Source of the DNA: Gnetum montanum
Taxonomy: Eukaryota > Plantae > Gnetophyta
DNA: 64,000 bases
Reading direction: 5' to 3'
Assembly: GCA_015680685.1 (NCBI GenBank)
Contig: MNCI01003059.1
Location: forward strand, 464,859-528,858
In this document: one piece after another, positions 1 through 64,000 of the stretch
Numbering within the stretch: the first letter of the stretch is position 1
Layout of the letters: every line of letters starts with the position of its first letter
The notes under the pieces: model-generated
Database searches by the model: none
Told to the model about the DNA's origin: nothing
What the model saw: only the letters and a program-made list of their open reading frames with translations
Made by a program: the position numbers and the translations under genes

Positions 1-261
1 ATAGCTGATGATGATGTAGGAGGGGGTGAGGTATGAGAATATTGAGGTTGAGGAGAAGTGTAAGGCACATGAGGTGGTGATCTTGTTGGAGAGGACATGG
101 GTGGATGGTACTTAAGAGAATGATAACGATGAGGTGAGGTAGAGGATGCTGATCTTGTTGGAGAAATAGGGTGTTGAACATAATAAGCATTTGGCGTTGG
201 GACATATGAAGGGTATGCTCTAGTTGGCGGTGGCCTCCCCCACGATTGAGGTTTTTGCCAT

Positions 262-1299
262 TGATGAGTGGCGAGGTACCCCTACACTCAACCATACGAA
301 ACAAGTGTAGCATGCGCGATCTGGTCGAACTCCACAGATTAAATGCCTAAACACCCCATTGAACACTTGGGGTTAATCATTCGTTGTCTTCCCAGACTTA
401 CTTCTTGTTGTCACGGTGTATGGTTAAGTAAGTCCGAGGTATATGATTTTTTTGGTCTTTTATGGTTTTTCTCCTATGCTAAAGGGTGAAGGGTTGAGAG
501 AACTAACTAACTCTAACTAAGGACTAAGTCTAAATTAACTAGCGCTAGCATCCGTTCCCACTTATCGTACACACCTTGAACTATGCAACTTTGGCTACCA
601 AACGCTAATCGTTACTGGGATCACCACACGTAATGCATGTGCTCGAAGTGGTCATACTGAGGCACCTAACTAGCCTAAGCGTGATGAGCAGCTAATTCCT
701 TGACTAGCTGTACACATCCGTAGATGCTCGTAATCAAGTCGTACTCATCCCACGTTCTAGGAGACAAGGGTGAGAGAATCTAATCGCGATGAGTAGCCGA
801 TTCCTTGGTTAGCCATACACATTCGTCAATGCTCATAACCAAGTCATACTCATGTCGTGCTAATGCAGGTAATAAATAACATGTAATAAACCTATTCCAT
901 GCACTGCAAGGTTTATCCACAAAGCTCGTCTTTATTNNNNNNNNNNNNNNNNNNNNNNNNNNNNNNNNNNNNNNNNNNNNNNNNNNNNNNNNNNNNNNNN
1001 NNNNNNNNNNNNNNNNNNNNNNNNNNNNNNNNNNNNNNNNNNNNNNNNNNNNNNNNNNNNNNNNNNNNNNNNNNNNNNNNNNNNNNNNNNNNNNNNNNNN
1101 NNNNNNNNNNNNNNNNNNNNNNNNNNNNNNNNNNNNNNNNNNNNNNNNNNNNNNNNNNNNNNNNNNNNNNNNNNNNNNNNNNNNNNNNNNNNNNNNNNNN
1201 NNNNNNNNNNNNNNNNNNNNNNNNAGCAGACCGTGATATTGCGTACGCAATATTGCAGGGGACGACGCGATATCGCGTACGCGATATCGCGTCTCATAA
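262..1299 (-). mobile_element. Solo LTR (or gap-collapsed element) of the element A family
   Basis: Starts tgatgagtggcgaggtacccctacactcaaccatacgaa, like the LTR at 2944. Ends gtctcataa. Perfect 5-bp TSD GCCAT at 257-261 and 1300-1304. Contains N gap 937-1224. Confidence 0.85.
1264..1293. repeat. Perfect 30-bp palindrome GACGCGATATCGCGTACGCGATATCGCGTC in LTR U3
   Basis: Self-reverse-complementary and built from two ACGCGATATCGCGT palindromes. Decayed copies at ~1233-1256, ~3683-3709 and ~32817-32890. Confidence 0.95.
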
Positions 1300-2943
1300 G
1301 CCATTGTGGTTGAACTTGGTATTTCTGTATGAAATATAGATGTAAAATTCCTCCTCAATGCTCATGTAAATGTGAGAAAACTGGACATTGGCCTTTGGGG
1401 TGATCGTATAGATAGACGTTATATTGATATGTGAAATTGGCAGTTGAGTTCTTATTCTTATTATCCTCTACCCTTTGTTTCGATTGCTGCATGGTGTCCT
1501 ATCTTGTTTCTTGATTTGGCATAGTTCTTCCTCTAATAATGTTGGCATATTCTCCACATCTTTCATGTACCCAATCCGTCATCTTATTGATCTTTGCCTC
1601 AATTTCATCTAGTGATTGTAGGATTGGCAAAGATGATTTCACCTCCTTGAAGTGAATGGATTTCTTCTCTTCATGATCATGGACCCTTGTTAAGTTGAGA
1701 TTTTGGTCCTATTGAGAACTTTCAACATTCTCCCATTTGGCTAGTTCTCCTTCTTCTTTTGCCACTTGCTTAATAAGCTCTTGGAGTTGATGGGTTCATA
1801 TATAGTTGACCTCGGGCGTACATCCCTAGGGTCTCCCTTGTTTCATTACGGAGTCCATCTATGATATGGTACATTAGCCTCTCCTCTTAGAACCCATGGC
1901 CTGGGTAGTTGTTTAATAGTGCATAATATCTTTCTAAGGCCATGTCCAAGGGTTCATGTTGCACTTGTTTCCATTCTTGGATTTGTCTCCTCAAGGTCGA
2001 CACTCTTGCGTAGGTTTGATATCGTTCGTTAAAGAGTCCTACCATTGTTGGTCAACGTCGTATTGAATTTGGTTTTAACGATCTATACCATACTTTTGCT
2101 TGGCCAATGAGTGTTAGAGGAAAGAGCTTAAGTTTTTGCCACCCATTATCAATATTTTTCCATGTACAGGCTTTGTAGAAGGCTTGTAAATGATGTTGCG
2201 AATCTAAATCATTCTAAAAACTTGGGAAAGTTGTTTAAATCAAGCCTAGGTAGACAACTTTCTTTATGATGTCTGTAGGATATTCGAATAGCCTCTTGTA
2301 TAGGCGTTAAGCTCTTAGTGGCCAGCAAGGGTTCATCATCACTAAGTAGGTTGTGAGTTTGTGAGTTGGGATGATGTTGCCCCTGTTCATGTTGTTGTTC
2401 TTGATTTTCTTTATGAGCTCGATTTTTAGTTCTACGTTGATCCCTTGAAAGATAGTCATTTGTGTCACAATATGATGTTGAAGGAGTAGAGAAAGAGAAG
2501 GAACTGTAAAACTCATTATGACTTTTGTAAGTCTTCCAATCATCCCCAAGTAAGTTCTTGTTAGTTATTGAGAAGGTCCTAGGCCTTTCAGGCCTCCTTG
2601 TTCTATGGGATGTTTCATCCTCACTAGAGGTGTCAAAGTTGGATGAAGAAAGTCTTTGAGTATTGTTTGGGTGTTCATAAACATAGGGGACTCCTGCATA
2701 AGGTTGAGTACTCCAGACCTCATCTTCATCATCAATTCTGTCGGTTCTCCAATGAATTGCCACATTAGTGGTTGCGGGATCATAGTATTGTGAGAGAGAC
2801 ATGATTGTGAAACTATGTGTGAATTTGTATGTGACTTTTTGTAATTATTTCTTCTTAAAAGATATGTTGTTAATTCCTATACAGCGACCTTCTATGATAT
2901 AACTAATCTAGATAACTAGCACTGTCCTCGACAACGGTGCCAA

Positions 2944-3731
2944 TGATGAGTGGTGAGGTACCCCTACACTTAACCATACGAATATGAGCGTTTCACGCAT
3001 GATCCGATCGAACTCCGTAGATGGACTAGTTGTGGTATCTAGATGGTTATCCTTAGGTCAAAGTTCGTTGTCTTCCCATCTGGACTAGTGTTAACTTTAT
3101 CACGTATGGTTTAGTCCAGAATGAGGTGTATGATGTGTTCCTATGCTAACGCGACTCCTGAGTATGATGGTAAATAAGATTAACTAAGCTAAGAGAGAAA
3201 GGGTGAGAGAGAATCTAAGCTAGCCTAAGTGCGATGAGCATCTATTCCCTAATCATCCATACACATCTTAGACTTCGTGCATGACTACCACTGGGATTAC
3301 CAAGCGCAAATCCTAGGTACGCTACCGGGTTCCCAAGTAGTCACACTTAAATGCTTGTAATCAAGTCATGCTCATTCCACATTTAATAGGAGTTTAGGGT
3401 AAGAAGATATTAACTAAGAAAGTAGTAAATAACAATTAAATAAATAATTAAGCTAAGTGAATGCTGCAATGATGAAGTAATCTTGATATTTATTTCTGGT
3501 CATGTGCGTGTCCAAGTACGTCACACTCAAATAAGGATGTCGTACAATTACAACAATCACATTGCGGGCATGCATAAGGAGAGAAGGGTTGAGAGGAAAA
3601 AAAAACTAAAATCAAATCTTAACTAACTAAAAAACTCCCTATCGGAACTATCTACCTCTTATTTATAGATAAGGAGACAAGCTACGATATTGCATACGTG
3701 ATATCGTGGTTGACTAAATGGCGACTCATCA
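2944..3731 (-). repeat. 5' LTR of element A
   Basis: TG...CA inverted termini (tgatgag/ctcatca), TATAAAT on minus at ~3661-3667, adjacent PBS. Confidence 0.85.
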
Positions 3732-4830
3732 AATGGTTTACTAGGTTGGCAAACTCATTTTTGTCTTGATCAACAAGCTTGAATGCTCTGTTGTTGTAGG
3801 CCTTAGTGACTAGGAAAGACCCTTCCTAGTTAGCTAAGAATTTATCTGTGAGTTTGTGAACATCCTTGAGGACTAGGTCTTGTTTCTTGATCGAACACTG
3901 ATGCTGGTTGTGAGAGTGCTTTTGCCATTGCTTTTCTTAGTACCATTTAATGTGATTAAGCATGTGCATATGCTCATCCTCTATTAAGTCAAGGTATAAG
4001 GTTCTCAACTCATTGTTTTAACCTTCATTGATGAAGTCCGATAGGATCACCTAGAGCAATGGAACTTGCAATTGAAGTGGAAAAATTGCTTTAGACCTAT
4101 AAACAAGGTTGTAAGGTGTCATACTTGTTACTATTTGATGTGTCATGTAATAGGCCTAAAGAGTGTGGACTAGTTGCTCGTGCCATCATTGTTGGTTGTT
4201 GCTTAGCATTTTCTTGAGAAGGTTGGTGATGACCTTGTTAGTGGCCTTCGCTTGGTCATTTTCCTAAGGGTAGTATGGTAATGACAAGGAATGTTTGATG
4301 CCAAAGTGCTCACAAAAGGCTTTAGTCTTGGCACTGCTAAACTATGGCCTGTTGTCCATTACTATGGTCATGGGTAAGCTGAAATGGGTCACTATGTTGT
4401 CCAACACGAACTTGCAAACTTGTTACGATGTTGTCTTCCTAAGGGAAATAACCTCAACCCATTTGGTAAAATACCCAGTTATGGTTATTATGAAGTTATA
4501 CCCCATGAAGGAATTAGGTGTTATAGGTCTGATAATGTTGAAGCCCCAATGTTGGAATGGCCATGTGATTTGCATTGTATGCAATTCAGTTGGTGGCATG
4601 TGCATTAAGTTGCTATGCCATTGACAAGTGTCACACATTTTGACTTTTGAGATGTAATTGCTTTCCATGTAAGGCCAATAATAGCCTAGCTCTCTGATTT
4701 TTGCTATCATTGCCCTAGGTGCTATGTGACCTCTGCATAATCCTTTGTGGACTTGCTCAATGATTGTTGTTGCTTCATTTTCGCTTACAAAGGTTAGCAA
4801 TATGCCATCATAGGATTTGCAACATAACAT
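3732..4830 (-). pseudogene. Integrase of element B
   Basis: HHCC region VHKGLCRGH...YYWPYM...CDTCQ, then WPFQHWGFNIIRPI and YFTKWVEV; core continues with stops. Confidence 0.9.
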
Positions 4831-5059
4831 GTTATCACCTATGATGACATAATATCATGAACTTTTATGTACTGCATTCTTTTGAGCAAAGGTTTAAGTG
4901 TTGTAGAGGCTCACCTTGTAGAAGGTACACCTTGATATTGTCGTACCAGTCTTTTGCATGGGTTGTGCTTATTGTGGCTATGGATGTGATGTCGGTGATT
5001 TGCATGATAGGCACAGTGTAATCCACCACCAAGGTGGGCAATGCATCGAACATGCTAGG

Positions 5060-5440
5060 TACGATGCTAAGGGTTACATTGCTAGTGTGTTGGTAATGAC
5101 ATTTTCATTTTGGAGAATATGTTGGACATTGGTAGTTGCAAAGTGTTGAAGTAGGTGCTTTGCAAGGTCACAATAAGGCTATAAATGTTGTGCCTTGCAG
5201 GTGTAAACCTTTGTTACCTAGTTGACCACTAATTGTGAGTCACCCTGGATCACTATGCATTGGATCCCTACGTCGCATGCTACAAGGATACCTTGAAGGA
5301 GGCCTTCATACTTTACCACATTGTTAGTGCAAGGAAATGCAAAACTATATGTGAAGGGTTGGATCTCCCTGGAGGGAAATGTGATAATGATAACAATGCT
5401 ACCCCATTAAGAGGTTGAAGCTCTATTGAAATGCAGGAGT
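5060..5440 (-). pseudogene. Additional (archaeal-type) RNase H domain of element B
   Basis: Manual translation gives CTNNVVKYEGLLQGILVACDVGIQCIVIQGDSQLVVN...HILQNENVITNTLA, the aRH pattern of Tat-clade elements, placed between RH and INT. Confidence 0.75.
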
Positions 5441-5559
5441 GCCTCATAGTTGTTGGGCACTTAGTAATGTTATGAACATGCTCATCTGGGAATTCAAGGT
5501 CTATGGTTGCTTGGTCATTTACGGGTGAAGCCATGAGTTGTGTGACTATAGCTTGACCT

Positions 5560-6720
5560 TTTGTTGAGGCTGACGTAATGTAGGCCAAACTCTAGTATTA
5601 TTGCTTTCCACCGTGTAATGCGACTACTTTCGTAGATATTTTTTTTATGGCTTGGATTATTTTGTTTTTGTGAATGATATTAACTTGGCTACAGAAGAGG
5701 TAATGCCTCCACTTCATTGTATTTTACCTCATAGGCTACTAATGCATGGCTCAAGTAGTAAACTGGGACTTCTACATCATCATCTCGCTTTTGATAAAGC
5801 AAAGAAGCGATGGATGTGTTGAAAGTAGCAAGGTAGATGTAAAAAGGTTTATGTCCTTGTGAAGAGTGAACTGTAGGCAGTTGTGCCAGTTCTTACTTAA
5901 GGTTGTCAAATGCTTGTTGGCATTGAGTAGTCCACTTGNTGTAGGAGTAATGTATCAACACACGATGACATACATCTTTAGTGATTACATGCTAAGTTTG
6001 CTTAAAGACTACGTCGATGACATTGCCATTAAGTCCAAAGTGGCCCACAACCATGCAAATGATTTAGACTTAGTGCTTAAATGCTACTTAAAACATGAGC
6101 TTAGGCTAAATCCCAAGAAGTGTATTTTTGGCATAAAAACTAGTAGAATGCTTGACTTTGTAGTATCTGAAGCAAGAATATGCGTAGACCCCAACAAGGT
6201 TAAGGCCATAACCAACTTAGCACCGCTGGTTAACCTTAAAGAGCTATGAGGGTTATAGGGTAGATTACAATTTATATNCCATGGTATCGATTATTGATTA
6301 GTACTAGGCAACAAGAAGTCATCTTTGATGGTCACCTTGTTTAGGTCCAAAAAGTCTATGCAAATGCATATACTTTCATTTTTCTTAGGCAAAAATATGA
6401 TATGGAAGACCCAATCTGCATAGTCAATAGCCTGAATGAAACCAACTTTGTAAAGCCTGGTAATCTTGTCATGGACTGCAAATGCCACCTTAGGTCTAAC
6501 CTTGTGTGCTTTTTGCTTGACTGGTTTAATGTAGGGATCAAGGATGATGTTGTGCTAGATTAGCTAAGGGTCTAGGCCTGGCATGTCCTCATATGATCAT
6601 GAAAATGCTTTAATGTTATCATTAAGCACTATAGCGATGTCTTGAGCATGTCAGGGCTTGAGTGAGGAACTTAATGTTAACATTCTTGCCTCACCATTAT
6701 GTGTTGCCATAGGGATCTTG
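5560..6720 (-). pseudogene. RT/RNase H of element B; central RT block 5940-6278 is inverted (plus strand)
   Basis: Minus: GFIQAIDYADWVFHIIFLPKKNESICICIDFLDLNK. Plus, between single Ns at 5939 and 6279: YQHTMTYIF...DYVDDIAIK...LRLNPKKCIFG...VDPNKVKAI. Confidence 0.85.
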
Positions 6721-9089
6721 ATAAGGGAACTGTTTGTGACATCTCTTGCCTCTAGATCAAGAGCCTTAACTAGATGGTTAGGCTAGTTTAGTGGTGTGTC
6801 TACAGATGCTATGTGCTCATTATAGGTGGTAGGCTCAAGGCCTAGGCAATGAGGGTTAATGCATTGTTGAATGTCACCATGAGGCCTCGTGAGGACCAAA
6901 GGTGAGAAGATCAACTATTACATAGGCATGTTGTGTTCCTGCAAAAATAAACTAGAAAAATGTTAAGTGGCACCTACTTGACCTAGTTATTATGCACCAA
7001 TGAAAGAAAGTAATCAAGTAAAAACTTACCTAAGTATGCACGTAAATAGTAATGAGAGGTAAACATGTTGGTGCTAGTTTTAGGTCTTAGCAAATTGCGG
7101 ATGCCCCAAACATGCCATTCTGAGGAGGGTTGGCCATGCTCGAGGAGTGGAATTAACTCGAGCATTTGCAAGGTAGCAAAAAATTACAATTTTGGGCTAA
7201 GTGTAGTTGACTACACTTTCATCCAACTATGCTCTCCACTAGGTGTTTGGTGTGGAGCATAGTCCTAAGTTGGTTGGGCATTAAATTACCCCAGGAGGGT
7301 ATATAGGCATGTTTTCACCATGGTAAGTTTGTCATTTTCTTACTTTTAACCATGACGTCTAGAGCATAGTCTTGCCATTGCACCTACTTTTTCTAGTAGT
7401 GAAGAGCGTAGTTGAGGGAAAGATGATGCTCCAGAGTGAACACCTTCACCCATAACTAGCAAATGTGGCTGAGGGAGAGAAGACATTGAGATGCTTACTA
7501 TAGGCACATGTGGAGGAGAGGAGGTTGTCAGTGTCAGCTAGGTACATTGACTATGCTCTTCCTTTTTTTTGTTTTTTATTTATTCTTGCAATTTTTTGGA
7601 GAGCTTGGGAGCATAGTTCCATGGTGTCGCTTTGTGTGGCTTGTCGTAGTAGTGGCTGCCATGGATATGCATCATTTGGGGCATGATGTAGTGATTGGGA
7701 GGATGCAACAGTAGGAAGTCACTACACAGGAGGGTTTTTCCTAGCTATAAAGCTTTGCTACACCTTCGGTGCAACCCATGGTGGCTACCTCAATGCTATG
7801 CGATGCGGCTGCGAGGGTTGTGATTTTGGCCCTTTGAGGCTGCATGGGTTTTGAGGGCCATTATTGATGCAAGAATTTGGGTTTTGCATAGTAGGAGAAG
7901 GCTACGTGTGGACTGGGGAAACATGCGTCGAGTGTTCTACCCCCTCTTTTTCTCTTCTTTTTTTATGTCTAGTGGTGCATGATTGAGGGTCACGGGACTT
8001 TGGGTCTCAATAGTGCAGCTATGACTGCTGTGATGGTTCCAACGATGATGGGAGGGGACATTAGAGTAAGCATGATTGGGGTAGGCTCCTTTTTGTAGGG
8101 TTAGGGTTAGTGCATCATGCCTTGTGGTGCGATCATTAGAGCCATGATCATGACCGCGCACTACGACATAGCCCTAAGGAGCTATACCTACCAACATGCC
8201 TCGTTTGTCTGTGCTCCTCTTTTTTTTATCCTTTTAGGTGATGCAAGGGTTTTATGGGAGTGCGTGGGGTTGAGGCACATGTAGGGTTTAGTGCATGTGG
8301 GTAGTTAGGGTCACATGCATGTCGTGTGCTATAGGATGACTGTGGAGGCTAAGGCTACCATTGCATGCTATGGAATTATGACGTAGTTGTAGGAACCATG
8401 GCTATGATTGTGTCTTGTGACATAGCCATAGGGGTTGCATTTGCGATTGTTGGTAGAATTTTTGTGCATCTATTTTTTCTTATTTTTGTGTTTTTTGGTT
8501 GCAATGGTGGAGGTGCAGCCTGTCGCAATAGCAGGGCAAAGTGGGTTGTTGGGCATGATGTCATGGGAAGACTATGCTCTCCACAATGCTCTCCACAACT
8601 GTGGGACTATGCTCTACATGTGTGGAAAACATAATTTGCAGGGAAAGTTCTTGGCAAAATGTATGGTCCAAAGTTAGTAAAAATTTTGCAATTCTCGGGA
8701 CTACACTCTTCACTGAGGCTGTTTAGAGTTAGAAAAATTTTTGCAATTTTTTGGACTATGCTCTTCATTGAGGTAGTCTAGAGTTTGTCAAATTTTACCA
8801 AAATTTTGTTAACTATGCATGATGCTAAACTTGCANCTACCAAAATTTTGTTAACTATGCATGATGCTAAACTTGCAAAATGTGGCACTAAGCCTATACA
8901 AAACATGCTATACCCTAGTGAATGCCAAGTGCATCGAACGAGTTAAGTGATGTCGTACACTTGCGGGGCCTTAGGGTGCACTGCCAAAATTGCATTTCTA
9001 CTAATTTATGTTAATAATTTTAATGTGTATCAAAATTTTGCCCTATGCATGCTTACTAATGCTTTGCCTATTGCTTGTTATTTGCAAGG

Positions 9090-12000
9090 TGCTACTGAAG
9101 CCTATTCTAATAATGGTTGAGCTCATAGGCATACTATGTTGCATGAGCAAACCCATTCCTAACATACCCACACCAGATATGTGGGCGGACCATCAAGTGG
9201 TGTGGTTCCGGCTAAGGGCTTGGGAGTTCCTAGAATACCTATTGTAGTAGTTCAGTGTGATCATGTGGTCGTACTTAGTGGTGGAGGTTGCTAGTGCTAT
9301 CACCAAGACGTTGCTACTTGAGGCTAACCGGAGCATCTTGAAGTTCATCTCAGATGAGTTTACTGCTAACATTGATAGGACAAGAGGTTCAAGTAAAGGT
9401 TCTAGGAGCACTTGGTAGCTATCCAGGGTATGGCGCAGGATAGGGCTTGCTTGTTATAATAAGAGCAACACCCTCTTTATTGCACAGCAGTTGCATACCT
9501 TATTTTAGGATCCACCTAGAATGATCTACTGCACCAGAGGGTAAGTGCTTTTACGGCTCTTGTAGTGTTTCTTACTACTTGCTCATGTTAAATTGCTAAT
9601 AGCTTGTGGTTAATGCCAAGTTCATAGTTGATGAGAAATGCCTACATGATGAAGTGGATGCTCTAGGCTTGACCTACACTACCCTGTAGGTATTCTTATC
9701 ATGTACAAATCTTTAGGCAACCATGATTGAGTAAGTGGGGCACGATCTAGATGCCTACCCCTCTCAATACCTAAAGGCATATGAGCGATGTAGAATCCAC
9801 GGCTGGTTGGATGAGGAGTGGATTGTTGGTGAGATTAACATTGAGGAGATGCTTGTAATGCCAACCCTGTCTCACACCCTATTTGTATCATGTATGTATC
9901 TATGTTTTGGCTCATGTGGTTGCTCATGTGTGCCTTTCAGTTTACCTCATTTACATGATGCTAAAATTGTTTTGCTTTGTGTTATAGCAACGATTGCCTT
10001 AGCCAAGGTGACAGTGATCACCATGGATAGCACAGAGGCCACCCTCATCATGAAATATGGTGATGTAGAGGGTCTACAACACTGGTTGTGCCATAAAGTG
10101 CCAGATGTACTAATGGCTTAGCTCATGCATGTTGGGTTAATGGACCTATTCTTGGCCCTTAGCTTGAGTATCTGAGTGGCTGAAATGGTCACCATCATTA
10201 ACTTCTTTAGTAGCAATGTTAGGTAGTTTGTCACCCAGGTGTGTGGCATGACGGTAGTGTTAGACCTTACTGAGGTCTTCTTTGCTAACCTTTTTGGCAT
10301 CCCTACTAATGGCCTAATGATTGTTGATAAGTCTAGTAGGGAGGTGGACTGCAGAGGAGAGATCAAGGACTGGTTAGATGCCACTCAATCTCACAAAGGC
10401 ATACCAATCAAAAATGTGTTAGTGCCTGAGGTGTAGGAGCTCTACCCTCTATTCTACACTTGTGCCTTTCCAAAGCTACTTTCCCAAGGAAAGATCCTAG
10501 GGGTGGAATAGGCATGGGTGATGAAGGAGGTGCTGCTAGAGGGTATGAGGTTTAATTGGGCCATGTACATAGCCATTATCTTTCATGCAAAGATTTCAAG
10601 GCTATGATTCAACCTCCAAGAGAGGTTCCACATCCATTTTGTGTTTTTCACAAGATACCTATGAAAATTCATAGAGCTCTTGGTTGTTTGAGATGATGGA
10701 CAGTGGGTGGTGCAGGATAGTGAGTAGTTTTCTAGGGCATAGATGAAGTATATGTTCTCAACCACATGCACATAGGACCCTCCCAGAAAGGATCGATGAG
10801 TCATTATCAGTAATGACCAAGGGTCCCGTGGGGCACTCACATTACTCGTGTGATAGTGTAGGTGAGGGTCCTCCAATTGGGACTAGGGACATGAGCAAGG
10901 TAGATCACTATATAGAAAAGATGGTGGGGCCATCTAAGACCAAGATTAAGAGGCTGCATCCTCAAGAGAAAGTTTCCCTTGAGATCAGGAAGCCAAGTAG
11001 CAAATGGATCCACATCAAGCTTTAAAGCTTGCGTGTAGATGTTGTAGGTTAGTATGCATAACTTCTTGGATGCCTTAGTTTCATTCATGCATATACTACC
11101 ATTTTTTATATTTTTATATTATGCTATATTTAGCTAATTATGTGTTATGCACACTAATGTGCTATATGTGTATACGTGTGAATTGTAAAAAAAGAAGAAA
11201 GGGCTGTAAGAGCAGTGGCTGAGGCTATAGCAGAGGAAGTGACTCCTCAAAATAAGGAGGAGGATGCCTAGGGAGATGAGCCTCATGAGGTAGTGAAGGC
11301 TCTCTGGCGGTTGGAGGAAGAGGGGTTGCTCAACCTCGATGGGGGTGATTTTGATAGTTTTTTCGATGGTACGTAGCTAGGTGAGCCCCCTGCTCTCACG
11401 CCTGAGGGCTTACTAGGTAATCTACTTTTATTGCCATTTGTTTTCCCTTGTATGCTCTAGTATCTTTAGCTATAAGGCCACATGCTAATGACATTGTTGT
11501 ATTATAGCATCAAATATTCTCACTAGTGGTCCCACATCTACCTATCGCATGGAGCTAATGGGTAGATATGCCAGATAAATTGACCTTCATGGAAGGAATT
11601 TTTGAGGACATTGTGGACTACTTGCGATTAGCAGACCCTAAGCTCGGTATGCATGCAATGTTATTTGCTTTGTGATATCTTGATCATTGCTCAAATGCTT
11701 GGGGTGCTAATATGTGTGCAATACCTATAGGTCCTAAGCTGTAGTGGGACCTAAGTAAGGTGGCCAAGGTGAATGCCTTGCTAGACCTTGCTTCCAAAGT
11801 TGATCAGGTGCCTCGTCACATGTACAAGACAATGAACAAGTGCAAACTTTCCTATGCAAAGGCATTGTGGGTTTGTAGGTGCTCGAATGAGCACCTGTGG
11901 AAATGTGTGCATGAATTGTAGGAGAGGGTGATCGGCCAGGATGAGAAGATCAATGATCTTCAATCTAGATATGATTTCATAGTAGCTAGATCACAGGGAG

Positions 12001-12718
12001 ATAGCACCTAGAGTACCACTAAGATTGAGTATACCAAATATTGGATAGCTCTTGGAGGTAAGAACAAGGCCACGTGGGAGTTAATAGAGTAGCGACTTCA
12101 GATGGACTTACTTGCCCAAAAGAACTAGGATTGGAAGAATTACAACACAAAGGTTTATCAGTGGGGACAAATGCAGAAGAACCACGAGCATCAACACAAG
12201 AGAGAGCATGACGTGTACCTATGATGGTACAAGGAGTCTACCAAATGCCACTGCCTTGAGATTTTTCATGAGGTGATTAATGGGAAGCAGACATATGACT
12301 TCTTTGCATAGAGTACGGTCATGAGTGACTCTCCCATGAGGGAGATCATCACCCCCTCTAGAGAGGTCTCTTCTACTACATTTTCTATGAAGCCACTTGC
12401 AGGGACCATCATGGACAATAATAAGATCCTTGCAGGTATTAACTTTGGATAGGAGGACTAGATGTAACTTTCTAAAGTTAAGATTCTTTGTCACTTGGAG
12501 GCTAGCCTTAGAAAGTTACCTCCAAAGCTCATTGATGTAGTACCCTCTTAGGTTATTTTTTTTTCTTTTCATGTTTTAAGTTAGCTCATATAGTGCATAT
12601 TTGCTTGCTAATTGTGCATGTTTGTTAATGGTTGTGGCAAGTACTAGGCGATGCTATAGGCCCTAATAATGCAATGAAGGAAGAAGAACTTCCACCCCCA
12701 CCTAGTGCCACTGGTTGA
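9090..12718 (+). pseudogene. Antisense multi-exon accessory gene in element B (putative plant transposon protein / Transposase_32-like core plus coiled coil)
   Basis: Exon ~9990-11050 reads VVLDLTEVFFANLFGIPTNG...RFNWAMYIAIIFHAKI. Donors gtaagt (~9541), gttagt (~11048), gtatgc (~11647) are followed by T-rich introns. Charged coiled-coil exon ~11730-12200. Ends MKEEELPPPPSATG* (12674-12718). Family call is by motif resemblance only. Confidence 0.55.
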
Positions 12719-12920
12719 GCATGACCTGGTGTACCTCCCGTTGGGCTTTTTGCAACTTTTTTGCTATCTGATGCTATTCATGCTATGTATTCCTATACAT
12801 ATTACATTTGCTATCGATGATTATTTGCTATGTGTAATGCATAAACTTTGATTCATATATGGTCATTTTTTGCTATAAGTATGTGATTCTGGGCCATTGT
12901 GAGCCATAGAAAATGTGTTG

Positions 12921-13372
12921 TTAGTTTAAATCCTTGATAGGCCCCATGCCAGTTTAAGGCCATAATGGGGCATGCATTGCTAGTTTAATGCCATAGAGGG
13001 TTGAGGTGGTAGTTTAAGGCCATTCCATGCTGATGGTATTGTGATAGTTTAAGGCTATTTCAGGCCTAATGATAGTTTAAGGCTGTTCCAAGTTGCATAT
13101 TGCTAGTTGAAGGCCATTCTAGGCCATGATGATAGTTTAGGGCCATCCTAGCCATGGATTGTTAGTTTAAGGTCATTTTGAGCTTGGCGATAGTTTAAGG
13201 TTGTTCTAGGCCGTAGTCAAGGGATTAAAAGTGATAGTTTTAGGTCATTATGGGCTGCATATCACTAGTTTAAGGCCATTTTGAGTCATGTTGATAGTTT
13301 AAGGCCATTTTGGGTTATGAATTGCTAATTTAAGGCCATTTTGAGCTATAGAGTTGCCAGTTTAAGGCCATA
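12921..13372 (+). repeat. Degenerate tandem array of ~15 units of ~30 bp, core AGTTTAAGGCCA
   Basis: Cores at ~12951, 12982, 13011, 13046, 13074, 13105, 13134, 13164, 13192, 13237, 13268, 13296, 13328, 13359. Spacing alternates ~28/31 bp. Confidence 0.9.
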
Positions 13373-13699
13373 GCAAGCTAGGTATTGCTATCTCTCTTTT
13401 TGTAATTTTGGCTTTTATGGTTTTTATGCATTTTGATGTTTTTAAAGTAATGACTACAGAAGTGTAAACTAATAAGTAAGTGCATGAACAAAGCAGATAC
13501 CTATGAGAATCAAATAAATAAATGTACAATACAAGCAATTAAGCTAAATGTAAATAACATGCTACCATGCTAATCTAATGCAACACAAATGCAACAGACG
13601 TAGAGAGTATGGTATAAGACATGTATAAATGAATAATGGGTAGGCACCTAGTGTGTTTTGGACTAAGGGGGTACCTTAGTCACATATTTGATTCTTAAC

Positions 13700-14389
13700 T
13701 TAATGTGGGTTAGGAGGTGCATAGGGCCTAAATTGCACTATCTGGTATTCTCCTTGACCCTCACTTGATACGTCAAAGAGCAGCTCTGCCCAAAGGGTGT
13801 CCTCTAGGAGGTCACTAGTTTCCATTACTTCTTCAGGTGTGTCAACCTCATGCATTTCATTGTCTACCATAGGTGAGTCATTAGGAAATTCAATCTCTGA
13901 CCCTTGCTCCATATCTATGTTGTTGATGTCTAGAGGGACAACATTATCACCATGGATGATAACTTCACCACCTACATACGGAAGGTGGATCTCCTGATGA
14001 ATCGAAGAGGAGATAGCTGATAATTGGGCTAGCCAAGGCCTACCTAGTATTAGGTTAAAGCCCAACATCTTCTCTATGATGATAAGTTTGATACTGGTGG
14101 GGAATTTCTCCCCTACTACGAAAGCTATGGTGATCGTGCCCTTGACAATGACACATGACCTATTAAAGGATTTCAGATATGTGCTCTTCATTGGTTTAAC
14201 TTGGTCTACAAGGCCTAGCTTGTTGATGACGATGTATGGTATAACATTTGTTGCTACTCCTTCATCAACATGTACTCTATGAATCTTACATTGTCCAATG
14301 TGTATGGTGATAAACATTGGAGCCGTTATGACCTCACCCTTCTTAGGGTTGACCTTAATTACCTCATTGTGATATGCTAGGGATGTCAA
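13700..14389 (-). pseudogene. Aspartic protease of element B
   Basis: IHRVHVDEGVATNVIPY...FNLILGRPWL, typical Tat-clade retropepsin motifs. Confidence 0.85.
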
Positions 14390-14399
14390 ACTTGATTCC

Positions 14400-17170
14400 T
14401 AGGGTACATGGGGCAACATCATTGTGTGAAAATATTTCTCATCTGCAAGGATGTCCTCCATAATAGGAATGGAGGTCAACATTTGCACCAATTCTTTACG
14501 ATGGGCAGACAAGGTTATGATTAAGTCATACAAGCTCAATGTTGTATTTTTTGCTTGAGCACTTGCTTAACTTGGGCTAATGCATCCACAAATTCATTAC
14601 CATTGGCCATGTTTTTGTTGGTTTTAACTTCCTCCATGCATCCTAAGAGATGGATTTCTCATGGAGGTGACTTTGACCTTGTTTGCTTAGCCTACGTGCT
14701 AGTTGCAATTTGGTTGCAATTAGTGCTTGGTTGCAATTTTCTAGTTGTGGTCTCCTTAATTATTTTGGCCATGGGGATCATAGATATAGGTACTAGCTTT
14801 GATAGATTGAGTGCTCTTTGGTCTTGATGTTGCCTAATCATTCTATTTGCGAGATGTTCATTAGGTCTCCTGGGTCGTCACCTAAAGGATTTGCTACTGT
14901 CACCAGCAAGATTAACCCTTGAATAGGAAGGGACTAATGCATTGGCTGCCATTGGGCTTTGGACAAGTAAAGGGTTAGCACGTTGTGGCACCTTGACAAT
15001 AAAGGGTGGCTGAACTGTTGTTGTCGCAACATGTTGTGGGGCCTTAATCATAAAGGGTGTTGTGGGTGCTTGAGGTAGCACTCTGACAATAAAAGGGAAT
15101 CTCAAACTCATGGGGGCTAATGGAACCCTTGCACTACCATAGGGCACCCAGGACACAAATGGTTGCTACACCAATTTTGGACCATCGTCGACATTGATAG
15201 TGTTTATGATGTAGCTAGCATCATTTGCATTTAGAGGGTAATTGTACACCCTCATGGATTGGTCTTGCAGCTTGATTGGATTTGTAGCATTGAGGACTAG
15301 CTCACCTCTATCGATCATCTTTTGTAGATCATCTTATAGGGATAGGTAGAAGTCTATGCTATGATCGGACAACTGGTGGTAATGGTAGAACTAGTTTAGC
15401 TTAAAATTTGTTGGGACTGGGGGCTCATTTGGTGCCATTAAGACAGATTTTTGAAGCAGCTTGTAGTACCTATCATGTCTTTTATAGGCGTCCTCAAACA
15501 TTTACTTATATTGGATGTGCTTGGCTTTTAATAGTTACTCTAGTAGCTTTGAGGGCTTTAAAGGCAATAAGGTGTACTTGGAGCAATCCTTACGCTTGAA
15601 GTTAGCCCTTTAACTGACTTGCATTGTGGCCACTACAGATGTAGGTGGGTTGGTTGTCTTGGCACTAGGGTTGGTATCTTTGTTGTTGGCTGGGGCTTTG
15701 GGTGGCCTAGCTGTCAGCCCCTAGTTGGTTGCCTTGGCCTCTTTAGCTACCTCTACCACCATTGTAGTTTGTTTCCCTTGTCCTTGTCTCTCCTCACATG
15801 TTGGTTCTTGTATGTGACATAGGTTAGATCCTTACTAGATTCCATCATGTCCTCTATGATCTTAGTTTAGGCGAAGGCTTGGCTTAGGGATTGCAGGCCT
15901 AAGTAGTACAACTTCTACTTTATGAAATCATTAACTGTGCCCTTGAAACTAGCTAAGAGATGTGGCTCAGCTATGGGCTCTCATATTTCATTTAACGAGG
16001 CACTCCATCATTGTATGAATTTTTGAATGGGCTCTAGGTGGCCTTGTTTGACCTACATTAGCTAGTCCAAGGTTGCTTTTAGCTTTAGGTTGTATTTGAA
16101 GCATGTCATGGACTAGCTCAAGATGTCTTCTAGAGATGAGTTAGAGCCTCTAGGTAGTGCATGGTACCAATCTAGTGCTTTGCTAGTTAATGACATGGCA
16201 AACACGTACATGATGGCATGCAGCCATGCTTGCAGTAGCAGGCACATGGACTTAAACATGACCAGATGCATGTTGGAGTCTCCTTCGCCATTGTACTTGG
16301 TGAATTAAGGTAGTGGGACCCTAACTAGTAGAGTTAGAGGTGGAATTGTAGGACTTATAGGGTCATCTTGGTAGAAGTCCACCACTTTGACAATTTTAGA
16401 GGAGGAAACTTTGAGTCACTTCACCTCTTCTATCAATGTTTGGATTAGTTGGAATGCCTAGTCTAAATTTTGAGATGCTCCAGCTGGCTACATTGGTTGT
16501 GCCATCCATTGTGTTGGTTGTGTGGCCCATGACCTAGTTGCAGGTTGCGAAACCACACGAGGTGCTTGATGCATTAGTTGTGTTATAGGGATAATGCAAG
16601 CCATGCATGTGTGGGTTGGACCAATGCTAAGGGCATCAACAAAATAGGTAGGACATAGGGTGCCTGAGTCATTTGGGGCATGGAGACAGGCCTTGCATGA
16701 ACATATGGTTGAGCTGGCATGATTATTGTTGGCAAAGAGGGCTGAGTAGGTTGAGATGATGCCATGAAGGGCAAGTTGAAGGGAGCTATGGCATCATAAT
16801 ACATGTATTTCATTTAACAGGTTGCCACCATAGGCATAGATCTAAGCTGGATGGAGTGGGAAGGTGATGCTGGTGCTATGACTATCTTGGGAAGGATGGG
16901 TGAACTAAATCGAGGGGCCAGACTAGGGATTACTTGTTAGAAGATGGTGGGAAAGGGGGCCTCATGTTCGGAGCAAGCTTCGAACTTGTCCACTTCCTCC
17001 TATAAGGCTTCCTTGTAGTTAGTTCCAATGTTGCACTCACATGTTCAAATGAGATAGGATAATAATCAGTGGTGGGAATTTATGAGTAGGATGATGTTGA
17101 ATGAGGAAGAGATATACTCCCATCCCTCCCTGTGGATTAGTTTAAAGTCTCATTTGCCTCCATGTCAAGG
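14400..17170 (-). pseudogene. gag: gag of element B
   Basis: Minus ~15850-16310: FTKYNGEGDSNMHLVMFKSMC...FAMSLTSKALDWYHALP...VKQG..EPIQKFIQ (Retrotrans_gag). Decayed His/Cys knuckle ~15300-15390. Pro/Gln-rich linkers. Confidence 0.75.
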
Positions 17171-18934
17171 CGAGTTTAGGTAACCCTACTTGGTCCTTTG
17201 CACATATGAACTTGTATTTTTCATTTCTAGACATGGCATACTTTGAGTCTTGATCATGTAGCCTAAGGGATTGCCTTGGCTCGACCATCACGAGATTCGC
17301 AGGGTTGTTGATCCCGATCTCTTATTGAATAGGCAAGATGTCAAGTATGTTTGAAACTAACACCAGAGGTTGATTTGGATTCATGATTGCAAATCAAGTT
17401 GTAAAGGAAAATTGCAAAGATTGTTGGTTGCAAAATACAATGGACCAAGCTAAAACTAACTTTGTTTCAGTTGATACCACTAACTATGCTCTTCACTATG
17501 CTCTCTACTACAGGAAGCTGACTACGCTGTCTATGTTGACTACACTTTCCAGTATAAAGATCTAACTACGCTCTCCATGACAAGGAGCTGTCTACATTAG
17601 AGATGACTACAATTTAACTAAGGACAATGAGAACTTAGGAAAATAGTGGAGACAAGTGTGGTTTGGGGTTGCTACGTGAGTTCTCGGGGGGATTGACTAT
17701 GGGGTCCAATCTACACTGATGGATCAGTGGACAACTACAGTGCAGAGAGCTCATGAAACAACCTTAATAGAGCTTGAAAAAGGGGTTTGGTCCTCCTTCT
17801 AGTGCTAGAAACTATGATGACTAAAAATTTCAGTGGTTGGAACATTGAGGTTGATGGACGAACAACCTAACCTTGAATTCACGCGAGGGCCTGCAAGAGG
17901 TAGAGATGCAATGCCTTAAATGGTCTCATCAATTGAACAAGAACTTATAGGATGCAACTAGGGTGCAATGTGGTTAGCTATGATGCTGATGCGAAATGGT
18001 GCTAAGTGCTCAAGTAGTGTTAATGGTGTTAACGATGTCAATGGGTTGAGTGTAGTTAAGATTTTTGGTGAAAATGAGGGTACCAACATGTGGAGACCAT
18101 CGCCCAAGCATAGTTTTAGGCACGACTATGTGGTGAAATAATGAAAAATGTGAATAAAATGTGAAAATGTAGAGAGAGAGAGAGAAGTGAAAGACCACTA
18201 CAAATGGGGTTGAGCGTAGTTAACACCAAAAGGGGTTAGAAGGTACACAGCGTATTATAGGCATAGTGGACAACATAGTCATAGTATCAAGGGTGTTGAG
18301 CTATAAAGATTGGTGTTCCACCGAGATGTCCATGTTTGCTGGGTTGGTTGCCATAGTGTATCGTGGGCTACGATATTTTGGTGGACTGTGGTGGGCTATG
18401 GTGATTTTCAACTTCACCAATACACCTTCGGTTCTCTCCCAAGTGCTCCTTAGATTTGCCAAGTCTTTGGTTTGCTAACTTTTGAACTCTGAAATTTGCT
18501 AACTGTTGAAATTTTACCTACCCTGAAAATGTTGAGGGCATGAGTATTTATAAGCTTAGGGTTAGCAAAAGATGCAGGATGGTTGCCACTTGGCAAAGGG
18601 GACGGTTGGGACTACAGTCTCATCCAACTACGCTCTCCACTGGGACAAGTGGTGTTATGCTTGGCTGTGCTCTGCCAGACTTTGCAAGATTATAAGATTG
18701 TGACTATGCTACCAATTACATGTGTGTGTCGAGAAGACTATAAGGGTACCTAAAAAATTGCAATTTTGGAGACTACGCTTTCCACTATCTTACATGGGGT
18801 TGAGCATAGTTACAAATCTGGGGCCAAAAAGGGGATACACAAAGAAGCATTTTGCTAACTATGCTTGCTAAAGATGAGTTGGAGTTGAGCTGAGTGACAT
18901 TGCTACACTATGGAGGCCACTAGAGGCTATTCTT

Positions 18935-19510
18935 GTTGACTATGCTTGACTATGCTCTAGACTAGGGGAGAGCGTAGTCTCACACTTAGAAAAAATTGAA
19001 GAAAAAAATAGTCTCCATGTTGGCTATGCTCTCCACTAGAAGCTGACTATGCTCCCAACTGGGGGTGAGCGTAGTTCCAGGACTTGTCCAAAGTTGTGAA
19101 AACCTGCTCTTTTATTGACTATCTCCACTGGAGGCTGACTACGCTCCCAATTGGGGGCAAGCGTAGTTCCGAGACTTGTTAAAACTTGTGAAAACCTATC
19201 CTTTTGCTAACTACGCTCTCCACTAGAGGCTGACTATGCTTTGGGGTAGTGGAGAGTGTAGTCCCAATACTGAAAAAAAATTTAGCGACTAGCTTTGTGC
19301 TAACACTTAGAAAAAATTGTAAAACTAGCTTTAGTGTTGACTACACTCTCCACAAGAGGCTAACTACGCTCTCAACTCAGGGTGAGCATAGTCTCAACAC
19401 TTAGAAAAATTTGTAAAAATTGGCCTCCCATGTTGACTTCGCTCTCCACTAGGGGCTGCCTATGCTCTAGGCCAGTGGAGAGCATAGTTCCAATAGTTAG
19501 AAAAATTGTA
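18935..19510. repeat. ~95-bp tandem repeats (about 6) in the U3 of the element B LTR; each has two ACTACGCTC motifs and one inverted GAGCGTAGT
   Basis: Units begin near 18938, 19021, 19116, 19208, 19337 and 19433, e.g. gactacgctctccactagaggctgactacgctc...gagcgtagt. Confidence 0.85.
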
Positions 19511-21488
19511 GTTGGGATGCCGTAGTCCAAATTTGGTGGTGTTTCAATGATAACTTAGATAATGTAGAAGAACATCTACTGTGGAGATACAACATAAAAT
19601 ATTGGGCTCAATGATATAAAAATGCTTAGAAAATTTATGAAGAGCATTCTTTTGATATGAAGATAAATTTTTTGAAGTTTCTTTAGTTTTCAAGTATTGT
19701 ATGATGTCTTAGTATTGTTCATTTTCTTCTAAGTTAACTAAGCCAATGTGTTGTGTATTTTTGAGAGTGATTGGTATGTATTATGTTGAGTGACTTCTTA
19801 GGCACTCAAGAAAAATGTGATCTACAAGAAGAGTAACAGTAGCTAATGCATTTGCAAGCATGTTTTCTAAGCGATGGGATGCATGACTAAGCATTCATTG
19901 AACTTAGAAACCAAATTGTTGGATAAGATTATATAGTTTTTGTTAAAATTTTTTGCCATGTTATCATAGCCATAGGAAAAGATAATAAATTTTTTTGATA
20001 GTGTTACAATGATGGAATTCTTAATAACATCAAGAAAATTTATCCCAAGTTGCAGGATCTATTTCTCATTTTGGTGATTAGTAATAGCAAGTTTTACAAG
20101 AGGGTCATTGCTTAGGATGGGCTTATGGTCGAGAAAGGTAAGGATAGCTTGGAAAATAAAGTCCTCATTTATGATGTCTAACCTACAAAGTTATAGAAAA
20201 AGCATGAGGAGAAAGTTATGATGTCCTCATTTATGGTCGAGTTAGGGTCCATAACCTACAAAGCATGAGGGGAAATGATGGTTATAACGGAAAAATAAAA
20301 TAAAATATCAGAGTTATAGAAAAATTCACAAGTTGAGTGGAAACTAAGTACAAAGAAAAGAGATAGATTTTTCATATTTTAAAGTTAATCTTTACATGAA
20401 ATTTTAAGTTGGGGAAGATTTGGAAGCCTTATTGACAAGTTTGAGTGAATTCAAAGGCATCTTGGAATCTTTGTGAGGCATTTTAGGTATTGAGGCTAGA
20501 GGTCATGCATCAATCTAATGTGGTGGTGTGGATTTTGCATTAATGTCACTTGGAGGATGCATGACTTCACATCAACTTGAGAAAAAAAAAGTAAAAGTGA
20601 GATAAAAGAAAGGGATCAAAGAAAAAGTAGGGGGACCATTTGAGCATTTTTTTTTCATTTTCATTGCTCGTGATTTGTGATTTGGCTTGTTGCTTAGGCT
20701 TAGAGATGGCATCATGTGTCGAGAAGAGAAGGAGTGGAGGATAAAATGAGGAGGTAGGTGGATCCTTTTGGGGGATATGTGGGTAGGAAGGAGACACTAG
20801 GGAGGGATCCAACTTTACACTAGCATCACCTAGGTGAGTGGTCCTTGTGCCCAGCTCTTTTGTTACTTTTTTATCTGTTAAAGGGCATGGGAAGTATGCC
20901 TTTGGTACCAACGTGTGAACTATCTATATGTCGATAGTAGTCATGTGGGTCATGGTGCATCATCACTAGTGGTAGTGTTGACCATGCCATTGTTAACAAT
21001 GGTAATGGTCATGATACAAGCTTATGCTAGTGATGGTAGTAATAGTATTGGTGTTTTCCAAGTGAGGAAAGAAGAGGATTTCATTAAGGATTTTGGTGAT
21101 GAAGGAAGGATGAGAAAGGATAGGAGTGAGAGGTAGATCTAACTGATTTGTAATGTGGGTGGATACATTAGGATTTGAGAGACTTGGTCATGGTAGTTGA
21201 GGCCAGTTATGGCACTCTCATGCATAGGAGTGGGTAGGATGGTGCTAGATTGATGCTTAGGATTAAAAAAGTTACAACTTTTTTCATTGTACATGGTGTT
21301 TCAAATGGTAAGGGCCAAGCGATGAAGCATGGGCTATATGTTCAAGAGGAAGAAGAATTGATGGACGATGTGATGTTATGAAGTAGCTTGCATCAAAGTA
21401 GAATGTAGGGTAGTATTTTCTTTAAGAAAAAAGAAAAAAATTAGTTTGCTATTGCTATGTTGTGGGGGTGGGGGAGGGATGGAGGGAA

Positions 21489-21490
<2 letters not shown>

Positions 21491-21539
<49 letters not shown>
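21491..21539 (+). repeat. (GA)n microsatellite adjoining an assembly gap
   Basis: Direct reading. Confidence 0.95.
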
Positions 21540-22184
21540 NNNNNNNNNNNNNNNNNNNNNNNNNNNNNNNNNNNNNNNNNNNNNNNNNNNNNNNNNNNNN
21601 NNNNNNNNNNNNNNNNNNNNNNNNNNNNNNNNNNNNNNNNNNNNNNNNNNNNNNNNNNNNNNNNNNNNAGCGTGAAATTAAAATGCCATAGGGGCACTAT
21701 CCTTTATTTTTTAAAAAATTAAATTAATTAAATTTTTTATTATTATGAAAAAAGGTTGGAAAAGAGGAACACAAGGCTTAGTTTTAAGGGGATGATGCTA
21801 GTGCATCAACATCACTTGCGTATAGATAGTGTAGGAAGCAAGCATCCTGTGTGAGTGGGATGCTGGAAAAGAAAGTTATGGGAGAATGACCAAATGCTAA
21901 GAAGAAAAGTAGGGAAGGTTGGAAATTTATGAAGTACTAGAAAAAACCAAAAATTAACTAAGTGTTGTTAAGCAAAGAAAACTAGAAATTTTGGATTAAG
22001 TGTTGAAAATGGGAAAAATAAATCCAAAGTTTGGCTAAGCGCTGAAGAGACTATGAAATTGAAAATTTAGCTAAGTGCTGAATCTTAATATTTAATTATT
22101 GTTGTCCATGCTCTCACATCTATATCTTTGCCTTCACCTATGGATACTAACTTGTCATTTATTTTCTTGTTATGTAGGAACAAC

Positions 22185-22660
22185 ATGATTCCTAGACTAT
22201 TGGTGATTGACTTAATGTATTTCCTAATTTGTGATGTGGGTGTTTCGATCATTGGAATATCTAAGAGGGTAAAAGCTCTTCTAATAGGTGATGATTAGTC
22301 TCTCTATCCTTTTCAAATGTGGGCTCATTCTGAAGCTAGATGTTTCATGGAGTTTTACATTGAACATATTTATGTACTCATGTGAATCTTGTTGCACCTA
22401 CTTATAGTCTCCCATGCTTTTGAGAGGATCTATCTAGGTATGTGCATGAGAATATTAGGATGTGTGATCTAGAAGAACATTGATGTACATACCTTTTTGG
22501 ATGATGATTGTAGAACTAGAGATGTCTAGTGGAAGGAATTAGACTACTTGTGGAGGTATCATCCTTACAAGTAGTTTAATGTAGACTCAACTTTGTTGCT
22601 AGATCCTTGATGGGTTCAAAGCCTATTTAATCTTGCAGGAATGCATATCATAGTGTCTAG
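22185..22660 (+). pseudogene. Decayed exon resembling an FCP1/NIF (HAD-like phosphatase) domain
   Basis: After acceptor tgtag (22177): MIPRLLVIDLM...FMEFYIEHIYVLM*...WKELDYLW...FNVDSTLLLDP*WVQSLFN. This parallels the plant NIF-domain motifs LLVLDLNG / FLKFCFERFEVGIW / KELKKLW / NTLLIDDSPYKALLNP. Confidence 0.45.
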
Positions 22661-25600
22661 GTAGTTTGACATGAATTCTCAATTATGTGCTAATTTTTCT
22701 AAGTGTTGGATCCTATTTATGATTTTTACTATTAATGATATAACTTGGTATTCTATGTGCTTAGAGATTTGAGAACCTAGATTGAGAGGATACTTATTTA
22801 GAGATGCTAGAGTGGATGCTTTATGAGGTTGCACTGGAGGATAATTGGCACCCCATAGTTTTCACTTATTTCTTTGATGAGAGTGATTGAGGTAGGAAGC
22901 ACAGGTGATATGGAGCCTTGCAATGATCAGGTTTGGTGCATATACTTCATGAGAGGTTGGATTTGGGATTAAGGGAGGAATGACCTAAGGGGTCATTGAT
23001 TGGTGCCTAAAAGTACCTTAGATAATGTTACATTAATTTCTCAAGTTCACGTTTGATCTCATATGTTCATGCTTACCTTTTATCTTATACTCTTAGTTTG
23101 ACTACATGTGGGGATATGTGTTCATTTTTTATTGTCTTATACTCTTAGTTTGACTACATGTGGTAGATAAAATCTAGAACTTGAATGTTGGGTATATTTA
23201 GCATAGGAACATTAAGAAGTGATACTTATAAGCTAATATTCATAACATTCTTGTTGGTCACGTGTGGCTAGTAAGTGGGCTTGAAAGGAAGTACCTTCCT
23301 ATCTTGGCACAAGTAGGGCTAGTGCCTCTCTTTACATTGAGATCTTCGAACATTTTATCCATGGAATTGATTGCCATGATAAAATTTTATTCAAGCTAGC
23401 ATTGGTTGTTGTGTTTTAAGTTCATGAAAAAGATGTGATTTTGCCTGTAAACCAAGATTCATTAAGACATTAGTTTGATTTTTCCAATGAAGGTTGTTTG
23501 ATACAAGGCTGTAATAAGTTATATATCATTGATTAGTGATGAGTGTAGTATGGCGATAGAGATCATAACATTAATAAGTGTGAAAATCATGATCTAGTAG
23601 AGATGTTTTACCTTTTCATTAAGAGGTTTTTTTTGTTAGAATATTAGGAAAAGGAGAGATGCCTCTCCTCTATGGCTCACAGTTATCTACAATGCCATGA
23701 TGCAAGATATTCGTTATGATTAGGTAGGCTACTTGGATGAAAATGTGTCTACTGAGTTGGAAAATATGAACATTGTTGATGGTGAGAGCTACAAGAACTC
23801 TGTGAATTTTATTTTTTACTATGATATGTTGCTATGCTTCATGAAGCTGTTAGCCTATAGTGATCATTAAAAGGGGAAGGTTCTTAAAGAGAAGAACTTC
23901 CCTTGCCCACTTTGTTAGCATATTACTAGCATCATGATGACTCTACCTAGTGCCTTAGGTAGATCATTGGAGTAGCATCCTCATTGGAAGAGGATGTTGT
24001 TAAGTATTTAGTGCTTAATAGTATAGGATTACCCATGAAGTGCTCTGTTCATGGGAATCTTGTGCAAGGAGCGAAGGTAATTAGAGAAAGTACCTTGGGT
24101 ACATAGGAGGAGGATAGGTTGTAAAGAGGGTTATAGTTGATGCTATTGAGTTTGTTGATACCTACGACTCATAGGAAAAGCTATTGCAAGTAGAGGCTTC
24201 TAAGGTTGCATAACAATTAGGTAAGTTAGAAGAATTTATATTTGCTTTTGATCTTAGGATTTTTATATTTTTAGTATTTTTGGTATTTTATATTTTTATG
24301 ATTCATACTTTTTCATTCTTAAAATTTTTTATTGAGTTTTAATCTCTACTAATTGTGGTGATGATTAATAGTTGCAATGAAGGCCAAGAAGAAAGTCAAA
24401 AGGAAGACTTTAGCTAAGGTAGTGGAGGAGAAGAAGAAGAAGAAAGAGGGTGATGGAAGAACCTAGGAGGAAGTAGAGATGAAAGAATGAGAGGAATTAG
24501 AAATAAAAGATAAGGAAGAAGAAGAGTAGTGGGCTTTGGACGGAGTTGAGGCAAGGAAGAAAGAGATAATGGAAGAGGAAGTGGAGAGGACAAAGAACAA
24601 TGCCTTAGCGAATGAGCTCTTTGGGAAAGAGTTATATTTTGATTTATAAGATGATAGTAAGATTTCAAACTATTTGGTTTTGATAAGAGTGTGATTTTTA
24701 TACAAGCGTGATTTAGGATATTTATTAAATAGTTGCTATCTAGTTCAGTAGCTGGATAACATAGATATGGATAGGATACCATCATCCTCTTTCAAGATCA
24801 TTGAGTTCCCACCTCTAGAGGAGCACATATCAAAAAAGAATAGGAAGAAGTGGCTAGAAGAGAAGTTAAACTAAAAGGAGCCTTTGTCTTTTGGTAACTT
24901 AACAATGTTATTTCAATTGTTGATTATTTTTATCATGGCTAATTTTGTTTATGATTTATGAATTTATATTTATATTTATGTTTACATCAATTCTAAGTAA
25001 TTTATACTCTATATTAGAATACACCTAATTTCAACTTGTCTTTTCAATGGAATTCTAGGATGAGACATGAATGATTCTTTTCCAAACGTAATAACTTCAA
25101 AATCCATCTTGTTTTAGACATAAATTTGAAACACGAAAGATTTGCAATAGAATTTCCCATTAATTTCTAGTTGCAAATGTTAATCCTAGTTTTGTTCTTG
25201 AATGCTTGCACTCTTCATTAGATTAAATTTGGAATTATAACTTAGTTAGACACATGACATCTTTTATTTGAATTTTAACTTGTCATAAACATAAATGATT
25301 TGTAAAACATGGATATTACAAAATAGACTTCTTATGAGACATATTATCTTTTATTTTATTATCACCCAAGATCATTACAATAATGAATAAAAGAGAAATG
25401 CACTCAATTTAACTCATTTCAATGGTAATTATAACATGATGGGTTCTAATGTGACAAGTTAGGTCTATAGGACTTTAGTTGAGGGAATTTTTTGTTTATC
25501 ACATGTACTAGATTACATGGCTTGCTCATCGATCATTAATATTACTTACTAGGTTAAATATTACATTGACACTACTATTGTCTTTGTTGATTAAGGTTTT

Positions 25601-25899
25601 TTTATTGCATTATACTAGGTTTTTCTTAATTTCGTATGAGATTGTAGATAGTATCCAACTTCTCTATTATCATTCTCAAAATGTACATAACCTATTCTAC
25701 ATAAAGATTGAGAAGTAGACTCTATTTTTGATTACTTGGTTGATTTGCACTTAACATATGATGCTCGAGTGTTTCATCGATTATAGTTTTTGAAGACATC
25801 AATTTCTCATGAATTGTCTTCATATGTTACAAGATTTATTTCATTCTTTTTAACCTTTTGCCAATTATCTTGTTACTTATCTTAATTTATACATAATAT

Positions 25900-26070
25900 T
25901 TCTTTCTTTTATTTATAATAATCCTTCTTATTGACTTTCATTAGTTAGGTACCATCATACTAGTAAGTTTTCTTTTATCAATGAGGCTCCATGCTTAACT
26001 GTCATTTAATTTTCTCTCTAATATTAGCTTTCTCTAACCACAATATTTCTTTGATACCATGTTAGAGTTT
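25900..26070 (-). mobile_element. Highly decayed LTR-element relic (LTR end plus tRNA-Met-like PBS), probably copia
   Basis: Minus strand reads ctaaca|tggtatcaaag (plus 26049-26065), followed by a weak gag N-terminus-like stretch. Confidence 0.35.
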
Positions 26071-26769
26071 GATTTTACATTATTTAGACAACTTTAATTA
26101 CCCAAGAATCTTGTGTTAGGGAATATAATTGATTGATTAAGCAAAGTTCATGTCTTTCTAAATAGTCACATAATATGTTAAATGAACATAACACATTTGA
26201 TGTATGTTATAGATTTATTCCAACTTTTCATTTATGATTGTTGGTATTACATAAGAGACCTTAGTCATCCTTAGTCAACTTAAGGTCACTCATACTTTGT
26301 ATTCCATCTTACTACTTTCATTTGTCACTTTTTACTATTGTAATGTAGCCTCTCAGATGATTTTCTCTTCCTATTGAGATAATTGGATCCTTACTCTTCT
26401 TGAGTCAACTTTGTCATCTTCACTTCTTTGGCAAAGAATGCTCATAATGTCATCTTTAACCTTTGGGTCTATAACAATCTTGAGGAGTTATGACCTTGTT
26501 TGATTATCTATGTTATCAAATTTCTTCTATCATACTTTTCTTCTTTTGTTCCATCTGGTATTTTATGCTTACATTCTTTATATTCTTATTACTACTCTAT
26601 GTGACATTTTTTTCCTTAGAATTTTATCTTATAGAAGGGTCACGACATTTCATAGCATACAAATTATGATTTTTTTAACAAATGATTACAAACCAATGAT
26701 TACATAAAATTAATTTATTGAAAGTGCAAACTATCAAAGATGTGAGGTAATTTCTTGGATAAATTTGAT

Positions 26770-27330
26770 TCTATCATAGATTCATTAAAAACTTCTCTAA
26801 AATTACTAAACCTCTATTGAAATTGATAAACAAGGATTCTTATTTTACTTAGACAAATAAATGTAAGCATGCATTCAAGTTGTTGAAGTAGAAGCTTGTA
26901 GACACTCCCATTTATATATCTCTAATTGGTACTTTGTCATTTCATATAATAATAGATGCATCCAATTATTCACCAAGAGTAGTTTTTAATGTAGTTAGCT
27001 AATTAGAAATGAACATGTTATATCCCCTATGTCAATCGTAATATCATAGGTGCATAGTTAAGCTACATCACTATATATAAGGAATTAATGATAGTGGTAC
27101 ATGATTTTAAAAAATTTAGGCATTATATGCTTAGATATCCTATCTTTGTACACACTAATCATAATCTTATTTGATTTCATATAAAAAATCACCCTTGAAT
27201 CATTTGGTGGTTAGTAATCTTGTATGAGTTTAACATTAAGATGATAGATAAGGGACTAGAGAACATTGTTGCTAATCATTTGTCTAATGAAGTCATAAGG
27301 TTGATGAAAGTATCTTTCTGATCTATTCCT
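26770..27330 (+). pseudogene. Gypsy RT-connection/RNase H fragment (Athila-like family)
   Basis: Colinear with 53240-53760: NFSKITKPLLKL...FHIIIDASNY...YITIYKELMIVV...KFRHYML...NIVANHLS. Confidence 0.75.
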
Positions 27331-28177
27331 AGATAAGATATCATTTCTAAAGGCTATTTTTGTTCCTTCATTAGCAACCACCTTATGGTTTAATAGAGAA
27401 GAAGCTCTACCAAATAAGAGTTGTACCACTTTAACATGTATTTTGATTAGTAAATAACACTATAGAATTATAAAGAATGTTGTATCAACCATGACTATAT
27501 TTGTATTGCAAATTTTAATCTCTTGAGGAAAGATAAAATCAAGAAATAAATGTTGTGTGTAAAGAAAATCATTAACAACATTCATTTGAAGTATATTAGT
27601 AAGACCTTGAACATTGCATGAGAGGATTAACATTGGGTGAAGGGGAATGAGGCCCTTATCTTATTAATAAAATGAGCATTCTCAAAAAATAATTATTTCT
27701 ATATCATAATAAAGAGCCTCAAAAAAGTTACCAATGAATAAAATATTTTTAAAATGTTGACCATTAAGAAAATTTGGCATGTATTCACTATGAGATGGAT
27801 TTTCTCAACATTGTTTTATTTTGTTTTGTAAAATCATTGGAAAATGATATGAATTAATAATAGATTTTTGTAAGGTCTTAGAAACATACATAGTATCTAT
27901 TTCCATTTAGTCATTAATGAGTTATCTTAAAACTAAACTAACTAGAAACTTATTTGAAGGCATATTTTGTTAAGAAGCTTAAATAAAAGGAATGGTTAGT
28001 TACTAAAACTTTAGCAAAAGCAAACTTAGCAAGATCTACAACACCTTGTTATTGATGTGTTTGCATTACCTTCTTTCGAAGCATTAAAGTATATGAGTTA
28101 AACATATGACTCTATTAATAGAAATAGTGATGTAACTTTGGAAGTATATAATATAAAAAATGTTGTAAATAATTAAT

Positions 28178-28251
28178 GAGGTGTTAGCCTAGTGGTAAGG
28201 GTGTTGACTTTGTAACCCCATGTCATAGGTTTGATTTTACTAGGTAGCACT
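28178..28251 (+). pseudogene. Degenerate tRNA or tRNA-derived SINE head
   Basis: A-box TAGCCTAGTGGTAAGG (28185-28200) and B-box-like GGTTTGATTTT (~28228) at tRNA spacing. Stems are broken. Confidence 0.5.
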
Positions 28252-29175
28252 AAGTTATAAATTAAGTAAAAATTCTATAAAAGAAATTCTAAAATTGGTC
28301 CCATGGATCTAAGGGATCTTAGTGGACATAAATAAATATTTTAGTTTTAGTTTCATAATAAATTATATGAACATGTAGAAGAATTTTTTACTTAAGTAAG
28401 TCAAGATCTACCTAAGTCTTATAAAAATCACTAATTGCAACTAGAATTTCAAAATGCTTAATTGGTCCAATAAAAATGAATGTTGGATTTAGAAATTTAA
28501 TAAAACAAGAAATCCTTTAATATTCAAGGAATACTAGATTAAATATAGAAGTTCATTTTGGAATAATTAATAAAGCATGATGATGATTAAAAAAATTTAA
28601 TATATAGGACCTTAAAAATCATTATCAAATCAAAAAGTTCTACCAATAGAAATGAATTTGAAAATAACATGCATGAAGTGCTTCCAAATCTTGAAATTTT
28701 TAGATGAAATTTAAATGATTAAAAAATCTTAAAGATTAAGGAAAATAACCTAGAATTTGCACAAACACATACATTCCAAAAATCTCAATAGATCCATATA
28801 AATCATCCAGTAATTGGAGCAAGTTCACCCTAGTATTAAACTCACCTTCCAACACTAAATCCAAATATTATGAAAGAAAATTTATTTGCTAGAAAATAAG
28901 AAAACTAACTATCTTCAATTATTTAAAAGAGAAGATTACAATAAGGTATCATAATCCACAAAACATCGAAGCCTCTCAAATCACTCAAATGATGTTGCAG
29001 AGCATGAGGCTCTACAACTACAAAATGGTTGTTCTCAATGTAAAACACAATCGATGTAAAATCTCTTCCATAACCTAGAACTAAGATCTCAACTTATAAG
29101 TAAGGCAAGAACACATAGGCTAACACACAACACAATTAACCTTGGAGCTGTAACCTATAGGTACTTATTTAATAT

Positions 29176-29177
<2 letters not shown>

Positions 29178-29209
<32 letters not shown>
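29178..29209 (+). repeat. (CT)n microsatellite
   Basis: Direct reading. Confidence 0.95.
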
Positions 29210-29213
<4 letters not shown>

Positions 29214-29477
29214 AAGTTCAACAAAAGATCTTACATGACATCTGCTTCTTGTATCTCCATGGTACAAGCATGAAACAATCCATAGTTACTAGAAAATGAA
29301 TACAAAAACCTAAGGAAACCTTCTACAAGCTTAACTTGAAGTTTCCACACTATTTCTATCTTTTGCCACCTTCTCTAAGCTATTCCAACTTGAAATAGTT
29401 AATTCTAGAACTTTCTTAGCCATATGGATCATCCCTGGCCTTCTTGAGTTGTCTCTTGTGAAAAATCCAACATTCAA

Positions 29478-29746
29478 GAGAGATGTCTCGTGAGAGTGGG
29501 AGACATATCCTTCATGGGGAAGATGTCTCCTCTACATTTAAGATACCTTTTCATGATATTTCTTCTCTATTTGGGAGATGATCCCTCTAAAGGATTCTTC
29601 ACTCCTGCGAAGATGTCTCCTCTTAGTGAGAGACGTCTCTTGCAAAGACTTAGCTCTTGGTAGAGACATCTTCTGCATGTTTGAAATGTCACCTATGTAG
29701 TCCCATCTCTTGAACAAGATGTCTCATTGACCTTCAAGATGTCTTC
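29478..29746. repeat. Cluster of decayed GAGACGTCTC palindromic motifs
   Basis: Intact gagacgtctc at ~29630, plus multiple aagatgtctc / gagacatc variants. Confidence 0.75.
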
Positions 29747-31325
29747 ATAGAGCTCAAAACTTGTAAAACACACATGTATGGAAGAAGAAGGTGATCAGAA
29801 GAGGTGTAACAACATGTATTTTTGAACATCCTTGCTACATATGGTTTTTGTGAAGAATGTTATGCTTGCACTTGTATGTTTATATGTATGGCTAGCTTGG
29901 CATATTTTATGCATTATGTTGATGATGTTAATGATGATTCTTGGGGTTTTTTTAGATTCTTGGTTAACGTTATGTAATTCTTAATATTTAAGCATACACA
30001 TATTTTCTTTTATTATCATCTAGTAGGTGTGCACTAATCCTATTCTTGAGTGTGGTAGGACCTCATGAGATTTGGTTGGGAGCATGGCATGGCCTATAAT
30101 TAATGATTTATTTAATTAATACTATCAATTTTTTCTAAGAGTGCATGGCATAAGAAAATAGATATGTGATTGATGGTTTATATATATCTACATGTGTGCT
30201 TTAGATACTTAATTTTATTTGGCTTTATCTTATTTTCTTTATTGAGAGGTTTTGAACTATATTTTAACATTGTATGATTTTATAGTATTTTTCTCTTTTA
30301 ATGGTTTTAGTATATGAAAGATTTACTTGAGTGGAAGAGAAAGTTACTTTTAAGATAGAAAATATTTTTGGTAGTTTTCTTTTGGCTTTGTGGAAGTTTG
30401 GGAAATTAGTTTTTTCTTTTGTTCCATAGTTTCTAGTCAGTCTCCATTAAAACTTCCATGGTTCAATTCTTCCACACACTTTGATTGTCTGGGAGAGGTG
30501 TTGTGAGATTAGAGCTGGGAAGTGCTGCGAAATTTCAGATTGGTTGTGTGGATTACTTGAACCTTTTTGGCTTGATTTTCTCCTTTTGCAATTTTTCAAT
30601 ATTTAGATTAAGAGATGAGTTATCTTGGCTTCTTTCGCATTTATGGTTACAGATTCTATGCACATTTGTGGAATGGATATTTTTTATTTTCACTTCATGG
30701 GAATGATGCAATTTGTGGGGTAAACAATTTTTTTTTATGTGAATGGAATGTGATTTGATGAAATTTTTGTGTACAAATATCCTATTGTTTTTCTACTAAT
30801 TTTGGGTATGGGAACTGTAAGAGAATTAACAACAATGTTTATGGGATTGAGTTTTGTCATTCACGCACTCAATTGATTGTGATTGATTCATGAATCTGTG
30901 GTGTATTTTTATAAAGCTATGTTTTTGAATTTTTGAGAGATATGGTTAATTTTCATGATGGTTAAATTGGAGTTTCGAGAATTTTGGCTATTCCACTGAG
31001 TTAGCTTACTAGATCCATTTTCCCTTGCTTTAATCTTGACATGTTTTTGCAATAGTTGTTGTTTGCATATTGGTTTGTCTTGAATTCCTATTTCCCTTGG
31101 TATTTTTATGATCTTGGCATATTGTATTAATCTTCCTTACATTAATATTTTCCTAGTCTTATGATTATATCAGATTTAGTTCTCTCTTTCTATATTAGTT
31201 TTTGGGTTATCCTCCTTCCTTGTCGATTCACATTCTGAACTCATTGAGCCTTTCCCTATTGTTCCTTACTTGCGTTCACCAGTTTGGATTATTTTCCAAT
31301 TATTTCCTGGTCTTTCCTAGCTAAA

Positions 31326-31592
31326 CAAGATGTCCTAGATCTTTTTGAGACATCTCTCTTGAAACCCAGTATCCTTATCAAGATGTCTTACCCATGCACA
31401 AGATGTCTCACCCAAGATGTCTTTCCCTATTTTAAGATGTCTCTACCAAGATGTCTCCTCCAAGTTTGACATGTCTCTTCATAGAACAAGACGACTCCTT
31501 CAGCTTAGAGACATCTTCCCTAAGATGTCTTAACACAAACTAAGATATCTCCTAAGCTTCCAAGATGTCTTATGATTTCCAAGAGATCTTTC
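31326..31592. repeat. Second cluster of decayed GAGACGTCTC motifs
   Basis: More than 10 caagatgtct / gagacatct variants in ~270 bp. Confidence 0.8.
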
Positions 31593-33108
31593 TTGCAAGT
31601 CCAATTTTTCCTTGAACTTAGATTTTGTGAAGTTTGATTCTTTGATTTAGCCCTTAATTTGGATTTCTTGGTTTCCATGCTTCCATATCTCTATTAATTC
31701 TTTTGTTCATGTCATATATACATTTACATTATTGAGTCCTTCATTACTAAATTCTACTAGCTTGGTATATTTGGCTAGATTGAATTTTGAACAATTATGA
31801 TATATTTCTTAGTTTGTTGTAATATTCATTTCACCACTTAGAAACATTAAATCTTGTTGTAACCTTTCCCCATGTTAAGCCTTTCATTGACTCATTTGTT
31901 GAGATCTCAAAATTGTTGCATCATCTTGAACCAAATTGAACCCTTTTTGGTAAGAGCATTGATCCTTATGTGGATGTTGGCTATTGGTGGTTTTTGGCCT
32001 ATCCATGTAATTATATAATTAATATTTTGGCATATTGACCCTTGATGAGCAGTGGAGCAATCCAACACCCAACCATACAAGTCATAGGTGTTCACACGTG
32101 ACTAGATCATAATCTGTGGATGAGGTAATGTAATTATGCTAGCAATTGGTTTAAGTTTGAGATTGTTGTCTTTCCATGTGGAGTTAGTGAAGTCTATGTA
32201 TATGGTTTAGCTCATTGTGAGGTATATTATATCTGATGCTGGTAGGCCATTGTTACTTCTAGCAAACATAATGAGAATGAAAGTAGTTTTTAACTCTAAG
32301 TAAACCAAGTAAATGAATCTAGTCTAGCCTATGGTGATGAGCATATGTTACTAATCTTCTGTACACACATTGGGCTTTGTGTAACTACTACTAGGATATC
32401 AAGTGTACCACTATTGTGCATACCAAGCAATAGCAGTACTAGGTTACCAAGAAATTACACTTAAGTGCTCGAGATTAGTCATACTCATTTTGCTTAATAG
32501 CAACAGTAATAGAAAGTGCATTTTATAGTAAAACATTGACTAAGAAAAATAGTAAACATTATACTAAGTAAAATAGAAAACTAAGAGAATGCTGCAATAG
32601 TATGAAATAGCTTAATCTTTATTGCCATTCACACTTGTGCCTAAGTACAAGATGTTCAAATAAAGACTTTGTTCACTAAGTCATACTATACTACAAGCAT
32701 TCATACTTCTAAGTACTAGATTATGAAAATAAATTGAAAGAGTTATGTTACTATGGAACAAAAACTTGTGTAGACTTGTGCACCTAAGTGTTGTATTTAT
32801 AGGTTGCATACATTCCACAATATCATATCTACGATGTCGAAGCTTGTCCTATTATATTGGATATATGACATCATAGATATGATATCGTAGCTAAAGAAAA
32901 ATTAACTTTATCATACCCTCATGACTAACTAGAAACTTGTCCTCAAGTTAAAACAAAATGAGGATAGAGTCGTTACAAAATTGGAAGGTAGACTTACATG
33001 ACACTATTTATATGACACTAATGCTGTAGTGGTGTTTACAAAATTAACACAAGTTATGACAAGACAAATTGGATTAAAACAAAAAAAGTTGATGAAGCTC
33101 GATGTAGC

Positions 33109-35871
33109 CTAAGTGGTGCTAGGTGGTGGTGGCTCCTCCATTGGTTGCTTTCCCTTGTTATTATGCTTTTGAAATTTGTATCTATTGAGCAACACTTGAA
33201 TTTTCTCTTCCTTCATTCTAGGATTATGTACCATCCATACTGATTATGCAATGTGTGATGGAGCTGGTACATTCCATGGACATGGTAGCTACAGAAAAAT
33301 CTTATTGGCCTTAATGTACCATGATGTAAACTACCTCCTCTTTTCTTCAAATGTCTTAGCCATCTTGTGTAACTTCTGATAATCAGACATTCTTCTGGCC
33401 AAGTTTGCTACAACATCTTTTTGCCCTTGGTAGATAGCCTTTACTACTTCTAGCTTAGAATTTTCCACCTAAAGCTTCTACAAAGCATCCTTACGATGAG
33501 CAAATTCGTTCTTATATAATGTGTATATGGTCACTACTTGATGTTCTAGCTTATTTTGGGCTTGCCCACTATTAACATGGCCAAGTTAGCATATTGCAAG
33601 TTTTCTAATCCCATGTATTCTATTAAATCTTCTATTTGTAGGTCTTTGTTTTTAATCTCTTCTTGGTGGACATGAGCATAGATATCCAAGATGCATTTCC
33701 AATTTGGATTTTGTACTTAAATGAATTTGACATGGGCCTTCACAATCTAGATTTCCTTCTCATTGACTTATTTGTACATGCCTACTTGATTGCGGAAATG
33801 TTCTTTAAGCCTTTCATGCCTCTTTGCTTCATTCTACCACATGCTTATTTCAATGGCTAATTTTTGTTAGATGGCTTATATTTCCTCCATTGAGAGGATT
33901 CTATTTTATTGTGCAAGGTGGCTCATATCCTAGTTGACCCACATTAGTTGTTCTCTTAACTGATGGATGCTCTCTTCAAGGATGTTTTTTACTTCTCCAC
34001 ATTGATCAATCTAGCATTGTTTATGGTAAGTTGTTTATTCTCTTCTTGTACTATGGTGAGTGTCTTAGCATGTTCATATGTCTATGCTTCAATGACTAAG
34101 GCATTCCACACCATTTTCTCTTTCACATTCTCCATCTACTTATTGTGCTCCATGAGGTATCTGATTTTCTCTATTCTAAACTACTCTAGTTGGTCAAGCA
34201 TAACATAATGTGTTGGATTTCTTTTTTTTACCCTTAGGATCATGCGCTCTTCCTATAATTTGTGAACTTCATTTTCTACATGCTCTACCCTAGTCTCTGC
34301 CATGACTAGCTTACCCTTGGTTATGATGAATTTTGATTACATTGTAATGACATCGCTTGGGATGTCAAAAAGATTTGTCATGACTTACCTTATCTGCAGT
34401 AGTTAGTCTAGCACATCTTCATGATTGGTAGGAGTCATTGAGGTACCAGCTAGCATTTGAACATCTCTGGCTTTAGAAAGATCAGTTGGTGGCACAATAG
34501 GTACATTGAAGGATTTATTTATGTGAGCTATGATAACTTTTGTGGCTCCTACTACATCCTGGTGTTGCATAACCACAACCATGGCTCCTTCTCCTGTTTC
34601 TAGCATCACTTAGAATGATGCAACATTTCCAGAAATCTGTTTTAACCATTACTTCTCTCCTCCTGACTACAATGAGATTTGTCCACTAGCAAGGTCTATG
34701 GAAGTTGTTGGTTGAATGACATTGTCAATGACTTTATATCCATTAGCCTACTCATGGGTTCCCCAATTGATGATCTCTACAATTTTTTGTAAATGACTCA
34801 TTAATGGCTTGTAATCTTGTGGTAGTGGTGGTGGAACTTGCTACTACCGCTGCTCTTGCTACTATCCATTGGGTCTTGCTTGTTGTTGTTGCATAGTAGT
34901 TTGGGTGGTTTCCCTAGTGTTTGTTTATTTCTCCACTTGGTCCTTCTTTGGTGGTGCTGGCTTGAGCATTTTAGCATAGGAAGCATTTTGAGCCTTCCTA
35001 GGGATGTCATTGGTGTACCCTAGGATTCGAACATGTTTGCACAACTTCCTAATGAGGCAAGGGAATGGAAGTGCTAGGTTCCTTGCCTTCTTTTCCTCAA
35101 ACCATTGTTGGGTTTTAAGAAAATAGAGGTGTGTGATGTTTGCCTTAAATTTTTCCATTAAGATTACACTTCCTTTGGCTACATATGTTGATATTCTGTT
35201 CAATATTTTTGTGGAAAACAAGTAATATGTGCCAATTTTGAAGTAGATCCTTTCTTTAGGAGTTAACTCATTATATTCCTTGTCATGTTTGCCATATGAT
35301 TTTTGCAATTAAATTTTTCTTATTTCTTTATCTAATTTGGTGGAGAGATGTGTTACTTTTGTCCCTTCATTGGGCACATTAAGGGGTTCAGCTATCACCT
35401 TGACAGAATAGAAGATTGAGACTCCCTCAATGTTTACTATTACATCTTTTCCTTCGTTGTGCTAAAATTGATGTCTTTTCCAAATGACATTTCTCATTGT
35501 TTGTAAATGTGGGCCATAACAGTGATGCTTGGAGTTGTGTCTTCATCACTTTTAGAGTAAATTCTAGGAATGGATCAAAGTTGAACTCTACAATCACTAT
35601 GGTTAGGATCGATTTCTCCTGGATGGCTTGGAGGCAATTTGGTGATAGCATGAGGTGTTGTCCTTGTGTTGTTGCTTGTGGATTTGTTGCCTATGCCTAG
35701 GCTGAGTGTTCCATAATAGGAGTTTCTTGATGGAGCTTAAAGGATTGGTCCTCCTATTCCACATGTTTTTCTTGTGGGGTCTATTCCCTTATTCAACCTC
35801 ATCCATTGTCTCTTGGCCTCTTGCTTGCTGGTTGTGAAAGGTCCTTCTATTGATCCTCTTTTTAGGGCCAT
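33109..35871 (-). pseudogene. Accessory (env-like position) ORF of element D, putative plant transposon protein-like plus coiled coil
   Basis: ATG at 35871 directly after an acceptor AG. Fragments FNFDPFLEFTLKVMKTQLQASLLWPTF and NLALPFPCLIRKLCKHVRI. Ends KGKQPMEEPPPPSTT* (stop 33109-33111). Homologous to 57219-58870. Confidence 0.7.
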
Positions 35872-36475
35872 CTATAATCACCAAGGATTTGGAAATTATT
35901 AAAATATTTAATCTAATTCTTGATAACCCTTTCCTTACTTGTACCCTTTACAAGATTGAGTTCTTAGCCTATTATGATTATAGAGTAAGAAAAGTTTTTC
36001 AAAAAGAAACCCCTTAGGCATTATTTTCCTTGTAATCCTTCATAGTTATCTAATTTTTTTCTTTCATTTATGACTTATGATAGCTAGTATGGTTCATAAA
36101 GAGGATTATTTAAGTGCTTTAGGCTTTAGTGTGATTGATTTTTGTTAAAAATTTTCATTTTCCCTTCGTACTTACCCTTATAATATCTTCCAGGCATTAG
36201 AAAATTTTGACTCAAGGTTTAGCGATATCACACTGAGCACTCCCCCCATGACTAAATTGAGAACTCTAGGATTAACAAGGTTGAAGAATTGTGAAAATCA
36301 AAGTTGCGAGTGTGGAGTTATGAGTGTGTGAAGTGCGGAAGTTAGAGTTTTCAATTTAGAAGAAAAATGACAAAAAATCCCCTTACTTCAAAAGTTGAAA
36401 GTGAAAATTTTACCAAGTCCCCCATGCTATTTATACTTTTTGCATACTATGATATTAGAGGGTCTTCGATATTGG
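35872..36475 (-). promoter_or_regulatory. Internal promoter and 5' UTR intron for the element D accessory ORF
   Basis: TATAAATA on minus at 36428-36435, with decayed CGATATCG motifs upstream (36449-36474). Donor AGG|GTAAGT at 36175; acceptor TTATAG|ATG at 35872. Confidence 0.6.
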
Positions 36476-38009
36476 AGATGAAAATTTTGGACTTTTCATT
36501 GATTTTTTTTTGAAAAAGAATGAGTCAATTAGAATACTTGGAAGATACAAAACATGTTTAGAGGGTCCTAGGCTAGGAATGATGCATATTTTTCAAATAT
36601 TTGGCATAGAAAGTGCAAAAAGAAGGAATCTTAGGCTATGAAAGTATATTAAGTGCTTATGAGATGGATGAGATGGGTAATGAATGCTTGTTGTATGAAT
36701 GGATGATGGAATTGGTAAGGGAAATTTTGTTGGCATTTATTATTGTTGGAAGGCTCAAGATGTGAAACTTCTTGCTAGGTATAAGATAGCATAGTTATAC
36801 AAGTGGATACTCTCCAAAGTAGGCTCCAGCCCTTAGTGTCCTTGTATAACCATGCCTAAAGTGTTCTAAGGCACTAAAGAAGTCGAATATAAGACATACC
36901 TATCTAGAAAAAACACTCATGTTAGTATCGCCAAATTGGGAATATGTCACTATGCTACAAAAAACCTCAAGTTATAATTATTCACATAGTGAGATGAGAC
37001 AGTCTTAGAAGTGATTGTAGAAATCGGGATGTGAGGTGTCTTACCATAGGCATAATGAATTTTTTGCTTTATTAGTGAGCAAAGTAATCATTATCCTTTC
37101 TATCCAAGATTCAAATCAAGTCCAAACCACATTTCTAGTGACATTGCATTATTTCATTACTTAGAGTTACAACCATAAGACTACCACTATTGCAAGGAGT
37201 ATTACCACTTGGCATATTATCTAAGGGAGGAGTTTATTGATTGCACTATTTTATTATTATTATTTGATTCCTGAGAAGCCACCTACCTTTAGGCATGGGT
37301 AACATGTCTTTCTAGTGGGATGCCCAGGAATTTATTTTGTGCATGAGTTTTACTTTTATTTGTGTCAAGCTTACCAAAGTACTACCTTCAACCATGGGTA
37401 ACATGTGTTTCTAGTGACATGGTAAGGTAGCACTTATTGTGATCATACTCCCATTTTTCATTAGATCTACAAGGATATAATACAACCTAAGTAATAGGAT
37501 AGAACTCATAGCAGTAATCCAAGAGAATCCACAAATCCCCTTAATGTCTCACCCTTGACATTTCCACTTGGTTCTTCAATTTTCGGTCCNTCACCCTTGA
37601 CATTTCCACTTGGTTCTTCAATTTTCGGTCCAAGCATAATGATCACTAGTTTATTCTTAGTTTTATGATGGAAAGAATATTATTATGGACATGATAAGAA
37701 TCTCTTATTAATGGAATGGGTGGATGAATGTTGTGGTCTCATTGTACAAATAATTAATCCCTTATGACTTGATAGCATAAAGAAATATTTACCATATTGA
37801 ACTACATATTCCCTTATTCTTGGTGTGTTTTATTAGTAATCAAAAATATTTTAAAAAGGATGAAAATGATAGTAAAAAATGGAAAAAGTGTAAAAAATTA
37901 GAAACATTAAAAGAATGAAAAAATATGAAAGAATTAAGAAATTATTAAGAAATGGAAAAGTATAAAAGAACAAAAGAGTAAAAGGAAAGTAAAAAGTTCA
38001 GTAGAGTAC

Positions 38010-39152
38010 CTATGGTTCCAGATGGACACCCCCACAACCACTATTAGGATTGGTTACATGAAAGAGAGAATGAGTGGAAGATACTTGGATAGAATGGGTA
38101 GATTCCTTGGGGTGTTCATAGTAGAGTTTGACTTGTTGGATGTTAGCAAGAATAAGTTGATGTGGATAGGATGGGTGGTAGATATGTAAGGCACCATATG
38201 GATAACTGGCTTGAAAAATGTATAGTCCCTCCCAAAGTGTCAAAAAATTTTCCTTTTTAGGGTAGATGATTTGGATTATAGTAAAGAACCTTATCATCTG
38301 TTTGTAGGGTTACTTGTCTTATCCTTGTATCATGCCTAAATTTGGAGTAATGTTTGTTGACTTCATTACTCATGAGTGCTACGAGCTTATTTTCATCTAA
38401 AAGGTTTAGATTCATAAGACATCCTTTTTGGGTTAAGCTTAGATCAAGGTCAAGTTGATTAGTAGTAGCTAAAGTGTAGAGCTTTGCTTGGTTCAGGAGC
38501 ATTAGTAGCTTACCATAAACTAACTCATGTGGTGAGTATCCTATAGGTAGTTTCTAGGATGTCCTATAGGCCCATAGAGCATCATTCAATTTAGTGCTCT
38601 AGTCCTTTCTAAATCTACTAATCATCCTAGTAAGTATCCTAGTAATTTCTCAGTTAGTTACTTTGGCTTCACCATTTTCTTGGGGATGATATGGTGTGGT
38701 TAGTTTATGGTTCATCCCTAGTTGTCGCATGAGCTTTTTAAACGTACCACTAATGAAGTGAGTCCTGTTATTTGATATGAGCATTCTCAGTACTTCAAGT
38801 TTATTCACCACATGTTGTTGGAAAAATTTGACAATTGTCTTTGCTATACATTCTTTTACTACTACTTCCTCTACCCACATAGTATAGTAATCCATAGCCA
38901 TAATTATATATGCTTTCCATTTGACATCAGCATTATGAGTCCCATAAAATCAATCCCCCATATGTCAAAGGATTTGAGTCTTTGTATCCATTATTGTGGG
39001 CCTTTGTATTTGGCTGTAATTCTCCATCTTTTTGGTATTGCTTAAAAGATTGTTGAAAAGTATGGGCATCTTCGAACAAGATAGGTAAAAAGTAGCCTTC
39101 CACCATCAATTTGAGTGTCATTCTATGCCCTACATAGTGGCCACTACATGGA
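38010..39152 (-). pseudogene. Integrase core/C-terminus of element D (N-terminal part at 47340-47600)
   Basis: DYYTMWVE...LISNNRTHF...HKLTTPYHPQENGEAKVTN; GPY/F-like WEGLYIF. Confidence 0.85.
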
Positions 39153-40769
39153 CCTTCTGAGAAATTTGAATCTAAAGGGCCCTGGATCTACTATCTATGC
39201 TAAATAGAAATTACAGGACTTTGTTAGAACAAAAAACACACTTACAATCTGTTAATCCAGAATCTATATGTTTATGAATATGTGCTACTACAATTATATA
39301 GACTTGGATCCTTCCAAGAATGGATTTGAAGAGATAAGGATGAGTCTCTAAAATCATGGGAATGATCCTTATCATCTTATTTATGGATGAGATAATCATG
39401 GGTATGGATAAGCATGGATATGGAAAAGCATGGACAACTAGGATCTCATCTTATTTAGAATAAATAAAAGGATGAGATCAAGCTCCTAATAATGTGGAAT
39501 GTCTACACATCATCTTCTACAAACCCCCCCATGATGGTAAGGGGTTCCACTCCAAGGAGGTCTTTGAAGGATGAAAAATTCTCATAGCTTAGTGTTGGCG
39601 ACCGTTTGGGACGCGACCGCCAACGAGTGTCCTCGAATAGGATTTAGGTGCCTGCTGGTCTCTGGCAACACCAAGGTCCAGATACCTCCAAATAAACTCA
39701 GTAGTTAATGTGAGTATGTGTGTGTGCTGTTGCGGCGTGNNNNNNNNNNNNNNNNNNNNNNNNNNNNNNNNNNNNNNNNNNNNNNNNNNNNNNNNNNNNN
39801 NNNNNNNNNNNNNNNNNNNNNNNNNNNNNNNNNNNNNNNNNNNNNNNNNNNNNNNNNNNNNNNNNNNNNNNNNNNNNNNNNNNNNNNNNNNNNNNNNNNN
39901 NNNNNNNNNNNNNNNNNNNNNNNNNNNNNNNNNNNNNNNNNNNNNNNNNNNNNNNNNNNNNNNNNNNNNNNNNNNNNNNNNNNNNNNNNNNNNNNNNNNN
40001 NNNNNNNNNNNNNNNNNNNNNNNNNNNNNNNNNNNNNNNNNNNNNNNNNNNNNNNNNNNNNNNNNNNNNNNNNNNNNNNNNNNNNNNNNNNNNNNNNNNN
40101 NNNNNNNNNNNNNNNNNNNNNNNNNNNNNNNNNNNNNNNNNNNNNNNNNNNNNNNNNNNNNNNNNNNNNNNNNNNNNNNNNNNNNNNNNNNNNNNNNNNN
40201 NNNNNNNNNNNNNNNNNNNNNNNNNNNNNNNNNNNNNNNNNNNNNNNNNNNNNNNNNNNNNNNNNNNNNNNNNNNNNNNNNNNNNNNNNNNNNNNNNNNN
40301 NNNNNNNNNNNNNNNNNNNNNNNNNNNNNNNNNNNNNNNNNNNNNNNNNNNNNNNNNNNNNNNNNNNNNNNNNNNNNNNNNNNNNNNNNNNNNNNNNNNN
40401 NNNNNNNNNAAATGCATAACTCACAGGACCATGACAAAGAGGCTGAAATCTTTATTCTAGCAAGCCATCTTGCAAGCGATCTTCTTTACAAATCTTCTTT
40501 GATCCCAAGTGTGATGTGTGAGACCCAATGTTATGATCCAATGTTATGATGATCATCCCTTCCCCTTGAAGCCTTTTTATAGGATTCCAAGGTAGGTAGG
40601 GAAGTTACATATTTAAAAATATCTCACCTAACTTCTCTCCCAAGTAACCTGGCCAACCAATTAGGAGATTACTTGCCCAACAAGTTAGGAGGTTACTTGC
40701 CCAACAAGTTAGGTAAGTTACAACAATTTTGGGTGGTTTCAACCACCAAAGAGATAAAAATGCTACAAT

Positions 40770-40955
40770 GGACAAGTGTCCCATGTAGTTGCCAAGTGTC
40801 TTCATGTAGTTGCCAAGTGTCTTCATCTAGTTGCCAAGTGTTCACCATGGAGAGAAACAAGTTGCAGTTGACACGTGTCCTTGGTGGTTGAGAAGTAGCC
40901 CATTTAGTTGACAAGTGGCAATTTTGGAGACAAAAAGGCTATAGTTGACAAGTGG
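40770..40955. repeat. 21-bp tandem repeats and G-box-like (GACACGTGTC/GCCAAGTGTC) motifs in the solo LTR promoter
   Basis: (ttcatgtagttgccaagtgtc) x3 at ~40780-40842, gttgacacgtgtcc at ~40867, further gttgacaagtggc copies. Confidence 0.8.
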
Positions 40956-41914
40956 CCTTGGTGGTTATAAGTACCATGGGAAATTAAAATTTAGTTGTAA
41001 CCACCAAGGGGAAGTTATCACCACCATGATATTTAAAAATTGCAAAGGACACTTGTTCTATACATATAACATTGAATAACTACCCTATAACTTCTCTTTC
41101 CTTTTGAAATAATAAAATATTTTCTTTAAATCATAGTAATAGAGATAGTAATCATAATAAATATATATCTATTGGTCCCTAACTAGAAGAAATTAATCCA
41201 TATTCCAGGGACCATGTGTGATCTTTATACTTGGTTCGTTAAAAATACTAAACACTTCCTGATCTGCAGCATCTCTGGCCATGTACCTAATGACGTTACA
41301 TCTTTTTCTGAGCATTTTGCAATCTTTCCAGTAACTCCATGATCATCTCCATCTTTGCAACATCAACACAAGATTTAATTGCAATACTAATAATCTTTGC
41401 CTGGAACATAATCCCTGCCTTCAAAAATCTTCATCATAAAAATCCCATGACATGCTATGCTGCGTTTGCGGAGAGAAGAATGTTTTGGCAGATGATCTTG
41501 TGTTGAATCGAACCCTTCGCGACACGATTTCATCACTGGAGCGGAAATGGAGAAGAGAGGCACTTGCCATGGAAGGAAATCTGAAGAAAAAGAGGTGCTA
41601 TGCACCACACTGGTGAAGCTTGAAACCATAATTAGGATTTACAGAGAGAGTAAGCTCTGGTTTTTGTTATTGTGCCGGGGATTTATGTAATGGCCCATTG
41701 TTGTTGGCGTTCATTCTCCTCTCGCAAGAACTTGCATTCATTTATTTATTTTTTCTTGAACTGGGCAAGGCCGAGCAACGTGTGGTTGAGTGCATCAGGC
41801 GCAGAGAAGAAGAGACTCTGACCACTGGAAACCTCGGCGTCATCAGGGAGGTGCGGCAGAATTTTTGATGGAAACTGGCAGGCGCGGAATCTGACGGCCT
41901 TGCTGGCCGCGTCT

Positions 41915-42440
41915 GTGCAAAAAAAGAATTCCTCCAGGCTGTGCCCAAGCCGTGTTCACAGTAGTGAATATCACGATGCGCTCGTTGTCATCGTGCACGT
42001 CCATCTAACGCAAAAATCCTTCCCAAGGTGAAGCCGGCTCATCTTCTTCTCGCTGAGGATATGGAGCTGCCGAAATTGTTTGTGCAGCAGCAGGAAATGT
42101 TGTTTGTTGGGGTGGAATCCAGCGCATGGAGAGCAGCAGCCTCGACGCTGACGACATCCTACAGATTTTTTTAAAAAACCCTCATGGCATCGTAGGCTAG
42201 ATTTCCAGGCCGATTCTGCGATTTCTTGCGCGATTCTGCATCATTGCTGCCTGCTAGGGTTTGAGCGAGTAGTGATAAAATGAAGGGGACGGTAGAGATG
42301 ATGGAGGGAGTCATGAAAGTGGCTGAGGTAGGACGGGAGCAGTTTCTGTTTTCAATTGGCACTATGNAAGTGGCTGAGGTAGGACGGGAGCAGTTTCTAT
42401 TTTCAATTGGCACTATGTCCGCCATTGTTGAATCTTTCAT
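41915..42440 (-). pseudogene. Captured fragment resembling a nucleotide-diphospho-sugar transferase (GT77-like) gene N-terminus
   Basis: Minus frame ...PWEGFLR*MDVHDDNERIVIFTTVNTAWAQPGGILFL resembles the family motif L.RAAM.DKTVIITT.N.AWA.PGS.LDLFL. A hydrophobic segment IISTVPFILSLLA lies upstream. The region is GC/CpG-rich relative to its surroundings. Confidence 0.5.
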
Positions 42441-43121
42441 CTCTACAACTGCATCATATACTGCCAAAATTCCACGCACAGCTTCGGCTATGCCCAAGAG
42501 CAAAACACCAGGGCCAGTCTAGTCTGGAATGCAATAAGACGCTAAATTTTCTGAGAAATATGAACCCCACATCACCTCTACTTTCAAAATCTGTGTCTGT
42601 TCCTACAATAGCTGGTGCTGATACTGGTGACACCGTGGGTGCTCGTGGATTGACAACTTTGGAAGAAAATGCCCTTGCTCATAACCAGTTATGTAAAAGT
42701 TGAGGTTATAGATTTTCTTGTTTGTGAGGTGATGGGAAACAGAGGGATCGCAACCGCTCAGAAATTTAATTGACAAATGTAGAGACTAGTTAGTGATGAG
42801 TGAGTAGAGACTACTGAGTTTGCCAACGATAGTCAAAACTGGACAAAACTCCGTGGATTTCCAGAAAATGGTATTGTTTATCCATAACCAGAGGATTGTC
42901 ATGAACTCTGACCAATTGATCATTTGTCTTAAACAAAACTGTATTTGCTAGTGAATCAATTAGAGAAAAACCTTTCAAACTACCAACCCAACACCTCTGA
43001 AAAGTCTTCATCCAATGAAATATTGGCAATGTTTAAATCAGGGTGAACTTTAGTTATATGATTAGCTCCACAACCTCACAAAGCCTGCTCCATTAAATGG
43101 CCAAAATGTGCCAACACTTAG

Positions 43122-46100
43122 ACTCTTGGTAAAAATATCTACTAGTTGTGCTTTAGTTGCACAATGTTCCATGTTGAGGATGTTGTCTTGGATCAGGCTT
43201 CTAAGATGGTGATCCTTGATATCAATGTGCTTGGTACGCCCATGTTGAAATGGATTGTGAGCCAGTTCAATAGCACTTGTGCTATCATAGTATAAGCGAA
43301 TGGGAGGATCAAGTGTAAGTCCCTTTTTAGTGAAAATAGAGTGAATGCACATGGCCTGAGAAGTAGCACTTGATGCAACTATGTATTCTGCTTCGACTGT
43401 TGAGAGTGCGACTGAAGACTACTTCTTTGATCCCCAAGAGATGAGCAATGGATCAAAGATGAGAAAAAAACCAAAAGTTGAATTTCGATTGTTAAGGTCA
43501 CCTCCCTAATCTGCATCAGTATATCCCCATGCCTTGAAGTTTGTATGTCGATGGAATGTGATCCCAAAATCTGCTGTAGTTCTCAGGTAATGTAGAACTT
43601 ATTTTGTAGCTTGCTAATGTGATTCATGTGGATCTTGCATGAACTGAGAAAAGTAATTGACAGCATATTGAATATCTAGATGAGTATTGGATAGATACAA
43701 TAAACCACCAACTAGGGATCTACATAGTGACTGATTAACTGAAGGAGATTTATCATTCTTGGTAAGTTTTATACCAAGGGAAAGTGGTGTGTTTGAGGGA
43801 TTACTATTAAGCATGCCAAATTTCTCAAGTAAGGATCAGGAAAATTTCATTTGGCATATGGAAATGGATTTTGTTCTCTAGATTACTTGAAAACCCAAAA
43901 ATATGACATTTTTCCTAGATCAAACATTTCAAACTCATTTTGCATAGCATTAAGAAAATCATTTCCTAATATAATTGGGGATGAAAAATAAATTAAATCA
44001 TCTACATACAGATAGAAAAAAATAAAATCATCTCCAAATACCTTTTTGTAAATTGTAGTTTGGAACTAAAGATGGATGAACCCCTCTTGGATGAAAAATG
44101 AATGAATACGTGCATACCATGCATGTGGAGCTTGCTTGAGCCCTTACAAAGCTTTATGAAACTTGTACACATGATCTTGTTTGCCTTCATCAACAAAACC
44201 TAGGGGTTGTTCCACATAGACTTATTCATTTAGAACACAATTGAGGAATGCAGATGCCACATCCAATTGATATACCACATAGCCAACTTGTGCAACAATA
44301 GCTAGAAATATTTTCAATGATTCCATTTATGAAATAGGAGCAAAGTTATCATCAAAGTCTCTACCTTGCTATTGGAGATAGCCCTTGGCAACTAGGAAAG
44401 CTTTGAATTTGTCTAGTTCACCATAGTGATTTCTCTTGAGTTTGAATATCCATTTTAAGCTGATGACAGGCTTACCAGATGGACGAGGAACTAGACTCCA
44501 AGTGTTGTTTTTATTGATTTTTTGTAGCTCACATTCCATTGCTGCAATCCAATGATCATCTAGCATAGCTTCAACGATGGTGGATGGTTATGCCAAACCA
44601 TCAGAGCTCCCCCCCATTGGTGTAAGCAGCACGTAGAAGTCATCACCCATGTTCGAGAAGAGAGCAGTGGCAGCGTTTGCATCACCCTAGGTTGGATGGA
44701 CATGGTATTGGTAAGAATGACTGTGGGTTAGGCGGTGGTGAAAATTTAGATCCAGCATTTGGGAGGCTGGGTGAGAGAGAGCCACCTGTGAGGAAGAAAG
44801 AGATTGCTAGGGAGGAGCCATGGTTGGCACAGAGGGAAGGACCTGGGAGGGTGTTTCTATAGAAAATGGAGCAGAAAGAGGAAGGAAAATGTGTGTAGAC
44901 ATTGGCACAAAAGCACATGGAGTTAGAGGCCATAAGGAGTAGCATTGGATAGAATGGTGGATGGAAGGGAGTCCAAAAAGGGCAGATTGTGTGTTGGAGG
45001 ATGCAAGAAATGTAGATTGGATGTTGCTAAAATAACGGAATTGGCAGCTGGAGGGAATGACAACTCAAGAACCAAAAAATGTGGAGCTGGGGCACCAAAA
45101 TTGATGTCTAGCCATTGTTGCATGGAATGGAGGGAGCGCTGGTGAGGAAGGAGAGGTACTAGCGTGTGGAAAACAAGCGAGGCAGACCTTGTGAAAATGG
45201 GGGGCCATTGGGGCCTGGGATTTGCATAGTTCCTGTGGTGTCTATGATTCAGGGAAGGACGTCCCCATCTGGTAGAAGAGTCTCGAGACGTGTGCTAGCC
45301 TAGCATCACTGGAGTGGGTTTGGCGTTGGAAAGAGAATAGCCTTTAGGGTGCTCAAAAAATGCACCAATGTTGGGGCCTACACAAAACATTTTTGTTGCT
45401 GGAGAAAATAGATTATGGTCAATGCAGTCCTGTTCCGGAAAATTAACGTCACGAGAATCAATGACCTTGTGATTGTTTTTATCATAGCACCTGTAAGCTT
45501 TAGATGTGGGAGAATATCCAACGAAAATACAAGGCATAGCTTTTCCATCTAATTTTTTTCTGTTTTGGGCAGGGATGTGCACATAGTAAGGTGAACCAAA
45601 GATTTTCAAATGTAAAATATTAGGTGTATAACCATGCCAAAATTCATAGGGTGTTTTATTGTGAATTGATTTGGAAGGCACTCTATTTAAAAGATAAATT
45701 GATGTTACACAAGCTTCTGTCCAAAACATATTTGCTAAGTTTGACAGTTGTAGTAAACACTTGGCCATTTCAACCACGGTTCTATTTTTCTTTTCAGCTA
45801 CTCCATTTTGTTGGGGTGTAGGATGTGGTAGTTTGATGAATAATTTCATTCTTCTTGCAGAATTCCTCAAATTCTTGGGACAAAAATTCACCACCACAAT
45901 CTGTTCAAATTTTCTTGATTGTATTGCCACTTTGATTTTCTACTGCTACCTTGAATTCTCTAAAGAATCCCAATGTTTGATCTTTTAATTTCATAAAATA
46001 ACCCCAAGAATATTTGGAAAAATCATCCATGATGATTAACATATAGTGGTTTTTGCCTAGGCTCAATGCTTGCATGGGACCGCATAAATCCATATGAACT

Positions 46101-46822
46101 AGATCTAATTTTTCTTGAGATCTATGTTTTTTCCTAGGAAACAGAAATTTGGATCTATCGTGATCGCGTCCACATCCTTTGAATGAGGATCCACTTGAGG
46201 ATCTTTGATTTTGATTGAATGATCTCTGGAATTGTGCTTGAAATGCCTTTTCTGTTGAATCCTCATAATCAACAATTGTTTGCTTGTATGTCTTCAAGCT
46301 TCCTACAAGCTCAACCATGGTAATCTTATCGAGATCTCTTGCTTCTTCAATAGCCACGATGATGGGATCATATCATCGGGTTACACTTCAAAGGATCTTT
46401 TCAACAACACACCTTTCCTCAAGTGTTTGTGCACAAGATTCAAGTCCATTTCAAACTTGTTGAAATCAGCTGATGTATTGATCAATATTCTCTGAATCAA
46501 GCATGTGCAAAGATTCAAAATATTTCCTTAAAGCTTGTAACTTGACAACATGAACTTTTAATGATCCCTTGTATGCAATCTCCAGGGCATCCCATGCAGC
46601 TTTGCTTGTTGGATGCATGAAAATTTTGGGAAAGATCTTCAGATCTAAACCAGATTGAATGATGAATAATGCTTTTGCATCTTTCTTATGAAGCTTCTTG
46701 ACTTCATTATTTTCATCTTCTGTCAGGGCTTGAAATGTTGCTTGATCAACATCTTGAAATCCACCTTCAACAATATCCCATAGATCTTGTGAGATCATAA
46801 ATTTATTCATCTTGATTGCCAA
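43122..46822 (-). pseudogene. Copia gag-pol (gag, integrase, RT, RNase H) with frameshifts; protease region deleted
   Basis: QDLWDIVEGG (gag); LDLVHMDLCGPM and TPQQNGVAEKKNRT (INT); NNTWSLVPRP and LVAKGY (RT); HGRTKHIDIK and DIFTKSL (RH). Confidence 0.92.
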
Positions 46823-49545
46823 ATATTCATAATTTTCTCCATTGAATACAAGAATTTGGAGAGATAGATTCGTTATTTTGGGCCATTCTAGAGAGATCTG
46901 TTGTCAAGAATCTGAGCTAACCGAGCTCTGATACCAAATGAGAAATCTAAATCTAAAGGGCCCTGGATCTACTATCTATGCTAAATAGAAATTAAAGAAC
47001 TTTGTTAGAACAAAAAACACACTTACAATCTATTAATCCAGAATCTATATGTTTATGAATATGTGCTACTACAATTATATAGACTTGGATCCTACCAAGA
47101 ATGGATTTGAAGAGATAAGCATGAGTCTCTAAAATCATGGNGCCAAGAATGGATTTGAAGAGATAAGCATGAGTCTCTAAAATCATGGGAATGATCCTTA
47201 TCATCTTATTTATGGATGAGATAATCATGGGTATGGATAAGCATGAACAACTAGGATCTCATCTTATTTAGAATAAATAAAAGGATGAGATTAATCTCCT
47301 AATAATATGGAACGTCTACACATCATCTTCCACACCTTCATGGACATTTAGTAAGATTCTTTGTTGGTCACACTCTAGCACACACCATTTGACTAGTTCA
47401 TTTGCATAGATCTTGTACATATTGCCATTAATTTCCATATATCTTTTTACTTTATGAAGGAATTGTTCCCATTGTTTCTTACTCCAGTCAACAAGAAGCT
47501 CTTGTGTTGATAGGTAGGTTAGATATTCTGCAATCCATGGATTTCCTATTAAATTTACAACCTTTACTAGTTTAGTAAACAAGTTCTCATTAGCGAACTG
47601 GTCAGATAAAGGTTTTGCTTAATCATGGGCATCCCACTTTAGCCTTGATAGATGATTAGCTACCACTTTTTTTGTTCCCTTTTTGCAAAATAACAAGCCA
47701 TCTTATCATCCTAGGATTGACTGCTAGTTTGTTCATAAGAAATTGGATGGCACTATGATTAGTATGGACATAAATTTGATACCCAAGCACATAATGTCTA
47801 AACTTTTCAAGTGCCTACACCATGACCATTAGCTCTTTTTCTGTTGTAGTGTAGTTCAATTGTACTTTGGTGATGCTTCTACTAACATAGTGTATATAAT
47901 AAGGTCTTTTTTCATCATCTAGTTATGTCCATATTGCACCAAGTGCATAATTGGAAGCATCAATCATGATATGAATGCCTAGACCAATCTAGAGCTTGAA
48001 GGATTGGTATATTAGCTAGTTTCTACTTTGAAGCTTCAAATGCCTTTCGCATGACTCTATCCACAGGATGCATCCTTCTTAGTGGGTTCCACAAGTAGTT
48101 TTGCTATCTTTGAAAAATTCTCTATAAATATTCTATAATATACTATGTGTCCTAAGAATAGTCTCACATATTTTACTATTTGTGATCTTTGAGTGATATT
48201 TTGTATGACTTGAATCTTTTTAGGATCTACCTTTATGTCTTTTTGAGAGATTTTATGTCTGAACACTATATCATCCTAGACCATGAGGTGGCTTTTTTGT
48301 CAATTAAGCTTGAGATTAGTTTCCACACATCTCTTCAGTAATTACTCCAAATGGTCCAATGCTTGCTTGAAATCAAGCTTGTATGTCAAAAAATTGTTCA
48401 TGAAGACCTCAACACCATTGGCAATTTTTTTATGGAAGATACTAAGTACTAGTCTTTGGAAGGTGGTTGATGCATTGTAAAGACCAAAGGGAATCTATAA
48501 GTAAGTGATGCGTCACAATTAGCTGTGTTGATGAGGCCTCATTGACTGGGCCCCATTGACACATTATGTCATGCATCGATGCAACCCCATCAACATAGGG
48601 TTCATTTTTGCTTATAAATACATGCTTATCAACCACATTTATAGCATTAGTTAGTCATAGTATAGTGAAGCTCTTACAACTTTTTCATTTGAGAGTTAGA
48701 ATATTTTCCCAAGTGCCTGCAATAGAATTCATTGAATGTACAAATCTTTATTTGAGTAGTATTGTACCTAAGCATGACAGTGTGTGGGGTAATAAAGACG
48801 AACTTCTTGATAAACCTTGTAGCATTTTGAATAGTTTAAATGTTTCATTTATGCATTTAATATTTTTAGGTAGTTATTCAATGTTTTCTAGTAATTAAGA
48901 TAATTATGTAATTAAGTGAGATAAGCTAGATAGATTAATTACATAAGTATGACCAATATGAGCGTAACACACATATGCTTGGTAATCCCAGTAGCATTAT
49001 TGCTTGGTGCACCTAGTGGCATAGCATTTGGTAACCTAGCAATGGATACGTGAGTTCAAGACATGTATAGGAAGTGGGACTAGATGCTTATGTTAGGACT
49101 AGTTAGAGATCAGTTAGTTCAATCAAATTAGTCATTAAACTACTTTATCTCTCTTTTCAACCACCAAAAAACCTAAAACATAAAATGATAGAAATCATAT
49201 GCCTTAATTACACTTAACCATACCTTTGAGCTTCACAAGTGTAATTGGGAAGGCAACGAACGATCTTATGGCAAGGTTCACTACCTAGAAGACTAGTGCA
49301 CTAGAAATTATAGAGTCCATGGAATTTGGCCAGATTACTTGTGAACGCTTTGTGATTTGTATGGTTGGGTGTAGGGGTACCTCACTGCTCATCATTAGTG
49401 CCATTGCTAGGGACTCTGTTTATTGAAACGTGCACTATCTAGAATTAGTAACCATTATTAATATTGTTGGATAAACTCAAGGTCAATATTATTCTCACAC
49501 AACATATAATTACAAAACCACACTAATATTTTACTAGTTGCAAAA

Positions 49546-52500
49546 TGTCTTCTTCTCATTGGCATGAAGATGTTAAATCAATAGTCCCACAGGAGTGCAA
49601 AGTGGTATATACTCATCTTGATGAGTATGTACCAGACTTCACCTTCATCCTACACCATGATGAGCAACTACGATGACATGACATGGAGGGCAACATCGTA
49701 ATGTCCCTTGATTGATCTATGCTTGGGATGCTATTTGAAACCCTTAAGAATTTAGGCATCTTAGATCTTCAAGAGGAATACATTGTGAATGGTTATGATA
49801 CTTGGGACTACCATCCCACTAAAACACAACACAATTGCAATCGACACTAAGAGAAGAACCATGAGTTTGCAAAGGAAAAACACTTTACTAATCCCTTATT
49901 CCTATTAAACCAAATTGATAATGAGGATCCTCCCTTTGGGGGTTCTCAACATGAAGATTCTCTACCCCCTATTATTGGTGATGAGGGTGTAGTCTTGAAC
50001 CTGTGGTCCACTATTAATAAACCAAGTTTAGGAAAAAGTGATAGTCAAGTTAGGAACTTGAGAAAACCTCATAATATCAAGGGATCTAAGAATGGTAATC
50101 ATAATGAGCAAAGAGGTGGTAAGAAACATCACGATGGTGGTGGTGATCCACCTTCCTCTTCATCCAATTCTAAACATTCTTGTTCATCTGCTGGTTCTAA
50201 TAAAAGCCATTGTAGACATAATCATGATGAAGGTGATCAATGAGATAACCATGACTGTCAAGACCACTATGAATGCAGGGGTGGCAAGAACCATCATCGA
50301 TGCCATGGATGCAATGATGATGATGAATTACTATTGGCAACTCAAAGCATGCTTAACATTGTAGAGGTAGTAAATATTTCAACTAGGCATGTGAAAGATA
50401 GTTGGATCAAATGTTTAGATATGAATAATATTCCAAGATTTAACAGGAAATACAACTCTAATCCATAGACACATTTACAATATTTCCATGATGTAGAAGA
50501 GTATAATAGAGATCCTTCCATAAGGAAAAGGGAGGTTCGATTTTGTGAAGAGGAGGATGCACCACTTGACAAGGTGGTAAATAGAAAAACCTTATCCATA
50601 CAAAAATCTGTTTATGATATTTTTGCTAAGGTTGATAAATTATGGAACTCTTTGGATGAAAAGTTCCAAACTACTATGAAGATTGTTGAAGCATCCAAAA
50701 CAGAATAGTGATCATGACCGCATAAGGTGAAAAGAAGCTGAACATGCCTACCAAAGAGGTAAGGGCAAAGCTATTGCAATAGAAGAAGTTATGAAGATAG
50801 ACTCTGATGATGATATTGGTTGTGAGATCTGCCAATATGAACATTTGAATGGATTTTATCCTATGGTTTCACACTTACAAGAGTTTGGTGTGTACGCATT
50901 GAATTTGTGGCTACCACATAGGTAAGCACCCAAAAAACTGCCTTATCCTTAAGGTAATTCAAGGTAGTTTCACCAACAACAACAAGCTTATTATCCAAGT
51001 AGAGCTCCACCATAACCATATGAGCAATACAACAATGGCACCAACCACAATTGTGGAGAATGCCACCACCAAGGTAGTAGTATCCTTGTAGGCAACTAGA
51101 TCCATATAGGTACTATGTTTAGCAACCTAGTTCTCCAAAAAGTTTTGCAAGCCATACCTCATTCTAGCATCACTATTACCCTCTAGAATACTATAGAGCT
51201 CATTCACCATCTACTCAAGGGGAGAACCCATACCCATACCACCCTCCACATCCATCTACATACATCCCTCTACCCTCTACTTAGTTACCTCTTACTCCAT
51301 CCATGCAAGGTGAGATTCTTGCATAGCTGCAACAACAAAATGCTATAAGGGCAATGAATTTACAACTAGCCTTACACTTAATCTAGAAAATGACCATATT
51401 TTTGATCCAACAGTCCTCCCAAACCCTCACAACCTAATGTGGTTGGTCATCCTACATCTCCAACACCCTCATCTTCTACATCAAATACACTTGAGAGCCC
51501 TTCAAACCAAACACCATCTTAGATCCACACTATAATGCAATCTTTCCATGAAAATATCTAACTTAGAAAGTCCTCTTATTTACTTGCTTATCGTTGGACA
51601 TGAGCCATGCAAGGCTCTTCTTAACTCTGGTTCTAGTGTCAATCTCATCTCTCATGACATGTACAAGGCTTGGAACCTACTACCTCTCAAGAAGAGCAAC
51701 ATTCGTTTAGAATTGGTAAACTAATCAATCACTATTCCTTTGGGGTTAGTGGAGGACATTGTGATCATAGTTAGTAGGTGGTCCTATCCTACTAATTTTC
51801 TAGTGATCAAGGTTGAGAATTGCAAAGGTGAATTTCACATCATTATGGGAAGGACATGGTTATGCATGGTCATTGCACAAATGGGCATAAGGGACCTCTC
51901 CTTCAAAATCTCCAAGGAAAATGAATTTGGATGATTAGAGAAGAAGCATGTTTCATGCATCATGTATAGTGATAATAGGTGAAATTACGTGCAAAATATC
52001 TGGCTCATTAAAAGTACATTCATTAGAGTATGCAATTAGTGTGCACAAGAAACAGATATCCAAAGGTGTTTGTACATAGTAGCCACAAGATAGGAGGGTA
52101 CCTAGTGGTTGACAACTGACTCTAATAGTAGCACACTATGCATGGAACCAACTGAGAACTTGACATGTGCTTATGTCAAAGGCATGAATAAACTTGAGTA
52201 AGTTCATCACCAAATCTCTAATGATGAAGATAATGATACTTACTGGGAAGAGTTGGAAATCCTTGATAATTTCAAGGAGGAGCCCCTAGAGTTAAAAACT
52301 CTATTAGCCAGCATGGAGTATGCATTTTTAAACAATGGCAAGCTAGTTATCATCAATGCCAAAATTGCTCTTGAAGAAAAAAAAAGCTATTAAAGGTACT
52401 CAAAAAATGATCAACAACATTTGCTTGGTCATATCCTGATCTGATTGGAATCAATCCAAGGATATGCCAGCATCAGATTTACATCAACCTAACCATGAAG

Positions 52501-55173
52501 CCAAGAAGGTAGCCATAGAGGCAGTTGAACCCCAAATTGAAGCAGATCATCAAGGAGGAAATAGAATAGCTCCTCAAGGTAGGGTTCATCTATCCTATTG
52601 TGGATAGTGAGTGGGTTAGCCCACTTGTAATTATGTCCAAGAAAAGAGGGAAGTGGTGGGTTTGCATTGATTTTAGGTTGTTAAATGTGGCAACATTTAA
52701 AGATCATTTTCCATTGTCATTTGTGGAGAAAGTGTTGGACACTATTTCTAGGCATTGCTATTATAGCTTCTTGGATGGTTATAGTGGCTATAACCAAATC
52801 CAAATTGTGCCAGAATATCAGGCCAAGACAACATTCATGAGTCCTTGGGGGACTTTTACATATTGTAAGATGCCATTTGGTCTATGCAATGCCCTTGCAA
52901 CATTTCAATGCTAGTTCCTTAGTATTTTCCAATAGAAAATTGGTAGCATGGTAGAGGTCTTAATGGATGGCTTCTATACCTATGGGGCTACATTTGAGCA
53001 AGCTTTGGATCACCTTGAGTAGGTTCTAAAAAGATGTGTTGAAACAAACCTTAGGCTCAATTGGTAGAAAAGCCATCTAATGATCTAGGAAGGCATAGTA
53101 CTGGGGCACAAAATTTCACAAGAAGAGATTGAGGTAGGCCCTACAAAGATAAGGGTCATCCAAGGAATTACATGCCAACTAGAGATAGTTAAAGATGTCT
53201 AATCATTCATTGGACACATTGGCTACTACTGGTGATTCATAGAAAATTTCTCTAAAGTTGCAAAATTGTTGGTCGAGCTTATGAATAAAGATGCTCCATT
53301 CATCTGGACTAAGGAATGTGAACATGCATTCCAACAATTAAAAGATAAACTCATAGAAACTCCAAGTCTACAAGCACTAGACTAGTCTAGACCATTTTAC
53401 ATAATGACAAATGCATCTAATTATGACTTGGTTGTCGTGCTTATGTAGTTGGATGATAAGAAATTTCCATATTACATACACTAAGTGAGTTGAAGCATTG
53501 TGGATGCACAGTTAAATTACATCACAACTGAGAAAGAATTAATGGTAGTGGTGTATGCTCTTGAAAAATTCAGGCACTATGTGCTTGATTATAAGGTGTT
53601 TGTGCATATAGCCCACAATGCCATTCACTTCCTAATGAACAAACCAATGGTAAGTCCCTGTATCATATGGTGGCTCATGATCTTGTAGGAATTCAATCTC
53701 ATTATGGTAGATTAGAAAGGAATTAAGAACGTGATTGCTGGCCACCTCTCTTGATTAAGATGAGATAATAAGGAGGAGAAGCTTCTCTTTAATCAATTTC
53801 CAAATAAAATCCTCTTTACAAGAGCAATCAATGACCAAGTGCCCATTAAAAAAAATGGTACGATGACATCCTCACTTACCTTCTCACTCAGGAGATGCCA
53901 CAAGGTCTAGACTTTAGGAAGAAATAATAGTTTCTTTATTAGGCAAAGTACTTCATGGAAATCAACGGACACCTTTACAAGATGTGTGTCGATGGCCTAG
54001 TTCATTGGTGTGTCTCTGATGCAGATCAATTATGCATTCTCCAAGGATGCTCATGAAGGGTCTTGTGGAGGCCATTATGCAGGGAGACATATGGCCATAA
54101 AAATCCAGGTGGCAAGATACTATTAGCCTACAATCTTTAGGGATGCCTACCAATTTGTTTGATCTTGTGAGAGTTGTCAACGAGATGGTGGGATGACTAC
54201 TTGAATGGAGGGTCCTTAACAGTGGATTCAACCACTAGAGCCCTTTAACATATGGGGCATTGACTTCATGGGTTTCATCACATCCATGTCCAATGAAAAG
54301 GCATATATCATTGTAGTAATCAACTACTACACAAAATGGGCAAAAGCAATAGCTATTACCGATTATACATCATCCACTACTTCTAGATTCTTACAACAAA
54401 ATGTTATAAACAAGTTTGGGGTGCCACATGCACTAATTTCTGACAATGGAACTTAATTTATAGGTGCCACCTTTTGAAAACTTATGCAACGCTTTGGGGT
54501 AGAACATTAATTAACAACACCCTATCACCCTGAAGCCAACGGTTAAGTAGAGGTAACTAACAGGAAGATTACAAAGATCCTAACAAGGACCATAAGCAAA
54601 TATAGGAGAGATTGGAGCACAAAACTCAATGATTCCCACTAGGCCTATTGCTCAACATGAAAAATTCTTATTGGCTACTCTTCCTATGAGCTAGTGTATG
54701 AAAAAATTCCAACACTCTTGATTCAATCTGAGCTCTATACACTCTTAATAGCTTGTGATCAGAATCTTGACCTAAGTCTAGCACAAAAGGAAAGACTAAT
54801 CAACCTCAATATGCTCAACAAAAACCAACTAGTGGCCCTATATTTGAATGAGGTGCATAAGGCATTTAACAAGCAACATCATGACCTTAAAATATGGAAA
54901 GTGAAATTTCAACTAGGAGATAAGGTTCTGTACTGGAACCCCACACACATATCCTAGAAAACAAAGTTCCAAACTTTGTGGAAGGGACCTTATATAATTG
55001 ATCAAACCTTTTCCTCTGGTGCCATGTTGATCTACAAACCTAAGAACCCACATAGAAAGCAGTTGGTCAACATCCAAGAAGTGAAACCTTTCCTAGAGCC
55101 AAGAGAAGTCATTACAACTACCACCTCAATGGATGGACAACCATGCTCCATTTTCTACATCTCTTCCCTTTAA
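49546..55173 (+). pseudogene. gag-pol of element E
   Basis: PR KALLNSGSSVNL...IIMGRTWL; RT WVSPLVIMSKK...VCIDFRLLN...FLDGYSGYNQI...MPFGLCNA; RH YITTEKELMVVVYALEKFRHY; INT YYTKWAKA...LISDNGT; WKGPY. Confidence 0.9.
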
Positions 55174-56679
55174 CATAGTTGTGGGGGAGATGACCATTCA
55201 TGCTAACCATCCACATGGCTCCTCAATTTTTCACTTTTTGTTTTACACATTTTTGTTTTACACTTTGTTGATTTTTATTCATTTTTTTGATTTTTGTTTT
55301 ACAACATCGTTAGTATGTTTTATCTTTCTTGAATATTTTATACTTTTTCCTATATTTTACTTTATTATGTTTCTATGTGTTACTTTTCATTATTTTTGAT
55401 AATAAAAGTGCTTTATTACCATAGGACACAGTGCCACTGTTGTTGTTTACTAATGATAGTTTGTGCTTGATGTTTTGATTATCAATGTCTAGTTTCTATT
55501 TTTGAATTTTGGTGTCTGATAACTATGACATGGTTTATTTTTCATGGAATAGGTAGTGAGTCCACAACATCCACTCATTTACAAACTGTATGGTTTTCCT
55601 TGTTTTGGAAGTTTGAGATCCCTTCCATTAAAGAAAATTTTAATAAATTGGTGACCTTGGTAGTTTTCAGAATTTGGAAGGATTCAAAAGTTTGTACAAG
55701 GTATGACTTCAAGGGGACTCAATACTCTTTGTACTCTTCTACTCACTTGGGTGCCTGAGTGTTTTCATTGACTACTTACTATTCCATGTTCCAATAACAA
55801 GAAGTCAAATAAAGACTTTGCATGGTGTGGTTTCCATAAAACAAAAACATAATGGTAATTCAAGCACATCCCTTAGACAAATAAATAGGCTACAAGCACT
55901 AGTTATGAGACTAGAAAGACATGTTACCCATGCTTGAAGGTCCTCTCTAGATAAAGCCCTATCTCACTTCCTACTTGTCTTTTTTTCTCTTTGTGGAATG
56001 CTGGTTGTTTTATGGGTGCACTCTTATGTCTTGAGGTGGTGAATCCGTCTTGGAATGATGATGCAAAGTCACTAAAAGAGGCTAGTTTTGGTTTAGACTA
56101 AGGATGGATCTTCTCATGTCATTTTAAACACAAACTTCACAAGGGACTTCTTATGACCTCAATTCGGGATTACATCAGACTTCTTAGTCATCCATCTATG
56201 CTTCCATAACTCACCTCACTATTGGTTTGTATGTTGTGCTAGATGTCTTAGTTTGCTGTGTTGGAATTCTTGGATAGATTCTTCTAGGTTGGTCCTTAAC
56301 TTTTCATGATCATTAATCAACTATGGGGCTCATGGACTCCTTAGTTGAGGTTATGCAAGGACAAAAAGGGCATGTGCCTACTATGGGAAGGGCCCACTTG
56401 CATATCTCTTGGTTTAGGTAGTTAAGTCCCTTACCTTAGACATTACTATAATCCTATCTTTTGCATATTCCATTGTGTATCTTGCAAAGTGCTCCTTATA
56501 CTTTCATTAAATTCATTCTTGAAACCATTTTCTCAATTTTTTGAACTCCAATACCCTTTTCTACTATTTTCATCATGTTCGTGGTTTTTTGGGCTTTCAT
56601 TTGATTACAATTTCACTCAAAAACTCCTTGTATTTTGAAAGTTTGACGAAATTCAACAAAAGTCAACAATGGAAATAGT

Positions 56680-57218
56680 TGCGTCAACTAGGCCTAGTTA
56701 ATGCAGCCAACCCCTTCAATGGGGCTGTAGCCAACCCTGTTGATGGGGACCCATCAACATAGGTCAAAAATCCTATAAATACTGCTACAAACTTAGAAGT
56801 TTTTAACATTTACTTCATAATAAGAGGAGAATTTTTGCCATTTTTTAGAGCCCATAACTTCCCAACCATTTATCCAAATCACTTTGTTCTTTGATCTTGT
56901 AGTTATCAGAGGTAAGCTCTTCATCATGGGGATTGCAAATCCTAAGGCTTTCGATGAATTTTTTTGAAAATTTTTCTAACTACCCCAAAGGGTTAATAAA
57001 TACAATGATATGAAACCATTAAATTTTGAGAGTTAACCCTTCCAACAACCTCCAGAATGACTTATTAACATTAAAACATAAATAAAATTATGATTAAAAT
57101 TAATCAAATTAGCCATAATTGCAACTTATCCAAGTGTAACTATCCTAAGGACATAAGATATCCCAATTGTTTCATGTTACACAACAATTGCTAACCCATG
57201 GTCATGTTGTGATTACAG
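56680..57218 (+). promoter_or_regulatory. Internal promoter and 5' UTR intron for the element E accessory ORF
   Basis: Decayed CGTCGACG-type palindromes at 56680-56763 and TATAAAT at 56774. Donor GAG|GTAAGC at 56912, branch gctaac ~57190, acceptor TTACAG|ATG at 57218/57219. Confidence 0.6.
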
Positions 57219-58870
57219 ATGGTGCGAAGACTAAAACGACTATAGGAGTGAGGACCCTCTCAACCAAGGAAGAAATGGCATAGATCTATAAGAACAAGCC
57301 CAAGAGCTCTAGAGGAAACCCATGTAATGGAACCTCTTTGAGAGGAGCCTAAGGTGGAATTTTTTTGACAGATTCCTAAAGAAGAAGTTCCAATAGAATA
57401 ATTGTAGCAAGGGGAAGCACTAGGACCCATACCAAGGCTTGAAGTCACATTAACACAAGCCTGCCTCGACACCATCAAGCCTCATGATATCTAGCACTTA
57501 GTTCTCTAGGAACTAAACTTTAGGCCATTTTAGAGCATGCTTTAGTAGAGGTGAAAACACAATTGCAAACTTCTTCCAAGTGGCCAATCATCACTTCCAG
57601 TGGTGAGTGGTACATGGGAGAGATGTACCTCTTCTAGAACAATAAAAGGGCAAGCTCTACAATGAAGATTAAGGATATTCAAGTGTTCTACTCAACTAAA
57701 GTTATCGCATAGGCACTTGGGTTACTTGATATCATGACACAACTAGCAGAGCTGTTAATGCAAGCTAACCCTGAGGCTAAAAAGAAGTGGCCTAGTGGTG
57801 TTACAGGGCTAACTGTAAGGAGTTCAATGTGCTCACATCGGCGGAGCACATATACTTTAAAATAGCAACCTATTACCTCAATCTAATGGTGAGGCCTAGT
57901 AAGGTGACTACCTTTTTTGCCCAAGAATACACCATTCAAAGTGGGAGATTTCCAACAAACCTTCCATAATTGATCTATTTAGAGATCAAGAAGCACTTCA
58001 AAGAAAATGAACATGGAAGGAAAACCCTATCTTTTCTATGCCTTATTCAGAAACTTTAGAAAAGGGTAAGGATTATCTGATATGCAAATGACACAATTAG
58101 GCATGCTCCTTTGGCCTTGTGATCTGAAATGTTAGAGGACAAGACACCTGTTGTGACTAAAAAAAGGTAGTAGTTGCCACCTCCACCACCTACACAAGAA
58201 ACAACGTTAGATGCACATGTAGCTATTGAGCACTTGCATGAAATCTGAGAACAGCTCTTATGTGAGCAAGAGTAACAAGTAGGAACGAGTGGTGGAGATT
58301 CATCTGCATATTGACTTGCAATGAGTCACCTTAATGAGGTGGCTCAGACAATTAGCTAGATGGAAAGAGGTGGATTGATATTTTTTGTCCAATGAACGTA
58401 GTTTTCCCTAAGGTTGGATCCCAATGCTCAAGAGGTAATGGTGTCTTTATCTCAACACCATTTATTCTCAGAGATCTCTAGGAATGCCACCTTCTTTTCA
58501 ATGTTGTTAAAGGAAGGTGAGTGGGCAATTGTATTGGTGATGTAGCACCAAGAATAGGAAACAACTACTAAAGTTGTTGCTGATCGAAATGTTGAAGTGC
58601 TCAATGCACCTACAACATCTGTATCAGGCGTATTTGCACTTCAAGATGTGCAGATGTCTGCAGGCATGGTCAAAAAAAAAATTGAGTGTAGCCTAACACA
58701 AAGAGTTACTGGATCGACTGGTGGGTATCGAGCAACCGATTCTCGATATCTTCAATTTTTTGGATAACATTACTGCAACCTAGTTAGAGCTATTGGAAGC
58801 AAAGTGTAAGTGCATCATCCTAAAAGGGCAACTTGAAACAGCCTAAGCACAAAACTAATGCTTGGCCATG
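57219..58870 (+). pseudogene. Accessory ORF of element E (homolog of the element D accessory ORF), 3' truncated
   Basis: ELNFRPF/LEHALVEVKTQLQTSSKWPII...VFYSTKVIA*ALG...NLP*LIYLEIKKHF...LSFLCLIQKL aligns with the element D fragments. Confidence 0.7.
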
Positions 58871-59342
58871 AAAGTTGCTAAACTGTGTGCCTGTTTTGCT
58901 GATCCCACACTTCCAATATTGCTCTTCTTCAATATCACCACTTCCTTTGTAGCTTTCCTTCATCGTCGTTGTAGCTTTTTTCTCCACCGCTGTTGGATTC
59001 CAGCACCATTATAGTGCTTTGCTCTGCTGCTGTTCTGTTCATTATTGTTATTGACGGACGCTTGCAGTCTTGTCATTGTATAGTGGTCGAACCCTCATGT
59101 CCACTGAACAAACGTGAGGGCTTTCCTAAACCCTATACTTCTTTAGCTCTGCCAAAAGATCTGACTTCATGACTGATCACTATTTTAAAAACTATTTGTA
59201 ATAGATGCTAGTATCACTTTCCACCCCTATCTTGACCAGTATGAGTGGGGCCCATTCTTTTTTTTTTTTTATCTTTTTTTTAAAAGCTTGTACTAACATG
59301 CTCATCTCCTTGCCTTAGCTTCACCTACCTAGCCGCATTGCC

Positions 59343-59388
59343 TTAGCACATTGAAGAGGGGTGCAAGTCCCGAAAATGTTTTGTGTAA
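59343..59388 (+). ncRNA. Hammerhead ribozyme copy 1 (type I minimal; C3>T mutated)
   Basis: ttagcaca-TTGAAGA-gggg tgcaag tccc-GAAA-atgttt-tgtgtaa; stems I and II pair. Confidence 0.75.
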
Positions 59389-60053
59389 CAACTAACGTTG
59401 TGCAATGTCATGAGCTTTTCCTTCGCTGCATTACCATTTCTTTGCCAAGCCACATGAGATCCATTCAAAATTTTGTAAGTCCTAAAATTTTTTAAGTTTA
59501 AAAATTTGAGGAATGAATGAAAGATTGTGGTGTCATTCCTCCAAATTTCTCTGCAATGCAACCTGCGGCAAAATGCCCAGAAAAGGCAAAATTGTGGCAC
59601 GCTACATTAGTTTACTGTTTTGCAGTTGTAGGGTGCTACTGAAACCTGACTTAGTGGTTGTGGAGCTCATCGACATCCTGTTTTGCATCGACTGTAGTTT
59701 TTTCTAGCAGCAGCAGGCATTGGGTTCTCAGCCTAACGTCAATCTGCTGCAACAACCTCAATCTTCACGGTGACAAAAATGGCAAAAACAGTGAGATAAT
59801 TTTCAACACACCAGCAGAATAATTAGAAAAATCGACAACAACAGTCTTTTCTTTTTAAAAAACTAGCAGAATCAACAATAGCGATAGTTAAACCCTAGAT
59901 CCATGTCACGGCAGGGAGATTGCGGTGGTAGATCTGCAAATGGCGGTGATTTTCTTGTTAATCGCAGTGGTTTTTCTTGCGCTGATTCGTGTTAGGGGCC
60001 CTAATCTGCGAGAGGGTTTGGGCTTTTTTTAGAGTTTGGAGGGTTTTTCTAGC

Positions 60054-62717
60054 ATGCGTGGCAGTGTGCGTGACTCTCGAGGAGGTGGCTGGCATGATGG
60101 CCGAGGAAACATGCAGGGTGGTCGAGGTAGCTCGCAAGGTGCATGAATTGGAGCACAAGGAAGCGCATGAGCACAACATTGACTGCACCTGCATCATAAA
60201 ACAAGTGTTGCCCGCGGCAGCAACTCTAACGACGGTGCTCAGACTTTCTCCAACCGTGGTGCCCAATCCTTCAACGGTGGTGGATTCAGCCGTGGTGGTA
60301 GCTTCAGACGCAGCAACGGCGGTAGTAGGGTCAGCCGCTTTGATCTCAGAAATGACGGCAATTGTCAGGATTTTCAGAGATCGTGTTAGGGCAGCAGTGC
60401 TTTAAACTATGGTTTAAGCAATAATGTAAATGATGATGTTGTAAATAACTGAGGGCTAAATGAAAATTTAAACTTGAAGTGCCCCGCTCGTACCAATTCA
60501 CCACCGGCCAGGCCCCACCCTCAAACACTAAATCAAGACCCTCCACCACATCCCAACACATCTACAACCCATCTGCCCCCTTCATCCACTCCTTTTCATT
60601 TTGTAGCGACTTCAACCTCCACTCCAGTTGCCTCTCGGCCATTAACTGTAGTCTGTGCCCCAAACAACCCCCTGCCAAATCTCTTTTTTGCACTATTTAC
60701 ACCACTACCTGAACACCACCTGCTGAAATTTGCATCGTTTATTTAGAACTTCTTCCATGATTGCGTTTAAATTTTCGGTTGCCTACCATCAACCAAACTT
60801 TGTACGCACGTTTGCTCTTTGTGCGTAAAATAGTTCGTGAAATTGAAAATCACATCTTTAATCTTGTGATCCATAACTTTTTATCACGCTCTCTTTTAGC
60901 AAACGAAATTAAAGTTCTAGGCTTTGGACTTAAATTCATCCCTGGGCTCCTTCCATGGATTGAAACTCCATTCTTAAAGAATTCACTGCTTTTGCTCAGC
61001 TTTTTCAACTTGAGAATTTCTTTAAAAATAAACCTAAAGATACATTTTCATCTTCACCATTTATTATATCAACTCAGATTCCTAAAATAAAATTTTGCTA
61101 TTGTAATAATTGGAATCCTCTAATTAGTAGTTTCAATCTCGAGCTCAAAAATTGCATTCGCAATTACCTTGCTTCCCTTAAAGCTACACTCTCCTCTCTT
61201 GATTTCAGCCACTGACAACCTCTTCTTTGTCTTCTTAGAGCACTTCAAGAACTTCAAAAAGACACAAGCATCATCATTCGATCTGTAGATAAAAATCTTG
61301 GAGTTTGTGTTCTGGATTCCTCTTAGTATCTTAAAGAAGCAACCAGGCAAGTTTCAGATTTAGATATTTATTTGCATGTGAATTCTATTCCATAAGATGA
61401 TCTTTGTCGTTAATTCTTTTTCATCATCAACCGTTTCCCACAGGTTTTTAAAAATTTTAAGGATTCATTGCTTCAATACAAGGCCCCTAAACCTTGTAAT
61501 TTTTATTTAATCCTTAAAATTCACAAACCTGTAATGGTGGCTGCCCAATTTGCTCCTACACAGGTTATGTGCTTGAATTCGCCTCTCACATCCTTCATTA
61601 TTTGCTATTTTTTATCCTTTTTCCCAACCATATCATTTTCAGGATTCCTCTACCTTGATCCATGATCTCCATTTAAGAGTTCTACCTCTTAATATACTTT
61701 TGTTTACATTTGATGTAGAATCTCTTTACCCCAACATCTCCACTGATCATAACATTGTTGCCCTTAAAGATATGGTTAAAACATATTTTTCTACAAACCC
61801 ATTCTCCTTGCAGAATCTCTATATCAACGCCATTCTGGAGCTCGTTTCATTGGTGGTTTGAAAGCACTATTTGGAATTCAATGAAGTACAATATAAATAG
61901 ATTAGAGGCATCGCAATAGGTAGAAATTTTGCTATTTTCTACGCATGTCTTTTTCTGTGCCATCTTGAAAGACAAGTTTTCAATACTTTTGATTCCCAAA
62001 ATCTTTTGTATTTCAAAAGAGTTATTGATGATGCTTTTGACATCTGGAATGAATTTGAAGATTCTCTTTTTTTCCTTTTTTCCTGATATTGTAATTTTTA
62101 TCCATTAATCAACATTACCCCTACCATTTCTAATTCTATAGTTAATATTTTGGATGTCACTTTCTTCAAGGGACCTCATTTTGTTAAAACTGGTATCCTT
62201 TCTACTAAGTGTTATCAGAAACTCTTGAATGCATATCAGTACATCCCTTTCTCCTCATGGCATCCATTTTATTAGAAGAAAGCATTCATTATTGTAGAAC
62301 TTAAACAATAACTCAGTAGGGAATTATGTTTTGACGATCTTTAGTAGATTCAGTGACAACTCTTCTGATGACTTCATGCTTGAGGATATCCTTCTCACCT
62401 ACTGCTTAAATGCTTCAACCTTGTTCCTGTTGCTTTTTGCTGATCACTTCTGGTTAGACTTCAACAAAGTAATGACGTTTATGTTAGGAAATGGACCCTT
62501 CTCATCTTCAAATTGGATTTTAGTACTTCTATTAAATCCTTGAACGTGAGGGCCCTCCTAAGCCCTATACTTGATTAGCTTCGCCAAAAAGATCTGACTT
62601 TCCAGAACATCATTATAGATGTGGTGACTTGTTTGTTGAAATCCTAAAAAGCTACGTTTATTCCTTGTTAAGAATAGATTCAAGTGCTTCGTCTCACCCC
62701 CACTTCAGCTTGAATGA
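60054..62717 (+). pseudogene. Penelope-like reverse transcriptase ORF with RGG-rich N-terminus; no GIY-YIG domain detected
   Basis: IHNFLSRSLLANEIKVLGFGLKFIP (PLE N-terminal motif), DKNLG, FYLILKIHKP, FDVESLYPNI (~61709), GIAIGRNFA (~61907), FKRVIDDAF (~62012), NILDVTF, YQYIPFSSWHP, LHA*GYP. Stops and frameshifts are present. Confidence 0.88.
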
Positions 62718-63109
62718 GTGGGGCCCAATTAAATTTTTAGTTTGCTTCCAATTTTAGATTTTCTAAGTTGGGACATTATAAATCAAGCACTTGTGCTCTT
62801 GACTTTGCCCATGTAAGCTTAAGATAAGAATTCTTGAAAATGTTTTATATTTTAGCTTTACTTGGTTAATGTCAATTTGAGCTTTCTTTTTTTTTTCTAA
62901 TTTTTTTCCTCGTCTGCTTTTCTATTTTGTATTTTCATTAGTTGAACAAGATCCCAACAAAATTTTTTCAAACAAATTTTTTTTTTCAAACCCAAAATTA
63001 TTTCTTTTTTTGTTTTATCTTTTTTTTTTAAGTTGAGAACCTATAAATTCATTGTATTGGCATGCTCATCTCCTTACCTTTATAGCTTTGGCTACTTGGC
63101 CGCATTGCC

Positions 63110-63156
63110 TTAGCACACTGAAGAGGGGTGTAAGTCCTCGAAAACATTTTGTGTAA
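63110..63156 (+). ncRNA. Hammerhead ribozyme copy 2 (type I minimal; core intact)
   Basis: ttagcaca-CTGAAGA-gggg tgtaagt cctc-GAAA-acattt-tgtgtaa; stem I is extended by gcattgc/gcaatgc. Confidence 0.85.
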
Positions 63157-63960
63157 CTAACGTTGTGCAATGCCATGAGCGTTTCAGTTTTTTAGCTTCT
63201 CCTTTGCTGCATTACCATTCCTTTCCCAAGCTGCACAAGATCCATTCAAAATTTTTTAAGTCCTAAAATTTCTCTTTGTCTTGCTACCTTCAAAAGGTTG
63301 AACTCTGCATGCTAGGCAACTACTATTTTCTGGATTCTAACCATTTTCATTTTTTTTTGTTTTTGGTTAGACATATCCTTTGTAGGTTCATCACGATTGA
63401 TTCTCATTGCTAGACTTTGCGGACCATGACATGATGCTACATCTAGTCCCATGTCTTGGGAAACTACCCGGCTTATGTGGATCCTTTTGGTTGTGGTTCT
63501 TTCGATACCACTCTTCTTCAGTATCACCACTTCCTTTGCAACTTTCCTTCAGTGTTGTTGTAGCTTTTTTCTCTGCCACTGTTGGATCCCAGCATCGTTG
63601 TCGCTCTCTGCTTCACTGCTGTTGATGGCTTCCATTCGTTGTTGTTGTCGATGGATGCCTGCGATCTTGTCATCGTATAGTGGTTGGACCCCTCATGTCC
63701 ATTGAACAAACATGAAGGCCTTCCTAAACCCTATACTTCTTCGACTTTGCCAAAAGATCCAACTTCATGACTAATCACCATTTGAAAATTTTTTTGTATT
63801 AGATGCTAGTACCACTTCCCATCCCCATCTCGGCCAATACGAGTGGGGCCTGTTCTTTTTTTGTTTTATCTTTTTTTTTGAAGTTGGGAGCCTATAAATT
63901 CATTGTACTGGCATGCTTATCTCCTTGCCTCTGTAGTTTCGAATGCCTAGCTACATTGCC

Positions 63961-64000
63961 TTAGCACACTAAAGAAGGATGCAAGTCCCCAAAAATGTTT
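63961..64000 (+). ncRNA. Hammerhead ribozyme copy 3 (degenerate, truncated by window end)
   Basis: ttagcaca-ctaaaga-aggatgcaagtcccc-aaaa-atgttt; homologous to copies 1 and 2, with core G>A changes. Confidence 0.65.

Follow-up and report, generated by a model that had tools for sequence, protein, structure and literature searches.

The window analysed here, a stretch of 64,000 nucleotides from Gnetum montanum (contig MNCI01003059.1), carries on its minus strand a Gypsy-type (Ty3/gypsy) element of Tat type, whose pol domains follow the order RT-RH-aRH-INT according to Pfam profiles and alignment. An additional RNase H (aRH; PF13456, 5400-5044) is present besides the native one (RH; PF17919, 5934-5707), the hallmark of the Tat clade (Ty3/gypsy, OTA), and it is placed between RH and INT, as in Tat structure #1, Ogre and Retand. 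Non-coding DNA parts Gag-protease (Gag-PR) from RT, as in Ogre. The copy is decayed, and stop densities indicate no greater decay in pol than in the remainder of the element. Outside the interval between PR and RT, the following features were located:

18357-19548, minus strand: putative 5' LTR, bounds tentative (ACTACGCTC-type motif arrays, TATAAA at 18552)
15200-17400 (approximate bounds), minus strand: gag, decayed by stops and frameshifts (reading frames; weak PF03732 match, E 0.21)
13700-14398, minus strand: protease region, a 232-aa open frame
6283-6938, minus strand: linker and N-terminal part of RT (Ty3 RT match, E 9e-4)
5940-6277, plus strand: RT core in inverted orientation, flanked by a single N on each side (RVT_1, E 3.4e-6 on the plus strand)
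5707-5934, minus strand: native RNase H (tether; PF17919, E 3.7e-14)
5044-5400, minus strand: additional (archaeal-type) RNase H (PF13456, E 5.5e-12)
3733-4960, minus strand: integrase, its last codons broken by a foreign LTR (PF00665, PF17921)
2944-3731: foreign LTR inside the final codons of the integrase (LTR ends located)

The inverted RT core between single Ns is likely an assembly artefact. The protease was named by motif alone: its open frame (14398-13700) has no Pfam match and contains what we take, by eye, to be aspartic-protease motifs. A word-index protein search with PR retained none of 381 candidates, and none of 150 pattern matches in a metagenome scan was confirmed; the same index search with INT gave one match in 564 at E<=1e-20.

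The PR frame ends at 13700 and RT starts just below 6939, which confirms the 6.7-kb gap described in the first-pass annotation. The interval and its edges contain:

6939-7029, minus strand: predicted 91-nt intron (best donor of the interval and a strong acceptor)
7030-7165, minus strand: 136-nt stretch, 45 codons open, a candidate linker exon or first pol coding exon
7210-7617, unstranded: motif cluster A, TATATA at 7300-7305
7536-8669, unstranded: near single-copy spacer, holding TATAAA at 7746
8571-8800, unstranded: motif cluster B (depth 1,769 in bin 8670-9236)
9089-9540, plus strand: predicted exon 1, first coding exon, acceptor at 9088 (splice signals, frame)
9620-9891, plus strand: predicted exon 2 (3 stops in 90 codons vs 11 and 7 in the other plus frames)
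9988-11047, plus strand: predicted exon 3, frame changing near 10740 (stops 9/247 vs 22 and 21, then 1/95 vs 8 and 10)
11189-11416, plus strand: predicted exon 4, acidic (2/75 stops vs 7 and 9)
11508-11646, plus strand: predicted exon 5 (1/46 stops vs 4 and 3)
11731-12551, plus strand: predicted exon 6 (11/273 stops vs 15 and 30)
12641-12718, plus strand: predicted exon 7 and stop
12919-13390, unstranded: tandem array with a unit of ~30 nt, located 3' to the antisense gene
13651-13734, minus strand: conserved block at the Gag-PR end (depth 4,900-8,500 vs 230-1,700 in flanking bins)

The spliced plus-strand gene proposed earlier was recovered as a remnant at 9089-12718, with seven predicted exons and six introns of 79-141 nt, and the tandem array was likewise confirmed within the interval. 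All six introns begin with GT, and the AG is kept in 3/6 in this copy. T content is 39-52% in the introns versus 21-29% in the exons, and a branch-like CTAA lies 23-35 nt ahead of the acceptor in 7/7 cases (background 0.15); the splice sites were partly picked by branch signal and frame, and these statistics are therefore not independent. Stop density in the exon frames is 1-4%, similar to that of INT (11/409), and one minus-strand frame is equally stop-poor over exons 3 and 6 (11/353 and 7/273). Among copies, exon 3 is the most conserved exon (depth 4,100-4,200), and an in-frame 3-nt insertion at 12231 in exon 6 is carried by 12 and 5 sister contigs.

Homology searches with the predicted accessory protein returned no relatives. 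PF20167, PF10536 and PF04195, the families named in the first-pass annotation, went undetected by hmmscan in the exon pieces; for TRP28 (PF04195) there was no match at E<=1 in the pieces scanned, a weak test given the decayed sequence. Pfam matches to the exon pieces (exon 7 left out) were all sub-threshold, and the best of them, DUF1525 (E 2e-4), fell below its cut-off and was treated as chance. Exon 3 gave no phmmer match among 1.84 billion representatives and no match among 141 candidates of the word-index search. Single-sequence folds were poor (pLDDT 39 and 32), with exon 6 helical in the low-confidence model of pLDDT 32, and a Foldseek viral search yielded nothing at E<=0.001.

The interval is present in relatives, as diverged sister contigs cross both of its junctions. 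At the acceptor junction, one of the 16 pieces listed bridges with at least 31 nt on each side and 68 mismatches (6880-7303), in a region of depth 1,694 at 6943; at the donor junction (13674), three of the 16 pieces listed bridge with 34-51 mismatches, one of them from a second organism, with a depth of 5,079 on the inner side and 4,903 on the outer side. Bins across 8670-13205 reach a depth of 1,769-4,217 versus 1,704-9,524 in gag bins, summed depth being a rough ratio rather than a copy number, and some 7-12 contigs match this copy exactly. No joined PR-RT form was found among the 15 best-supported joints listed (2,459 more lie beyond these), and no sister contig runs across the whole interval. 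Terminal repeats and a target-site duplication (TSD) were not above chance, in agreement with the first-pass annotation. An assembly chimera was rejected, since a sister joint (8688-8841) crosses the N at 8836 and other copies cross both junctions. Since the interval is mostly as repetitive as gag and has no termini, we regard it as family architecture and not a private insertion. The sequence comparisons support a predicted spliced accessory gene that lies antisense between PR and RT and belongs natively to a Tat family.

The motif that the first-pass annotation attributed to the element's own LTR matches at all six of the positions it gave when CpG decay is allowed, and it also occurs in the 5' terminal region of the element; its status as an LTR motif is less secure, the window holding no 3' LTR as proof. 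Nearly all matches in the window (28/29) fall within 7226-8755 (10) or 17483-19488 (18), against ~0.8 per strand expected, and those in the putative 5' LTR often form inverted pairs 12-36 nt apart. Moreover, 7160-7243 aligns in direct orientation with 18542-18644 (score 61 vs a shuffle mean of 25.5 and maximum of 41). An LTR copy at 7200-8800 was rejected, as blastn matched only 35 bp to the 5' terminal region. The TATAAA at 7746, earlier read as promoter-like, does not qualify as a promoter of the family, since it sits in a stretch of depth 32-72 versus 1,300-4,200 on both sides (spacer values of 32 and 72, and of 47 and 73 in a second set). Motif cluster B is likely the promoter region of the antisense gene.

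On the RT side, the acceptor at 6939 held up: it is T-rich with a branch-like site, and RT starts just below (Ty3 RT, E 9e-4; RVT_1, E 3e-6). The top minus-strand donor, 7029 (rank 1 of 325 GTs), lies 91 nt above it. The 136-nt stretch beyond is free of stops, whereas the two other frames have 3 and 2 (null 143/2275 windows); the candidate acceptor at its far end, 7166, lacks an AG in this copy and falls in the same 84 nt (7160-7243) that look like an LTR core promoter. In-frame ATGs occur upstream of the 91-nt intron at 7222, 7165 and 7066, with a stop between ATG 7222 and 7183 in this copy. On the PR side, the conserved block offers two candidate donors, GT 13699 in phase 0 and GT 13674 in phase 1. 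A GT does exist at 13674 on the minus strand, but the donor formerly placed there ranks only 27th among the 325 and is preceded by PR-frame stops at 13702 and 13678. At GT 13699, sister depth departs from this copy toward the donor consensus at -1 (59%, 64%) and +5 (79%, 91%), and depth in the sister contigs drops from 8,549 to 4,903; about 40% of PR-end depth stops short of continuing past 13692, given which some relatives may carry another interval. A minus-strand acceptor at 13501, as the end of a short Ogre-like intron, was discarded, the AG being absent in the 3-4 contigs that cover it. RNA reads at the donor number 7 and 3, with no junction among them; being few and mostly from other copies (<90% alike), they are uninformative on splicing or strand.

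The reading we favour, with a probability of roughly 0.5, is that copies of the family have the 6.7-kb interval in common, with the predicted seven-exon antisense gene in it, and likely splice it out as Ogre does with its short intron. The domain order, the contents of the interval and both junctions in diverged copies are directly observed; by analogy with Ogre, splicing would likely join Gag-protease to RT-RH-aRH-integrase. Unspliced LTR RNA would be the packaged genome and give Gag-PR only, and a minority of the RNA would undergo splicing, for which two steps are most likely: removal of a ~6.5-kb intron, extending from near 13699 to near 7166, would leave the 136-nt linker exon, and the 91-nt intron 7029-6939 would then be removed. 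Phase is consistent with this chain, as 13699 (phase 0) leads into exon 7165-7030 in phase 0, which is left in phase 1 into a frame open to 6876. Against the chain, this phase-1 route must change frame near 6880-6915 to join the RT frame, the phase-0 frame having adjacent stops at 6920 and 6917. The accessory gene would be transcribed from the opposite strand, starting at motif cluster B, and because it lies on that strand its six introns would never be spliced from the genome RNA and would survive reverse transcription. More speculatively, its product could act in the nucleus as a regulator, perhaps against silencing, by binding the motif that recurs at the LTR and in both internal clusters; as the protein has no detectable homologue, this role is drawn from analogy alone. 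As to origin, the array, antisense gene and promoter, in the order that Retand has behind pol, may have settled between PR and RT, the only site within gag-pol at which splicing would render such a module harmless.

Excision as one intron, from 13674 (or 13699) directly to 6939, is doubtful; the earlier claim of an accessory gene within a pol intron is supported as to the antisense, native position between PR and RT and not as to its 13674-6939 boundaries. Phase 1 from GT 13674 corresponds to the frame open for 20 codons past the acceptor, GT 13699 shares phase 0 with the RT frame, and the conserved block extends to 13651. Nevertheless, besides the low rank of 13674 and the two stops before it, the phase-0 route via 13699 runs into two adjacent stops (6920 and 6917), and competition would be expected from a consensus donor only 91 nt away from the acceptor. 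The same native layout could also be expressed from an internal pol promoter (cluster A, TATATA at 7300-7305) that yields a minus-strand RNA, with Gag-PR made separately; here the 91-nt intron would be spliced, the RT-RH-aRH-INT protein would start at an ATG in 7222-7066, and two internal promoters would stand back to back across the spacer. We consider this somewhat unlikely, albeit the strongest competitor. In its favour are the rank of donor 7029 and an intron that matches those of the accessory gene in length, the three in-frame ATGs, the LTR-core-like 7160-7243 oriented in the pol direction, sister conservation that spans 6969-7535 and collapses beyond, and the pair of stops that ends PR. 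There is a viral parallel, as foamy viruses produce Pol apart from Gag (PMC3196705, available part). Several points speak against it: sister copies keep the PR-end block strongly conserved with a donor-like sequence, no TATA stands at the position that aligns with the TATA of the LTR, ATG 7222 is followed by the stop in this copy, and Pol without Gag requires another route into particles. We know of no plant LTR element in which Pol is made separately from Gag. An extended version, with three transcription units (an LTR-driven genome/Gag-PR RNA, a separately promoted foamy-virus-like pol mRNA, and the back-to-back antisense seven-exon gene, whose uncharacterised regulator would bind the motif common to the three promoters), is unlikely.

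That the interval is instead an element in its own right, or derives from the 3' half of a different Tat copy, and was gained by early insertion or recombination and then passively copied by a Pol-less non-autonomous subfamily, is very improbable. Its succession of array, antisense gene and LTR-like motifs reproduces the Retand order from pol to 3' LTR, as far as the accessible part of PMC11963269 describes it, no 3' region of the element itself can be seen in the window, and RT and PR depth (24,875 and 11,433) exceeds that of the interval. Against this, the higher depth of the coding domains is explained by the distant families that they also draw, and the interval has neither termini nor TSD, matches the 5' terminal region over only 35 bp by blastn, carries splice signals at both ends that face the strand of the host element, leaves pol no more decayed than elsewhere in the element, and has junctions common to more than one organism.

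The spliced-interval layout that we favour has traits in common with several Tat groups. It shares RT-RH-aRH-INT and a non-coding region between Gag-PR and pol with Ogre of Pisum and Medicago (PMC6317226, PMC4408406), whose PR-RT region, a partly spliced intron, averages 274 bp (PMC6317226) compared with 6.7 kb here. The extra ORF of Ogre is sense, 5' of gag and often a PMD (PF10536), whereas the gene here is antisense and multi-exon with no PMD match; 5' of gag, at 17400-19550, this decayed copy has no ORF of at least 100 aa. Retand, Grande and RIRE2 likewise possess an antisense accessory gene and tandem arrays over several kb (region of 2,933-6,566 bp; PMC11963269), but between pol and the 3' LTR rather than between PR and RT, and their genes are described as ORFs, mostly TRP28 (PF04195), in contrast to the six predicted introns and absence of a TRP28 match here. 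For Grande gene23, a promoter of its own and a nuclear product are described (PMC7264820). Tat structure #1, with dual RNase H in ferns, gnetophytes, cupressophytes and angiosperms, has the same domain order; the portions of its accounts at hand base their classification on where aRH lies, and no long PR-RT interval is mentioned in them (PMC10508981, PMC13468544). VANC and PMD-C, in which a TE-type protein counters silencing by way of short promoter motifs (bioRxiv 10.1101/2024.09.27.615353), offer a possible analogy and no more, as no sequence or fold link to the accessory protein was found. In the literature searched, as far as its available text goes, such extra genes are placed 5' of gag or 3' of pol only, and no description of one between PR and RT was found; the per-element tables of REXdb may bear on this novelty.

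A gene of several exons placed between PR and RT would escape detection, and annotators that chain domains would probably split such elements. If spliced as proposed, the interval would be a retrotransposon intron ~25 times that of Ogre, housing a whole gene, and antisense placement would let an element that replicates through RNA retain an intron-rich gene. The accessory protein and a defined motif at several promoters form a testable pairing, which bears on what Tat accessory genes do.

At its flanks, the element is less complete. Its 3' region is cut off by the foreign LTR at 3731, and protein P0006 aligns to 5307-3733, across the integrase, at 54%. The LTR at 2944-3731 was rejected as the element's own 3' LTR, having no match to the 5' region, a depth of 1.36 million and another gag next to it, and blastn found no second LTR for the element within the 64-kb window. 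A PBS-like site was noted in addition to the putative 5' LTR, both being tentative, and an older pol fragment is found upstream of 19548.

The Tat element, a decayed Ty3/gypsy element on the minus strand, has its PR and RT separated by an interval of 6.7 kb (6939-13674), within which lie a predicted plus-strand gene remnant of seven exons, antisense to the element (the accessory gene), and a tandem array:

about 17400-15200, minus strand: decayed gag, weak match to PF03732
14398-13700, minus strand: PR region, open frame of 232 aa
12919-13390, unstranded: tandem array of ~30-nt units
from 6938, minus strand: RT, match to Ty3 RT

The 14398-13700 frame gave no match in a Pfam scan, and we take it to be the protease from its motifs. 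Downstream of RT on the minus strand, Pfam identified RH (PF17919), aRH (PF13456) and integrase (PF00665, PF17921), and a relative, P0006, matches the element at 54% over aRH-INT. The same domain order is described as Tat structure #1, found in Ogre, Retand, ferns and several gymnosperm groups (PMC6317226, PMC10508981, PMC13468544). The RT core (5940-6277) lies in plus-strand orientation, flanked by two single Ns and with part of RT absent beside it, an inversion that is likely an assembly or scaffold artefact. A 40-nt duplication at the N at 8836 is a second apparent scaffold artefact. Since a foreign LTR (3731-2944) breaks the final integrase codons, the 3' region and 3' LTR of the element are not visible. 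Immediately outside the putative 5' LTR (18357-19548) lies an older minus-strand pol fragment (19535-19654), which matches the aRH-INT linker of the Tat element at 47%; the insertion target of the Tat element appears to have been a related element.

The arrangement of PR, interval and RT is, with a probability of about 0.9, real and common to the family. In DNA read run X1, exact own-copy contigs have a depth of about 7-12, and summed sister-contig depth, which is a rough ratio and not a copy number, is 1,769-4,217 in interval bins 8670-13205, 1,704-9,524 in gag, 11,433 in PR and 24,875 in RT. Depth is level across 13674, at the PR end (X1, 5,079 and 4,903; X8, a second run, 2,094 and 1,677), and three of the 16 listed pieces bridge this position with 34-51 mismatches, one of them from a second organism. 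The junction at the RT end (acceptor, 6939) is bridged by one of 16 listed pieces, with at least 31 nt on each side and 68 mismatches; another piece, having just 16 nt on the RT side, was left uncounted. No joint of PR to RT occurs among 15 listed joints, with 2,459 more unlisted and a short differing intron invisible in any case, and no loose end at 13675 among 13 listed, with 585 more unlisted. The first-pass annotation had noted that the interval lacks termini or a TSD of its own, and indeed none was found above chance. No contig spanning the whole interval was found, and depth drops at about 13692 (8,549 to 4,903), so that some relatives may differ there. A passive insertion is very improbable.

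The Ogre PR-RT region averages 274 bp and is itself a partly spliced intron (PMC6317226, PMC4408406, PMC12786077). In Retand-type elements, antisense ORFs and arrays lie within the 2.9-6.6 kb that separate pol from the 3' LTR (PMC11963269). The gene of Grande is driven by a promoter of its own, and its product is nuclear (PMC7264820); the same review places extra ORFs only upstream or downstream of gag-pol. The Tat element combines the Ogre position with a Retand-type module, with introns added. In the main texts of the openly available papers searched, no account places an additional gene at the PR-RT position.

Within 9089-12718 on the plus strand, seven stretches each keep one frame with 1-4% stops, comparable to integrase (11/409), and most other plus frames over them are clearly stop-richer; three of the seven predicted exons contain an internal frame change. 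The six T-rich gaps between them (79-141 nt) all start with GT, three end with AG in the window copy, and CTAA lies 23-35 nt before all seven predicted acceptors (background 0.15), statistics that are not independent, as the sites were picked partly by GT, AG, CTAA and stop signals. One minus-strand frame is likewise stop-poor in exons 3 and 6; the polarity of the predicted introns favours the plus strand. In exon 6, sister contigs show an insertion of 3 nt that preserves the frame. Exon 3 had no match among 1.84 billion representatives, predicted folds of the accessory protein were unusable, and a Pfam scan of it recovered none of the domains previously suggested (PF10536, PF20167, PF04195). 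A word search of protein databases with PR was likewise without match; the databases therefore seem to hold no close relatives, and the blanks for the accessory protein are weak evidence. A conserved non-coding block (13546-13587; depth 3,600-4,200 vs 93-230 nearby), with a plus-strand AATAAA alongside (13513), may act as a 3'-end signal for the antisense gene. The first acceptor region of this gene (9069-9144) resembles 59613-59688 (76 nt, 70%, E 9e-6), a partner near 59.6 kb that is GC-richer.

Allowing for CpG decay, a motif of the putative 5' LTR has 29 matches in the 64 kb (10 in 7226-8755, 18 in 17483-19488, one elsewhere; chance expectation about 0.8 per strand), and many copies form inverted pairs. 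Its clusters A (7210-7617) and B (8571-8800) adjoin conserved sequence (depth 1,290 and 1,769). The similarity of segment 7160-7243 to 18542-18644, both in one orientation, scores 61 (shuffles 25.5 +/- 3.9) and is due partly to the motif itself. The TATAAA at 7746, earlier read as a promoter, sits in a near single-copy spacer (depth 32-72) and was set aside. From the shared motif, and by analogy with VANC and PMD-C (bioRxiv 10.1101/2024.09.27.615353), the accessory protein might be imagined as a regulator.

As to pol, expression is most likely Ogre-like, by splicing, with the balance tipping slightly towards two steps. When 325 minus-strand GTs were scored with general plant donor weights, 7029, placed 91 nt above the acceptor 6939, ranked first; 13674, the donor first proposed, ranked 27th and is preceded by two PR-frame stops (13702, 13678), and a single direct intron from PR to RT is improbable. 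At GT 13699, most sister depth differs from the window copy at -1 (59%, 64%) and +5 (79%, 91%), in both cases towards the donor consensus. This GT is in phase 0, and segment 7165-7030, open across 45 codons (143 of 2275 null windows), begins in phase 0 and ends in phase 1; past the acceptor, the phase-1 frame is open to 6876, and the RT frame is stopped at 6920 and 6917. The simplest chain joining PR to RT would have two introns flanking a 136-nt exon (7165-7030), with the acceptor of the long intron decayed in the window copy and a single switch of frame around 6880-6915; its phase and frame matches were identified post hoc. The main rival, a separate internal promoter for pol, is appreciably less likely; the same observations are also compatible with it, as are TATATA at 7305, cluster A and in-frame ATGs. 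RNA reads over 17 kb number 1,412 and 3,605, mostly <90% alike, with 7 and 3 at the donor.

The foreign LTR (2944-3731, minus strand) is very high-copy (X1 depth 1.36 million) and has inverted ends of 8 bp as well as a PBS-like site, presumably of Athila type; it is followed by a minus-strand gag (1770-2200; PF03732, E 3e-12), and related sequence recurs at 256, 32037 and 49355. On the plus strand, a decayed, apparently spliced gene remnant (21700-25000), with a Lys/Glu-rich exon near 24380-24620, did not match the accessory gene by tblastn. Decayed RT-like frames at 60800-62500 (plus), without Pfam support, look by eye similar to RT of Penelope type or of other non-LTR elements. A second gypsy pol (52400-55100, plus), RT-RH-INT and apparently without aRH, is 24-35% to the Tat element.

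Follow-up and report, generated by a model that had tools for sequence, protein, structure and literature searches.

An old, inactive head-to-tail array that very probably derives from one endonuclease-deficient Penelope-like retrotransposon family of land plants

In the stretch described here, four or more copies of one endonuclease-deficient Penelope-like retrotransposon (EN(-) PLE) family, within the land-plant EN(-) PLE clade, very probably form an old and inactive array, joined head to tail; all coordinates refer to the window, the whole 64-kb stretch of DNA that was analysed. Unit B, a dead copy, is the sole one in the chain that bears a reverse transcriptase (RT). Of the ORF, the short derivatives A and C retain just the final ~25-30 codons, together with the 3' UTR, and so have no RT; unit D is a 3' module whose 5' part has been truncated away. 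The element is a further member of the EN(-) hammerhead PLEs already published for Selaginella and conifers, and represents no new system. The original prediction, a terminon-like chain built on an endonuclease-less PLE, held for the PLE RT, the absence of an endonuclease, the head-to-tail order and the hammerhead-bearing module, but not for the terminon label.

Units of the array and the decayed reverse transcriptase

Table 1 Features of the array and its left flank
Feature	Position	Strand	Basis or remark
Left flank, not part of the PLE chain	58100..58887	.	very high-copy repeat
Unit A, RT-less short unit	58910..59490	+	77-83% identity to unit C over whole length
Unit B 5' region	59491..60760	+	without recognisable domain (translations, Pfam)
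Unit B decayed PLE RT ORF	60761..62717	+	tblastn, phmmer, tree, C-terminus alignment
Unit B own 3' module (mod1), strongly decayed	62709..62985 (end approximate)	+	four-way alignment, weak self-similarity
Unit D, 3' module only	62986..63271	+	four-way alignment; repeats
Type I hammerhead motif of unit D	63096..63176	+	descriptor scan, covariance model
Intervening stretch, D terminus to A/C homology	63272..63498 (227 nt)	+	low to moderate copy
Unit C, RT-less, runs to window end	63499..64000	+	alignments with unit A, sequence read

The PLE-type RT predicted on the plus strand was recovered by tblastn of relatives, by the tree described below and by its RT motifs. The relatives' proteins mapped by tblastn to 60773-62717 (+), with E values of 1e-45 to 1e-70 for Selaginella and other relatives, and the closest proteins were Cryptomeria LOC proteins and Ginkgo Gb_11119 (50% identity over 61619-62308, combined E 3e-76). 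Consistently, one 73-aa piece of the window matched Selaginella XP_024523476 and Ginkgo Gb_11119 in phmmer. The translations carry the N-terminal motifs IHNF..KVLGFGLKFIP and DKN, the RT motifs FDVESLYPNI, GIAIG and VIDD, the thumb YIPFSSWHP, and also IIIRSVDKNLGVCVLD and KIHKP. The RT closes with the family C-terminus NPKKLRLFLVKNRF...LQLE, followed by a TGA stop at 62715-62717, which falls ~105 codons past ...LHA*GYP, close to the ~110 aa first proposed. Its N-terminal motifs and its grouping with PLE RTs, including GIY-YIG fusions, identify it as a PLE RT. The RT, first placed at 60054-62717, is not an open frame: the translations reveal no fewer than 10 stops and 3 frameshifts.

Upstream of the RT, the translated 5' region of unit B contains an RG-rich stretch (60054-60390) and a Pro-rich stretch (60453-60743), matching the RGG- and Pro-rich N-terminal part noted before. 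A Pfam search of this region (59491-60760) gave no match, and tblastn with the relatives' ORF1 and the Ginkgo N-termini found none at E <0.5. Word depth is near single-copy (7-40) at 59873-60463.

We located the common 3' module in the order GAGTGGGGCC, T-tract, hammerhead-like block and terminus TAAGTCCTAAAATTT, with ends where they had been placed, near 59490 and 63270. GAGTGGGGCC occurs at 59243-59252, 62716-62725 and 63841-63850, and the terminus at 59476-59490 (unit A) and 63257-63271 (unit D); a 35-nt module block is present in three copies in the window versus none in 100 shuffles. In the family as a whole, every unit closes with a T-tract and a TATA box, then a type I hammerhead and a tail of ~120 nt. 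The repeats, the four-way alignment and the match to a covariance model confirm the head-to-tail units sharing this module. The original count of three units has to be raised to four, namely A, B, the 280-nt 5'-truncated D, and 63272-63498 plus C, which follow one another head to tail, a tandem or partial-tandem organisation, with unit sizes of 0.28-3.5 kb.

Unit A begins with a 5' part of unassigned origin (58910-59089), followed by an ORF-tail remnant (59090-59252) that includes CCTAAACCCTA at 59125-59135 and ends in the first GAGTGGGGCC. Its T-tract spans 59257-59281, its TATA box is deleted, and its hammerhead (core 59351-59381) is dead, with C3>U at 59351. Unit C retains an ORF-tail remnant at 63682-63780, with CCTAAACCCTA at 63723-63733, and its GAGTGGGGCC is followed by a T-tract and TATAAAT (63893-63899); its hammerhead, with a core from 63969, is likewise dead (G5>A and G12>C). 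A tblastn search for RT in these two units found ~25 C-terminal codons only (NVRAFLNPILL.LCQKI), a weak match with E values of 0.026-0.18 in unit A and 2.6e-4 in unit C.

Unit D comprises a T-tract (63000-63029), TATAAAT (63042-63048), an intact hammerhead and a tail ending in TAAGTCCTAAAATTT. In the module of unit B itself, GAGTGGGGCC and a remnant of TATAAAT are preserved, but of the hammerhead only the 3' half (TTGAAAATGTTTTATAT) is left; the 5' strand of helix I and the CUGANGAG core were lost in a deletion of 35 nt, and the terminus is eroded to TCAAACAAATTTT. Self-similarity is weak, linking 62789-62985 to 63094-63277 and 62675-62815 to 63800-63935. Judged from these alignments, the well-kept module at ~62985-63271 does not belong to unit B, whose module is the decayed one, but forms a unit of its own, the 5'-truncated D. 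The modules differ from one another by indels and so do not stem from a single template. For 63272-63498, comparison with the upstream flank of unit A and with the 5' region of unit B gave scores within the shuffle range, and paralogous contigs exist; the stretch is most simply explained as the 5' part of a C-type unit, missing from A by 5' truncation. The three complete 3' termini in the window are followed by three different sequences.

The hammerhead motif and the units without RT

All invariant hammerhead core bases are kept in unit D only, not in A or C. In helix I, CACA (63114-63117) faces UGUG (63150-63153), extended by UUAG/CUAA and GCAUUGC/GCAAUGC. The core CUGAAGA lies at 63118-63124, helix II is formed by GGGG/CCUC with a 7-nt loop, G12-A15.1 occupies 63140-63143, and stem III is AACAUU; with CUGAAGA, GAAA, A..U and U17, the invariant type I core (C3 U4 G5 A6 N7 G8 A9, G12 A13 A14, A15.1-U16.1, H17) is complete (63118-63149), flanked by helices I and II, of which helix I is open-ended. 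Cleavage is predicted after U17, between 63149 and 63150.

An Rfam scan of the window detected no hammerhead at the gathering threshold, nor at E up to 10. Despite this miss, the descriptor scan, covariation and an independent covariance model all indicate that the hammerhead is real. The descriptor scan returned the unit D motif as the single match on both strands of the 64 kb, and a covariance model (R1), built from the relatives' hammerheads alone with the window sequence left out, ranked 63110-63157 top in the window (21.9 bits, E ~9e-5). The same kind of scan yielded 22 sense-strand matches downstream of or beside RT ORFs versus ~0.15 per shuffle set. One antisense match inside an ORF is probably due to chance. 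In the relatives' hammerhead alignment, 93.9% of cells are paired, compared with 30-40% in slid controls, and double-sided changes number 35, where shuffles give 12.7. The centroid fold of the unit D motif contains helices I and II, each in a register 1-2 nt off the hammerhead pairing, and its stability is not above that of shuffles (z -0.95). The motif, identified by sequence, lies in a repeat flanking the ORF, as expected of a PLE. RNA reads, which are few and come from paralogs, show no ends at 63149/63150, and six of them span the cleavage site uncut. For an animal PLE, insertion in vitro did not need hammerhead cleavage (PMC11167929).

The relatives' module anatomy comes from metagenomic loci more distant than Ginkgo and Cryptomeria. 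There, 27 of 30 distinct relatives have a TATA box before CUGA at a fixed distance of 36-39 or 51-53 nt, over a TATA background of 0.8 per kb; in units D and C the distance is 76 nt. In the relatives an ORF1 also precedes the RT ORF and overlaps it, and one locus (L018) holds two different units in tandem, 4,633 nt apart.

Word depth is biased toward the 3' module, and the family looks abundant on this 3'-biased depth, with hundreds of contig equivalents as a rough figure. A possible, though doubtful, reading sees in A and C non-autonomous elements of a retrozyme-like kind, whose hammerhead-processed and possibly circular RNAs were copied in trans by the EN(-) PLE RT, so that the chain would be a mixed array of parasite and host. 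A and C have ~580 nt in common but share with B only the ORF tail and the 3' module, a pattern in line with this reading, yet both of their hammerheads are dead and the 5' parts peculiar to them have a low copy number (depth 33-90). Also in its favour, the 3' module greatly outnumbers the RT, and ~850 nt separate the D cleavage site from the C hammerhead, within the size range reported for retrozymes; the RNA reads, in contrast, have no ends at the cleavage site, and known plant retrozymes carry type III hammerheads and use the machinery of LTR retrotransposons. We prefer to regard A and C as short derivatives of the PLE family.

Flanks and telomeric context

Summed contig word depth is 2,400-35,000 in the left flank and ~90 from 58888. 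A gypsy pol lies upstream of the left-flank repeat at 51.7-55.2 kb (+), where visual inspection of the stop-free pieces at 51725-54954 picked out motifs of protease, RT, RNase H and integrase; no LTR pair or matching LTR copy including the left flank was found within the window. The suggestion that the chain interrupts a gypsy element is therefore borne out in part, in that the repeat on its left is downstream of gypsy pol, while the right flank is beyond the window and the LTR pair is missing. Because the right end of the chain also lies beyond the window, terminal addition, break repair and nested insertion fit alike. Entry at a break, or by means of an endonuclease acting in trans, as originally suggested, is a conjecture. 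The A/B junction recurs in contigs of two closely related organisms.

As originally stated, the 64-kb window contains no telomeric array. At the unit junctions no CCCTAAA runs were found, the single match being a degenerate CCTAAAA; the telomere-like words in the window are CCTAAAA at each terminus and the 11-mer CCTAAACCCTA in the ORF tail, encoding L-N-P. Among the relatives, (CCCTAAA) runs of at least 11 nt number 54 on the sense strand versus 1 on the antisense strand, the orientation expected if the 3' end of the element were attached. Their telomeric clusters lie 300-500 nt past the hammerhead, and three loci (L035, L036 and L047) continue into long (CCCTAAA)n arrays. The placement at a telomere typical of EN(-) PLEs, with the 3' end on telomeric repeats, was thus found in these three loci and not in the window.

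Terminons, which Arkhipova et al. reportedly described in 2017, are said to be giant multi-ORF composites around Athena RTs at bdelloid telomeres. The array studied here has units of at most 3.5 kb, the RT remnant is the sole recognisable coding part, and the context is interstitial; giant units of tens of kb and extra ORFs are absent. Since all PLEs are ordinarily organised in tandem or partial-tandem arrays with hammerhead-bearing repeats (PMC11167929, PMC8557442), and neither giant units nor telomeric arrays are present here, the label is unsupported. It is also unlikely that the chain is a true telomeric structure, left over from one terminal addition after another at what was once a chromosome end and is now internal. 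Every visible 3' end is complete while the 5' ends vary, as in telomeric retrotransposon arrays, and units of different subtypes adjoin; however, template switching in one integration, or ordinary PLE partial-tandem formation, gives a like pattern (PMC11167929). The relatives' junctions with (CCCTAAA)n arrays speak for such a relic, whereas the window has no telomeric repeats between units or elsewhere, save the 11-mer, the chain adjoins on its left a high-copy repeat of interstitial type, and giant multi-ORF units are absent.

A lineage without endonuclease and its place among known elements

In the tree, the window RT is sister to Ginkgo (SH-aLRT 83), and the pair falls inside a gymnosperm clade (98), itself inside a plant clade with Selaginella (100). 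This land-plant clade unites the window RT with Ginkgo, Cryptomeria and Selaginella proteins, and the GIY-YIG-bearing RTs branch outside it. The phylogeny was built without named Athena, Coprina or other reference PLEs, so the comparison with Athena and Coprina is by described features.

In agreement with the original prediction, no GIY-YIG domain was recognised in stop-free pieces of the unit B region, including those from 59491-60760. The domain could instead have been present in intact family members, and we found it in 0 of 17 clade members (PF01541, E up to 0.1) and in 0 of the top 40 hits. The identical model detected it in two remote relatives, P0049 (E 5e-9) and P0085 (E 7e-6), in which a comparable RT is joined to a C-terminal GIY-YIG domain. 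The relatives' ORFs stop directly past NPRxLxSxLVRSR, and the C-terminal motif is common to the window copy and the 17 intact clade members. Given these 17 domain-less relatives, the shared C-terminal end and a model that does detect P0049 and P0085, absence of the endonuclease is a trait of the lineage rather than a deletion in the window copy. A canonical EN(+) PLE such as a conifer Dryad that lost its GIY-YIG domain is thus highly improbable and was rejected: the window copy is heavily decayed and conifers do host Dryads (PMC8557442, PMC9033089), but its terminal motif and stop position are those of intact domain-less relatives, the domain is missing across the clade with a working positive control, and the RTs that bear it lie outside.

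Among known systems, the nearest are the EN(-) PLEs with hammerheads published for Selaginella and conifers (Gladyshev & Arkhipova 2007; Lin et al. 2016), as described in papers citing them (PMC4209133, PMC8557442, PMC9033089). They share with the window element a GIY-YIG-less PLE RT and a plant host; Selaginella XP_024523476 sits in the same fully supported clade, the relatives of the window element are likewise joined to telomeric repeats, and in both the ORF-flanking repeat holds a type I hammerhead whose stem III is short and whose loop is palindromic, as described for Selaginella PLEs (PMC4209133). Unlike them, at least as those citing papers describe them, the window copy is interstitial, decayed, devoid of telomeric repeats and chained with RT-less units, and its family looks abundant. 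Chlamys PLE-X EN(-) families occur in Selaginella and Chara with canonical hammerheads, in Chara with a genome-wide distribution and no known source of nicks, and their proteins bear a CxC motif as well as an extension at the N-terminus that contains CxC (PMC8557442). Plant host, missing endonuclease and hammerhead are common to both, but the relatives' N-termini show no CxC upstream of the RT by eye (e.g. P0013, P0016), and the window chain has no 28S rDNA context. Athena/Coprina elements and bdelloid Terminons resemble the window element in lacking an endonuclease and in a hammerhead near the 3' end, and its relatives further match Athena/Coprina in head-to-tail arrays, in an ORF1 that precedes and overlaps the RT ORF, and in short telomeric stretches, in reverse complement, close to the 3' end (PMC8557442); the window differs in having no giant composite units, extra ORFs or telomere. 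Canonical EN(+) PLEs (Penelope/Poseidon, Dryads) share the RT motifs including the N-terminal DKN(G), a pLTR-like tandem organisation, and a hammerhead in the repeat with a fixed 3' 'tail' past it (PMC11167929), whereas the window copy and its clade are without GIY-YIG.

How such an array might arise can be sketched. Transcription would start just before the hammerhead, from the TATA box that the upstream unit carries in its 3' module, and the RNA would extend into the downstream unit. The hammerhead, with its palindromic stem III, is probably active only as a dimer and would trim the leader. The RT may then prime on a free DNA 3' end, at a chromosome end or a break, with ...CCTAAAATTT, the fixed terminus, as its starting point; loss of 5' sequence by truncation or erosion, with template switching or repeated additions, would yield arrays with complete 3' ends and variable 5' ends, and RT-less units carrying the common module could be copied in trans. 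We tentatively propose, as a possibility we hold less likely than its opposite, that a gymnosperm lineage of nuclease-less PLEs spread to hundreds of interstitial copies through one module combining a promoter that serves the next unit downstream by a TATA box at fixed spacing, a dimer-type hammerhead and an RT entry site, which also mobilised RT-less partners. If true, these partners would be retrozyme-like elements of plants whose hammerhead is of type I, in the animal style.

Unit B and its endonuclease-free family

Unit B, the sole unit of the chain with a reverse transcriptase (RT), carries the RT motif series of a Penelope-like element (PLE), which in translation is spread over three frames with at least ten stop codons. 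The motifs read, in order, IHNF..KVLGFGLKFIP, IIIRSVDKNLGVCVLD, LILKIHKP / GCPICSYTGYVLEFASHILHYLL, LFTFDVESLYPNI and YK*IRGIAIGRNFAIFYACLFL, followed by KRVIDDAFDIW, ILDVTFFKG, YQYIPFSSWHP, LHA*GYP, LLIFKLDF and NPKKLRLFLVKNRF...LQLE, then a stop. The RG- and Pro-rich N-terminal side of the original prediction was recovered as two stretches, both located 5' of the RT. Because the stop-free pieces of unit B are short and decayed, Pfam gave nothing meaningful in ten RT pieces and eight 5' pieces, and no piece of the 5' region (59491-60760) matched a domain. A word-index protein search with a 94-aa RT piece returned zero matches, since the index is too insensitive for a piece so decayed, and a PDB profile search with the clade alignment found no match at E up to 0.01. 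A protein cluster search yielded short eukaryotic clusters from rotifers and flatworms only, a few of them with RVT_1, which is a lead and not evidence.

With one 73-aa piece (61640-61858) as the query against 1.84 billion representatives, phmmer gave nine matches, among them a 580-aa protein of Selaginella moellendorffii (XP_024523476) and the 658-aa product of Ginkgo gene model Gb_11119. Relatives aligned onto the window by tblastn covered 60773-62717, the Ginkgo protein showing 50% identity over 61619-62308 (combined E 3e-76). A search with this Ginkgo protein collected 79 relatives; the closest are, in Cryptomeria japonica, entries named ‘uncharacterized protein LOC...’ and, on contigs of 3.7-3.9 kb, ORFs of 600-630 aa. 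We then placed the window RT, read through with X at each break, in a maximum likelihood tree (LG+G4, quick search) of 81 rows, none of them a named Athena or Coprina reference. The sister of the window RT is the Ginkgo protein (SH-aLRT 83), both lying within a nine-row gymnosperm clade (98) that is itself part of a 23-row clade with Selaginella proteins (100), and the three relatives bearing the GIY-YIG endonuclease fall outside the plant clade. Two Ginkgo proteins annotated as host ‘uncharacterized proteins’, P0002 and P0028 (Gb_11119 and Gb_17826), are ORFs of PLEs without this endonuclease (EN(-) PLEs), as are the Cryptomeria LOC entries P0012, P0013, P0020, P0021, P0023 and P0040, likewise annotated as ‘uncharacterized proteins’; some of the Ginkgo and Cryptomeria PLE gene models are fused or truncated.

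The endonuclease question was answered from natural intact relatives. The ORF of unit B stops at TGA 62715-62717, right after NPKKLRLFLVKNRF, and NPKKLRLFLVKNRF aligns with NPRKLGSFLLRSRF, the last motif conserved among the intact relatives; in these, the stop comes no more than a few codons from it. The GIY-YIG model of Pfam matched 0/17 aligned clade members at E up to 0.1; as a positive control, the same model detected a C-terminal domain in the remote relatives P0049 (5e-9) and P0085 (7e-6). Given the shared ORF end, the absence of GIY-YIG from the clade, the working control and a 5' region without a domain match, we rejected the reading of unit B as a deleted copy of an endonuclease-bearing element, for example conifer Dryad. 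A PLE-type RT lacking GIY-YIG, as originally predicted, is borne out by the clade members, the ORF end and the tree; judged from these sequences, the absent endonuclease is a property of the family and not of the unit B copy.

Metagenomic relatives possess a 600-900-aa ORF1 that overlaps the ~660-aa RT ORF by about 16 nt (L003, L005, L010, L016, L018, L019 and L028; e.g. L016:1-2502 and L018:6136-8364). These ORF1s are homologous to one another and to the N-termini of Ginkgo Gb_11119 and Gb_17826. In the six relatives tested, ORF1 gave no significant Pfam match and no nuclease; a DHR-2_Lobe_A match (E 0.007, below its cut-off), the only weak one, was dismissed. Homology to the relatives' ORF1 went undetected in unit B, leaving an ORF1-homologue reading of its 5' region unsupported.

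The chain of units and its 3' module

The units are arranged in the order A / B / D / (63272-63498 + C). The original prediction of a hammerhead-punctuated head-to-tail chain holds as regards units with a shared 3' module and needs correcting by an extra unit, since the module of B is separate from that of D. A four-way alignment reveals a strongly decayed 3' module that belongs to B itself and from which a 35-nt deletion took out the 5' half of the hammerhead; the well-kept module that follows therefore represents a further, 5'-truncated unit, D. What units A and C share with B is limited to the 3' UTR and ~58 nt of the ORF tail (62543-62600), and in neither does tblastn detect more than the last ~25-30 codons (NVRAFLNPILL.LCQKI), at weak scores (A, E 0.026-0.18; C, 2.6e-4). 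Neither is a B-type copy simply truncated at its 5' end; both are RT-less derivatives. The 227 nt at 63272-63498 were considered as a homologue of A's upstream flank or of B's 5' region; they match neither, with scores within the shuffle range, and this origin was rejected. Most simply, they are the 5' part of the C-type unit, a part absent from A. The three visible 3' termini are each complete and followed by different sequence, and the 5' ends are variable.

Features of the array in window positions, with the type I hammerhead of unit D
Feature	Position	Description
Unit A	58910-59490	77-83% identical to C along whole length
RG-rich stretch, unit B	60054-60390	
Pro-rich stretch, unit B	60453-60743	
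RT motif series, unit B	60761-62717 (+)	
3' module, unit B	62709 to ~62985	
Unit D	~62986-63271	
Unit C	63499 to window end	77-83% identical to A along whole length
3' terminus	59476-59490	TAAGTCCTAAAATTT
3' terminus	~62968-62986	decayed to TCAAACAAATTTT...
3' terminus	63257-63271	TAAGTCCTAAAATTT
TATAAAT, unit D	63042-63048	
TATAAAT, unit C	63893-63899	
Hammerhead helix I		CACA/UGUG, extended by UUAG/CUAA and GCAUUGC/GCAAUGC
Hammerhead core	63118-63124; 63140-63143; 63149	CUGAAGA; GAAA; U17
Hammerhead helix II		GGGG/CCUC, 7-nt loop
Hammerhead stem III		AACAUU
Telomere-like 11-mers	59125-59135; 63723-63733	CCTAAACCCTA

Three independent checks support the predicted hammerhead motif in unit D. 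Rfam returned no family for the window at the gathering threshold or at E up to 10, its hammerhead models missing the short-stem-III form of unit D. A structural descriptor matched once in the whole window, at the unit D hammerhead, and in 69 related metagenomic loci it gave 21 sense-strand matches, located downstream of or beside RT ORFs, together with one antisense match inside an ORF that is probably chance (~0.15 matches are expected per shuffled set). Stem III in the relatives' matches is a 6-nt palindrome (ACAUGU, ACUAGU, ACCGGU, AUGCAU), followed by U17. Among 18 relatives' hammerheads, 93.9% of cells are paired, compared with 30-40% in slid controls, and double-sided changes occupy 35 cells versus 12.7 in shuffles, a value reached by 0/500 shuffles. 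Finally, the top-ranking site in the window for the covariance model R1, which was built from relatives' hammerheads only, is 63110-63157 (21.9 bits, rough E 9e-5). R1 also produced a weak partial match at 52333-52364 (-) (14.7 bits, E 0.025) inside gypsy pol, without helix II and most of the core, which is probably chance.

The other copies have core mutations, C3>U in A and G5>A plus G12>C in C. Units A and C share the stem III sequence AAUGUU, and D has AACAUU, as would be expected if the CpG of a palindromic AACGUU had decayed, on one strand or the other. The single-molecule fold of the unit D hammerhead is not more stable than shuffles, which fits a dimer-type ribozyme; such activity has been described for the canonical type I hammerheads of PLEs (PMC4209133).

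Upstream of CUGA, a TATA box is present at 36-39 nt (51-53 nt in one subgroup) in 27/30 distinct relatives (loci L001-L060, e.g. L015:2494-2565 and L035:5729-5805), on a background of 0.8 per kb. In units D and C, TATAAAT lies 76 nt upstream of CUGA, before a longer helix I. This fixed spacing suggests that transcription would begin just ahead of the hammerhead, and that the 3' module of one unit may be the promoter of the next. In the searchable papers we found no mention of a fixed TATA-to-hammerhead spacing. RNA reads are few (125), partial and from paralogs, and with such reads no pile-up of ends was seen at the predicted cleavage site. Six paralog reads (run X10, 63154) cross this site into a variant helix I strand, …CACAACAGATGTTGTGCAATGC…; therefore, either uncut RNA of the module family exists at a low level, or some DNA is present in the library.

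An array within a repeat-rich internal region

EN(-) PLEs are seen as telomerase relatives that are, in general, confined to chromosome ends. The relatives examined here show both tandem arrangement, with two different units 4,633 nt apart in L018, and telomeric repeats: (CCCTAAA) runs of at least 11 nt number 54 in sense versus 1 in antisense orientation and cluster 300-500 nt after the hammerhead, and L035, L036 and L047 continue into long (CCCTAAA)n arrays. The same arrangement has been published for telomere-attached EN(-) PLEs (PMC8557442). No (CCCTAAA) array is found in the window, where the sole telomere-like 11-mers fall within the ORF tail, coding for the L-N-P of the conserved C-terminal motif. 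L015:2149-2162 is a comparable run in the ORF tail, an ...AAAC variant of CCTAAACCCTA encoding L-N-P(K), and other subgroups have L-D-P in this motif, encoded as TTAGATCCC. The likeness of this coding stretch to telomeric repeats may be coincidental or may reflect dual use.

Contigs of three closely related organisms were aligned to the window at a likeness of at least 85%. A very high-copy repeat makes up the left flank (58100-58887), and depth drops ~50-fold at 58888. Within it, 58297-58493 reaches a summed contig depth of 27,000-35,000, versus 6-9 for single-copy contigs, and is among the most repeated sequences of the genome; many paralogous loose ends occur at 58321, 58364 and 58511. By contig depth, the 5' region of unit B is near single copy. 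The RT bins have a depth of 200-1,000 and the hammerhead bins of 1,400-5,500 (single contigs, ~6-9); summed contig depth is not a copy number, and we read it only as an indication that the family appears abundant and 3'-biased. Contigs from two of the three organisms (B and C) span the junction of units A and B with 1-3% differences, so the array predates the split of these organisms. Alignment joints such as 59139>62578 and 59461>63248 were rejected as empty sites, being cross-mapping of paralogous modules.

The chain had been predicted to interrupt a gypsy element. By eye, stop-free pieces of the + strand at 51.7-55.2 kb show gypsy protease, RT, RNase H and integrase motifs; since no LTR pair in the window includes the left flank and the right flank lies beyond the window, an interruption is plausible only. 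Elsewhere, the direct repeats 39158-39521 and 46939-47334, ~7.8 kb apart (96% over 202 nt, 89% over 208 nt), may represent another element's LTRs or terminal repeats.

Proposed mechanism and significance

Established for the family are a nuclease-free RT, arrays, complete 3' ends with variable 5' ends, and a 3' module that combines a T-tract, a TATA box, a hammerhead and a tail; telomere attachment is established in relatives. In the mechanism that we propose, the 3' module of an upstream unit would drive transcription into the downstream unit, the hammerhead would trim the leader, probably as a dimer, and the RT would use a free 3' end of DNA, beginning at the fixed terminus. On multi-unit RNA, the site at which PLE RTs are known to start is a defined internal ‘tail’ (PMC11167929). 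The array would grow by template switching or by repeated additions, and RT-less units with the shared module would be copied in trans.

EN(-) PLEs with canonical type I hammerheads in their repeats are known from Selaginella (PMC4209133), Pinus taeda and Picea abies also have published EN(-) PLEs (PMC9033089, citing Lin et al. 2016), and PLEs normally form tandem arrays whose repeats bear hammerheads (PMC11167929). The present finding therefore joins a known type, and such arrays being ordinary, the terminon-like character first proposed is not supported. Three features may be new. One is that an apparently abundant EN(-) family forms an internal array embedded in repeats; the others are the RT-less partner units and the fixed TATA-to-hammerhead spacing. 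How EN(-) families reach internal sites is a question raised explicitly for Chara PLE-X (PMC8557442).

At this locus a plant EN(-) PLE array occupies an internal site rich in repeats, and the array is common to close relatives of the host species. Because this internal array is shared and the family apparently abundant, the host genome is a usable system for where EN(-) PLEs integrate and what supplies the 3'-OH. The Ginkgo and Cryptomeria ‘uncharacterized proteins’ are shown to be PLE ORFs, and the fixed TATA-to-hammerhead spacing leads to a concrete, testable model for the role of the PLE hammerhead.
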